The position numbers and the translations under genes were made by a program. Source: Oopsacas minuta (Eukaryota; Animalia; Porifera). From it: 64,000 nt of DNA. Each line of letters begins with the position of its first letter. Within the stretch, counting starts at the first letter, position 1. Under the pieces are notes generated by a model. It saw only the letters and a program-made list of their open reading frames with translations, searched no databases and was not told the origin of the DNA. Positions 1 to 64,000 of the stretch are shown in pieces. The stretch is from assembly GCA_024704765.1 (NCBI GenBank), contig JAKMXF010000303.1, forward strand, positions 391,897 through 455,896, written 5' to 3'.

Positions 1-1290
1 ACTCATTGATCAGACTCATGAGCCAGACTAGACTTACTTGAACCTATGTGACCTGTTATAACAACTAACTGAGCTCTATCTACTCTCAAGTTTGGCATTT
101 TCAAAACAATTCTATTTCTGTCCTTCTCTTCTGTTCCACTCCAAGAAGCTGAGAGATCTACTATTTCAATAGAAGCGTGTTCTAACAAGGGAGACTGTGT
201 CAGACATGTGTCTATGTATTCTGGAAGTTCTAGAATATTTGAATTAGTTTCAGAGCAATCACGGATTCTCTTGCTGTTAAAACGGCGATTCCAAAGTACG
301 AATTACGTCAGGGCGAAGATTACTGAAAATGAGAAAACCAAATCCTAACTGAGAGGTCATCAAGGATTATTATCAGCAGCAATACTCACAGAGTAAATAT
401 GGAATAATGCAATGAATATACTACTATTGTAGATTGAGGTAGTTATACTTTGACAGATACCAGCTAGACTGGCAAATCGTATTTCCTTCCCTCTAATCTT
501 CTTATCTGTTTAAGGAAAGAATTCTCCCAAACATCCAAAAATTTTATCACACGCAGCCCTCTGATTATCTGATCCATCAATTCTATCCGTTTGTCTCCTG
601 TTATAGATTGAAGATATCTGAAATGACCAAATAAATATCCAACAACCAACTGAAGAGGTATATGTAAAATTATATAGACCAACCAATGAAACCCATTGGC
701 CCAATATAAATTTGAAAATAGTGCAATCGATAGAAGAATTAAGACAAATCCAAAAGCAATTCCAATACACTACAAAATCCAACTTATAAACATCATTAGA
801 CATCAAATTGATAATTTGACCAATAAAAGTTTAAATAAATAGCTTTTCTATACAGAGCAGTGGTACATACAGTTCTCAGCTGCATTCCAATCGAATATCC
901 ATCAACATTGTTAATTGCATGGTAAAACATAAGATAGATAATTATTGATGAAATTCCTATTGCATAACCGAGTGAGGGAGCTACTGCATTATTCTCAGTG
1001 AAACTTGTAGAAAGATGTGAAAATAATACAGGTAGGATTAAAAGCACCAAACTATTAATTAGATATAAGATTTCTGCAATTATGAAATGTCTACTGAGAG
1101 CTTTTGTAAGAGCTATCTTCATATCAGGTGTTGTCTTCAACTCTACCTGTCAGTACTCTTCAAATTTATCATATAGATATTCAGAACATTGTTCTCTCGG
1201 ACAAGGAAATAAGTCATTTAGCTTGAATCTGTTTCTGAAATTCGAACCAAAAATTTCCTCTTTAATCTAACTTTCTAGGATTAATGTAAA
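1..1290 (-). pseudogene. ABCC/MRP4-like transporter pseudogene (TMD1 to start of NBD1), continues past window edge
   Basis: Fragments GMQLRTVCTTALYRKA, MSNDVYKLD, DKRIELMDQIIRGLRVIKF...WENSF and EIVDLSASW...QLVVITGHIGSSKSSL resemble ABCC TMD1/NBD1. In-frame stops at expected Trp positions (S*IKE near 1270; FEEY*QVELK near 1152), several frameshifts, further stops at 250-360, and a degenerate Walker A. Confidence 0.8.
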
Positions 1291-1820
1291 TCTAAAAACT
1301 CATATGTGCAAAATCTTCACAAATTGTATGTTCATTCCACCGAAGTTACCAAATTCGTTTGAAAATTCGTTAGTCTTAGCATGGCTATGGTCGTAGCTAC
1401 TAACCAATAATTGAATTTGTGGGATTTCAAAATGTTCAGCCCAGTCCTCAAACTATTACGTCACAAATTTGATTTCACCTATTATAAATTTTTGTATATT
1501 ATACGATCTTTGGCAATGACATACTTTGACAACCAGGAGGTGGAAATGGAGTATGACACAATTGCAACTCAAGAACTGGAGGAATTCCGGGAAAGGAATA
1601 AATTGTTACGCTTGTTATTAACAAAATTACTCCATCCCCTTAACAGTTATGCCAAAGAAGTATTTCATAAATTTGTAGCAATATTCAAAGATTTTCTATG
1701 ATCTATAGTCTAATATACTCCAATACTGCATAATATGAAGAGTTGGTATTAAACAGCTGCAGAGCAGTACAATATATACGGATGATGGATAAAAGAATAA
1801 AATCAAAATTTATGGATATA

Positions 1821-2326
1821 CGAGCGCGAGCCTTTGGCTCGTCGCTTCGCGAACAATTGAGATTTAATAATATTGATGTTATTTACAATATTCAGATTCA
1901 GCATACACTATTATCACAGTATAACCATTGAAAGCATGTTTCTACAACAATTTTGAAATTTTAGTTTATGTACCTAAAAGTAAACAAATGTTCACAATAT
2001 GTTGTTTAGAATACCATATTCAGACTCAGCATACTCGAATACCCCAGGATAGCCGTTGAAAGTATGATTCTACCTCAATTTTGAAATTTGCTTACTTTAT
2101 ATTCATAAAAACAACAGTAAATTTACATATGAAAAACTTGAAAATGCGAAATTCGGATTCAGCATGTTGGATATATTCAGTGAAGTTTTATTGAATTATA
2201 TTTACTTCCTTGATAAACACAATAAATACATAGTTATACGACAATTTCATAATTGCATACCGTAAATCCTTTCCTTGACAACGGACAACAGACAGACAGA
2301 CAACAATTGAGATTTAATAATATAGA
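1821..2326 (-). mobile_element. Non-autonomous Helitron-like dispersed repeat, copy 1
   Basis: 5' A|TCTATATTATTAAATCTCAATTG, then a (GTCT)n microsatellite, and a 3' hairpin CGAGCC-AAA-GGCTCG followed by CTCG|T. Homologous to 28396-28954 and 62490-62589. Confidence 0.55.
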
Positions 2327-2337
2327 TAAGCATATAA

Positions 2338-2388
2338 TATAAATACAGTGACATCTTGATCCAACATCAGGATGTCACTGTATTTATA
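2338..2388. repeat. Near-perfect inverted repeat (23-bp arms, 5-nt loop)
   Basis: TATAAATACAGTGACATCTTGAT-CCAAC-ATCAGGATGTCACTGTATTTATA with one mismatch; contains TA|CAGTG...CACTG|TA. Confidence 0.85.
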
Positions 2389-2484
2389 ACAAATCCAACA
2401 AGGGGAAGATGAAATTCTTCGAGAATGCAGATGTCAACTGTACTATGCGGGGAATTGAAGACCTGTATCATAGAATATAAATAA

Positions 2485-2490
2485 TTTATT
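2485..2490 (-). promoter_or_regulatory. Candidate polyadenylation signal (AATAAA) of ADGRV1
   Basis: TTTATT on the + strand, about 135 nt downstream of the stop codon. The region is AT-rich, so specificity is limited. Confidence 0.4.
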
Positions 2491-2624
2491 TAAATACATA
2501 TAAGAAACATAAATAAAAGTCAAAATAATAGGTGACTATTGGAATATATAATAGTAACCTAATGTAAATTCATACTTTGGTATAAGAATAAGCTGTGTAA
2601 CATAAAAAGGAGGTGTATCAAATC

Positions 2625-4706
2625 TCATAAATGAGTATCAGCTATTGAAATCCGTCTCTTATTGAAAACCTCTTGGACGGAAGGTTCAGAGCGAGTATCT
2701 CCATTCTGGAAGTAAGAATCTTGGTCAGTGTCTCCCACCTTGAGGGTGTACAGGAGATCATCTATCTCTGGGTCCTCAGTATACATGGCACTGCTCCTGG
2801 CAATGTCAGAAGGAGGGTAACTCCCCTCCAGGATAGAGGATGCATCAGGTATGCTAGGATTTACATAGATCTTATCCTCGAGGTAACTGGGAGGTCCTAG
2901 CGCAAGAGGAACATCAACTTTCATCGGAGATACAGGGGAAATAGATGTGTTGATATCATTAGGGTCTTCTTGAGGGTAATATGACTTCTTACGAGCAACA
3001 ACAAATATATAAATAACCATTATTCCATACACAACTATAATATAAGCGGCTAGGACAATCTGAGCGAGGATAGCCAATATCAAAACGTAAAGCTGTCCCA
3101 CAATGAGATGGATAGCAGAGAATAACCAAGCTAGTCCTATTACAATAAGCAGTATTAGCAACTTAAAAACCTCTCTGGTATTCTTAGATGTGAAATATAT
3201 GTCATCATACTTTAGATCTTCATTACTGGATGTACTGGTCATCAGGAATAATATGATAACACCACCAATTGACAGGAAGAAAAATATAAAGATAGGGGCA
3301 ACAGCTGTAACCATGTTTACAGTGAAGTTCGGTATAAAACATAAATCTCCATTTCCGTAAACATCTCCATACACTTGTGCCCACTCGAATGCTAGACCAT
3401 AACGCACTATGAATATACAGAGTAGTATCACTATTGCAGGAGCTAGCCAGCCGAAAAATGCATACAGTACTAGCTGTAGATGTTCAAATGCAAGTGTACC
3501 GAAGTATACAACAAGAATTACAGCCAAGACGATGAGTAAGCACCATAGGAATGTGACAAGACTGAAGTAGTGTAGAATAGCGCCAATAGCAGCACAACCT
3601 GCCTCATTAGCTATAGGAGATAGAAGGGAAGCGAGCAGGAATGTAACTTCACACAAGAGTAGAGATATTAATAGATTCATTATAAGATGTGTCACTAGCT
3701 GGAATTTAGTGTAGTACACGAAATGTGTTACAATAGAGAATAATACAGCTAGTACTACAATACCACAAGCTACTGCCATAGCAACACCAAACGAGTAGCG
3801 ATTATCTGCAGCTGCATCAGCTGCGAAATTAGTCAGGTGGTTGCACTGACACTCAATAAAAGGCTGCTCAATCAATTGGCGTGTAATGCTACACCCCTCG
3901 CTTGACCATCTTGATCTAATGGGGTCCCAGAATATACACTGACTGTTCTTGAACTTTACTACCTGACCTGGACTCACTACTCTGTAGGTAAGAGGAGAAG
4001 GAATAGATGTAATCTAAACGGAAACAATGTAAGGTATGCTGCTATATAGGTTCATAGTAGTAATGATTATAACTTACTTCATTTCCAAAAGAATCTCTTA
4101 ATCCTACAGATAACACAGTCTGTCCGAATACACTAGCTACACTAGGATCCTGGAATATACTATTAGATCCCATTGTCATATCAGCAATGAACACCTGAGC
4201 TCCGCAATTCTCTCCGTCATCCACAGGCAGCACCCCAACTGGAAATTGGAATGTATTGCCATTAGTATTGAATCTGTAACCTGAAATCTGAGATGAACTT
4301 CCTTTGTAAGCTTGTATCTCTATCACACTTGATTTCATCTCAACTGGAGCATCCATAGGACAGGGTAACAAAATAAGGAGAGAGTAGCTGAAGGACTCAA
4401 CTACATTCGCGAAGAATGATTGTCCTGAAAACTTTTCACTACCAATAATCAGGGATAAAATAGTAAAGATATTCTCTTGAAGTGATGTTGAGTAAGATCC
4501 ACTAACTCCATCACTAATCAGCTGATCTAGAATACTCCTTATTACCAAAGATTCACCAGTAGTAGCTAACGTGGTGATCTTTTCGGTGTCTAGGAATGTT
4601 AAAAGGAATTGACTAGTATCAAGGCCATCAATAGCTAAGCTCAATTGCTGGGAGTATATTTCCAATAACCTGAACTCGTTACCATGTCCAGTAAGTAGTA
4701 TTGTTG
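2625..4706 (-). CDS. ADGRV1: ADGRV1 exons 37-38: GAIN/GPS, 7TM and cytoplasmic tail with PDZ-binding motif
   Basis: [16 protein letters not shown]...[12 protein letters not shown] (GPS), seven hydrophobic helices, GDLCFIPN loop, [10 protein letters not shown] motif and terminal IADTHL*. 64-bp intron at 4014-4077. Confidence 0.95.
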
Positions 4707-7700
4707 CTATATGAATACATAATGCAATTATATAACTTGACAAATAAACATATTTGCCATTGTTAATACTTCTACAAAGACGATTCTACACGATTGAAAA
4801 AGAGAACGCTCTGTATTTTTGTTATATAGAATTGACTAACCTCTCAGGAAGTCACCCCCCTCTGCAGGATGTACAGGTACAAGATCTACATACAACAATC
4901 TTGTTTCTCCGGAATTCAAAGGATTTCCGAGAATTTGTATATCAATAAAGTCCTCAGTACGGCCCTCTGTGAAGTTAAGCGTCCCATCAGCTGATAGATA
5001 GTGACCTCCTATCTGAGCATTAGAAGCAGTGTATGAACCAAGGGTAATACTCTCCTGTGTTATACCGGGAGTGTTGTAGTGGACTAACACATATCCCAAG
5101 TTACCTCCCTCCCTCTCTATTGTGAGTCTGACTGTGAAGTCAATGTCTCCGCTAGTAACTGTTCGGAACCTGTGGGAAAGGTTTTGAGTATGTAAATATT
5201 AAAGATACTGTTACGGGATTATGTTCTGATTGAATAATTACCATCTTCAGAAATGGTTCGAAAATGCCGAAATCAGAAAATTTGGGGAATCAAACTAGGT
5301 GTCCCTATTTCACTTAGTGAAATATTATTGCAACCTAGTCGGAATATTTTCCCAATTCGGTTTTTCGATTGTAAAAGTTCATTTTCGCCAATCGTTTTGT
5401 TTATGAGTATGTACGTATATGATCTAAACTGTACTCTTGTGTTATGAATTATATTTAATGTAATACCTGCTATCTGGAGCAAACTCAATAGCTCCAAATG
5501 GGAAGTCAGATTGTAGAGAGGTAACCATGGAAACAGCTCGTGACTGATCCAGTACAGCTATAGGATTAATGGTATCTCCTAAGAGCTGCAGATAGAACGT
5601 TTCCATTAATTCTGGGATAGTATCTTGTTTGAGAGAGAGGGTGAAATTAGTGGTTGATGCTAGTGCTTCAAATGTAGCTATTCCTGATGTTTCCACAAGC
5701 TGAGTACTCAAGATACTAATTTCTTCAGATGTAGCAGGTGTGTCGCCAGGAGATAGCTTAGCTTGCCATTGAATAGACACGCTACCGAACATACCTCTAT
5801 CACGTGATAAACTCACCTAGGAAAATGTGATAATAGTACACGAGTATTTAGGATAGTAAAATTGCAATAGATAGATGACTAACATTGTCAGGGGGGGACA
5901 CGGACAAATGACTACATGGACAAATGACTACGGACAAATGACTACATGGACAAATGACTACATGATAATTGGGGAAATGGACACATAGACAACAAGGAAC
6001 TTCAAGGGTGCCCTCTATTATTGAACAGTAAAAGGCTGTTTCTTTCATTTCGCCCAAAATGTTGGTGCAAAATTCAGGAATTAGGACTCCAAACAGACTA
6101 TTTGAACGATGAACAATTAGCTCTTCGTCTAAGAATGCTTCCTGCACTTGCTCTTGCGCCTCCACTTGAAGTTCAAGAACTCTTCCCACAAGTAATAGAA
6201 CAACTGGATATACCAGCTTCTCTTGAACTTGCATTGTATTTTGAGAATACCTACATAGGTCGAACAGTGCCCGGAGGAACACAGTTAGCACCATTATTTC
6301 CCATTGAGATGTGGAATCATCATCACGCTGTACCTCAGGGGATACCTCGTACAAACAATGCTGTCGAAGCATGGCACAGAGCCTATAATGTTACTATTGG
6401 TTGTCACCATCCGAATATATGGAAATGGATTATCGCAATCAGACGATAACAAGGATTGGTTGAAGTAAAGCAGGCTACATTTTTAGCGGGAGATAAGCCA
6501 TCTAAAAGAACAAAGAATTCCGCTAATGAGGAGGGATTGACCAATCTTGTTCTTAGTTACTTTCACCGATCCCAAATGGAATTCCTCCAAGGGATTGCAC
6601 TCAGATTCACTTTTGGAACAAATTATGACGAGTTATAGGATATACTACTATGATATTCTATCTTTACTTATGCATCACTACTTCGTCTTTTGTTATTTTG
6701 ACTTATTATTAAATTTAGCAGAATATATACACATCACTATAAATCAGTAGAAAACATGTATCTATATCACAAAGTACCGAAATTGTGATATTTATCATAT
6801 AGTCATTTGTCCGTATCCCGTCAGAGGATATTTCATGTTTCAAAATATTTATGAACGATTTCGTCATATCACAAGACAACTCTCTTAAGAAGATAGAAGT
6901 GCTAATAAAATTTGGTCAAAATTATGGCTCAAACTTTAGAAACCGGAATAAGTCTCATTATTTGAATAAGGATAAATCTTTGAGTTATAGTTAGACGTAT
7001 TCAAACTCCTCCTAACAGAGAATGAATGGATGTCTATCTTATTATTGTATTATGACAAACAATAAGTGTGTAGAAATTGGATCAAGATTTACAAACAGCA
7101 GATGAAATACTCACTTGAATGGAAGGCATGATATCTTCACTGATGAATAAAGACAGAGAATTGTCTGAGAACCTGAGAATACCTCCAGAGTCATCATTAG
7201 CTGAGATTATAATTGGTAGTAGAGATCGCTCAGAAATGCTGGATTTATAGGATGCATTGTACAGTTGTAAGAGGACCAGTTTGTCTAATTCAGGAATATC
7301 TTCATCCAATATTCTTAGAGAAAATTGCATGACAGTCTGATTGAGGGTGTAGACCAGTTGTTCGTCTAGTCCTATATAATCTTGGTCTTGAGTTGCATTG
7401 GCAGTCCTACCAAAGTATTGTAGTGAAAAATATAATAATTTTGGTTGTAATATTTAAGGAATCCGCAAATTTTCTCTCAAAAACTCTTATAAAACCGTAA
7501 ACATTCTAATAGAGCAAGATTGCTACTAAAGCAATCGCTTATCGGCGAACTTCATTGTAATGTAAATACCACCAACACAAACAACACTTCAAAACATCTT
7601 ATGAAGCTATCAGTACATAAGTTCATTCCGGAGACAAAATTTCCCTCAATATAATTACAAAATTGCTATACTTACGTTTCCAAATTAACTCCTAATGAGC

Positions 7701-10700
7701 TGTAGTCAATGCCTATGCTTGTAGCTAGATCAGGTGATACAGTTCTAACGGAAATATCAGCTGGAAAGATAACACGATCAGTATCTCGTAAAATAGTAAT
7801 TACTAGCAGCTGAAACTCTTCCTGTACAATCAACTTATTCTGAGAGAAACTGAACACTCCAGCTGGATTGTCATCATCTACGATATTGACAAGCGACGTC
7901 ATATGGTTGTCACGCAGACGAGGAGAATCTGACAATTGACTTGTAGAGTCTACAACAATTGAGAGGGTCACAATGAATAACTTATCTGTCCCTGGTATGT
8001 CGTCATCCATTGCTAGACGTACTGATATTTGCCGTCTAGTCTGGTATGGTTCTAGTTCCAGAACTCCTTGAGTTCTATTATAGTCAACATTAACTACAGC
8101 TAACTCTTCAAACATAGATGTAACATTATCCAGTGATCCAGTGCTGTAGCTAACGAAAATTGTTCCAAATGATCCGAATAATCTACATATAATAATATGC
8201 AATAACATTGAGACTTGAGAGTATCGTTATCTGAATACTATGAAATTTCTAGTATCCGTTTCGAAAATACACAACTAAACAACTTTACAAATGACAAAAT
8301 CGAAATGCTAAATTGTACTGCCAACAAATTCTAATTTATGTATGTACACAAATACAATAAAAGATTGTTAAACAGGTCAAACACCCAAAAATGGTTATGA
8401 ATGAAATTTCCAATATATTGATTGATATACAGTAGAGGTTGTAAAGGCCGACCCGAGCCTGAACGAGAATATACTCTGCTTTAAATAAGATAGCTAAAAG
8501 AGCTTGAAACCAAATATCAACGAATTTTCGCATACGCTAATTTAAGAATACATTGTTCACCTGAAAACATCAAGTTTTGCAATTTCCCCAGACTCATCTA
8601 CGCTAAATTCTAGCTGGTCAGTCGGGAACCCCACTACTCCTTGAGGCTCTACCACTGCTGTGTGAGCAGATGTGCTGGGGAGAGCTCTTACGGTAGAAAG
8701 AACTTCAACAAGACGTATAGTGAATATCTCAGGATCAGAGGTCAAAAGGTTAGGAGATAGGGAGAGAGAAATACTTTTGCTACTATCTGAAGATGTAAAG
8801 TTGGCCTGTCCACTATCTGGAGTGATTAATCCATCCAGGAGAGGAGGAGTAACTTCTTCTTGACCTGTTACAAATCCTATTGTGACATCACCGAATGTAC
8901 CCTCACGCTCTAACACAAGGTTAATTGTATTAGAAGTGTCATCAACTTTAGGTGATAGAGAGCTGGACGAAAATGAGATTCTGTAGAATAGTCTCACAAT
9001 AATATTATGAATAACAAGTACAATAAAGATATTCCGTGATAACCAAACAAATAGTAACCCTAGCAGATGATAGTATGGATTATTTAATCAGGACATAATG
9101 TGGGAAGCCGAGTATCAAGAACTATAGTCTTCAACCACTGATAAAATTTCTATACAAATGGTACTAATCTCGTCTATTCTTGAGGGGCAAATACAGTAAA
9201 CTGTAGAATTTAGAGTAAATTCCATGTCAAATTTGCATTATACGTATTTGCAAACCTCAGTTACTGATTTCCTATGCTAATTTAATACTGAATATTTTCA
9301 ACTAAACAAATTTGCCACTTTACACCATCAACAGCCATTAACATATGGTGATAGGTTTCACTAAGTGATATAGGGTTGGAAATTTTCAAACTTATCAGTG
9401 AGTATTTGATAGAAATCTTAGAAACTGTTTTATCAGAATACGTAGATTGCGAATTTGACAAATAAGTAGATTGAGAACAGACATATCCTCAATCATAATG
9501 TGTTATTGTATTATTAGACATCAAAGATATACCCACTATATACCCACTATATACCCACTATATACGCACTATATACCCACTATATACGCACTATATACCC
9601 ACTATATACGCACTATATACCCACTATATACGCACTATATACGCACTATATACCCACTATATACCCACTATATACGCACTATATACCCACTATATACGCA
9701 CTATATACCCACTATATACCCACTATATACCCACTATATACCCACTATATACCCACTATATACGCACTATATACCCACTATATACGCACTATATACCCAC
9801 TATATACCCACTATATACCCACTATATACCCACTATATACCCACTATATACCCACTATATACGCACTATATACCCACTATATACCCACTATATACCCACT
9901 ATATACCCACTATATACCCACTATATACCCACTATATACCCACTATATACCCACTATATACCCACTATATACGCACTATATACCCACTATATACGCACTA
10001 TATACCCACTATATACCCACTATATACCCACTATATACGCACTATATACCCACTATATACCCACTATATACCCACTATATACCCACTATATACCCACTAT
10101 ATACGCACTATATACCCACTATATACCCACTATATAATATATATTCATGTCGGTATATTTGTTTATTTTTTAGAGTCATTAATTGATTTAATTTGCTTGA
10201 CTATAATCTTCTAAACTTATGTACATGATCTATATGTATCATAATTAAGGATTTAGGGTTTAGAATGCCCCGCGCTAAATACAAGATATGTGACATTCGT
10301 GGAAAAAGTGTGTCCCCTGATTAAATGTTATTATTCAGAGTTACGATTCGATCAAATATTGAATAAAGCTAAATATATATAATACATCTATATTACATTA
10401 TACCTTGCATTAGCCTGATGCTGTAATACAATGAAGTTGATATAATCATTCTCATTAGCGATGCGAGGAGGTAGTCCCGTAACAGCTGTACCCTCTGCAG
10501 TCACCTCAGTTAGAGTTAATGTGAGATTACCATTAGTCCCCAAAAATGTATCTACACTAATAGGTATATAGCTGTCTACCCAGGCTATACCATCAGACAC
10601 AACTATCGTATCGTTATAGACTAATGTAATAAATTCAGATTCTCCGTAGTCAGTGTAAGTGAGTGAGTATGTAACAGTAGCATCACTAGTCAAGCCCTGA

Positions 10701-13700
10701 TCTCTAATAATAGTGAAATCGAGGTTGCGAGATAATACATCTTGATTGATAGAGATGTTTACTGAGGAGGGATCTATGCTAAACACGCCGTGAGGATGAT
10801 CATTAGCTCTGATAGTGATAACTACACTATCTACTTCGGAGTCTATCTCTGTAGGACCTGAAGTATTAACTAGTCGTATAGTAAATACTTGAGTATTCTC
10901 AGCTTGTGTGTCAGATAGTAGAGTGAAGGTGAGGTTATAACGAGGGTAATCACTGACTGCTCCATCCCAATGAGGCAGCTCTACATAACCTGACAGAGGA
11001 TCGATGTCTGAGGAGGTAACATTACCAGTAGCTTCCCAGTACACCAATACTGTAGAAAAGGTACCCTAGATTATAAGAAATAGTTAAGTCAATGAATAGC
11101 CTATTATAAACGATATTTCATAATACGTCGAGTTGAATCGAATATTCGAAATCAAAGCGAATAAAACTGAAAACGAACGAATATGTTAATATTCTAAAAC
11201 GAATCAGATACCTCTTACTATAATGTAACACATTGCAAATTACATCTACTGAAATACTCTTAAAAAGCAATTAATATGTATCTATGTACACTAACCGGGC
11301 TAAAGTATTATCCAACAATACAAAATATACAAATATTCTGTCTAAAGGTGGATAATTGCAAAATTCATGCGATTTGATACCTCAAAGAACTATTGAACGT
11401 TTCGGACTAAAATCTAGGAAAGTTTGTCATATTTGTATATTTCAAGCCACAATTTGCTCATTAAGTTGATAATGAGTTTATTAATTATTTAAAACTAATT
11501 ACATAAAATGAATATTCGATGCCCTAATTCTGATGGCATATTGGAATTCTATGGGTCTGAATTACCCCTCCACGAATATTTAGAATTGTTTAGATAAAAT
11601 CTTATTGAGTTGGTAGCATTATAATATTTATGCCACATGTGGCAGAAGTAGCCAAATCAAAAAGTGTGCTCCATTTAGGATGTGGGCACTGATGTTGCCA
11701 AAATCGGCTTTATTTCCAACTATGCAAATAAACAACAAGTAATTTTAGATAAACTCAAATGATCCTCATATAATATAGTGTTGTTGTTTCAATATTACAG
11801 TTATGTGCCACTTCTGCCACATGTGGCTCAAACATTAAAATGCTAACAACTCAACAAGATTTTCTCTAAACAATCCTAAATATTCTTGCTGGGGTGATAC
11901 AGACCTAACCTCGGGGCACATAGTGTCGAGTAGCGTAGCGACCAAAAGCATCAAGAAATTTAGTTGTGTTTAATACATAAGCTAACCTGAGGCACCAAAC
12001 TGTCGCTAGTGTTATATTAAAGGACAATGTATCTGGCATATTTATCCGTTGGATAAGAACTAAGGAGGAATATTTCGAACGAATACTAATGAATATGGTT
12101 ATACAGGTATTTTCACAAGTCATAAAAAGGATCTTAATTGACTCATTGATCATGGGGTTTATGACTAGAGAATTGAACGTTTGGTTAATGAAGAAGTCTG
12201 GTTTGTAATGCCTATTAAACAATAATAAGATTATAAATATACCAGTGTCCTCTGTAATTCAAGACCAACTGGTATGGATACTTCAGGCTCATCAAATTCC
12301 ACACTGACCAAGCCTAAAGCAAACCCCACAACTCCATAAGGCATGCCTCTGCCTGCTATAGTGATAGAAGCATTGACTCTGTTCATGTCAAGTGTTCCAG
12401 TACTGAATGCTAGACTAATGATATACTCCTCCTCTACTTCAGGTCCTGCTTCTGCTAGAATAGTTAGGATAATGAACTGCTGACTCACTCCATCTGCAAA
12501 TGTTAGTGTATCTGAGGTAGGAGTAATGTCTCTATGTCCCTGTATACACACAAGATAATTATAATATATTAATTATACAGCTATAAGACACGTGTTCACG
12601 GTAGACATTAATATTAACCAGGATAATGTGTCATCTGTCATGCTTTAGTGACTGTATCAGTTTCCTAGGATGCACAATTACACATTCAGTCAATATTATT
12701 AAAAGTAAAAATCCTGCTACTGCTACGCCCATGAGAGTAGGGTCCTATGGTATACATTAAACTCCCATTATTACGAAAATGCTCAATTCATTTCGTTTGT
12801 AAATGGAATAAAATCTTTCAAGCTATAGAGGGTAGAGAATCGCTTAGCTGCGTTATATCATACTTGGATATAACGGGGAGTTTACTGTGTGTATCCTCAT
12901 GTGAGTATACAACGAATGATTGTATTATTACATACAATGAACAGACCTGTTGTAAGGGTGTGGTAGGTACCACCTGGTACTGCACCTCTACACTTCCCAT
13001 GGTACCTCTTATCCTATCTACTGTAAGACTGACAGAGAGGTCTCCCTCACTCAAAGTTGGATTCCTAACATTAATACTGAGAGAGCCCTGATTGAATCCG
13101 ATAACTCCAAATGGATCATCACTGATCTCAATATCAATCTCAGCACTGGTGGTAGTACCTAAGTTTGCATTACCAGTAATGCTCTCTAAAATAATCGCGA
13201 AATTCTCTGTGTCTTCTGGTGTCGTATCATCAATGATTTGTAGCTGGATAGAGCTAGAGGCAGTACCGTCCTGGAATATTAGAGTTCCTATTAGGGTACC
13301 GGTCCCGGTATTGAAGTCTACACCCAGCAAAGCTCTCCCCTCTGATATCCTAAACTGGACGCTCTGCACCCCTATCGTACCTCTCAGACGGTTCACTCTG
13401 ATTAGAGCTAGCTCACCCTCACTGACAGAATAGACAGATTGAGAGAACTCGATGATACCGTATGGATCATCTGATTCTTCTATGGTTAGAGTGTGTATAG
13501 TAGATGTACCAAGGATAGGCGGAATGTTTATCTACAAACAGAAAATTAAGTACACTCAGTTAAGTGTTGGTATTATGGAATAGCTCCCAATCTCAGGCGA
13601 AAATCTAAAAAATACTAATCGGAGAGAGTAGAAGTAATCAATTAAAAGGTCCGTCATTCACACATTCGAAATTTTATCACAAAAGAGCAAGAATTGGATA

Positions 13701-16700
13701 ATCTGGGAATTCCAAACCGACAATATTTTTAATTTATAAACTAATTTTAAGTTGTATATTTACCTATAAGTACCTCTTATCTGAGGTGTATGTGTACATA
13801 CTACGATGAAACATCGAATTTTTCTCCCATGTTGCTAACTAATAATCTATTTACACGGCTACCTCTAACCAATAATTCCGGTATTAGTATCAACTGTCAA
13901 CTAACCTCAACGTTTCCAGGATTGAATGCTCCGGGAGGTAATGTCACTATAACTTGAGGATCAAAAAGAGATACATCAGTTAGAGTGAACTGTATAACCT
14001 CACTGAGTTCTGGTGTAGAGTCATCTAATAACGTTAAGTTTAAATAAGCTATTACCTGTCCGTCATCCATCAGGATATGCTCTTTTGACAGTAGGAAATC
14101 CTGTCCTATGACAGAAGTAGAAGTGCTCACTGTAAAGTTAACCAGAATGCTACCCACAGTACCAAGCTCTCTGAATACTGCTATCAGGGCAATACCATCA
14201 CTCTCTTGGTAGCTGCTTGTGACAGGAGACTAAATGATAGATATAATACGTAGTTAACATGTATTGCTCTGTCTGATCAGGATTACTTCTGGGGGTGGCT
14301 ACAAATTCAACGGCAAGTTTTTGAGAAAGGGGTCACGAGTGAACTACACAATAAGAGAATACACCGGCGTAAACTTCGTCAAAACAAACAGGGTGCCACG
14401 ATACTTGTTCATTCCCTAGTTATATATTTTTCTGAATAAATATTTCATTTTGTGAGATCAACTTGTCCTAATTTTTGTTAAGAGAAAATTTTTTCTCTCG
14501 CCACCTGCTGAGTTGAGTTTGTGGGGTTAGTTCGGTTTGAAAATGTCAGGGTGCTAGGCACCCGCCGCACACCCCAAGTTTACGCCCCTGAGAGAATATG
14601 GCATTTTATGGAAATAAACAAATTGAGAAATAGAGAATTAAGGAACACTTATTGTATACTGTACGAACTTCGAACTGTTTAGTGATATATATCAATACTA
14701 TGATATACGTATATATGTTCAGCACTATCCTATACTGGGTTCCACTAGTTAAATAGTTATTGTCAAACCTGAAATACAATCCTGCCGTGAGGCTGGTCAC
14801 TAGCTGCGACTACAAGAGTAGCCTCATCAGCTCCTGCATCTATTACAGGCATCTCATTACTACCAGCTATGCTAGCCGAGAGTAATTCTAGTGTAAATAT
14901 CTGAGCAACCTCAGGTATGTTATCAGTAATGGTCTGAAGTTCTATAGAAGTGGTAGTAGCACTGATATCAAACACAGCTGTTCCTGATGACGTCAGGAAG
15001 TGTTGAGTCACAACAACAGAGCCATCTTCTGGTACAATCCTCCACTGTACACTCACTCTATAGAATGCTCCCTGTGTCCGGAGGAGTGACACTTGTATAG
15101 ATGACCCCTCTTCTACCACAACATAGCTTGTAGATGGTGAGATAGATATACGACCAGTAGGATTATCATTAGGTAAGATGTATAGATAAGCTATACTACG
15201 TGATTGTAGTAAGTTACCTCCATTCGTAGCAGATGTCAATCTTACCTAAAGAGATTATTACTATAATTCATGTTAAAGTAGAATCAGGAGTGGAATCGGC
15301 TCACTTTTCACAGCCCGATCCGACCCCTAATCCGAATAACAAGATTCTTAACCTGCAGGCTCGGTGCCACTGTCCAGTTTTAACTGACCACATTTTAGTG
15401 CTGTTAGTACTGCACTGTTGCAATGGTAGTAAGCTGTCGTATGGACCACTTGGATATGGCTGCTATGGTTTCACAGGACACTTAATAATTCGTGGCACCC
15501 TGCCTGCCTGGTTTTGTAATAATTATAAATGATTAACTCCTAATCCGAACAATCAGTTTACTGAGCAGAGTTTTCTAATCTCATCACTCTTAGATGTATT
15601 GCATTACATCTCCGAATAAGATATAATCCAATACATCTAATCAATTCTGGACATTTTCTAACAGTGTATATTGCATCAGTAATTTCAGGTAAGTTCTAAT
15701 TCAAATTGTCAATATTATCGTTATAATACTAACAATAAAATCAAAATACTAACTTGATATAATACTTCCAATTCTGGAATTGTATCATCAACTAAAGATA
15801 TCTCAAAATCAGCATAAGTAGAGTTCTCAGGATAGATCAGCTGTCCAGACAGAGGAGTAACGTCACCATCAGCAGCAGCCTCCACTTCCCAGGATATAAT
15901 GACCTCTCCTATCAGTCCTTTAGTCCTTAACACTACCAGATTAGCGGAGGAAGGCTGTGTGGAATTCTCACCAGGTTCCTGTAATGAAAATGACTCAGAA
16001 CCCTCAGCAAAGTAGAACAGACCGTGTACGTCATCAGATTCATCAATAGTAACGATTAGCTCTGTATCCCCCAGTCTAGCTCCACCCACAGGAGTATGCA
16101 GTAGGATACGGAATGTTGTAGCCATCTCAGGTATAATATCATCTGTTATTCTGAACTCTATTGTATCTACTGCTTGTCCGTCAAGGAAGGTTAGAGTACC
16201 TGAAGTAGGGGTGTAGTCTGAGGGGGCAGTAGTGATGGATTCAAGAAGCCAACTAGCTCCGATCTGAAGGAAAAATAAATCTAAATTATTAGAATAAGGT
16301 AATCAACATACATTAGAACTCGTCTAAGACGTACACTCGGTGAATACATACTACTTTCAAACCAAAATTTTAGTCATTCATTTTAATACAATACAGATAA
16401 GAAGTACACTCGGATAGGAGGTTGAAATTTGTTGTTTACCTTAGAGATCGAGATAAATGTAAATGCTCGTTAATATAAACTCACCTCTCCGAAGTTACCA
16501 GAAGTTCTATTAATATAGATCACAACTATGCCAACACTCTCACTTATATGGTAAGTACCATCTTGTCCTAGAGTAACATCGAAGGATAGAATTCCTCTGA
16601 ACTCATCGTTAGGACGGATATGAATCTCTGCTACTTCTAAGGTGCTGTTCTTAGGTCTGGGACTGTCTGATACAGACCCTTGTCTATCTGACTCATCTAC

Positions 16701-19700
16701 CAAACTAGCTCTAACTATTCTAACCCAAAAAGTCTCAGTTATCTCAGGGGTTAGGTCGGGGAGAACAGATACAGTTATAGAAGCTACAGCAGCTCCACTT
16801 AACATGGTAGCTTGACTGGTAGCTAGGAAGAAGTCCTCTGTAGGATCTGCCTGTTGATTGAGTGGGTATGTGTAAGCTATCTGTGTTTCTAACTCTATGG
16901 TAATTGCTCCTAGAGAAAACAAATAAATATTTAGCGGAAAGATAAAAAGCCGCGATTATGTTAAATTTCTATGGAAAAACCGAAGACGGCTTAATATAGT
17001 TATTATGCTTGGAACAAATCCAAGGACACACTTGAATTGGTTAATTGTGTGAGTGTAACCAGTGAAAATTACCGCATTTAGTGTGGGTATTCGCTTGAAA
17101 TATTAATGAGCTCTAATATAATATGCAATGCTAAGTATAAAAATACGAGACATCTTACAAATAACTCCCACCGTATGCCATACATAATGCACCAGTTGTA
17201 TCGTATGACTCAACAAACCAATAAACTACGTACATACCTATGAGTCCATACTCTCTAATGATAGTGATGGTGACACTAGTAAGATTTCCAGTTTCTGGTT
17301 CATCTACAGTAACAGATCGAGAAGTAACAGAAAATGTAAGGAGTCCATGAGGATAGTCATTAGCTTGTATGGTAACAGCAGCAGAGCTAGTAGCAGGATT
17401 AATCCGAGCACCTAGGATACTGGGTACATCAGGATCTGTATTACCATCTGATACTATCTCAGTCAGAATAACAGTAGCTAATTCTGATAGCTCAATAATC
17501 TGATCATCTAACACTCGTATTGGTAGAGTTGTGGTGTTCATTCCAGACATGAATGTTAATGTATTCTGAGGAGAAATATATCAGTATTTAATACAAACAG
17601 TGAAAGCTACAGATGCGGGACCTCCTGAAGCGGGGAATCTCATAAAAACGGGGCGTAAATAGCTTCAACTACATCAATTTGATGCAAATGAACCTGAATG
17701 CACGGGAAGTAGGAAACTAATCCATAGGACCCAATCTCCCCACTTCGGGAGGTTTCAATGTACACGAGACGAGATCGTAAATAAAATGTATGTATTTTCG
17801 AATTGAGAAAGTTGTCCGAAAATTGCTAAGGAAAATGGAAGCGTTACAGTGAAACTATACACGGCTCCATTTTCCTAGCTCACCCATGTATTTCTAGTTT
17901 GTTCACCTATTTGGAAATAAAAGAGGCGAGGCAGAGTGTGATTACGTAACGATACACCATATAATGTTATAAATATTAGTATAATATTAATAACCTCTGT
18001 AGGAGAGAGATCTTCTACTGCTTCTCCAGTTACTAAGAATCTCACCACTACATCACCAAAAGTTCCTCCCAGCCGTATCACATCTAAAGTGAAGTCCTGC
18101 TGTCTGTCAGTGTCTTGTGAAGACAGTTCAGGTAGGATTACAGATAAACTCTCTGGAGAGAATCCAACCAATCCGTGAGCATCATCATTAGTAAGGATAC
18201 GTACTGTGAGTACTCCAGTAATTTCATCTACTACAGCTTGATTAGTAGGGTTAGTCAGCTGTATTATAAACTCGTCAGTAATCTCAGGTATGTCATCTGG
18301 ATATATCTGTATTAGCAGAGTAAGAATAGTTTGTCCATTGGCAAAGAATGAAGTCCCCCGTCTCTGGAAGAAGTCTGCACCTTCCCTCCAACTCCCTAGA
18401 GTCAGCACTAACGACTGGCTATCACCTTCTACAGCTGTTAAAATGAACAGCTGATTGTCTAGCTGCACTAGAGAGATATCCAAACACCTGATCACAGGCG
18501 TAGCAGCTAGCGTTAACTGTGTGAATACACCTGAGGATAATCTAAACACTTGAAGGCCATCTCCTCCCGTCACAGATATGAACGAATACAACACAGACTG
18601 AGATAGAAGTGATTCGACTGTATTTACAGTCCCTGGAATGTGAAACAGTTGTGAGATGGTAAATGTTTGTCCTACCCAGGAGAATACAAACAGAGAAGAT
18701 GCATTAGTAGCCAGTAAGTACGTGGTACCGTTTGTGTCAATAGCCAGAGATAGAGATTTAGCTGCATTCGTGTTGATACTTGATATACGTTCAAACCTGT
18801 AGAACAATGTATTGATTAAATAACGTATATACAGATACGCCTGTATTGGAAATCATGACGTCATAATATAATTAACTCATAACTAACACATAAATACATC
18901 GCTGAGTATCGAGTAATTTGAACACGAGATATATCACTAAATATATACACGCATAATAATATTAAGCTTCACTCTTTTGACTGTGAGAGTAGAGAGAGTA
19001 GAATACTCCCATCTGGTCTATTAGCTCTGGATAAGAACCAGATTCCACCATTTTACCTCCTGCCATGACGTAAATAACATCAAACGTTTCTAATCTTTCA
19101 AATCTATTCGTAGCGAATATAAAAGTTTTATCTTCGGTAACTCTGAACAGAGTATCTAGTATATGCAGTGCTGTAGCATGATCTAGAGCACTAGTACACT
19201 CATCTGCTACTACTACACTAGCATTAGCAAGTATAGCTTGAGCTATAGCTAGTCTCTGTTTCTGTCCTCCACTCATGTTCTTTCCATGTTTCTGCAGGAG
19301 ACTGCCATAATCCAAAGGTAGTGACATCACCCACTGATGGAGGGAGACAGATTTACAGGCTTCTATCATCTTATCCTCACTCACTGATACATTCACTACT
19401 TTAAGGTTATCACTTACTGACATATTAAAGGTATGATGGAATTGAGGAATTACACCAAACAGACCTTTTGTTCCAAATTCCATATCACTACTACCGTTTC
19501 TAAGCACTACATTACCACGAGTAGGTTCCATGAAGCCAAGGATTAAATTGAGGATGCTAGATTTCCCAGATCCACTTGAGCCCACTATAGCAACCTTCTG
19601 TCCGAATGGAATGTTCAGGTTAATATCGAAAAGAGACCAGATACCAAACTCAGGAAAGTGAGACAAATATATATTATCTAGCTGGATATGTGGTCTGAGT

Positions 19701-22700
19701 TCCTTGTTAAGATTTGAATTAGTAGTCTCATTCAATTCTGAGATATCTGTTCTCTTCGAATCTAACTTCTCAAATGTTTTGAGTCTCGAATAAGCTGCCG
19801 CCCCTTTACTCATCAATTCATTCATGTTGAGCAGCTCCACAGGAGTACGTATTATCCTGAAAAAGATAAACAGTGCACCTAGAGTGAGTTCGAAATCTAG
19901 ATTAAAATACAGTATGAGTATTCCTGGTAGCAGATAAGAGATGCTGATTAGTAAGAGATTGACTAAGTTCATCAGATAAGCTAATACTCTAGTCACACCG
20001 TATGCCCTCCACACAACAGAACCATAGGTTATGAAGTTCATCTTTTCTCTCATAGACTCTATCCAATGATGCTTCAGATTATAATGCAGATTCTCATAAA
20101 ACCCCTCGTAAATATCCTGAATACGTAGAGTTAGTCCGGAGATAAGAGCATTCTTACTTGCCTGACTCTTCCGTAGGAAATAGCTCAGTACAGATCCCAG
20201 CAAGTACAGCACTACATAAGATATTGAGAAGAATATGAGATAGAAGTAATGGATAATTATACAAACTACAATACTTCCAAACAATAGGATAATAAACCTC
20301 CCCAGGAACACAAACACCGTACTGATCACCTGCTGTAGGGCATCTATATCTTCTCCAAATAGATGGATCAGATTGACACTTGAAAATTTATGAGAATGAT
20401 TGCTGTCCATGCTATGTAAAGATGAGAATGCTATCCTACGGTGCTTACTACCGTAAGCAGTAGCTAGATAGCTAAGCAGAGCATTTATTGTCAGATCTGT
20501 TAAGACCAGACCAACGTTAATACCTACGAGAATAGTACAGGTTATCAGAAGTGGCTTCTGATTCTCAAATGTAAAGAAGGCAGATCCATCAGTCACATTT
20601 CCACAGTTAATTATCGGAGTAGCAATGAGATAGATAACTGTAGCTTCAACCTGCCCTCCATACACAAATGCAGATACATCAATTAACATTACCAATACTG
20701 TGAGAATTACTATAAGGTAATGATCCAGGAACAGATCTACTGTTAATAATTTCAAAATAAATTTCAATGTTCCGTAAGATAAAACATCTTCACATTCTCG
20801 GTTTTTAAGGAATATTCTCCATTTTTGATTGTGGTAAGACAAATTATGTCCTGAAAAGCGAAAGTTTGTATTCGAGTCAGATTTATAGAACTGATTAAGC
20901 AGATTATTTATACCACGAGTACCAGAAGTTGTGAAGACATAGTTCATAAATGTAAACCCAACAGTATTGTAAAGAGCTAGCTCCTTGTCTCCCTCAGGAG
21001 GGGTGAGATGATCTAAGAAATCAATAGATTCCTCCTGCTGTAATAGAGATTGTATAGCTTCTATGTCAAAACAGGATTCCTCTCCTACCTCAACACACAC
21101 GTGATTGTATATCATAAGGAATAGACCATCAACAAACAGATTATCTGATGCTATTTGTGGGTAGAATCGTCGTAGCTCGCATAGAAAGATAGATTTGAAA
21201 TACTCCTCAGGGCTGGTACCTTGTTTAAGATAATCTACAAATACTTGTGTGGTAACTGCCTTCTTTTTGTCAGCTCCACTCGTAGGTAAGTCTAGAGTAT
21301 TCTGAAGTTTGTATCTGAATAAAAAATCTTTTCTATCCAATTCCATCTTCTGTACTAGACTTAAGTCTCCATTATTTGAATCAAGCTCTATGGATAGTTC
21401 CTCCGCCATCATTAACAATAATATTACATTAAATAAATATCAATATTTTAAAATATATTTAGAGCTAAACGAACTTTTGAATTGAGCATTCAATGCATTG
21501 AAAGGCTATTGAATGAGAACATATTTCCCGAAATAGAATATAAAGTCAATTTGAATAGTATATAGGGAAATTTTAGTTTAATTCAGTGGTTCTCAACTTT
21601 TTATAGCCTCGTTCTCCCTATATGACCGCTTCAGTTGCTATCTTCCCTTCCAAACTTTAGCATAATTTTGGATTCTTTGCAGCAATTTAGTAGGGTAAGA
21701 CTTAGTAAGTAACAAGTGCAATCAGTGCGAAGCTTGTGCTCGCATATTTGATACGATCATACGAGCTCAGTAATGTTTACTTCTTTATTAGATAGTAAAA
21801 ATATATTCCTCCTCGATATATGCATGAATTCCTCACCTGTTAAGAACGACAGGTATAAAGTACTAACCTTGTATTATCAGTAGACCATTGATAAAGTGTA
21901 GACGGAGTATCTGATGTCTGTTGAGCTGTATCATAGCTGTTTGCTATGATTAGATATAACGAATTATCACTTTCAAATGTGAGTGCTTGTTCAGCTCCTC
22001 GTGTCACGATTTGTTGTACATTCTGTTCAGAGAAGAGGCCAGTAGCACTGTCCCATACATACAGTATACTGCTTGTATCTGTATCTCCTGACACATCTGA
22101 GAAAATACAAGCAAACAAGTAGAGTAGTCCGTCAGTAGAGAATGTATGTAAATGAGATACTCTAGCTTGAGAAATAGACTGTATGGACGAGTAGGAGAGA
22201 GATGTGGAGTTGTATTGGAATAGTTCTATTGAATTGGTATAGGAAGAAACCACTAGATAGTCTTTGTTACTCCATGGAAAACTGTGCCAAGATGTTGCCT
22301 ATAAAAATGAATTCATAGGATCTTGTCATCTTGTAATTACAATAAATGACAAGCATAAATATTAGCACTTGTTAATGATATATAGAATATGGATTCATTC
22401 CTGGAAACGTGGATAACTCAATAACCGGTGACCCAATTTGGCGATATCGACCATGTTTCGAACACCAGCTTAAACTAGACAAAGCTTCAAAGAGCTTCAC
22501 AATATATTTTCTATAACTCCATTCATTCGACCTGGTTATGAGAATTCATGCGCTTTACAAGCTTAGTATAGGTTATATAGCTATCATACCGTCAAGACAT
22601 TGAATGTCTGTGTATGCTCATATATTCCCCTCCAGCTGTACAGTCTTGAGGTATCTCCATCCACTGAAATAGCATACTCATTACCAGCCTCATTCCCGAA

Positions 22701-25700
22701 GAAAGATAACCATTCAGAGCTGCTAGACAGACGTTGTGTTGTAGATAGAGTATATTGATCTCCTGGATAGTTAGAAGTTGCGGTATCAGGAAATAATTCC
22801 CAATCTACACTCACTGCAGCATTAAGACCATCTTTCCTATCAATAACTATCTGAATTAAATCTGAATCTTCTTCAACTAAGCCATAATTCAAGCTAATCT
22901 GACCATCTGGTTGCAGCAAGTATGCCTGAAATCTACCGTAAGGATTGTCACTCTCACTTACATGTACTTCTACACTTGTTCTATTTCCAAGAAGAGTTCC
23001 CTCCGGAGAGACAGGAGGTAGAATCTCTACAACAAACTGCTCCACTAACTCAGCTATTCCATCTGCTACTATATCCAGTACAAGATTACCAGTAGTCTGT
23101 CCGTCCTGGAATAATACCTGTCCTACAGCTGGAGCTAGATCAGCTGGTAATATCGTGGGTAACACGCGGTACTGTAGCATTACTTCTCCAAGAGACGAGA
23201 AGGTCCTGAGTATTGGTATCTGCAAGATAGTACCCTCAAGTAGTAGGGATACCTCTGGGAATGTTGGGTCAATCGAGAATACACCCCTCCCTAAATCAGA
23301 TCCGAGGATAATTATAGTGAGAGTAGAATTCTCCCCCCGGATAACTCCAGAAGGAAGTTCCTCAGTCAATCCAATGTTTATAACCTCTCTGCTCTCTGCT
23401 AATTCATCTTCTAGAATCTCAACCTCAATCTCTCTGCTACCCAGCTCACCATCACTCCATGACAAAGACACAGATTGAAATAGATAGTCTATGTCTCTGG
23501 TAGCAAGAGGAAGACTGTTCGGCATGCCTGTGATCTCAACACGACAGCTGGCAGGCCCGAAGCTACCCCCAACCCGTGCTACCGTAACATTGAGTACCCC
23601 GGCATTCTCTTGTACTTCTAAACTTCCGAATAAGAATTGTAGGATTCCTTGTGGTCCGTCGTTCTGAGGAATATATATCTCAGCGAGATTTTTCTCCCCT
23701 AAAGTGGGTGGCTTCAGGGCTGCAGGATCGGTATTAGGAGGATCTGTCAGTTCTACGCTTACTAATTTCAAAATAAACACTTCCGCGAATTCTGGTACAT
23801 TATCATCAACAACAGTTAGAGGGAGTATGAGTGAGGTAACACCATCAGGGATAATTAGTGATTGAACTCCGGCTGTTATATCGGATTGAGAGGACAGAGA
23901 TCTCTGTTCAGGTCCCACTACCGGATTCAGAGATGTCAGATTTCCTATTTCTGATTCATAATATAACCTGAGATCACCAAGTACACCAAACATCCTTGAT
24001 ACGAGTATTGTAGAAGTAGTCCCTTCACCTAGTGTATATACTACCTGACTAGAAGTCAGCTCCACGACTCCATGAGGCATATCAGATTCCGCTAGCGTAA
24101 TGACAGCAGACAGGAGAGAGGTGTCAGGATCTAGGATAGCTCCTCCTGTCTGTGCTATATCAACAGAAGTAACCCCTGTAATATTGAGAATATATACTTG
24201 TGGAGTCTCAGGTAGTGCGTCATCTCTAGGTAACAAGTAAATAAAGGTGTAAGCTAGACCATCTTCAAACAGGGCAGTCCCACTCGTATTCGTAAATTCC
24301 TCCTCAACTCTGTACCCTGTGAGTACCCATGTGACCAATGCTTGTCCAGCTGATCCAACTTTCCGTATAATCTGAATAGGATTAGATCTGTCTTCCTCTA
24401 CTACTGAGTTCAGTGATTCTATAGCAAAGCTTATTATACCTCCTCCGTTATCATTAGCATCTATCTGAACAGTCACACTAGAACCTATTCCCTTTATTAT
24501 CTCTGCTCCCCCTGTCGGTTCATCCAACTGGATTATTATAGTCTCATCTCCCTCAGCTGTTAGAATGGATAGTATGAAATATGTATAGTGCATTCAAATT
24601 AAGAAATTCTTATACAGTACGTCCTCGCTAATCCGAACAGCACTGTTCTAATTGCAAAATGCATTGAAACAATCCTATAGGATCTAGGAGTACAATTTTT
24701 CGAAAATTGTATAAATGATGATAAGGCTGACAAAATGTGTAATATAGTGTATTAAGTATTTCTCCGCAGTAGAATTGGATATAATTTTGTTTTTTTTATT
24801 TTAGAACATTTCCAAAGGTTGTATAACCTGTTGGGATTAGCGAGGGCCTACTGTATAATTATTTACTAACCAATATTATCTTCTTCAATAAAGAAAGATA
24901 ACGGTTTCTGGTCTTCTCCAGGATTGAAGACGAATGTAGCTTCTGCTAGAGCAAAGTCTAGCACGGAGGTAGCACTACCAACTAAACTGTAGTGAACGGA
25001 TACAGTCCCAAATGTCCCATGATCTCTGTATATCGTCCCTATAATAAGATCTGTATAATTCTCCTTGATAACCAGTGAGTGTATGTCGCCAGCAAGAGAT
25101 ACTCTGAATAATCCATTAGGATAGTCAGAGCGAGCAATCTCAATGCTAGCTTCCACCACATCTCCAAAGCTAGGGATATTCATAGGATTTGTTACAGACA
25201 TGTTCAGTAGAGATAGACCAGTGAGGGTAACTCTGAACAGCTCTCCTAGCTCAGGTACATTATCTGCGACAATTTGTACCTATAGAACATAGTATAATAT
25301 GATAGATGAAGTACAGTAGAACTCGGATAAGATGTACTAAATTTTATTTGCTAAGGAGGTACAGCTTATCCGTGTTAAACTGTAAAATAAAGATTTACAT
25401 TAATTAAGTACTTGTACACCGTATAAAATCAACAACAAATAATATGGTAGATAGGGGAATATCTTCTCGGTTTCAAAATATATTAAGATAGGATTGGAAT
25501 AAACTATAAAAACATACGTATACAGTGGCTAGTTTAACATGGCTAAACCCCTTTTTAAATGATTACATTTTGCAAATAGTTCAAATGCAAACAAAGAGCC
25601 ACTGCAACAAAACAAATTGTAAGCTACATACTCTGGGACAACACTCTGTATTTAATAATATAAGCAAGTGCTCTTCTAAATAAATGGTCATTCTACAGAC

Positions 25701-28700
25701 ATGGACCTAAGGCTTGATATTTAAGAATACAGCTACAATCAAACTACGGCTACCGATACGACTGGCGAAAAGCGGCCGCTATGTGCAGGATGACCATTAC
25801 ACATAGGTAGCCGTTAAGCAGTGCGACTGTAGCAATGTATATTGTCTTATTCTCGACTTTAGTTTTATCTACTACAGCCTCAGTACTGCTTTGAATGAAT
25901 AATGACAACAGTGTATGCATGGTGGTATAGCATACTGTAGTATTAGTAGTCTTTAATAAGCTACCAAAATAGTAGCATGAAGTGGACTACTATCCAGAAT
26001 ACGGCACTGAGTACGGTTCTCTTACAACGTACATTATAAACGTATAAACATGAGAATAATTGTGAGACTTTTGTATACAATGCTCTTTCCTATGAAAAGT
26101 CAATATTATTAGTAAATTATTCATGAGTACTATACTATATTGCAAAAGAAAGTGTGTATGAAATGAAATATACTTATAAGATGTATTTGCTAGGTTCCTA
26201 AAAATAGTTATAATAAATAGTAATTGTGTCATACAAACGAATAGAATTGTATGTAGAAAGATGGGAATACTTGAGAAGATCAAGGAAATAGAGCAGGAAA
26301 TTGCTCGAACACAGAAAAATAAAGCTACAGAATATCATCTGGGATTACTGAAAGCTAAACTCGCAAAATACCGTGCTCAGCTGTTGGAACCACAAGGGGG
26401 TAAGGGTGCTGGAAAGGGGGAGGGATTCGATGTTATGAAATCAGGAGACGCAAGAGTAGCTCTCATCGGATTCCCTTCTGTAGGCAAGAGTACTCTACTG
26501 AGCATGATAACACAGACTAGCAGTGAGGCTGGTTCTTACGACTTCACAACACTAACATGTATTCCAGGTGTTATCAGGTGAATAATACTACTGAGTATAC
26601 TGTAATCGTACATTCCATGTACCCCACTGACTATATAATGATGTGGTAACATCTCAGTTTAGTAAATATTTTTATCTATATTTGGCAAGGCAATTTTTAG
26701 GTTCTATTAACTAAATTTTTACAAAGAATATAATCCGCGATATTAATAAAATCGATTCTAAAGATATTTTAACGATCCTTTCGAAATAGCTTTGTTAATT
26801 TAACAGTGGTTATCATCTCACATATGGCAAATGAACATGTTGAATAGAGTATAAGACATTTCACTAATATGCTATGTATATTCCTGTTAATACTGTATGC
26901 GTATTTGAGTGCAATCAACTTGTTTGTAGATACAACGAAGCGAATATCCAGTTGCTAGATCTCCCTGGTATTATTGAGGGGGCAGCACAGGGGAAGGGTC
27001 GTGGCAGACAAGTGATAGCAGTAGCTCGTACAGCTGATCTAGTCCTAATGATGTTAGATTCAGGCAAAGGAGAGATTCAGAAAGAACTGTTAACAGCTGA
27101 GTTAGAACAGGTAGGGATCAGGCTGAACAAGGGACCACCTAACATATATTTCAAGAGGAAGAAGGCAGGGGGACTGGGATTCACTGCTACTTGTCCTCTT
27201 ACACATCTAAGTGAGAAGTTGGTACAGCTCATACTTCATGAGTATAAGATATTCAATGCTGAGGTATGTAATAGAAATACTACGCCAAAAGGGAACATAG
27301 GCCTGAAAATAGGGCTCTTCAAACACTGGTCTAGGAGACCATAAATTGCATAATTTCTATGGAAATTGATCCTAGGCTAAAAATTTTGGGCATATTAGGA
27401 GCCAATATTCCATACTGCAGTGAGTTTCGACAGATTTTTATAGATTAGTGTTTGATCAATTTTTTGTGCCTCAGAACAGATTTCCATTAACAATTGGTCC
27501 GCTGACCAAAATTCAGAGGACCTTTTCGTGAATTATTAAATTGAATAATCTACTAGTAGTAAGTAGTAACATAATCATAAATACACAAGTAACATGAGTG
27601 TACTTATGTGTCAGGTATTAGTGAGAGATGATTGTACAGCAGATGACCTAATAGACGTAATACAGGGTAACAGAGTATACATGAAGTGTCTATACGTATT
27701 CAACAAGATAGACACCATCTGTCTAGAAGACGTAGACAGACTGGCTAGACAACAAGAGAGCGTGGTGATAAGTTGTGGACTACAACTCAACATGGATTAT
27801 CTATTAGAGCTGCTATGGGATAAACTCTCACTCATGCGGATATACACTAAGAAACGTGGTCAGCCACCTGATTTCACTGACCCTCTGATCCTGAGGAGTG
27901 GAGCTACAGTAGAGCACGTGTGTCATGCTATTCATAGGACAATAGCAGATACCTTCAGATACGCATTGGTGTGGGGTATATCTACTAAGTATAGCCCGCA
28001 GAGGGTGGGGAAAGCACATGTAGTCAGTGATGAAGATGTTCTGCAAATTGTTAAGAAGTGAACAAGTTGGTTATAAGCGAGATCTTATGTGAGCAAATAT
28101 ATTAATTAGTTTATATTATCAATCTTTTAAGTAAATAAATAGTATAGTGTATATGAATATCATAGGTAAAGGAATTAGAAATGAATTACTTCGCAAACAA
28201 ATGAATACAATTTGTAAATTAGAATAACATACATGCAGCGAAGATAAAACAGTAGACTCCGCTTAATAGTAAAGGTGTTGGCCCGATTAACCGACATACT
28301 TTATTCCACTCAATAGGGTCAAATAGCCTGGTCCCGATGTGACCCTTTTAAACGGAGTCTACTGTATCCAAATTGCATAGATTTCCACTACACGATTATA
28401 ATTATTAAAAATCTCAATTGTTGTTTGTTTGTTTGTTTGTTTGTCTGTTGACAAGGAAAGGATTTACGGTATGCAATTTTGAAATTGTCACATAACTATG
28501 TATTATCGTGTTTATCAAAGAAGTGAATAGAATTCAATAAAACTTCACTAAATATATCAAACATACGAATCCGATTTTCACACTTTTGGATTAATCATAT
28601 GTAAATTTATTGTTGTTTTTATGAAAATAAAACAAATTTCAAAATTGAGGTAGAATCACACTTTCAAAGGCTATACAGGAGTAATCGAGTATGCCGAGTC

Positions 28701-31700
28701 CGAATATAGTATTGTAAACAATATATTGTGAATATTTGTTTACTTTTAGGTACATAAAATAAACAAATTTCAATATTGTTGTAGAATCATACTTTCAACG
28801 ATTGTACCGGCATACTTGAGTATGCTGAGTCTGAATATTGTAAACAACATCAATATCATTAAATCTCAATTGTTGTTTGTCTGTTTGTTGACCGTTGAAA
28901 ACCTCGAGGCGCAATGTGCCGAGTTCATCGCGAAGCGACGAGCCAAAGACTCGTATTTATAAAAATTGGTTCTGATTATCTATTATTATGCGAATATAAT
29001 TTTTATAGGAAGAATGGGAAAGCAGTGCAAGTAGAGCTAAACTATTTAATTAATTATAAATAAACATTTAATTGTTAAATAAAACATCATTCGAGATAAT
29101 TTGATTTGTTTCAAATAAAAGGCATTCTAGCAACTCCTACCCTACAGCATGGAACAAAGCGAAAGTGAAGCTAAACTAACAGAAGCTAAGTCTATAATAG
29201 GAATAGTTATAGAAGCAGCTAGAGAGAGACTCAGAGAGGTTAGCAATAAGATATGGGAGAACCCAGAAATAGCAATGGAGGAAGTAAAGGCACATTTTCT
29301 TTTAACAAATTTCTTAGAAAAAGAAGGATTTGAAGTAGAGAGATCATTTGTATTGAAGACAGCATTCAGAGCTACATTCTACACTCCAGCTAGTAAGACT
29401 GATGCTACAGCTGTCAACGCTTGTATAGTGTGTGAGTATGATGCATTACCCGAAATAGGACATGCTTGTGGACACAATCTCATAGCAGAAGCAGGACTAG
29501 CTGCTGCTATTGGTATCAAAGCAGTGATGGAGAAGTATCCAGATCTCAAACTCAAGTTAACTGTCATGGGTATGTAGACGTTTATACTATAATGAGCAAA
29601 TTATACTTTAGTAAAGTGGCCCAGTGCTAAATTGACTGCGTTCGTAACTAGCAATGCGGATAACCAATGTATAGCTTAACATACTTAATATTCGTGAGGT
29701 GGCGGGCAAATACTGATTAATTAATAAGCTATTCACTCTTTACAAAGGTACCCCAGCTGAAGAAGGTGGAGGCGGCAAGATCCACTTGATAAGAGGAGGA
29801 GCATTCAAAGGTGTTGACTTTGCTATGATGGTTCATCCGTTTCCATTCAATGCAATATACCCTAATGTGCTAAGTGTAGTCCGGATTAATATCGTGTACA
29901 AAGGTAAATCAGCTCATGCAGCAGCATTCCCATGGGAGGGAGTGAATGCTTTGGATGCAGCAGTGAGTGGATACACATCTGTGTCTCATATGCGACAGCA
30001 ATTGAAGCCTGCATGGCGAGTTCATGGTATTATTACCAATGGAGGAATAAAACCGAATATAATACCGGAAATAGCAGCAATGAACTATTATTTGCGAGCA
30101 CCGAACAACCTGGAGGTGGAAGAGCTCAGGCATAAAATTTGTGGGTGTCTTCAGGTAAATATACTCTCGTTTATGATACGTAATTCCGAGTACATCTGAT
30201 TAGAGGACAAGTACTATGTGAAATATCAATTGCATACATGGACTAATAATTTTTAGTAAATACATAAGGAAATAAGGATAGAAGTATGAACATAGACCGT
30301 TCCTGATCATAGAACTTCAACTTTACCAAAGAAATGACATAATATCACTGTAGTAACATTGTGGCCAAGTTTGATCATATGACCATAAGTTGAGAAACCC
30401 TTCTATCTATTATATAACCGTTGAGAGCTAATCTTTCACTAAGATAAAAATAAATTTTACAAATAGTTACCAGTACTGGTTACGTGAAAATACTTAATTA
30501 GTACACAAGGATAAACGTAATGATTATCTAAACTAGGCAGGAGCTACAGCTACAGGATGCACAGTAGAGATTTTGGAAAATGATATTCCTTATTCTAATA
30601 TGAAGTCTAATTCAATCCTGGGAGAGTTATACCGTAGTAATGTAATGCCGGGGATAAAGTACGGAGACATAGAGTCAGATAGGAATACACCTAGCTTCTC
30701 TACAGACATGGGGGATCTGTCTTATCAAGTTCCTAGCATACATCCTACCTATTCTATCAATACTAACTATCCTAATCACACCAGTGGATTCACTGATGAT
30801 GCCAACACGTCTGAATCTCACGAGCTTACTCTGAAAGCAGGTGTGTGTATGGCTCGTACAGCTGTTGAGGTAGTGTTCAAGCCAGGAGTATTAGAGCAGA
30901 TTAAACAAGAGTTCAGTAAACAGTAATTAGATAATACGTACAAATATTATTAATTGATTAGTCATTATACTTATATACTCGTATAACTGTTAATAATGTC
31001 TAGTGGTAATAACCAGGCGGAAGTTCCTATTGGAAGGGTGAGTAAGGATAATCAGACAATTGAGCTATGTAAATGTATTGTCATGAAACAGGATCGGGAA
31101 CACACAATGCAAAACCAAGTATTTGATCGGGTATTCAAATTTAGACAAAATAAGAGCAATTAGAGCTCGGTACATTGTTCGAGGAGCGTGGAGCAAGGGC
31201 ATAAAACAATTTCCTACAGAAATAAATAATTAGCAACTCCTACAGCATGGAACAAAGCGAAAGTGAAGCTAAACTAACAGAAGCTAAGTCTATAATAGGA
31301 ATAGTTATAGAAGCAGCTAGAGAGAGACTCAGAGAGGTTAGCAATAAGATATGGGAGAACCCAGAAATAGCAATGGAGGAAGTAAAGGCACATTTTCTTT
31401 TAACAAATTTCTTAGAAAAAGAAGGATTTGAAGTAGAGAGATCATTTGTATTGAAGACAGCATTCAGAGCTACATTCTACACTCCAGCTAGTAAGACTGA
31501 TGCTACAGCTGTCAACGCTTGTATAGTGTGTGAGTATGATGCATTACCCGAAATAGGACATGCTTGTGGACACAATCTCATAGCAGAAGCAGGACTAGCT
31601 GCTGCTATTGGTATCAAAGCAGTGATGGAGAAGTATCCAGATCTCAAACTCAAGTTAACTGTCATGGGTATGTATTCTCCATATTTAATTTGTGCACAGT

Positions 31701-34700
31701 ACATTTCTTTCGCTAGTTGCTTGGTGATGTGAAGCAACTGAACAACAACCACTCAGCGGATTCGTTTTAAAATGACCAGAATGTATCCCATCGTTCTGCG
31801 GGCAGAATTTGTGATATATATTAATTTATTCGATTTCACTTACAAGACAGGGTCCAGGGAGAATTAGGTTCCCAGTGTTGAAACTAGAGGATAACTAGTG
31901 GACTGATCTTCAGAGAGAGAGAGAGGATCGATCCACCAGTTATCCTCTAATGATATTCACTTCTTACTAAATATAGGTACTCCAGCTGAAGAAGAAGGAT
32001 CAGGCAAGATCCACTTGATAAGAGGAGGAGCATTCAAGGGTGTTGACTTTGCTATGATGGTCCATCCGTTTCCATTCAATGCAATATACCCTAATGTATT
32101 GAGTATAGTACAAATAGATATCGTGTACAAAGGTAAATCAGCTCATGCAGCAGCATTCCCATGGGAGGGAGTGAATGCTTTGGATGCAGCAGTGAGTGGA
32201 TACACATCTGTGTCTCATATGCGACAGCAATTGAAGCCTGCATGGCGAGTTCATGGTATTATTACCAACGGAGGAATAAAACCTAATATAATACCGGAAA
32301 AGGCAGAACTCACCTATGATCTACGAGCACCAAACAATTTAGAAATGGAAGAGCTCAGGAATAAAATTCATGGATGTCTTCAGGTAAATGTAAAAGATCT
32401 CTCGTTATATGCCAGGAATAATATACGTACATCTTCGGATTCAAACAACTTTAATTTGGATGATAATTTTCTGAGAAACAGACAGACAACAAATGAGATT
32501 TAATAATAAAAATTAGATACGGATTAAGTACTCTACGCTTATGATACCGAATATGCGAGGCAAATTAATATTTTCGAAAAAAATTCATTTATTCGATCTT
32601 TTAAACTGTTGTTCCTAACCTTTTTGCTCCGTTAACCCTCTATTGATTCTTCCTTTTGTAATCTCCAATTAAAAGCCCGAAATTGGGAAACACGACCTTA
32701 GAGTATAAACGTAATGATTATCTAAACTAGGCAGGAGCTACAGCTACAGGATGTACTGTAGAGATTTTGGAAAAAGAGATTCCTTGCTCAAATATGAAGT
32801 CTAATTCAATCCTGGGAGAGTTATACCGTAGTAATGTAATGCCGGGGATAAAGTACGGAGACATAGAGTCAGATAGGAATACACCTAGCTTCTCTACAGA
32901 CATGGGGGATCTGTCTTATCAAGTTCCTAGCATACATCCTACCTATTCTATCAATACTAACTATCCTAATCACACCAGTGGATTCACTGATGATGCCAAC
33001 ACGTCTGAATCTCACGAGCTTACTCTGAAAGCAGGTGTGTGTATGGCTCGTACAGCTGTTGAGGTAGTGTTCAAGCCAGGAGTATTAGAGCAGATTAAAC
33101 AAGAGTTCAGTAAACAGTAATTAGATAAACTTGACTATATTAGATTAGTTATTATACTTATACGTTATATGTGCTTAATAATATTATACCTCTATATATC
33201 CAGTATCTTCACCATCCTGAATAATAATATCAGCCCCTGTAGTACCAACATAATCTCCCCCATCAGAAGCAATAGATAACATTAGTGGATCTGTCAGCTC
33301 TCTGATCTTCTCGTAATAACTACGTGAACTAGGTAAGGTTGTGGTTTGTGAGCTAATTACGTTGTAGAGGATACAGCTGGTAGTTGAGTGAGACAGAGCT
33401 GCACAACTGTATGACGCTATACAGAGACGAGCACACTCTCTGAATGGCATAGAACTTCCACTGATGTCACTCTCCTGCAAAACATCCTGTGACCCTGTCA
33501 GCACTAGGGACTGAGGGCCTGTGAAGTAGTAGCTCTCTGTAATACTGAGATCTGCAAATGCTAGGTCGATAATGTTCAGTTGTGTAGTGTTGTAAGTAAT
33601 CTATAAGATTAATACAAATTAGGTGGTGTTTTATTATTAGCAATAATTTGTGCAAACGAATGCTTTTATTCCAATTAATGTTATTCATCAAACCTAAGTT
33701 ACAATATTTAACGAATAAAGTAAATATACATACCTGTAGGTCTCCAAGATTCCCAAATTCTCGCTTAAGTGCAATCCTAGCAAGATAAGGCTGTTCTTCT
33801 TCTGGAATAATAAAATGAGTAGAGTTAAGAGACACGATTCCATGAGGTGCATCATTAGGAAGAATATTGATAGTAGCAATGCTAGCATCTCCTGCTCTAG
33901 CTCCTCCCGTTACGCTAGCAATCATTACCTCTACTGCTTCTAAGCCTTCTGGGATTGTGTCTGGTAATATCTATTGGGATATGAATGTATATAATTTATA
34001 TACAACATCACTATCAATCCAGTTATTAATCTGGAAAGTTTGAATACAAATCCATTCTAATAGCTAACGTAAGATATAAGATTAGTTCTACCTGAATTGA
34101 GAAGGTATTTGTTCTCTCCTGGGTCTGAAATAGCTCCTCTCCACTAGTAATAGATATGTCAGCAGCAGCTGACAAGCCCCCTCTTATCATTGCTTCCCAG
34201 GTAATACGTACAACTCCTTCAGCCCCTTCATATCTCTCCAGCACCAGGGATACGGATAGGGGGATGGACTGAGGCTCTTCAACTTCAATGGACCTAGTCT
34301 CAATAGAGAACCCGAACACACCATGAATGTCATCATTTTCAGAAATAGTCACAACAGTAGAGAAGTTAGTACTAGCTATACTAGCTCCGCCTGTGAGGGA
34401 GTAAAGCATAAAGTTATGTATATTTAACTGTTAAGAAATACAGTGAACTCAGATAAGATGTATCCCTTGTGAAAACAAATATTAATACGTTCAATCCCTA
34501 TAGGGATTGAATTAAAATGAATGGAACTACATTTTTGGTTTGAAAAAAGTAATTATACGTCTTCTCCGAGTTCTACTGTACGTGTACACATACCACTGGG
34601 AGAAGTGAGTGAGACAGTAAACGTCTCATCAAACTCAGGATTGAGATCATCTGCTACAGTGAGTGGGAGTGCTGCTAGACTTGTTCCTTCTGTGAATGTC

Positions 34701-37700
34701 ACCTGTCCGTTGAGTGATGAGAGATCGTTGAGAGCAGCTGTCACAAGAGTGACAGTATATCTGACAGCAACTGTACCAAATAACCCAGCACTTCTCCGTA
34801 CGAATAAGAAGTTGCTAGCAGGCTCAGGCACTGTAAACTGGGTGGAAGTGAATGAGAATATTCCTCTCGCGTCATCATTTTCTGAAATAGTTATCTCACT
34901 TATTGAAGCAGCTCCACTGTCGATCTGTAATCAAATAACAATTATTAAATCCTTGTACTCGTGAATATGATAATAAATCTCCAGTACAGTTATTGGTTAT
35001 TACCGTAGGTATAGCCATTCCTGGCTGTGGAGCAGATAGGAGCTCAGCTGATATCAGCAATACATCAAACCTTTCATCAGCTTCAGGGACTGTGTCATGT
35101 AGTACTGTTATATCTATCATGCGAGTTGTAATTCCACTCGTAAAGTCAACATAAGCTGTATCAATTTGAGTATAGTCCTGATCAGGAGTAGCAGGATTTA
35201 GAGTAGGTATTGAGGTAGAGTAGTTTACACGGATATCTCCAGTAGTACCGAACTGTCTGTTAATCGTAAGTGAAAAAGTATTTCCTTCTTCTACTGTCAC
35301 ACTTCTCTGTCCAAGAGGGAAATTGAACAATCCATGAGGATAGTCACTAGCCTAGGTGAAGGCAATGAGAGATTTATAGGAATCAAAATACACTACCCAT
35401 GCAGTAGATACATCATATCCATAGGTATAAGAACATTAGGACAGAATATATAATTACTATTTGTAATACGTAATTAATATTTCGTGACGTAATTTAATCC
35501 CATCTGAGGTGAGAGGGTTGTAAGCCCCAAGTGTGGTCAGAGGATATGCCTGGAAGCCTGGAGCAATTTGTGATATAATATAATCAGCCTAGAATAGTCT
35601 TATTATAGTAGACTCCGCTTAATAGAGCCATCGGTTAATCGGGTCACTTCACTAAAAACAGAACCATACAAATAATAGTGTTGAATTACTCCGCCGCTTA
35701 ATCGGGTCAAAATAGCCTGGTGCCAATGCGACTGTATCTGTTTTTTCTTGTTAGTTAGGGCCGTCACCCCATCACCTCACGTATTACTGCAGGGGAGGAT
35801 GCTCGACACCACTACTACCATAACTAATCAGCTGTTCTTACCTGTATACTAATCATAACTTGTGTGTCTCCTAGAGAAGAGAGTCTAGCACCACCTGTCA
35901 CATTGATAATCTCTACTTTAAACATCTCTAAGAACTCAGATATTTGATCTTGAATAATACTGAAATCTATTTCTCCATTATCAACACCGTCTGCGAAATA
36001 CACAATGCCACTAGACGGAGATATGTCAGTGGGTCCATTAGACCCAGTCAGTGACCAATACAATGTAACGTCACCCAGTAATCCCCCTGTCCGCTGTAGA
36101 TATAAAGTAGTACTCACATCATCCTCACTAACCACTCTACTCAGAGAATCAGACCTGAAGGAGAACACTCCGAATGCATCATCACTTGTTGCTATCGTAA
36201 CATTTATGATATATCCTATCCCGAGAGAGGGTTTACCAGAGAGTCCCGTGGGATTAGATAGTATTACTTGGAAGGATTCTTCTAGCTCAGGAATAGCATC
36301 ATCTACTAGTGTAATGGTGAGATATTGACTACGTTGTCCTTGTGAGAATGTTAGTGATCCTGCTGTGTTGATGTAGTCTCTGTCTGACCCGATTCCAAAC
36401 GCGTCCAAACTACTGGTGAAGTATTCTACGCTAACCTGACCAACTGTACCCTGGAGAGTATACAATATATAATGAGTTAGGTTGTGGATAATCGTGTACC
36501 CTATGTTTATATGTTATTCGTTTTTGCAAAAATTGGATGAGAAAATATACTACACATAAATCCGATATAAACTGATTAAGTACGCGAATGGTGCGGAATG
36601 TGCGGAAAAGTAAAATCTTGAATATCACCAACTAATTTCTATCATAGCTACCAGATTAAATAAAGTTTAGGGCAACCTACCTGTGCTCGTACAACTTGTA
36701 GAGAGATATTGACAGTCTCCTCACTAACAGTTATGACAGGTTGCTCTGTAGCAGCTTCTATGAACTGATTATCTTGTGCAGGAACTCCTGATGTATCAAA
36801 CTGAAACAGACCGTATGGAGAATCATTCTCCTCTATCCTCAGACTAATGTTCTGTTCTGGAGGTGTGTTGATGTAGTAAGCAGATATAGGAGTGCTGGGG
36901 GTGGTTCCATCCTCTCCGGACAAACCTGTGATACAATGAACATTTCAATAAACTTATCAACCTCAGCATATATTTGGCTGTGTTAGTTTAATGGACTTTT
37001 AGCCATAAGTATTACTTATCAAGGTATAGCCTATGACCAAGGCTAATCTGAAGTACCAATGTAATTAGATAACGAAGATTTGTGGATTCAATTATTTTTT
37101 GAAAAATCAAACAGTTGGCATAAGCGAAGTCAATAAGGCTCGGATAAAGTCCAGGACGGCGGAGAACCATATATTGAGTATGAGCTGAGAGTATGAGATA
37201 TAGAGAAATAAGTATAGTAGACACATAATTCAATGTATTCAGAAACCTGTTAGCGTAACAACAAAGATCTCAGCAAGTTCAGGCAGCTCATCATCTACTG
37301 GAGTGAGTATAAGATTAGCTAAGGACTCTCCATCTGATAGAAGTACACGTCCAGTAGCTTCAGTGAAGTCTAGTGTGGCTAGAGTTAAGCCGTCAGATTG
37401 GTAAACTGACCAGTGGACATACACACCTCCCTGACTAGAGAAGGAGCGTGAGATTACTATAGAAGCTGTATTTGACTCGTCTTCTAAGCTAACGGGCTGG
37501 AGAGATTGGAACTCGAAAATTCCTACCAAATAAGTTGAATAGTAATAATTGCTAAATACATAGTTTTATAAATATCAAAGGTTGATATATGTAACTAACC
37601 ATTGCCTGTGTCACTGGCTAGAATGTTAAAATTAGCAGATCTTTCTATTGGTAGGAATCTACCAAATCCCTTCAGATTGAGAATAGTGGGGTGTGTCACT

Positions 37701-40700
37701 TCGGTAGGTTCTACTATGTCATCTTCTCTAACACTAAATACCGGAGTAGATGCGTTGTTTTGGCCAATAGAGAAATTAGCATACCCAGATATAGGGGTCA
37801 CATCTTGTGAAGGTGAGCTGATAGAAATGCTTTGAATCTATCGAGAGATTAGAATTGATAAACTATAATAGACTACTTAATACATATCAGGGCTATAGGA
37901 TTCATTAAAATAATGAATAGTTTATGAGTCAGTTCACAGAATAGCCTTGGATTCTTTAGAAGTGTTACTATAGGTAACATCAGTGGCGTAGCATGAGTGG
38001 GGCTGGTGGCTCGAAATTGTGGCGTATGATGTCATTACCTGGCGCAACGTGCCTGCGGAACTCTAACTCATTGGGTAGAAGCATGACCCAGAGGCCCGAG
38101 CTGCACTCCCAGTGTGTAGGCTGGAAATTTTATTATTCGTATGATATACGTAGTGAACATATCTACGTATTAAATATGAATTAGTATATAAGCCCAGAAA
38201 GTCGGTTAATTAGGATAATAACGTGTAATTCAAGGCGATGAAGTAGTTCATCACGAAGTGACGAGCCTTCTGACTTGTATACAATATTACATACAAATAA
38301 CTGAAATACCTGAGCTAGAGATAGAGCAGCATAATATACTCTAACATCTTGGAGAGCTAGAGATACACCCTCATTACCAGCTCCATCAGCTCCTATACTC
38401 ATAACAGCATTACTGTCAGCTACTATACCCCCAGACATGAGACTGGTACTGACTAGCAGTACACCCCTAAAGTATAACTTTGCCTCACGTGTTGGAGATG
38501 TCTGATGGACTACTGCTATATGAGACCAAGTGTCATTGAATGTGTCAACTGGTAATTCTGCCTCCACCGTATTAGTAGTAGTACTAGATGACGTCACAGT
38601 ATATTCATACTGCAGATAACTGGTAGATCCTGATACTCGCATCTTAATACCATAATATACTACAGATACGTCAGTACTATGTCTAGCCATGATGAAACCT
38701 GAAGTAGCACTACCTTTGATGAAAGCACTGAGCGTAAATCCTCCCATTATGTCTGCTGGAGAGGGTTGGTATTGAGAAGGTACCGTTAGGAGTGAGTCAG
38801 ATTGTCCAGAGAACAGATAAGCTAAGGTACCTGTATCAGACCTACTGGCGTATTGTGATACACCTGGACCTGTAATCCCGTAGAAGAACAGGTCTAGGAG
38901 AGGGGTTCCTCTCAACAGAGAGGGAGTCATCTCCCACACCAGCTCGGCAGCAGCTAGAGTACCTCCGTATTGAGACAAGTAGAGGACACGATCTCGTGAG
39001 GTGAGAGGAGCTCCGGGCAATAGGTCTTCCGGAATGTAAACATCCAAACTTTCCTCTGACCAGCCGTAAGCTCCATATGGATCATCATTCTCTGGGACTG
39101 TGAGTATACTCGTGAGATTATCAGCAGCACAGGAGGGCCCTGGATTGATGGGCGGGAACACAAATACCGGACAGTTAATAGAAATGTAGTACAAGTCCTC
39201 TAGCTCAGGGATACCATCATCTGATATAACAACAGTTACTGTAGTATTAGCACTACCATCTTGTATTATGACGTCACTAGAGAAAGACAAGTCCCCCATA
39301 CTAGCAGGCAGATCTGGGTGGTTTGTGGATACGAGTACTAAGCTAAGTGTAATAATCAGCTGACCGAATGTACCTCTTGTCCTTCTGATAACCAGATCTA
39401 TACTCTCCCCCTCATCTCCAGTCACGATAAGGGATTGTGGATGGAAGGATACTATACCGTTAGGATCATCATTAGGAGCTATATACACAGATACATTGTA
39501 GGGTCTATCCACTACACTATCCCCGGTAGCATCGTATAATACAAAATAGAATCGTTCCTCTATTTCAGGAGCGTTATCATCTTGAATACCAGTTGATACT
39601 GTCTTCTCTCTATCACCCGATTCAAACACAATCAAGAAATCGTTGTAAGGAATATAGTCCTGATTCTCCAAGGCTGAATCCTGAATAGTACTAAGTTTAA
39701 CAGTAGCCCTGTCCACTGCTTGACCTCCACGAGTAATAGTTACTTCAGCAGTAGAACCTTGTAACTCAGCTACATCCAGAGTTCTAGTAGTAAAAGTGAT
39801 CGGGTCATCATTAGCTGATATTAACAGCTGTGCCTATAAAAGTGTAAATATTATAACAGATAGATTGACTCATGCAGAGGGGGGGGGGGTAGGAAGCAAA
39901 TTATGAGTGGTGGAGGCACTATAGCTGACAATGTTAATATATTGAAATTATCAATGCCCCATTCGAGATATAAACATGAATATGTACCGTATTTCCCTGA
40001 ATAAGCGCAAGGGCGCTTATTCTTCTCATGGCCATTTTTTCTTATAATTTTTTACAATTTTTGAAAATACGAATGATTTGGGAATCTAATTATCCTAATT
40101 TGAAAGTGGTGGGTCATGTACCACCTCCTACAACTGTCATGATATATTCTCCAAAGCCAATTAATCCATAGTATCATTGTATAACATTATCGTAAACATA
40201 CTTGAGCCCTGTCTAGCTGGATGTCTGCTCCCCCTGTGGGAGAGGACAGCTGGAGAATCAGAACCTCTACATCTTCAGGTATATCATCTGGTAGGATAAA
40301 TACACTAAAATCAGCATAATCCTCTCCCTCAGAGAACTGTAGTGTACCAAAAGTAGGAGTGACGTCATTACCAGCATTGAAAGAAGAGAAACTCCAATAA
40401 ACACTCACATTACCAAATGTGCCTCTATCTCTGTTAACGCGAAACTGCACTGTATTATACTGAGAATTGTCAGTGACACTGGGATCTGTCTCAGAAGCAG
40501 ATACAGTTATATCTTCGAATTGGAATACACCATAAGGATAGTCATTCTCAAGTATCGTGATAGCTGCCTGTGTAGGTTCAACAAGGATTGCATTCTGTGT
40601 TACCTGGAATAGTTAAAGGATATTATCAATAGTTAAATATTACCAACTTGTAGTTATGTTGCATACAGTCAAATCCTGTTATTAACCGAGTACATATGTG

Positions 40701-43700
40701 ACTACAGGTTCCGTATTATGAACTTTCAGGGGACCAAGAATTGTGTTCATAATCCAAATACTTCATAATAAGTGCACTCACCAAAATACGAATCCTAAGT
40801 GAATTGTTTCTAAAGGGTCATAGGGTTATTCACAATGAAAAAATGGTAATAATAATCAGGCCTGACTGTATCCAGTAGAATAATGAAAGATGAATGAACT
40901 TACTTGAGATATCGTGAGATTGAAATATTCCTCCAGTTCTGATAAATCGTCATCAAATGGAGTAATGATAAACTCTTTAGTAGCCTCGTTAGCACTGATA
41001 ATCTCAAACCCAGAATAATAGAAATCTCTAGGACCATTAGATGTTATCATATAGCTAACAATTTCATTGGTGAGCAGTGCTCCTGTCCTCATAAGGGTGA
41101 GTATAATGACGTCATTAGTTGTTTCAGAGACAACATAAGGTCCCACTGAATCAGGAGATAGACTTATAGTGCCTCCGGGTGTATCACTAGCTATTATTGT
41201 TACGAAACTACTAGAGCTAGCTCCGTTAATCTGCTGGTTCTGTTCACCAGATGCTATCAGGGTTACTACAAATGTTTCTTCTAACTCAGGAATATCATCA
41301 GCTGTTACTAGAATCGTAAGATTTGTACTATTCTCTCCTTCAGCTAATATTATCGTATCAAACAGGTTCTGTGATAAATCATCTTCACTGAAGGTGTCAG
41401 CAGCTGTAGCTTTAACTATGACATAGGATATGGTAGCCTGTCCAGCTGATCCGTCTCTCTCAATTGTCAGGTTTACCTACATAATACAACATATAGAATC
41501 ATAGCATAGACAGTAACCCTGCTTGTGAGTATAGAGAAACAAGAGCTAGTCTGGAACAGTCGTTGCAGGTGTTGCAGTAATTCCATATTGCGCAACACTA
41601 GAATATCATTCTATATTTCCAAAAGTTCATTATTGTAAACCGCCTTAAGTAGATTTACTATTGTTAGAAATTCCCTCTAATGGGAATTCTTCATGTTATT
41701 AACGACTTAAAATTATTACACTACACTACTCAATATTTGATTATTTAATTATCTAAATATTCATAAATATTCATAAATGTGTTCCTTCATTCCTTTGTGT
41801 CCTTATATCGTGCATATCAATAAACACAATAATTAAGGAAGAGATTCCATCTATAACCCAGGTGTTAACATTAATATCCACAGCATAATAAATAGTAAAT
41901 TTAGCTTATCTAAACTTCTTTAGAGGATTCTACACTGAGTTGTTCAGATAACAAACTGCATTAGTATCCCATTAAGTTGACAGTTAACAAAGTATTAAAT
42001 TCTTATAATAGTGCAGATAGGTAAGTATGTAAAATTTGAATGACTCTTAATAACAGGAGAATTAAGGTGCCCAAACCTGTATATAATATACCGTATTTGT
42101 TTGAATGCTCCTAGCGCTTGGCAAACAAGGCTCCAATACTTGTAAACAAAGATTGAGACAAAATTTATCACCACATTCTAGAAAAATTTTCTTGAAGAAA
42201 TTTACGTCTCATCTGGCTATGCACCAAATCAGGGTAATAAGTTTCCCAAAATCACTTGTAATTCAATAATTGTAAAAATACAATTTTGAACATACAAATT
42301 ATATTGAGCGTATGCCCAATATAATTCGGAAAATAAAGAATAAATTTCACTTCTGAATGGACACTGAATATATTTATACAACACACACAGTAAAATACGA
42401 TTCAAAAATTTATAGATCCGAGGGCCCCAGATTTCCTACCACTGGTGTAGAAGAATGCGATGACGAAAACTAGAATTAATTCTTAAAATGCAAGGAGGAT
42501 CTATGATACTTACGGTGAGTAATTTAAATCTACTTAATTAACTATAATACACTGGTACAAATATTTAATCAAGATGCTGGTATGCTACGTGATAGTACAA
42601 TTACACACCAGTTAAAAGCTGGGTAGGGACGTCCCTGTAATACTACTTATCAATGCAAATTAATTTAAAATAAATCACTTACAGTGGTGGGCTGGGTAGA
42701 AGTTCCCTCATCTATTGATAAAAGTCTTGATGCCTCTGTGAATCCGATCCTACCGTTGATAGCCTCCTCAGGTATTGGGATCAATAGTTTATCTCGTGGC
42801 CCGATGGATGGGCTAGAGGGAGGCTCAATTAGCAACGGGATAGCACTAGTTCTAACAATATCGACAGATTGTATAGTAGCATAGAATCTTCCTAGAGCTT
42901 CTAAAAATGCGTTGTCAGCAATGGTGAGATCGATGCTAGTCATGTTAACCCCTTCCTAAAGCAAGATATCATATTATTAGCTGGTAGAGATATGGGAATA
43001 GTACAACCAGCTACCCATCAGACCTGATACAGATATGATAGCCAGATTATACATTAGTACTTAACTCACTTGAATGACAGTGAATCCAGGTGAAGTGACG
43101 TAATCAAGTAACTGATTGCCTATATCACCACCAGCTGGTACATACGTCACGTTATAGTTTATAATAATGTTGAACTCTAACCCCTGGGTCCTAATCAACT
43201 GTAGAGTAAGAGTCCGTGGGTTCAGAGTTATAGTGTGTCCTACTTCTCCCCATTCAAACAAACCATATGCATTGTCACTATCCCGTACTATGAAATTCTC
43301 AGATAATTCAGTATCAGCTAATCTACCGATGTTAGAAGTAACAGAGATTAGCTGTACTGTGAAATACTCTGCTGATTCAGGAATACCGTCTGCTACTACT
43401 GGTATAAGTAGATCTCCTTGCGTCTGTCCGTCTGAGATAGAGCTTGTTCCAGGAGTGTATATATCGTCTACTGCTGAGGAGGAGTTACTGAGTCGATGTG
43501 TTACCTGAGGAATATAAGAGTATTTATAGATATTAACGTAAGCAATAAATAATATAACGTATGCTACATGTCATTGCTAAGACAGCGTTAAATGCATCAA
43601 TTATTTTCACGAGTCTTGTAATTCCATGGCAAGACATTGTGAATGATAGAATTATAGTTTATAGAGTAATGCAATGCTTAGCTTAACTGTGAAATAATAT

Positions 43701-46700
43701 ACAATTTGAAGTCATTACCTAATTTGAGCAAATAGCTAATTAGCAAACAGAGGGAGGCACTTTAGTGATGAGATATTTGTGTGTACAGAGAATGTGTATG
43801 AATCTATACGTATACATGTAAGATTATCTCGGATTAGCCTTGAGCTCCGCCCAAAGATATGATGAATAAAGATTGCCTGGGGGGGGTGTTTACAGATATC
43901 ATACTTTTTTCTTTTCTCTTTACAAAATTCTATACACAAGTGTCCTATTTCAGCAAAATTTGGCTACAGAAGAGGCTTTGTTTTGCCTGATATGTATTAT
44001 CAATTAAATGTAGGCAGTAAAAGATTTCACTAATTGATTTAGAAATATTTTGAGGAATCAATCCCTATTTGATTTTTGTGTATTCATAGAGTTAATTATC
44101 TATAGTAATGTGAATATTTAAAAAATATTCTAACTAATAATAATACATAGCAAAAAGCATCCACAAAGCAATATTGATCCAATGAATTGTGTGGCTTATC
44201 GTGAATAATCTTTCTGTTAATTTAAGGCCAAGGTGTTCAGTATCAGGAATATACAGTGAAATGTTTGTATTACTGAGGATATAACAGTATTACAGGTTAC
44301 CTATTCATAGGAGAACATGCAGGATCCCTAAATGGACTGTACGGAAAATTATAATTAATTCATAATTAATCAATTGAAGATTATCAGTTAATGCAATATT
44401 TAAGGTTAATATATTCAGATCAATAAGGTAACTAATGAACAGATAACAAGACAGAATCTATCACTGATATAATTGACGTTCGTCTACCGATGATTTAATT
44501 CCATTCAATAAGAAGGTTTCTGATCTCACATAATCGTAGGATACAGAATTAAACGGCCATTTATTGTGTTATGAATTATTAAATTTACTTTCTTATTGAA
44601 TTCTTTGAAGCTAGAAAAATACAGAAATAAGCAATGCTTATGATGGGTTTCCAATCGGTCACTGGTATTGGGATAGATTGGTGTTGCTAAGAACTATATG
44701 TCAACAAAGCATGTAAATAGATAATAACAACAAACAAATCAGGGAAAGATTAATCGATAACAAGAGATATCGAGGTCTCACATTCAAAGCTAGTAAATAA
44801 ACTTAATTACTCCATTTCGGATGGGCATCAGCCCGGAAACACATATAAAAGATAGAAATTTGTATGTTCACTAATGACTAAAAATTTACTTAGATGTCTT
44901 ACAAATATACTGATATATCGTAAAAAATTCACAGTAAGAAAAGTGTCTGGATTTTTGCTGTAGGAAACACGAAATATAGAGATAATATTAGAAATTATTT
45001 TGATTCCTAGAAATTTCAATTTACTAAATTAGTTAATTTAGTCGAAGTATTTCTGTTATTAATTAGATTAATTAGCTAAATATTAAACAAAAAATAAGTT
45101 AGAATTGCAAACTAATATTTCAAATTGAAAATAATAAATTGTTTATTAAAAGCAATCGATGTAATTGCAAGGAATAACAAAGAAACTGATATGCAACGAA
45201 TGTGTATGCTGATGCATAAAACTAATTCAAATAAATAGTAAATTTCATGCTTGAAGCGACAAAAAATTCATATTCTCATTTACAGTAGACCCTCACTAAT
45301 CTGAACCTCGTTAATCCAAAACCTCGATAATTCGAACAGGAAATTCAAGGGAATTTCGGATAAGATTTTATAAAAAAAAGTTAATGAGGAAGTTGATCAA
45401 TATAATCCTAATCTCAACCTCAGATAGGAATAATATTTTCCTCCTATCTCATTCTCAAAAAGGTGTCAATATCTTTCCTAAGATTTGGTTTCGACTTTTA
45501 TACATCGTTCAAAAATTGATTTGAACCTACAATAAGGTGCTTCATACCGGGCGGCTGCGAAAAGAGGGAAACACATTCGATCATATAGTGTTCATACAAA
45601 GGCACCCTAGCTTGTGACAAACAATAATCTAATATGGAATATACAGTCTTCAGGAGGACAAGAAACTTTCGGGATATTTAAACAGAATTTAGGGGTTCTT
45701 CCAAAATTAAAAATTTGTCTTGTCTCTAACATTATTCAAATATCTACTAGCATTTACATTAAATTTGACAGCGCCAATGAATATACGGTCGATATACAGT
45801 ATTCAAGATTTAGGTGGAATTTCCTTCTGCCACTTTTAGAAATAAATATAGTGATCATAACTTTTAGACTCATTTCGTTGCTATTACTGCTGCATCCAAG
45901 TAGAAAAGGCTTTGGGCTTTGACAACAGAAACAGATGTATCAGTATATTCGTATTCAGAATACTTATAACTTATATTATCACAACCAATCAATCATTTTA
46001 TATCGAGAAAGATCTAGCATCTCTCTAGTTGATATTAACAGGGACATAATTAAAACACATGGATAGTGCATGTAAATTAATCAAGGTACAGTACAGGTGC
46101 GATTTCAGTGCTAGTGTACTTAGACTTGTCTCTACTTCACTGGACTTTTGATAGCAATTAATCAGAAATTGAATAAGTCCATTAAAGAAGAATGTGTTAA
46201 AGCCAGAATAGCAGACTAGACAGTAAACTATACACATAAGTCAACTAGAGATTGTTACAATATACTACAAAGTAGGTGAAGCCACACGGATGGATATATC
46301 GTAATTTTGAGCAGACTGTATTTGTCTCCTCATAGAAATAGAACAGGTGGGACATATTTAGGAGAAGGAAGTTATCCATCCTGACGACAAATTAGATCAC
46401 ACATATGTTATTAATTATTGACGCGGTTGCAAATATTAGCGTATTAGTTGGAACACATATGCAGATAATAAAGTACTTGAATAATATAACTATTCATCTG
46501 TTTGCAATTACTATGGCTACTTCAAGCAGAATACATATCAATTTTTATGAGGAGGATCATATGGCATGAAGATAATATTAAATCATACAAAATCTCACCT
46601 CCCAGTCTACAGTGACAACACCAACAGTGCTCTCTGACCGAGTTAGAGTAAGACGAACATTCTCTCCTTCCATCGCTATAACATCTTCAGTATCTATGAT

Positions 46701-49700
46701 ACTGACAACACCACCCGCTCCATCATTGCCTAATATGGTAATATCTACTGTAGAGGAGAACAGATGGATATCAGAACTAGGATTGCTTAGTGTTAATTGA
46801 AATATCTCATCATCTTCTGGGATAGTATCTTCGAGTATAGTTACCTCTATGTTGCATGAGTTGGTGTTCTCTTGGAGAGTTTTTGAAGAGCCTATTTAGC
46901 AGTGATGTAATTAAATAATCATAGAGACCCAATATTCACACAAAGGCAATGGCAATAACTTTTTTCTTAGACCAGGGATTGGTTAAACGAGTTTGGGATT
47001 GTTATGCTGGAGTGTATATCTCAAAAACAATGCACTTTGGGACGTATTACATACTTCTAGAAATACATGTCATCATTCCATAAAAGCAAAATATTTGTCA
47101 AAATGTGACAAATTATATATTTTGTAATCAATAATTCAACGAATTATCAAAAATGCTCCATTTTTAAAGCATGTAAAACGTTAAATATTGATATTTGATT
47201 AAAATGTTGAAATACAAAATGTTCTAAAATCGTTTTTACACAAAAGTTGAAAATTTTGTCATGATAAAGTTTGCAAGTTTATGAGTTATAGCACATACCA
47301 TGGATAGTAAACGTTTTGCCAATATCCATTTATAACTCGATAATCATGGAAATTATTGTAAAATCAGGATAGCTATTATATAGAATACATCTGACGTCCC
47401 ATACCCTGATAATACATTTTGACATGATATCTCTGAAGATTATTGCGAAATGTTGAAAATGACTATATATGGGCATATTCAGGATTACGTCCATTGGTAT
47501 GAGTTATCATATCAAAACCAAAAATTCAGCATTGACATCAGAATGTGGAAATAAAATTATCAAAAGGAAATGTGTATATCAGGTCAGGCACTACGGTGGG
47601 TGTCCTGGGCATCCGGACACCCACAAGCTTTAATAAGCGGCGTATTATTGAACACTTATGCAATTTTTCATAAGAATAATACAAATACTTGTTCAGGATT
47701 TAATATCTCTTTGGCAAAATTTAACAATTGTGCTCACTAAATCCGTCACTGTCTAAGTTAGGGGTGGATCAGAATTACCAGGAAAAGTATCCCGAGGGGC
47801 AGGAGTTGACTGAATTTGTAAATAGGATAAATAAATCGAAGTAGGGATTTAGGATTAATGGAGGTAATCAGTTAATTGAAGTTCTATTAGAACAGACAGA
47901 CAGATACAAGCAAGTTAATCAGATTTGTATAATAATTACTACTAAATTAACTCAGTTAAATGACCAAGACTGGTGACTTATGGAATAAATAGATTAGCAG
48001 ACAATACTAAAATTGCTGTTGTACAACTTTATTATTACATCTTCCTCATAGGCAGATTAGTTACACAGAATAGCTGAGCTTTTTGGCTTTCGAAGCAGCT
48101 TTTTGATGATTAGTATAATGTCATAAGCAATAATGAAAGACAAAATAAGCACACTATTATCAAAGCTCAGTATATAATCTAATTAGTGAAAATGGCTTAG
48201 AATTAGTATAGGGCAGATGGTGCTACATAATTGTTGACCTCCTGTCTTCATATTTTAAACAGCGCGGGGGAAGTTCCATTTAATGAAGCAACAGTTGCTA
48301 CGTTCGTCCTATTGAAGGATGGACTATAAGCATGAATTGAAGATATACTTACAACGGCTGCATCTTATTTCTAATTACATGCATATCTACACCTGGGAAT
48401 GAAGAGCAATTAGCTCAGTCATAGCACTTGAGCTCCAAAAGATACCAGACATACTTACAAGATAATGCAGCCATTACAAATGTGAACGACTATATTCTAA
48501 GTAAGTTTTGAGCAGAGTAATGTACTTAGTATTACAGATGTCCCAGCAGTATATCAGTATATAGAGATGGTGTGAAAAAGTAAAGACGAGTAATGAAGAT
48601 ATAATAGATATGACTATACGTAATTAACTGTCAAATAATCTGTAAGATTGCAAGTGTCAATTTATAAGACAAACCTAATAGAGAACAATTATATGATTTC
48701 AGCAAACAGACGTTGTCAGGTAATATCAACATTATTGGAATTCTCCCTGAAGCACCAAGAAAGGTAATTGTTCTATGCATTCGTGTGTGTTTAAACCAGG
48801 ATACTGGATTAACATTTCAAGAGCACATTGGATGACGTCATTAGCTACATAGAGCTGCAGCCAGTACTATAAATAAAGGCTACTAACCAGAGACAAACAA
48901 AAAAGAATCAGTAAATTTGATAATAATCAATAATGGAATTGCAAGAAAGGACAAAAGTAAATATACGGCTTGGGAAATTAAATCTAAAGCAGAATCCTGC
49001 AAGAATTAGGATTCGCACAAAAAGGAGGTTATTACGAGACGCATACCAATCTCTAAGAGAAGCGCTAGACATTTCACAAGATGCACACCATCTATCCAAC
49101 ACAGAAATACTCTATCTAGCTATGGACAGGATAAAACTACTCAATCTCTGTTTACAGATTTCATATCAGAACAGCAATCACATGCTAGAGAACTTCGGTT
49201 CAGGCTGAGGGGGGAGGAGGAAATCAATCCAACACTCAAGTGCATAGTGGATAGAGCAGAGCAGAAGTGGTCAGTTGAATAGCAGATTGTGTTTAAGAGA
49301 TTCTATCAATGCTCATGCTTCCTACTATCATTGTTTTACCATTATATGTATATTAAATAATTTAATATTACAAACATGAACATCCGAAATAGTAGCAAAT
49401 ATTTAGACAGAGAGATAGAATTATATTTTAAGGAAAAAGTATATTCAGTAGACCTTCGCTCGCAAATCCGAATAGGGCATACAGCTGATACAATTTGGAA
49501 AAGGTCAAATGTTCAAGAAGACGTAATTGCATCCAATTTTTACTGCCGATTAATATAATGCTATATTTGACAAGATTACAGCATTTTCATCGTATACGTA
49601 TAAAACATGCGGAAATATGACTCACAGATCCTGTAAATATAATAAATTCTATTCAATACACCAAACGATATTGTATTTAATTTGTACCGGGTTGTTCGGA

Positions 49701-52700
49701 TATCAGCGAGGGTCTAAAAAAACGGATTCTGCTAATATAATTAATATAAATTTATGAATAATTTGGGAGTTTAAATGTATAGTAAATTTATATAATCATC
49801 AAATTGTCAACCAGCTGGTCAGTTGCTAGATACCTATTATATAGTTACAATTTAGTAAATAAGTCAGAGATTCTCTTCTCAAAATATCAATAATGTGTCA
49901 AAGGGAAGGTGAATAAAGTACTCCCAAATGCGACCAATGTAGCTGCACACATGATAGGATATCTGGCCTAATAGTTTAGAACGAATATGTACACACCTAA
50001 AATAATTACATATAAGCACACCATATATAGATTATGATCGCATTAAAAGAGATTATTTCACTAATTGGGAACTGTTTCTTTTGTGTCCGGCTATTAATAC
50101 GTATGTCAATGTCAGTACTCAGTATCTCTCACAGGATTAGTAAATACACCTAGAATAATCTTCATGGAAAGCTCAGGAGTTTAACACGTTTGAATAGTTT
50201 AAAATGGTAAGCGCATATTAAGACGTTACACGAGTTACGAAGAACACTGCATATTCGGAATAAAGGACAAAATGAATGAAACATTTGTGATTACTTCCCA
50301 TATTATTAGGTAATAAGTGGAGGGAATCTAACCAATACCCATGAACCAGATGCTGTACAGGTTCTTTACCTACTGATAGGACCTAGCAAGTGAAGCGTTC
50401 GCATACCACCCTCTACTCTTGTAGCGTTAAGTAAAGTTTGAACGGCACTGAAGTAGGAATCTTAACTAATTTGATAAAATTTACCCCCTACTAGAATATC
50501 GCTTCAAAATACATCATCCAAAAACAAGGAATAACAGAAAGCTCCCGGAAAAAGCCCAAGAATTATAGACACTAATCCGTAGGTAGAATGTCACTCTCTA
50601 TTATAATAGTGTAAAAATCCACAAATACAACACGCAACGCCATGCTATTAACTAATTCGATAGAATTCCTTCGCCCATCACAATATCGCGTTAAAATATT
50701 GAGTCAATTCCTTCTTAGGTTTTGGGTTAAATTTCGAAATTATATTAAATACCTTTGATTATAAAGAGCCAGGAATCCAATCTTGAGGTCATTTGTTATG
50801 ATCTTGTAAATGCATTTCTATTTGCCATGTTTTTGTTGGATATTCATCAAATGATCCAGTTGTTATAATGGCTGCTAGAATGCGAGAAAGCCATTTCTTG
50901 CATTCTAACAGCGATTGTTTGTCAATGCGATGCTAATTAGTTAACAATATAATTTTTTCCTTGTATGAGTAGTTAGACATACGGTAACATATATTTTATT
51001 GAATCATGCTTATCCTAACGCTTGTTGAGGTGGTACACATTGGAAACATTGTGTGAAGATATGATTTATGGTTTAAACTTTAAAGTAAATTTATTGTATG
51101 TAAGATTCAATCATAGGCTCCTAGGATCCATATGCAACCAAGATTAACAAAACTGGAAGAAACCTAGTTAAAGTGTCCAGCAGATTGTCAAGATTAAGGA
51201 TTATGTAAACACAATTAGTAAAGAGATTCTCAGAATAATGTATCACAGACACAGAATGTAGTTATTCAAGATTGAAATGCTTTTAGATTCATCAATTATT
51301 GTGTAATCTAAGCCTTCCTAAAGTACCTCTAACAATTGCTAATAGCTTTAGCAGATAATGGATTAGTTAGCTGCTTAATTGTTATAATTATATTTATCAT
51401 ATAAGTTTATGAAAACATATCTATGGATGTGTGAGATGACAATAATACCTAATTAAACAATAGGTAATTTTAATTATAAATTATAATATATTAGCGCTAA
51501 AACTTATCCATCTGGTTGCAATCTTCTGGAATATTCCTTTAGAAACCCCCAGCAGGAAAAATACGCACCTATTGGTAGATTATTCTAATGCTCTAATAAA
51601 AATATTAAAAATAGGGTAATAAATTGAGTTTGTAAAGCATCGCGTACAGTTAGAAGTAGGGCAGATGCCTCCCAGAAATTTCATTTAGTACGCTCAGTCA
51701 TCCCTTAAATTCTTCTGTACAGGAAAATAATTACTCTGGATGATAATATTAGAAACTCAAATTCAAAATGACGTATTTCAACCTAGAGAAAATAAGTATT
51801 TACAAATATATCTTCATATTCACAAATTTCGTAAATAAATTCTAATCTCTGGAGTCTATATCAAAAATATAATATTAAATATATTAAGAAGCTTGACGTC
51901 AATAATTAGCCGTTGAACGTACAGTAGAGTACACCCTCGATTATCCGAATAACAGGAAGTATATGTAGTTTATGAAAATAGTCCAAATTTCATTTGAGAT
52001 CAGAGCTTCAAACTACTTTAGTACTTTTGGTTTTCGAACGATGTGGCGATGTTAGGCTCATATTGGTATACATATGCAGTAAATATTCAAAATTAAACAA
52101 ATCCCATTTTTCGTATATCCCCAAGCAGTGAATTTCATACATAGAAATACACAAATAAGTTATTCTAATAATTTCACTTATCCAAACACCATACATGAAA
52201 TTCAAAGAGGAAAGTGTTCGGATAATCGAGGGAAAATTGTACTAATAATAACTACAGGGTGGACCAAAAAACAGAACCCTAACGTTTAGATTCGAATGTG
52301 GATAATATTTAGAAGAGATAAACAAAAACTTTATAGAGCTTAAATAGTATACAAGACGAATACAAGCCATTATTATCCTATATGTTGAAAGTCTACGAGG
52401 ATTAGAGCTGATGTTCGAGATGACCACTATAATGATTTTTCCATTAAAAATATTTTTTAGTGCAGAATTTTAGGAAGAATAGTATATTCTTCAGGATTAA
52501 GAATAGTATATTCTTCAGGATTAAGAATAGTATATTCTTCAGGATTAAGAATAGTATATTCTTCAGGATTAAGAATAGTATATTCTTCAGGATTATTGCT
52601 CCCTAAATGACTTGTACGGTCTTCAGACTTACTATTTGGATTTTTAACAGTCCTCTCAGTATGAAATTCTGAATTGACTTTGTTTCCCAAGTATCGCTTG

Positions 52701-55700
52701 GGAAACAAAGTCAATAAATCACCCAAATTTCAATCTAAATGGCTTCTTTTAATAATAAAAAACAACCAACAATACAGCGTCACATGTTCTAGAGATAAAT
52801 ATCACATTAAATAACATTAAATTTCTCTGATAAAATTAAAACATTAATAAGAACTCATAATAGTCAGATAATTGATAATAGGGTAAGTTCAAGGTGTAAG
52901 ACAGATGGAACAACGAGCTACGTTTTCTAGTTTGAGAGTGCCAAGAGTGTCAGTATGTCAAAAAGCTTTTCAGAAGATATGATGTCAACTATACTTTATC
53001 AATAGCAGTATCTAGTATAACCTCTATACTTTGTAGGAAAGAAGTCATATTCAATGCAAAAATTTAGTCGATAAGATTGAGAAATTGAGAGTAAATTTTA
53101 AACAAATTAATAAAAAATAGTTTGAGGAAGATTACATAAATTTTCGTAAAACTAGTATGATTTAATTATGATATGATCAACACTGATAAATGAGGATAGC
53201 AAAATGTTGGTGACAATAGATAGAGTATTCCAAAACAGTAGAGGTTACGTTTACCAACTATTCAAACACTAAAATTCTAGATCACTGGAATCCTGTGCGT
53301 GTTGCAGACCATACGAATGATATGTGTTGCTGTTAGAAATAGTATTTGTAAAGGATTGGATCTATTCAGAAATTAGTAAAGAGATCCTATACATATATAT
53401 TCTCGGAAAAGGACTAATGAAGAAATGATGGGACCAAATTTGGGAGAGAAATCTCTATCCAGATGTCTGTGTTTTGCTTCTAAGAATTAGAACACATTTA
53501 ATGATGGTGTATCCTGCTGACCTTAACAATACAAAGAAGTCAAATCAAGCTAGTTAACTCCAATCATACACTACGTATATTGATGAATCAAGCCAAATAG
53601 TGTATTTCTGAAACGAAATTCTATAGTCGTGGCTAAAGTTAATTCGATTAAGAATGGATTAGTTACTAGTACGAATTATATTTCTTTATGAACAACATGA
53701 GTTATCAGATAATGTAAGTACTCCGACGAACAGGCTAGATTGTACAAATAAAGATAAGCAGTACCAGTTTATATATTAATTAAACACAATTCCACCGTAT
53801 GCATCATGCTGTACCTGCAAGGAAATTAATCAAATAATTATTGTATCAAATAACTCACTGATAGCTAGGAAATCAGACTGGCTTGCAGCTGAAATAGCTT
53901 GTGTAGAGATAGTGAGAGTAGATTCGTGGGAAAATATACCGACTGAGCTTCCATTTGAGTCCAATCCGCGTGTGAACTCACAGAAAAACGACCCCACACT
54001 CTCCGATACACTGTTTTGCAGGCAGGACAGGTATACAGGAATATCATTCAATGTAATAGTAAGGTTAGCAATTGTATTAGTAGATGATAGCCTAGCACCT
54101 CCATCCACAGACACTAGTTCTATCTAATGGGAACATACAAATGATTAAAATTAATGAATAGTCATTAGTTATCTTCAGGTTAGCAAGATTATTAGGCCTT
54201 TTAAAATTGCATAGTGAATATTATCCTGATGTCCATGTTCCTATTTATTAAATTAAAACTAGAGGATGAAAATAAAAATTTCTATGTAATTAATTCGCTT
54301 TAATTACATACAAATAAATAAAGCAGAGATAGATTAGAGATATATTTTGTGAATTTGTGATACACGTATGTTAATGTAAGATGTTTGATATAAGTGAAGA
54401 AGGTATTCTTCTAATTCTGAACTTTACTTAATAAAATAAACTAAAATGCGACACAACTATTTCCTAAAATTAAAAGGTGAATGAAAAACAAGTAGTATAT
54501 TTTAGATGGCCAAGACCACCAACTAGAAGAAAGTTTTGTAGTTTTTTCAAGAAATTATATCCTAGTCAAATTACAGAGTAATTCACATCTGCATTTCAAT
54601 TTGTATGTCGTATCACATAAATTTCGAAGTGCTAATTAGTAGGAATACACTACAAATGTTCTAATTAATCCTACGCATAACTCCATATTACAACAAGCTG
54701 TTAGTTACATCTGTGTATTAGTGTGTAAATGGTAATAATAGTATTCTCAGAATATGGGACGGGATATAAAACTAGAAATATGAATAAAACCACAGTTTAG
54801 ACTGAAGGCAAAAGTATAATGTACGTATACAATATCGTAATATATAGTAAAGTATAGCTATAATAAATCCCTTACGTACACAATAATCCAGCAAAATTTA
54901 TCTTTTATCGTGCCATAAAGAATCAAGTAATAAATTACCCAACTATGTAGTATGTAAGTAATGATAAAATGGTCTAACCTGAAAAACTTCATCTTGCTCT
55001 AGAACTTCGTCCTGAACAATTGGTAGCTCTAGAGATACAGAATCGACTTGATCAAGAAAGGTAATTACACCTTCTGCCTGAGTAAAGTCTTCGCTAATAT
55101 CTCCAATAAATCTCCACCCAACGTTAACCACTCCAAATGTTCCAACCCTCCTAATAGTTAGGGTGGGGTTCGTATCAGTACCATATGAAGGCTCAGGACT
55201 GAACACATCGAGGGAACTTTGATCGAAACTAACTACGCCATAGGGCTCATCACTGAGGAGAATAGTAATATTCCGTGTGCGCTGTGAACCGAAGCTACTT
55301 CCCTGTGAAGATCTACAGATCAATAGTATAACATGCTTAATCAAGTCTAAATAGTTAATTAAACAGAATTCACTAAAATTAATAAATTTAAAAAGTGTTT
55401 GCAATTTACTGCTGCAGTTACCTATGAAAACTTACAGAATTTTAGTGTGCTTCCTATAGTAAAATATGTCATGTAACCATATTACACTTTATACTATAGG
55501 AATGCACAATATACTAAATTCGTTTACTATTAAATTGTCTGTATGCTTGTCGTTAAGTCGATCTAGCAGGCTAGCCAAAGAAAATAGAATCTATACAAAA
55601 TGTTTGGCTTATAGCTACAACTTGGATACGATACGATCGTGTTTAAAATACTTCGGATTTTGTCCTACAGTTCGAATGACATATGGCATCCTATGTGTAG

Positions 55701-56446
55701 GTTCCTATCGATGTGCTGAGGAAATCAGAAACAGAGACCTATGGAATATTCATGACATTTGGAAACAACGTGTTGCAGGCTTCCTCCTCAAAAATCTCAT
55801 AAAATGTACTATTAATCGCAATATATTATTCAATTGATAAATTATTAGAATATCAATTCATTGTGAAAATACTATTTGAAGTGTAAATAAATAACTTGTG
55901 GGAAATCTTCATTATTAGGAATTAAATTAAATGTTTGGTGTTTACTTCAAGGTTGTAATATTTTGATAATTTGGGTACTAAGGATTTCAAAGCTTCCCCC
56001 CCAAATTTAACATCCTAGATAGAACCCTGTGTTGGTATGGTACAAGTACTTCTACAACAAAATCTAGTGCATTTCACAAGCTAAATATGGTCAGGCTAGA
56101 GCATTATCACATCATATTGATGAACGACTGGTTATACACAGCCACCTGGGGCTTAATATGAAATGATGGCAATAAAGCATGAAATTCAGGTGATTTATAC
56201 GTATACTACACTTGTGCAATAATTTCCTGAAAACAGCATAATACAAACTGTATAATGATAAACTATAATATTATGTATTGCGCGGACGCTTCACGACAGA
56301 TTAAATTAACTTGCTGTCAACCTATTGTTACAAATGTAACCAATACCTGCAAAAATATGAAATGTAAGTACGTATATGCTACAAGTGTGTCACCTGCAAT
56401 CTCCATGATTACTAATTTTCAAAATAAATGCAATCAATGTATCTTA

Positions 56447-56507
<61 letters not shown>

Positions 56508-59500
56508 TAACAATCCAAATGTAAAATTAGTTTATAAAAAACTGAAAATACGTAGAGAGAATAATCTATTAATAAATAAGTAAAATAATCATTATAATAT
56601 AATTATTGTATAGAAGCTTTAATAAGAAAGCTAGTGGGTTGTAAAGGACCCAGAGTAGATTTGTTAAAACTAAATATCTGAATTCCTCTGTTGTGAGTGG
56701 AGCAGAGGACATCACTATGTCCGGGCATTCTGTGAATACTATAAATAGGACCAGAGTAGTACTTTTTCTCAAATAACAACACCCCCTTCTCCACATCCCA
56801 GAAATACAGACTCCCACCGTTAGAAGCAGTTATTAGACAATTGAGCTCGTTACAGAGATGACAAGTATTCAAGTTGTCAGAGAGATGAGGATATTCACGC
56901 AGAACAGCACCCGTATACCTGTCCCAGCGAGTAGCAGTAGCCGAATTCTCCACGGGACCTCGACTGGAAGTGTAGAAACTGCGTCCATCCTGAGAAACAT
57001 CACAAGCAGTGAGAAGACATTGAGGATGCAGGAGATTCTGCACAACATCCATGGTCCTGGTATCCCATACTCGCAAATGCTTATCTTCACTAGATTGTAA
57101 GACACACCTCTCACCAGGTATCCACTTAACGCATGTTACCAGATTCCGAGGAATAGAGCATCTGTTTAGACATGAACCAGTGTTCAAATCCCAGAGACAT
57201 ACTGTGTTATCACGTGAACCAGAAAACAACTGGCTTTGATCGATCGCAAGAGCAGTGACTGTCAATTCGTGACCATGAAGATTGTTGATCGGATAGCTAC
57301 GATGCTTTGTCTTATCCTCAGCAATTTTAGAAACATCCCAGAGGCAGATGTATTCATCTCTTGATCCGCTAGCTACCAAACTGAGAGAAGAATCGAATGC
57401 AAGGGATGTTATGTCATTGGTGTGTCCATTTAATCTGCAAACATTAGGAGGATTTTGTGAATAGTAAAATAGATTCCCATCCGTACCCCCTAAGACTAGA
57501 CTGTCCGAATTCTGCACGAATATGGATGAAAAGTAAGGCCCCGAATAGTCTAGCATAGACACAGACTTAGGTTTCGGAGTAGGGTCTAACTCTACAGGTG
57601 AGGAAGTAGTTTCTTTGTCAGGATTGAGGAAAGGATCGTCTTGATTAGATGGAAATTTAGAGGATGCATTCTGACCCATTCTTAGGGTGGATGTTTAAAA
57701 TCTGAATCGTGTACAATTCACAATTATTTTATGGTTGGTTGATTAAAATGTATTTGATGACAAATGCGAATTTCTCATGTGAATTAGCTAAGTCTCAAAA
57801 CACATACCATAACTGTGGGTTGAAGGTAGAATGATTAAATACAAATGAGTTATGCGACTGGTAAGTTTGCATTGTTAAATAATAAGAGAGAATAATAGAA
57901 AAATTGGTATTTCAATACTAATAAACTTGAGATAATTTCAATTATTCCAAGACAAATCACAAATTACAGTATAATGCCGGTAGAATCTTTAGAAATGGTC
58001 TAAAGTTTCAAAGAGACCTAATTGTATCCAATCTTATTGCGGATTAATGTACGTACTATACAAGTTTGATATTCTACAGCTGATTTCTGATAATAATTAA
58101 TTTGAAGGATAATCATGTATTAGCTATTTCTGGTATAACATTGATATGGGTTTTGAATCATTAGATTATATATCTATGGTTTGAGCTGGGATTCTAGAAA
58201 CCGTGATTCAGATATTCCGAATAAGAAAGCCTTATTCTTGATCTCTTGACATCTAAACACATATGAGTTGTTATGCTCGTTAACCTGAATCACACTTATC
58301 AACTTCTTATACTATACTATATTCCCTAGGAGCTAGGAGGATATACCAAATCGCAGGATATCCAGGATTACAGGGGGTTTTCAAGTATGCTGAATTAGAT
58401 CGAAATATGAATTCAAAATAAATAATACTCTATGAATTATCAAAACCAGAATCAGTAGAAGAAATGAATACATTTCTTTTATTGATTACACACAATAAAT
58501 ATTAACATTATGTAATTCTCGCAAAATAATTAAACTCTTTAATTATTACTTGAGTATGTAATACGTATGTATCTCAATTATATTCGTATTTTTTTATCAT
58601 GGATAGTTGACGTTCCCTACGCCTATATCTCGAGAATTCGAAATAGCGGATGCAACTAACTACAGTCAACTTTTCTATAACGGCTACCGAAGGGACTGGC
58701 CAAAAGTGCCCTTTATATACAGGTGACGGTTGTAGAGAGGTTGACCGTTATACACTAGTTTGGTAGTAACTGTATGTTAATGGTGGTGATATAGAGAAGT
58801 TGACCTTTAAGACGAGTAACCGATATTTAAGATAATGTAGTGGAAGTAGTGAATGATGTCCACCCAAGGGACTTGTCAAAGGTAGACTTTATAGGAGGCG
58901 ACTACCATATAAAGTGGCCGTTATATAGAGGTAGTGGCTGTTAAAGACAGGTCTACCACCAGTAAGGGACCAAAAATGGTGGCCGATATGTGCAGGCGAC
59001 TGTTAAGCAGGCTTGACTTTATTATGCTTAACAAATCTCTTGTATCATGATCCCGGGAATAGCGATGTAATCATATTCATACACACTTCTATCTTGAATG
59101 AACTACAGGAAGCATTAGTATATGTATGTATTAAGTTGGAAGTACGTATACGCTTTAATTTCTGAAAAAAAGACGAGCACGTATTCAAATGATAAAACAG
59201 GATTACAATAATTTGCTCTGCCAAATCAAAATTCCAAACTAGAAATAAAAACTACAAACGAATCACAGACCAACTTTAGCTACTAAGAAGTAGTCAGGAT
59301 AAAACGGACAATACTTACACATTTACTTGTGGCTTAACGCATAAACAATGCCTGCAACAACAGATATGTGAGGCTGCCCGTTAAAATACCAGACGCAGAC
59401 TAATTACCCCACAGGAGTATCCATACCACTATATATTAACTACTCGATCCTCCGGATGATGTGATACACTGAGTCTCTTCACCAACCCAATGAGAAAGAT

Positions 59501-62500
59501 GTCCAGCCGACAGACTGGTAGTGCAGTTCGGGGTTATTCGTTTGTGTCCTCAAAATCGGACTCTAGAATACTTTTGAATTTAATATAGAAAGGTGTGAAA
59601 AATTCACTTAAGAAAATTCATACCCGAGGTGCAAATCTCCGACCCAAAAATGTATATGTATGCCAATTTTCATGTTAATGGGACTGCTAGATTTCGCACG
59701 GCCGCGCGGATATCAAACATCGTCCTTATCATTAGGGAACCTCCCTATAGGAACTGCACTAAAAGTGTAAACTAATCAATAAAGTATTCAAGTAATACTT
59801 ATTGTGGTAAATATTCGAGGCAAGCACTAGTTGAACATAGGAGAACCGCGTTTGAGGTGTCGCTGCACTGTAGGGTCTAAAATATCGCCATTAAAAACAT
59901 CTACAGTCGACGATAATGACAATCTTTCCCAAGTTCGAAGCATGTATTCCTGAGGGCGCCAACAACAACTGCCAAGCTGACTGGACATGGCCACTTCTAA
60001 TCGAAAGCGACCTAGTAAGCGAAGCGCGGTAGTTATACAGCTGATTAATTCATGATTATTAGTCATTTTCCGATGAATTAGTATTAATAGTCTTCGATTA
60101 GCGTTAAACTTATTAAGTAGATAAAATAATGAACTTAGAATAGAACTGAAGACAAACAAAGGAAATTTCGGAAAAACTGTGCAGACTTTTGTAAATAAGA
60201 GGAAATAAATATAAACAATATTTAAACATATTTGAAGAATAAGTCAATAGAAACTGAATAAAGTAAGTATCGTAAATACAACACAGATCAATTATCTGAG
60301 AATACACATTTTATCTTGAAAAGTCAACTTTAACACATAACAGATGCTAGGACAAGTTTCTTGGAAAATTCTCGACTTCTTGTTACTTAAACAGCTGACC
60401 TAGATCGATGATTGGCTAAATTATAATCTCAATTAATAATATGGATACATGCTTATGATATGATGTAGCAGTAGCATTTATGTACTAATATGGTCATGTT
60501 ATAACTGAGCATATTCACATATGTACTCACTAAAGTCTTAACAATGGAATAGCACGGGATATACAGCCTGGCTTAATATGGTAGTACTCAGTGTTTAGAC
60601 TGATGATAAAATCGTAATATGAATTTAGTAAACTAGTATTGGATAATAGAAAATCATAAGAGTAACAATAATTAAAAGATAACTCTAGAGGTGCTGTGAT
60701 TAGAGGAGATTAATTCTAATGCCACAACCCCCAATTTACAAGTGGGATCATTCGTAATACAAATCTTGATAATCTCTAGCAGAGTTAATTCTAAGGTATA
60801 AAAAATAATTATTACTAGGAATTTGAATCTCAAAATATTCAAATGCTAAAAAATGTTAAAATTGGTGTGTACACATGAAAAATTAGGTGATTATGTGTAC
60901 GTGTGGATAGACATCTACATTAATCCAGCAAAGTGTACTTTTGGTTGTATTTTGTCGAGCACTACTCAGTTCAGTCAACTAATATTAACTCTTGCCATCT
61001 ACACAAGAAAAATATCGCATTACGCATTACAGACAATTTTACTCTGACAGATAACAAAGTGACTTTATATGGCGATTAACAAAAAATTCTCTAACATTAA
61101 GAATGTAAAAGATTGAATAAATAATTCTTTTAATTTACTTTTATCTCTAAGTGCTATTGCAGATTAGCGGTCTAATTCTAGGTGTTTGTAAATTTACTTA
61201 TGTGAAAGTTTGGGTCTTAAAGCTCAGTTGTAAAGATATATGTACAATCAGAAACGATAAAATGAGTAAAAGTATTAAATTTACAAATAGTAACTAACTG
61301 AAGCACAAAGCTAAATTGCTCATCAATCTCAGGAATAGTATCTTGTACTGCAGCTATAATAACAGTTATTTCTGTGTTACCATCGTTAAAGAAACCTCCT
61401 AGGATAGCTGAAGTGAAGTCTTCAGAGGCTCCCTCTCCTGTTATTGCTATGAGTACAGTGGACGGCGATAGGAGCTCAGTTGAAGTCCCTGAACGTACCA
61501 ATGTGATGGCCACCTGAAAAAAGTAATAGTGTTAATCAAAGTAGAGAGATTAGGGAAATATGTACGCATATGACATTGGGGCATTTAGTAACATAATTAA
61601 GTCGATAATAAATAGTATGGTACATATCTACAACTGTATACATATTTTCAAGAGAGTTACCAACAGGCTTGTACTTTAGTTCAAAACTTTCCTGGGCGGA
61701 AAAGAGATTACAACTCAAGAGCTATGAACCATCAAAATATTACACAGCTGTATAACAATTATGAATTAATTATATTCAATGAAATCTGTTTAGGTATTGT
61801 TGGAAATTTGAGAATCTTTAATTAATAGAAACACACTTCACTTATGGCATGTATCCACTTAAAATACACCCACTAATTGATAAACGGTGATTAATTAGCT
61901 ATTCAATAATCTGTGATCTAATAGCTGTAAATATCTACAGCCCCTTTCTGGTATATTCTAAGCACCTGAACTTATTAGCTGTAAACTTCAGAATACCACA
62001 GGTGGTAAAGGAGGTATACTAAATATGTACAAAGATGTATACACAAGGAAGTACAAAGCATACTGAATGGAAAGTTTAACATGGATCACTCCCATTACTT
62101 GTCACAGACTTACTAGGGAATAACATAAAATATCTGTTACGCATTTCAATAGCTATCTCTAATGAATTCATTGTCAATGTATTATGGCAAAGAATCCAGT
62201 ACTTCATTGGCAGGTGTTGTATGTGGTTATAACTGTGTTTTGTAAAAAAGAATGGGAAATTAGTCTAAACGTTATGTAATGCTACCTAGGGTGTGGTGTG
62301 TAAAGTTCAAAACGCATGACACAGAGGAGGGGCCAAATATTCGAGAATTTTCCATTATTAATGTTTGAACGAATGTAATTGGGCAAGGGTTCAGCATTCG
62401 AGATGCAATATTTAGTCAACTTTGATGAAATTTTATTCTTTTACGTGAAAACACGAAAAATACATATATATTTATCGTGCTTATCACGATAGAGAGATTC

Positions 62501-63430
62501 GAATTCAAATGTATTCCGTAGATCCTTAACCTTGACAAAAGACAAACAGACACTGACGACGAGCAACAATTGAGATTTGATAAAATAGATTACAGTATAT
62601 ATGTACGTCATACTAGATAAATATACATAAAATTTGTGTTAAATAAGTGAATTCATTCCCTGTTTCTACCTAAATCGGCACAATATTCCCACAAAAATTG
62701 AATATACACCGCTGTATGAGTAACACAATGTTAAACTCTATAGACGTATTCATTATAGACATTGCACAGGTGTAAGGCTGTACAATTTTTGTCCTAAACT
62801 CAATTTACTGCATCACATATATATGAGAAACAAATCAGCCTCCATCTTGATATAATCAACGTAGTTTAAGCACGAACATGCTAAACAGATACACACAGTT
62901 GAGTTAGGTATTTCAAATGTATATATCAATACATTTGAAATACCTAACTCAACTGTGTGCATCTATGACTATCTAATAATTTGATTTTCAAGAGGATGAA
63001 TATCCTAAAGTTTTAAATCCCACTACATGCCGTCCTGACTAAACTAACACATTTAGGATGTTCCTATTAGATGGAACGGAACATCTATATTGAATTTTGT
63101 TGTATAGATGTTATCCTATAGTATTAGTATTATTTGGGAAAGGATAGATTATATCACGATTTAATGAAATAATATATTTATTAGAATACTCACTTGATCT
63201 CCTTCCTGGATAATAATTGGTTCTGTAGAGGCTAAGTTTATTTCACTGACTGCATGAGTATAACTAATACAGTAGATTAACACTAATGAGAATAGTAGCA
63301 GTCTGAGGTAGCCGAGACATGACGTAGATTGAAGCTTTGTAATTAGGTTGGATGGTCGTGATAAATGATTCCTGCTTCTGGAACGAGAAGTGTAAGATCT
63401 GTAAGAAGTAAGGGAGTCAGGTTGGTCCAT
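2625..63430 (-). CDS. ADGRV1: Adhesion GPCR V1 (VLGR1/GPR98) orthologue, complete 38-exon gene, about 6,225 aa
   Basis: Hand-spliced exons in transcript order: 63194-63430 (alternative ATG at 63475), 61299-61513, 54979-55312, 53859-54123, 46599-46891, 43070-43504, 42683-42955, 40904-41476, 40202-40603, 38310-39833, 37600-37837, 37247-37522, 36681-36925, 35842-36450, 35004-35351, 34594-34924, 34092-34390, 33734-33970, 33190-33600, 24871-25279, 22590-24556, 21868-22298, 17995-18796, 17238-17565, 16485-16909, 15754-16263, 14769-15245, 13906-14229, 12947-13531, 12243-12539, 10404-11065, 8561-8980, 7676-8182, 7115-7406, 5467-5816, 4841-5169, 4078-4706, 2625-4013. All introns are GT-AG with matching phases; total 18,678 nt. 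Repeated Calx-beta motifs (DDxxPExxExFxVxL...xxDxPxGxxxF), LamG, EPTP, GPS (CQCNHLTNF), 7TM and C-terminal [10 protein letters not shown] match the ADGRV1 architecture. Boundaries are frame-inferred, with no RNA evidence. Confidence 0.93.
5895..6819 (+). mobile_element. Internally deleted Mutator-like (MULE) DNA transposon
   Basis: TIRs GGGACACGGACAAATGACTACATG and the reverse complement of 6796-6819 (22/24 match); 8-bp TSD GTCAGGGG / GTCAGAGG; subterminal GGACAAATGACTAC repeats; transposase C-terminus ...YFENTYIG...PLFPIEMWN...[10 protein letters not shown]...HPNIW. Confidence 0.9.
6021..6638 (+). pseudogene. MULE transposase remnant (C-terminal half, premature stop at about 6447)
   Basis: The [10 protein letters not shown] catalytic-Glu motif is present; the N-terminal DDE part is absent; an in-frame TAA splits ORFs 6021-6449 and 6456-6638. 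Confidence 0.85.
9527..10136. repeat. 11-bp minisatellite (ATATACCCACT / ATATACGCACT), about 55 units, in ADGRV1 intron 31
   Basis: Directly visible tandem array with a single C/G variant position. Confidence 0.98.
11565..11894. mobile_element. Foldback MITE with roughly 85-bp imperfect TIRs
   Basis: The left arm CCCC...GAATATTTAGAATTGTTTAGATAAAATCTTATTGAGTTG...GCCACATGTGGCAGAAGT is mirrored at 11810-11894; the 18-bp core GCCACATGTGGCAGAAGT is a perfect inverted match. Confidence 0.7.
17995..24556 (-). CDS. ADGRV1: ADGRV1 exons 21-23: Calx-beta repeats and EPTP/EAR beta-propeller repeats
   Basis: Exons 22590-24556, 21868-22298 and 17995-18796. EAR-like repeats such as [72 protein letters not shown] and [16 protein letters not shown]. 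Confidence 0.85.
18962..21412 (-). CDS. Intronless half-ABC exporter (about 200-aa N-terminal domain + 6-TM TMD + NBD), 816 aa, nested same-strand in ADGRV1 intron 22
   Basis: Walker [11 protein letters not shown]-loop VIPQ, signature [12 protein letters not shown], Walker B/D-loop [12 protein letters not shown]-loop ATNR (His to Asn) and six hydrophobic segments. ATG at 21412, with no splice acceptor immediately upstream. Confidence 0.9.
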   Translation of the reverse strand: MMAEELSIELDSNNGDLSLVQKMELDRKDFLFRYKLQNTLDLPTSGADKKKAVTTQVFVDYLKQGTSPEEYFKSIFLCELRRFYPQIASDNLFVDGLFLMIYNHVCVEVGEESCFDIEAIQSLLQQEESIDFLDHLTPPEGDKELALYNTVGFTFMNYVFTTSGTRGINNLLNQFYKSDSNTNFRFSGHNLSYHNQKWRIFLKNRECEDVLSYGTLKFILKLLTVDLFLDHYLIVILTVLVMLIDVSAFVYGGQVEATVIYLIATPIINCGNVTDGSAFFTFENQKPLLITCTILVGINVGLVLTDLTINALLSYLATAYGSKHRRIAFSSLHSMDSNHSHKFSSVNLIHLFGEDIDALQQVISTVFVFLGRFIILLFGSIVVCIIIHYFYLIFFSISYVVLYLLGSVLSYFLRKSQASKNALISGLTLRIQDIYEGFYENLHYNLKHHWIESMREKMNFITYGSVVWRAYGVTRVLAYLMNLVNLLLISISYLLPGILILYFNLDFELTLGALFIFFRIIRTPVELLNMNELMSKGAAAYSRLKTFEKLDSKRTDISELNETTNSNLNKELRPHIQLDNIYLSHFPEFGIWSLFDINLNIPFGQKVAIVGSSGSGKSSILNLILGFMEPTRGNVVLRNGSSDMEFGTKGLFGVIPQFHHTFNMSVSDNLKVVNVSVSEDKMIEACKSVSLHQWVMSLPLDYGSLLQKHGKNMSGGQKQRLAIAQAILANASVVVADECTSALDHATALHILDTLFRVTEDKTFIFATNRFERLETFDVIYVMAGGKMVESGSYPELIDQMGVFYSLYSHSQKSEA
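24615..24853. mobile_element. Tc1/pogo-type MITE, TA TSD
   Basis: TA|CAGTACGTCCTCGCTAATCCG ... GGGATTAGCGAGGGCCTACTG|TA inverted termini. Confidence 0.8.
26261..28061 (+). CDS. DRG2: Developmentally regulated GTP-binding protein 2 (3 exons: 26261-26577, 26930-27263, 27615-28061; 365 aa), nested antisense in ADGRV1 intron 19
   Basis: N-terminus [44 protein letters not shown] is DRG2-type; G1 GFPSVGKS, G2 FTT, G3 DLPG, G4 NKID and a C-terminal TGS domain; GT-AG introns in phase. Confidence 0.96.
28250..28364. mobile_element. Short Tc1/mariner-type MITE
   Basis: TIR CAGTAGACTCCGCTTAA / TTAAACGGAGTCTACTG (16/17); a related copy lies at about 35607-35736. Confidence 0.7.
28396..28954 (+). mobile_element. 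Helitron-like dispersed repeat, copy 2
   Basis: Reverse-orientation homologue of 1821-2326, with a (GTTT)n microsatellite, an internal repeat of AAATCTCAATTGTT and the 3' end GCGAAGCGACGAGCCAAAGACTCGT. Confidence 0.55.
29149..30926 (+). CDS. PM20D2: Peptidase M20D (PM20D2/ACY1L2-like) copy A; exons 29149-29569, 29748-30154, 30537-30926; 405 aa
   Basis: Motifs [64 protein letters not shown] and NHT; GT-AG introns in phase. Orthology to PM20D2 is by motif recognition. Confidence 0.88.
31247..33120 (+). CDS. PM20D2: Peptidase M20D (PM20D2-like) copy B; exons 31247-31667, 31977-32383, 32731-33120; 405 aa
   Basis: Same exon lengths (421/407/390) and motifs as copy A, with a [11 protein letters not shown] variant. 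Confidence 0.88.
33190..33600 (-). CDS. ADGRV1: ADGRV1 exon 19: Calx-beta domain interrupted by a PAN/apple-like 4-Cys module
   Basis: [25 protein letters not shown] (C-x3-C-x5-C-x9-C-x-L); acceptor TAG|ATT at 33600, donor GAG|GTATAA at 33190. Confidence 0.8.
38310..39833 (-). CDS. ADGRV1: ADGRV1 exon 10: Calx-beta repeats plus LamG/pentraxin-like domain
   Basis: [21 protein letters not shown]...FTLSAFIK...GFIMARH...YYGIK...WSHIAVV...LYFRG...LQDVRVY is a LamG/pentraxin pattern, at the position expected in ADGRV1. Confidence 0.88.
48827..48875 (+). promoter_or_regulatory. Compact core promoter of the bHLH gene: reverse CCAAT (48827-48831), CRE TGACGTCA (48833-48840), TATAAATA (48868-48875)
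   Basis: Three canonical motifs in typical order; the TATA box starts 65 nt before the ATG at 48933. Confidence 0.6.
48933..49208 (+). CDS. Small intronless bHLH-like protein (91 aa) nested antisense in ADGRV1 intron 4
   Basis: [22 protein letters not shown]...[18 protein letters not shown] fits helix1-loop-helix2 (AF/Y..LR..L...LSK.EIL..A..YI..L); upstream promoter motifs support a real gene. The subfamily cannot be assigned. Confidence 0.72.
   Translation: MELQERTKVNIRLGKLNLKQNPARIRIRTKRRLLRDAYQSLREALDISQDAHHLSNTEILYLAMDRIKLLNLCLQISYQNSNHMLENFGSG
52477..52595. repeat. 24-bp tandem repeat x5 (GAATAGTATATTCTTCAGGATTAA)
   Basis: Directly visible; the units are identical except the truncated last one. 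Confidence 0.97.
52673..52715. repeat. Perfect inverted repeat (19-bp arms, 5-nt loop)
   Basis: ATTGACTTTGTTTCCCAAG-TATCG-CTTGGGAAACAAAGTCAAT. Confidence 0.92.
56447..56505. repeat. (ACAG)n microsatellite, about 14 units
   Basis: Directly visible, about 100 nt downstream of the WD40 gene stop. Confidence 0.97.
56603..57679 (-). CDS. WDR31: WD-repeat protein 31-like (358 aa, intronless), nested same-strand in ADGRV1 intron 2
   Basis: WD40 repeats GH...[21 protein letters not shown]...[24 protein letters not shown]...[13 protein letters not shown] and a C-terminal HNRGI match WDR31 as recalled; MGQNASS is an N-myristoylation-like start. Confidence 0.8.
   Translation of the reverse strand: MGQNASSKFPSNQDDPFLNPDKETTSSPVELDPTPKPKSVSMLDYSGPYFSSIFVQNSDSLVLGGTDGNLFYYSQNPPNVCRLNGHTNDITSLAFDSSLSLVASGSRDEYICLWDVSKIAEDKTKHRSYPINNLHGHELTVTALAIDQSQLFSGSRDNTVCLWDLNTGSCLNRCSIPRNLVTCVKWIPGERCVLQSSEDKHLRVWDTRTMDVVQNLLHPQCLLTACDVSQDGRSFYTSSRGPVENSATATRWDRYTGAVLREYPHLSDNLNTCHLCNELNCLITASNGGSLYFWDVEKGVLLFEKKYYSGPIYSIHRMPGHSDVLCSTHNRGIQIFSFNKSTLGPLQPTSFLIKASIQ
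58670..59021. mobile_element. Degenerate TA-CAGT-type MITE; shorter relative at about 25728-25830
   Basis: Starts TACAGTCAAC and ends GCTTGACTTTA; shares ACGGCTACCGA..GACTGGC and GGCCG.TATGTGCAGG...GTTAAGCAG blocks with 25740-25830. Confidence 0.45.
62490..62589 (-). mobile_element. 5' fragment of the Helitron-like repeat, copy 3
   Basis: A|TCTATTTTATCAAATCTCAATTGTTG... matches the 5' end of copy 1. Confidence 0.45.
62887..62964. repeat. 78-nt near-perfect hairpin (36-bp arms, 6-nt loop) in ADGRV1 intron 1
   Basis: AGATACACACAGTTGAGTTAGGTATTTCAAATGTAT-ATATCA-ATACATTTGAAATACCTAACTCAACTGTGTGCATCT; the single mismatch is a G-U wobble on the minus strand. Confidence 0.93.
63194..63430 (-). CDS. 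ADGRV1: ADGRV1 exon 1: polar/basic leader plus hydrophobic signal segment
   Basis: [20 protein letters not shown]...[25 protein letters not shown]...EGDQ followed by donor CAA|GTGAGT; joins in phase 0 to VAITLVRSG at 61513. The start codon choice (63430 vs 63475) is uncertain. Confidence 0.7.
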
Positions 63431-64000
63431 TTGAGAAGACTCGTGAGATATGCCTTTTGATAAAGTAATAGTCATTGTTGTGAATATATTCAATATCACA
63501 ACAGTATAGAAGTAATGAGAATGTCCACCCCAGACAGGATATACCAAGGTGCTGAAGGGGTAATAATAGAACAGATATTTCTAAGAGCAAATAATATGTG
63601 TCATAAAGAATGATGATACAAATAAACAACATATAGTATTATGAAGGGGCTGTTCAACCGTTACGTAAGGCTACTAAGGGGAGAGGACAGGGCTCTCAAA
63701 AGTGGTATCTGAGGCAGTACAATCTATAAATAATTCGTCCTGATAAGGTGATAAACTACCTCATTTGTACATATATAATATTGAATGATCTTCAACTTGA
63801 GTGTGACAGCCTAATTAATTAGTGCAACTGGTATGGTGCTATAGCTATTATTATGTCAGCTGATTTAAAATATGAATGACAGTAGCAAGGTAGAGATCTC
63901 TTACTATTGTAATAATGAATTAATGCTAAACAGTAATATTCTTATATATCCAGATGTATTTGCATATTTTGTTTGATTTCTGTCACTATTATAATGAATT

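What the first reader, a model, noticed from the sequence alone, without database searches (positions are those of the whole stretch)
20780..21412. Half-ABC exporter carries an unexplained N-terminal domain resembling a catalytically dead peptidase-MA/gluzincin fold
Seen: about 200 soluble residues precede TM1. The segment [11 protein letters not shown]...[11 protein letters not shown]...[27 protein letters not shown]...[17 protein letters not shown] follows the spacing of peptidase-MA-like domains (HExxH...EGxA...Y...F..YL...G...LL...G.....W), with both His lost (CELRR) and E replaced by D. Established: eukaryotic half-ABCB transporters normally carry targeting peptides or TMD0 here, whereas protease-domain-fused exporters are a bacterial theme (PCATs, with a C39 domain). 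Inference: a substrate-binding pseudo-peptidase fused to an exporter, possibly a horizontally acquired bacterial-type architecture. This is the best candidate in the window for an undescribed system.
Basis: inference. Interest (0 to 1): 0.72.

Follow-up and report, generated by a model that had tools for sequence, protein, structure and literature searches.

The report
ABC exporter with dead metallopeptidase-like head
An intron-less animal gene encodes a membrane export pump whose first ~215 residues are predicted to fold like a zinc peptidase that has lost its zinc-binding residues; it belongs to a small, conserved, so far unnamed family, so its architecture may be new, but its function is untested.

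Summary
Window 18962..21412 (minus strand) is one uninterrupted 816-aa ORF. It has about 215 soluble residues, then six membrane helices, then an ABC ATPase domain.

Two independent predictions place the N-domain with clan-MA (gluzincin) peptidases, closest to Pfam PF13485 Peptidase_MA_2: the ESM Atlas model and my AlphaFold2 model (pLDDT 75.8). There is no HExxH motif and no conserved metal ligand. Sequence-level support is marginal (PF13485 E=0.03, below threshold), and the residue mapping CELRR=HExxH is inferred.

The "bacterial-type, horizontally acquired" idea is not supported:
- No bacterial protein shares the N-domain among 1.84 billion representatives.
- Codon use matches the host gene.
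- All relatives sit on large contigs; the four non-orthologous loci examined have animal-type or generic eukaryotic neighbours.

About 17 such proteins exist, all unnamed and called as single ORFs; the 16 placed in an NBD tree form one clade. The window gene fills an intron of an ADGRV1/VLGR1-like gene on the same strand. That position is conserved in two other species, and dN/dS is about 0.1. Its subgroup also lacks the H-loop histidine.

My best reading is an ABCB/MsbA-type half-exporter whose dead peptidase domain docks cargo or regulates transport, analogous to HlyB's C39-like domain. Expression and function are untested. An unchecked first-reader note, s1-305140, describes a similar ABC on another piece of this genome.

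The parts
18962..21412 (-). Complete intron-less ORF of 816 aa plus stop: half-size ABC exporter (N-domain, TMD, NBD)
   Evidence: ORF list and sequence. Pfam ABC_tran covers residues 597-743 at 1.8e-25, and ABC_membrane is weak at 285-519. NCBIfam's best hits are MsbA-like and lie far below their cutoffs. dN/dS is about 0.1 in all three domains.
20768..21412 (-). N-terminal soluble domain (residues 1-215): predicted gluzincin / Peptidase_MA_2-like fold without zinc ligands
   Evidence: No Pfam or PDB sequence hit for this protein. AF2 model pLDDT 75.8. Fold matches to PF13485 clusters and to M9, M30 and M1 peptidases. Two distant family members give sub-threshold PF13485 hits, E 0.031 and 0.056.
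21167..21181 (-). C78-E79-L80-R81-R82: the position proposed to correspond to HExxH, with both His absent
   Evidence: Family alignment shows xxE(L/I)x(R/Q) in most members and never HExxH. It lies at the C-terminal end of predicted helix 68-81. Equivalence to HExxH is inferred from order and spacing.
21122..21130 (-). D95-G96-L97 of the NLFVDGLF motif: the position proposed to correspond to the gluzincin 'xEGxA' third-ligand helix
   Evidence: G96 and L97 are invariant in 14 sequences. Position 95 is D, E or N. It lies at the start of predicted helix 92-108.
20969..20971 (-). Y148: invariant tyrosine, possibly equivalent to the catalytic Tyr of M1/M30 peptidases
   Evidence: Invariant in 14 sequences. 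Its spacing from the pseudo-HExxH (66 residues) resembles lugdulysin H245 to Y315 (70 residues), taking the residue numbers from the title of PDB 7bb9. This is an inference.
19733..20767 (-). Transmembrane domain (residues 216-560), six predicted helices, very divergent
   Evidence: Hydropathy peaks at 232-250, 287-305, 369-387, 483-501 and 498-525. TM4 (~388-410) is read from the sequence and did not reach the hydropathy cut-off. Pfam ABC_membrane scores 17 bits here but 33-72 bits in relatives. phmmer of the TMD finds almost nothing outside the family.
18965..19732 (-). Nucleotide-binding domain (residues 561-816). Walker A is at 19559..19582. The H-loop residue N769 is at 19106..19108, where the usual histidine would be.
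   Evidence: Motif columns: Walker [10 protein letters not shown]-loop Q657, signature MSGGQ, Walker B VVVADE and D-loop SALD are intact. The H-loop reads T-N in all five orthologues and in paralogue P0122, and T-H in the other relatives.
18797..21836 (-). Host intron of the ADGRV1/VLGR1-like gene that contains the ABC ORF on the same strand. The ORF fills 81% of it.
   Evidence: Donor CAG|GTGAGG at 21837/21836 and acceptor ...TTCTACAG| at 18797, read. Flanking exons carry EPTP and Calx-beta domains. The same arrangement occurs in L001 and L002.
2625..39716 (-). Exons of the host ADGRV1/VLGR1-like adhesion GPCR gene (context, not part of the ABC protein)
   Evidence: Pfam hits: Laminin_G_3 plus Calx-beta (38181..39716), Calx-beta (several exons), EPTP (21840..22253), and GPS plus 7tm_2 (2625..3977).

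Best explanation
The locus is a real, selectively maintained gene of an animal genome. An earlier, untested scan note calls that genome a glass sponge.

The gene encodes a half-size type-IV (ABCB/MsbA-like) ABC exporter. Its cytosolic N-terminus is a ~215-residue domain with the fold of clan-MA (gluzincin) zinc peptidases, closest to Pfam Peptidase_MA_2, but without HExxH or any conserved metal ligand. That makes it a pseudo-peptidase.

It belongs to a small, unnamed family with the layout N-domain, TMD, NBD and usually a C-terminal tail. All members found are single ORFs on eukaryotic contigs.

The window's subgroup differs from the rest of the family in three ways:
- It has lost the C-terminal tail.
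- It has Asn in place of the H-loop histidine.
- It sits inside an intron of an ADGRV1-like gene.

Inferred mechanism: the protein dimerises, with itself or with the 886-aa paralogue. It binds ATP normally but probably hydrolyses it slowly. The dead peptidase domain, which lies on the same side of the membrane as the NBDs, would serve as a docking or gating module for a peptide or protein cargo, or as a regulator. This parallels the inactive C39-like domain of HlyB-type exporters.

Shown here: gene integrity, selection, family membership, domain order, predicted fold similarity, and absence of the zinc site. Inferred: homology with gluzincins, the residue equivalences, cytosolic placement, and any cargo-binding role.
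For: Gene and protein:
- ORF and ABC domains.
- Six TM helices and a soluble N-domain.
- Five orthologues at 59-77% identity plus an N-terminal fragment.
- dN/dS 0.06-0.18 with saturated dS in every domain.

Genomic setting:
- Conserved nested position between orthologous host exons in two other assemblies.
- A second study holds a ~97% identical copy joined to the downstream host exon.

Family:
- The N-domain profile finds eight more ABC half-transporters and no bacterial counterpart among 1.84 billion representatives.
- An NBD tree puts all 16 N-domain-bearing proteins included (13 distinct members plus three near-identical cluster copies) in one clade, SH-aLRT 95.

Fold:
- ESM-model and AF2-model searches both give PF13485 clusters at TM 0.62-0.65 over 187-203 residues.
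- PF13485 is the only Pfam family hit by more than one member.

Active-site and ATPase motifs.

Precedent: an inactive peptidase-like N-domain on an ABC exporter that handles an uncleaved cargo is described for the HlyB CLD (PMC8277102, read).
Against: - No RNA evidence is available: no RNA run holds the stretch. Expression, transcript ends and the mode of expression from inside an intron are therefore unknown.
- Foldseek against the PDB found nothing significant; best E was 0.45.
- Sequence links to peptidases are below threshold: PF13485 scores 14.5 bits against a cutoff of 32.4. hhalign against E. coli PepN gave no signal, and a PDB profile search gave only chance antibody hits.
- The model is almost all-alpha and lacks the beta-sheet that carries the substrate-binding edge strand in classical gluzincins, so peptide binding in the canonical manner is not assured.
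- The full-length AF2 model failed (pLDDT 36), so the position of the domain relative to TMD and NBD is not modelled.
- H-loop Asn may mean a poor ATPase, or a regulatory protein rather than a transporter.
Confidence: 0.6

Rival explanations
1. The N-domain is a lineage-specific helical domain unrelated to peptidases. The gluzincin resemblance would be a generic helical packing or a bias of the structure predictors, and the domain would serve dimerisation, trafficking or NBD regulation.
For: - Foldseek against the PDB found nothing.
- Invariant residues are Gly, Leu, Pro, Tyr, Phe and Trp, which are typical of a structural core.
- No beta-sheet is predicted.
- hhalign against PepN was negative.
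Against: - Three searches from two independent models converge on the same clan.
- Matches cover about 180-200 of 225 residues, whereas unrelated hits cover about 50-70.
- PF13485 is the only recurring Pfam family at the sequence level.
- It also appears among the language-model neighbours of two members at 23% identity.
- The motif order E..R, 12 residues, (D/E)G, then Y fits the gluzincin order.
Confidence: 0.2
2. The whole architecture, or the N-domain alone, came by ancient horizontal transfer from bacteria. It was then fully adapted to the host genome and spread by duplication.
For: - Every member was called as a single uninterrupted ORF by a prokaryote-style gene caller. No neighbour's intron count was compared.
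- All PF13485-like structural neighbours in the Atlas are bacterial clusters.
- The NBD sits among bacterial-type half-exporters in a tree built from a biased sample.
- NCBIfam's best models are MsbA, HlyB and PCAT types.
- Other notes of this scan list several HGT candidates in this genome (untested here).
Against: - No bacterial protein with this N-domain, alone or fused, reaches E<=1e-3 among 1.84 billion representatives. The one bacterial hit is a spurious Ig-repeat protein.
- RSCU r=0.93 and GC3 0.35 match the host exons.
- The eukaryotic ABCB family is itself close to MsbA-type exporters, and no ABCB reference set was in the tree, so its placement says little.
- In the PDB, the less divergent relatives match ABCB19, ABCB1 and pgp-1 halves about as well as bacterial exporters.
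Confidence: 0.2
3. The ORF is not an independent functional gene. It could be a bacterial contaminant or mis-assembly, a decaying insertion, or an intron-borne ORF that is never translated.
For: No RNA run holds the stretch. It lies wholly inside an intron of another gene, only ~165 nt upstream of the next exon of that gene.
Against: - Assembly contigs span the ORF and both host exons, and an independent study has a 97% identical copy with the same downstream exon.
- The ORF is intact in at least five species despite saturated synonymous change, with dN/dS about 0.1.
- The nested position is conserved.
- Codon use is host-like.
Confidence: 0.04

Closest known systems
HlyB-type type-1-secretion ABC exporters with an N-terminal C39-like domain (CLD), and PCATs with an active C39 peptidase domain
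   Same: - A half-size type-IV ABC exporter.
- An extra cytosolic N-terminal domain derived from a peptidase fold.
- In the CLD case the catalytic residue is lost, and the domain handles a cargo that is not cleaved (PMC8277102).
- PCAT1 is the best single-stretch PDB sequence match of the ABC core, at 149 bits.
   Different: - The accessory domain here is predicted to be a clan-MA metallopeptidase fold, not the papain-like C39 (PF03412), which was not detected.
- The host is an animal genome, not a bacterium.
- No membrane-fusion or outer-membrane partner is expected.
- No cargo is known.
Pfam PF13485 Peptidase_MA_2 and other clan-MA gluzincins (M9 collagenases, M30 lugdulysin/hyicolysin, M1 aminopeptidases)
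   Same: Predicted overall fold over about 180-200 residues. The order of landmark positions also agrees: helix end with E..R, then a (D/E)G-containing helix start, then a later invariant Tyr.
   Different: - No HExxH and no conserved third ligand.
- Below Pfam's threshold.
- Essentially all-alpha in the model.
- Fused to a membrane transporter. I found no description of such a fusion.
TAF2 (TFIID subunit), an M1-aminopeptidase-like protein without peptidase activity
   Different: TAF2 is a nuclear scaffold of about 1200 aa with the full four-domain M1 layout and has no link to transport. That TAF2 is catalytically inactive is from my own knowledge and was not tested here.
Eukaryotic ABCB half-transporters (ABCB6-10, TAP1/2, TAPL)
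   Same: The TMD-NBD order and a type-IV exporter core. The less divergent relatives match ABCB19, ABCB1 and pgp-1 halves in the PDB search. TAP1 also has a non-His H-loop (own knowledge).
   Different: Those proteins carry a membrane-embedded TMD0 or a mitochondrial presequence at the N-terminus (own knowledge), not a ~215-aa soluble folded domain. No named ABCB orthologue turned up in three word-index searches.

Membership tests
ABC type-IV exporter (ABCB/MsbA-like half-transporter) | NBD with Walker A, Q-loop, LSGGQ signature, Walker B D-E and D-loop | tested here: met
   GSSGSGKS, Q657, MSGGQ, VVVADE and SALD are all present. Pfam ABC_tran hits at 1.8e-25.
ABC type-IV exporter (ABCB/MsbA-like half-transporter) | H-loop (switch) histidine | tested here: not met
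   The H-loop reads T768-N769 in all five orthologues and in paralogue P0122. The other family members have T-H.
ABC type-IV exporter (ABCB/MsbA-like half-transporter) | Six-helix ABC_membrane (PF00664) domain N-terminal to the NBD | tested here: met
   Five hydropathy peaks plus a sixth helix (TM4) read from the sequence. PF00664 scores only 17 bits here, below its cutoff, but 33-72 bits in family members aligned to it.
Clan MA gluzincin / Pfam PF13485 Peptidase_MA_2 | HExxH zinc-binding and catalytic motif | tested here: not met
   No HExxH occurs in residues 1-225 of any of the 14 members. The proposed site reads CELRR, TELKR, THLRR, KEIQR and similar.
Clan MA gluzincin / Pfam PF13485 Peptidase_MA_2 | Third zinc ligand Glu on the following helix | tested here: not met
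   The candidate position 95 is D in most members, E in P0005 and N in P0121. That this is the equivalent position is itself inferred.
Clan MA gluzincin / Pfam PF13485 Peptidase_MA_2 | Catalytic-domain fold | tested here: met
Clan MA gluzincin / Pfam PF13485 Peptidase_MA_2 | Score above Pfam's gathering threshold | tested here: not met
   There is no hit for the window protein. The best family member scores 14.5 bits (E 0.031) against a cutoff of 32.4.
PCAT / CLD-bearing T1SS ABC exporters | N-terminal Peptidase_C39 (PF03412) or C39-like domain | tested here: not met
   No PF03412 hit even at E<=10. The fold matches are to metallopeptidases, not papain-like folds.
Animal ABCB half-transporter subfamilies (ABCB6-10, TAP/TAPL) | Orthology to a named animal ABCB clade; TMD0 or presequence at the N-terminus | tested here: inconclusive
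   No named orthologue appeared in three searches. The N-terminus is soluble and acidic. The NBD tree lacked a proper ABCB reference set.

The most novel reading that the evidence does not exclude
These animals, possibly sponges, have a previously unrecognised export pathway. In it, a dedicated ABC half-transporter family uses a dead gluzincin domain to recognise leaderless peptide or protein cargo in the cytosol and hand it to the translocation path. That would be a eukaryotic, metallopeptidase-derived counterpart of the bacterial PCAT and CLD type-1 secretion exporters. The H-loop-less glass-sponge pair (816-aa and 886-aa paralogues) would work as a slow-cycling heterodimer.
Probability: 0.15. 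Interest if true: 0.85.

Novelty: new variant of a known kind. Interest (0 to 1): 0.58.

Why it matters
ABC exporters with an N-terminal peptidase or pseudo-peptidase are a classical bacterial theme (C39 and CLD). To my knowledge, and in the paper searches run here, no exporter fused to a metallopeptidase-fold domain has been described, and none of this kind in animals.

If the domain is a cargo or regulator-binding module, the family offers a second, independent case of a protease fold recruited to aim an ABC pump. It would also be a handle on non-classical secretion in an early-branching animal lineage.

The family is a clean natural experiment on the H-loop. One subgroup replaced the switch histidine with Asn and still stayed under strong purifying selection.

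It is also an example of a long-lived gene nested in an intron on the same strand as its host gene.

Tried and rejected
- Full-length AF2 with the five orthologues gave pLDDT 36 and was unusable.
- Foldseek of the N-domain model against the PDB found no match at E<=0.001.
- phmmer of the N-domain and hmmsearch of the 14-sequence profile against PDB sequences found nothing, or only chance antibody light chains at E of about 0.4.
- Pfam at E<=10 on the five orthologues' N-domains found nothing.
- hhalign of the family profile against the E. coli PepN catalytic domain gave probability 0.2, which is uninformative.
- I could not obtain Peptidase_MA_2 sequences as references, so a proper profile-profile test was not possible.
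- The search for RNA runs found none, so expression could not be tested. Read laying therefore only checked assembly and linkage.
- The word-index search with the 13-sequence alignment did not enlarge the family.
- P0007, P0139 and P0008 scored well in that search but lack the N-domain.
- P0128, a bacterial Ig-repeat protein, was rejected as a spurious N-domain hit.
- Paper searches for Oopsacas plus ABC transporter, PF13485, the assembly accession, and Peptidase_MA_2 found no relevant description.
- Rejected: recent bacterial contamination or HGT, because of host-like codon use, synteny and eukaryotic neighbours.
- Rejected: TMD0-type membrane extension, because there are no hydrophobic helices before residue 232.
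- Rejected: mitochondrial presequence, because the N-terminus is acidic.
- Organism names were coded by the tools.
Full report
**What is at the coordinates**

Window 18962..21412 on the minus strand is one uninterrupted ORF. It has 816 aa from the first ATG, and the ORF listing gives 818 aa from an upstream TTG.

Pfam finds ABC_tran at residues 597-743 (1.8e-25) and a weak ABC_membrane match at 285-519. NCBIfam's best models are MsbA-like, CydC, HlyB/LssB and PCAT-type exporters at about 160-170 bits. That is far below every family cutoff.

Hydropathy gives five clear transmembrane peaks between residues 232 and 525; the sixth helix (TM4, ~388-410) is read from the sequence. Nothing membrane-like precedes residue 232. 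The observation of about 200 soluble residues before TM1 of a half ABC exporter is therefore correct.

**It is a real, constrained gene in an animal genome**

The ORF lies inside an intron of a large minus-strand gene. That gene's exons carry Laminin-G, many Calx-beta domains, EPTP, and GPS plus 7tm_2, which is an ADGRV1/VLGR1-like adhesion GPCR.
- From the sequence, the intron runs from the donor CAG|GTGAGG at 21837/21836 to the acceptor ending at 18797.
- The ORF is on the same strand and fills 81% of the intron.

Five full-length orthologues (59-77% identity) and one N-terminal fragment exist on large ENA contigs.
- In two of these assemblies (L001, L002) the gene lies between the orthologous EPTP exon and the next host exon.
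- In L003 a 33-aa remnant of the EPTP exon survives just upstream. L005 shows no host exon.

Pairwise dN/dS is 0.11-0.18 for the N-domain, 0.06-0.09 for the TMD and 0.08-0.11 for the NBD. Synonymous sites are saturated.

Codon usage correlates with the host exons (RSCU r=0.93). GC3 is 0.35, against 0.29-0.38 for host exons.

Assembly contigs span the ORF and both flanking exons. A run from a second study and a second organism label carries a ~97% identical copy joined to the downstream host exon.

No RNA run holds the stretch, so expression is untested.

The tools hide organism names and I did not verify this.

**The N-domain defines a wider, unnamed family**

The N-domain gives no Pfam hit at E<=10 and no PDB sequence hit.

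A profile of the five N-domains was searched with HMMER against 1.84 billion representatives. It found ten proteins at E<=1e-3:
- the query's own cluster;
- eight other proteins of 886-1102 aa;
- one bacterial Ig-repeat protein that I reject as spurious.

All eight carry the domain at their N-terminus, followed by ABC_membrane and ABC_tran. Seven of them (all but P0122) also have an unannotated C-terminal tail of 170-320 aa. A search with one of them added four more orthologues.

None of these proteins has a name from any source. All were called as single ORFs. The four checked (P0121, P0122, P0126, P0138), on contigs of 0.7-7 Mb, have eukaryotic neighbours: RPE65, ATP synthase F6, PEX11, SIR2, phosphomevalonate kinase, thioredoxins or a reverse transcriptase. 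P0125 sits on a 9.5-kb contig with no informative neighbours.

In an NBD tree of 94 sequences, the 16 N-domain-bearing proteins included (13 distinct members plus three near-identical cluster copies) form one clade (SH-aLRT 95).
- P0122 is an 886-aa paralogue found in the same assembly as orthologue P0005. It is sister to the 816-aa group (SH-aLRT 99).
- The tree is a quick search on a sample biased by how the hits were collected. It lacks a eukaryotic ABCB reference set, so I draw no conclusion about the family's outgroup.

**Fold of the N-domain**

The full-length AF2 run with five sequences failed, with pLDDT 36. With the 14-sequence N-domain alignment (A5), AF2 gave pLDDT 75.8 and pTM 0.74. 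The model is essentially all-alpha, with helices at 19-40, 55-63, 68-81, 92-108, 117-129, 142-177 and 191-212 and a small hairpin at 185-190.

Three structure searches agree:
1. The ESM Atlas's own model of this protein, residues 1-225, is nearest to clusters that are 96-98% PF13485 Peptidase_MA_2 (TM 0.63, 203 and 194 aligned). It is also close to DUF5700, a putative Zn-dependent protease.
2. My AF2 model searched in the Atlas by shape gives PF13485 clusters at TM 0.62-0.65 with 187-198 aligned.
3. An exhaustive VIA-align comparison with 48,161 PDB representatives puts only clan-MA peptidases, or their inactive relative TAF2, in ranks 1-10:
   - ColT and ColG;
   - several M1 aminopeptidases;
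   - ACE.
   M61 peptidases, LTA4 hydrolase and thermolysin follow further down the list.

Against this:
- Plain Foldseek on the PDB found nothing significant.

Sequence evidence is marginal:
- Scanning each of the 14 members alone, PF13485 is the only Pfam family hit by more than one member (P0127 E 0.031, P0124 E 0.056). Both hits are below threshold.
- PF13485 clusters are also among the language-model neighbours of P0001 and of P0121, at scores the tool calls leads only.
- hhalign against E. coli PepN gave no signal.

**Is it catalytically dead?**

Yes, whatever the exact register. No HExxH occurs in any member. The only invariant residues are G96, L97, P139, Y148, F155, G164 and W198.

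- CELRR would stand for HExxH. Across the family this site reads xxE(L/I)x(R/Q).
- NLFVDGLF would stand for the xxNEGxA helix.
- CELRR ends helix 68-81, and D95-G96 begins helix 92-108.

The mapping also fits the aligned ranges to lugdulysin. There the catalytic Glu is E242 and the catalytic Tyr is Y315, per the title of PDB 7bb9. The spacing H245 to Y315 is 70 residues, and R82 to the invariant Y148 is 66 residues. This remains an inference, because no residue-level structural alignment was available to me.

**The ATPase**

Walker A, Q-loop, signature, Walker B (D-E) and D-loop are intact. The H-loop histidine is Asn in all five orthologues and in paralogue P0122, while the other relatives keep T-H. 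The substitution therefore predates the duplication that gave the two short paralogues without a C-tail, and it has been kept under purifying selection. From general knowledge of ABC ATPases (HlyB H662, MalK H192), I expect ATP binding with slow hydrolysis.

**Mechanism proposed**

In type-IV exporters the N-terminus lies on the NBD side of the membrane. The pseudo-peptidase should therefore be cytosolic, next to the elbow helix.

The closest functional precedent is the C39-like domain of HlyB-type exporters. It is an inactive peptidase fold at the N-terminus of an ABC exporter that handles a cargo which is not cleaved (PMC8277102).

I therefore propose a cargo-docking or gating role for a peptide or protein. 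A purely regulatory or dimerisation role is the main alternative. Nothing here tests binding.

**Horizontal transfer**

- There is no detectable bacterial counterpart of the domain or of the fusion.
- Composition is host-like.
- The family is monophyletic and lies on eukaryotic contigs.

An ancient transfer cannot be excluded:
- All members were called as single uninterrupted ORFs.
- The structural neighbours of the domain are bacterial.

**Verdict**

The dead-enzyme status holds, the HGT idea is not supported, and function is open. The gene belongs to an undescribed family, which I class as a new variant of the known theme 'ABC exporter with an N-terminal (pseudo)peptidase'.

An unchecked first-reader note, s1-305140, describes a similar ABC on another piece of this genome. 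It probably corresponds to the 886-aa paralogue type.

Noticed in passing
L002:12610-14148 (+): In the most distant orthologue's locus, a second intron-less transporter ORF lies among the Calx-beta exons of the same ADGRV1-like gene, about 2 kb downstream of the ABC gene. It is 512 aa with a Pfam MatE hit. I did not see it in the window.
   Followed up: no
window 2625-39716 (-): A very large ADGRV1/VLGR1-like adhesion GPCR gene with unusually long exons (up to 2 kb). It carries Laminin_G_3, many Calx-beta domains, EPTP, and GPS plus 7tm_2.
   Followed up: partly
L003:7408-7506 (+): In the species of P0003, the ABC gene is no longer flanked by recognisable ADGRV1-like exons. A 33-aa remnant (54% identity, E 2e-6) of the EPTP exon sits about 500 nt upstream of it. 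This hints that the nested position is ancestral and that the host gene decayed or moved there.
   Followed up: partly
L007:6001-8661 (+), protein P0122: An 886-aa paralogue in the same assembly as orthologue P0005. It has the same N-domain, the same H-loop Asn and no C-terminal tail, and it sits in a cluster of thioredoxin-domain ORFs.
   Followed up: partly
C-terminal tails of P0121, P0123-P0127, P0129 (170-320 aa after the NBD): The non-glass-sponge-type relatives carry long C-terminal extensions with no Pfam domain. These are absent from the window's subgroup.
   Followed up: no
window 56603-57679 (-): An intron-less 358-aa WD40 beta-propeller ORF, with best Pfam matches to WDR3/THOC3-like propellers.
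   Followed up: no
L004:11694-12506 (+): An ORF with OTU and SH3_Tf2-1 (retrotransposon-type) domains lies downstream of the P0003 copy on one of two near-identical contigs (L003, L004). The two contigs differ in this flank, so they may be haplotypes or a recent duplication.
   Followed up: no
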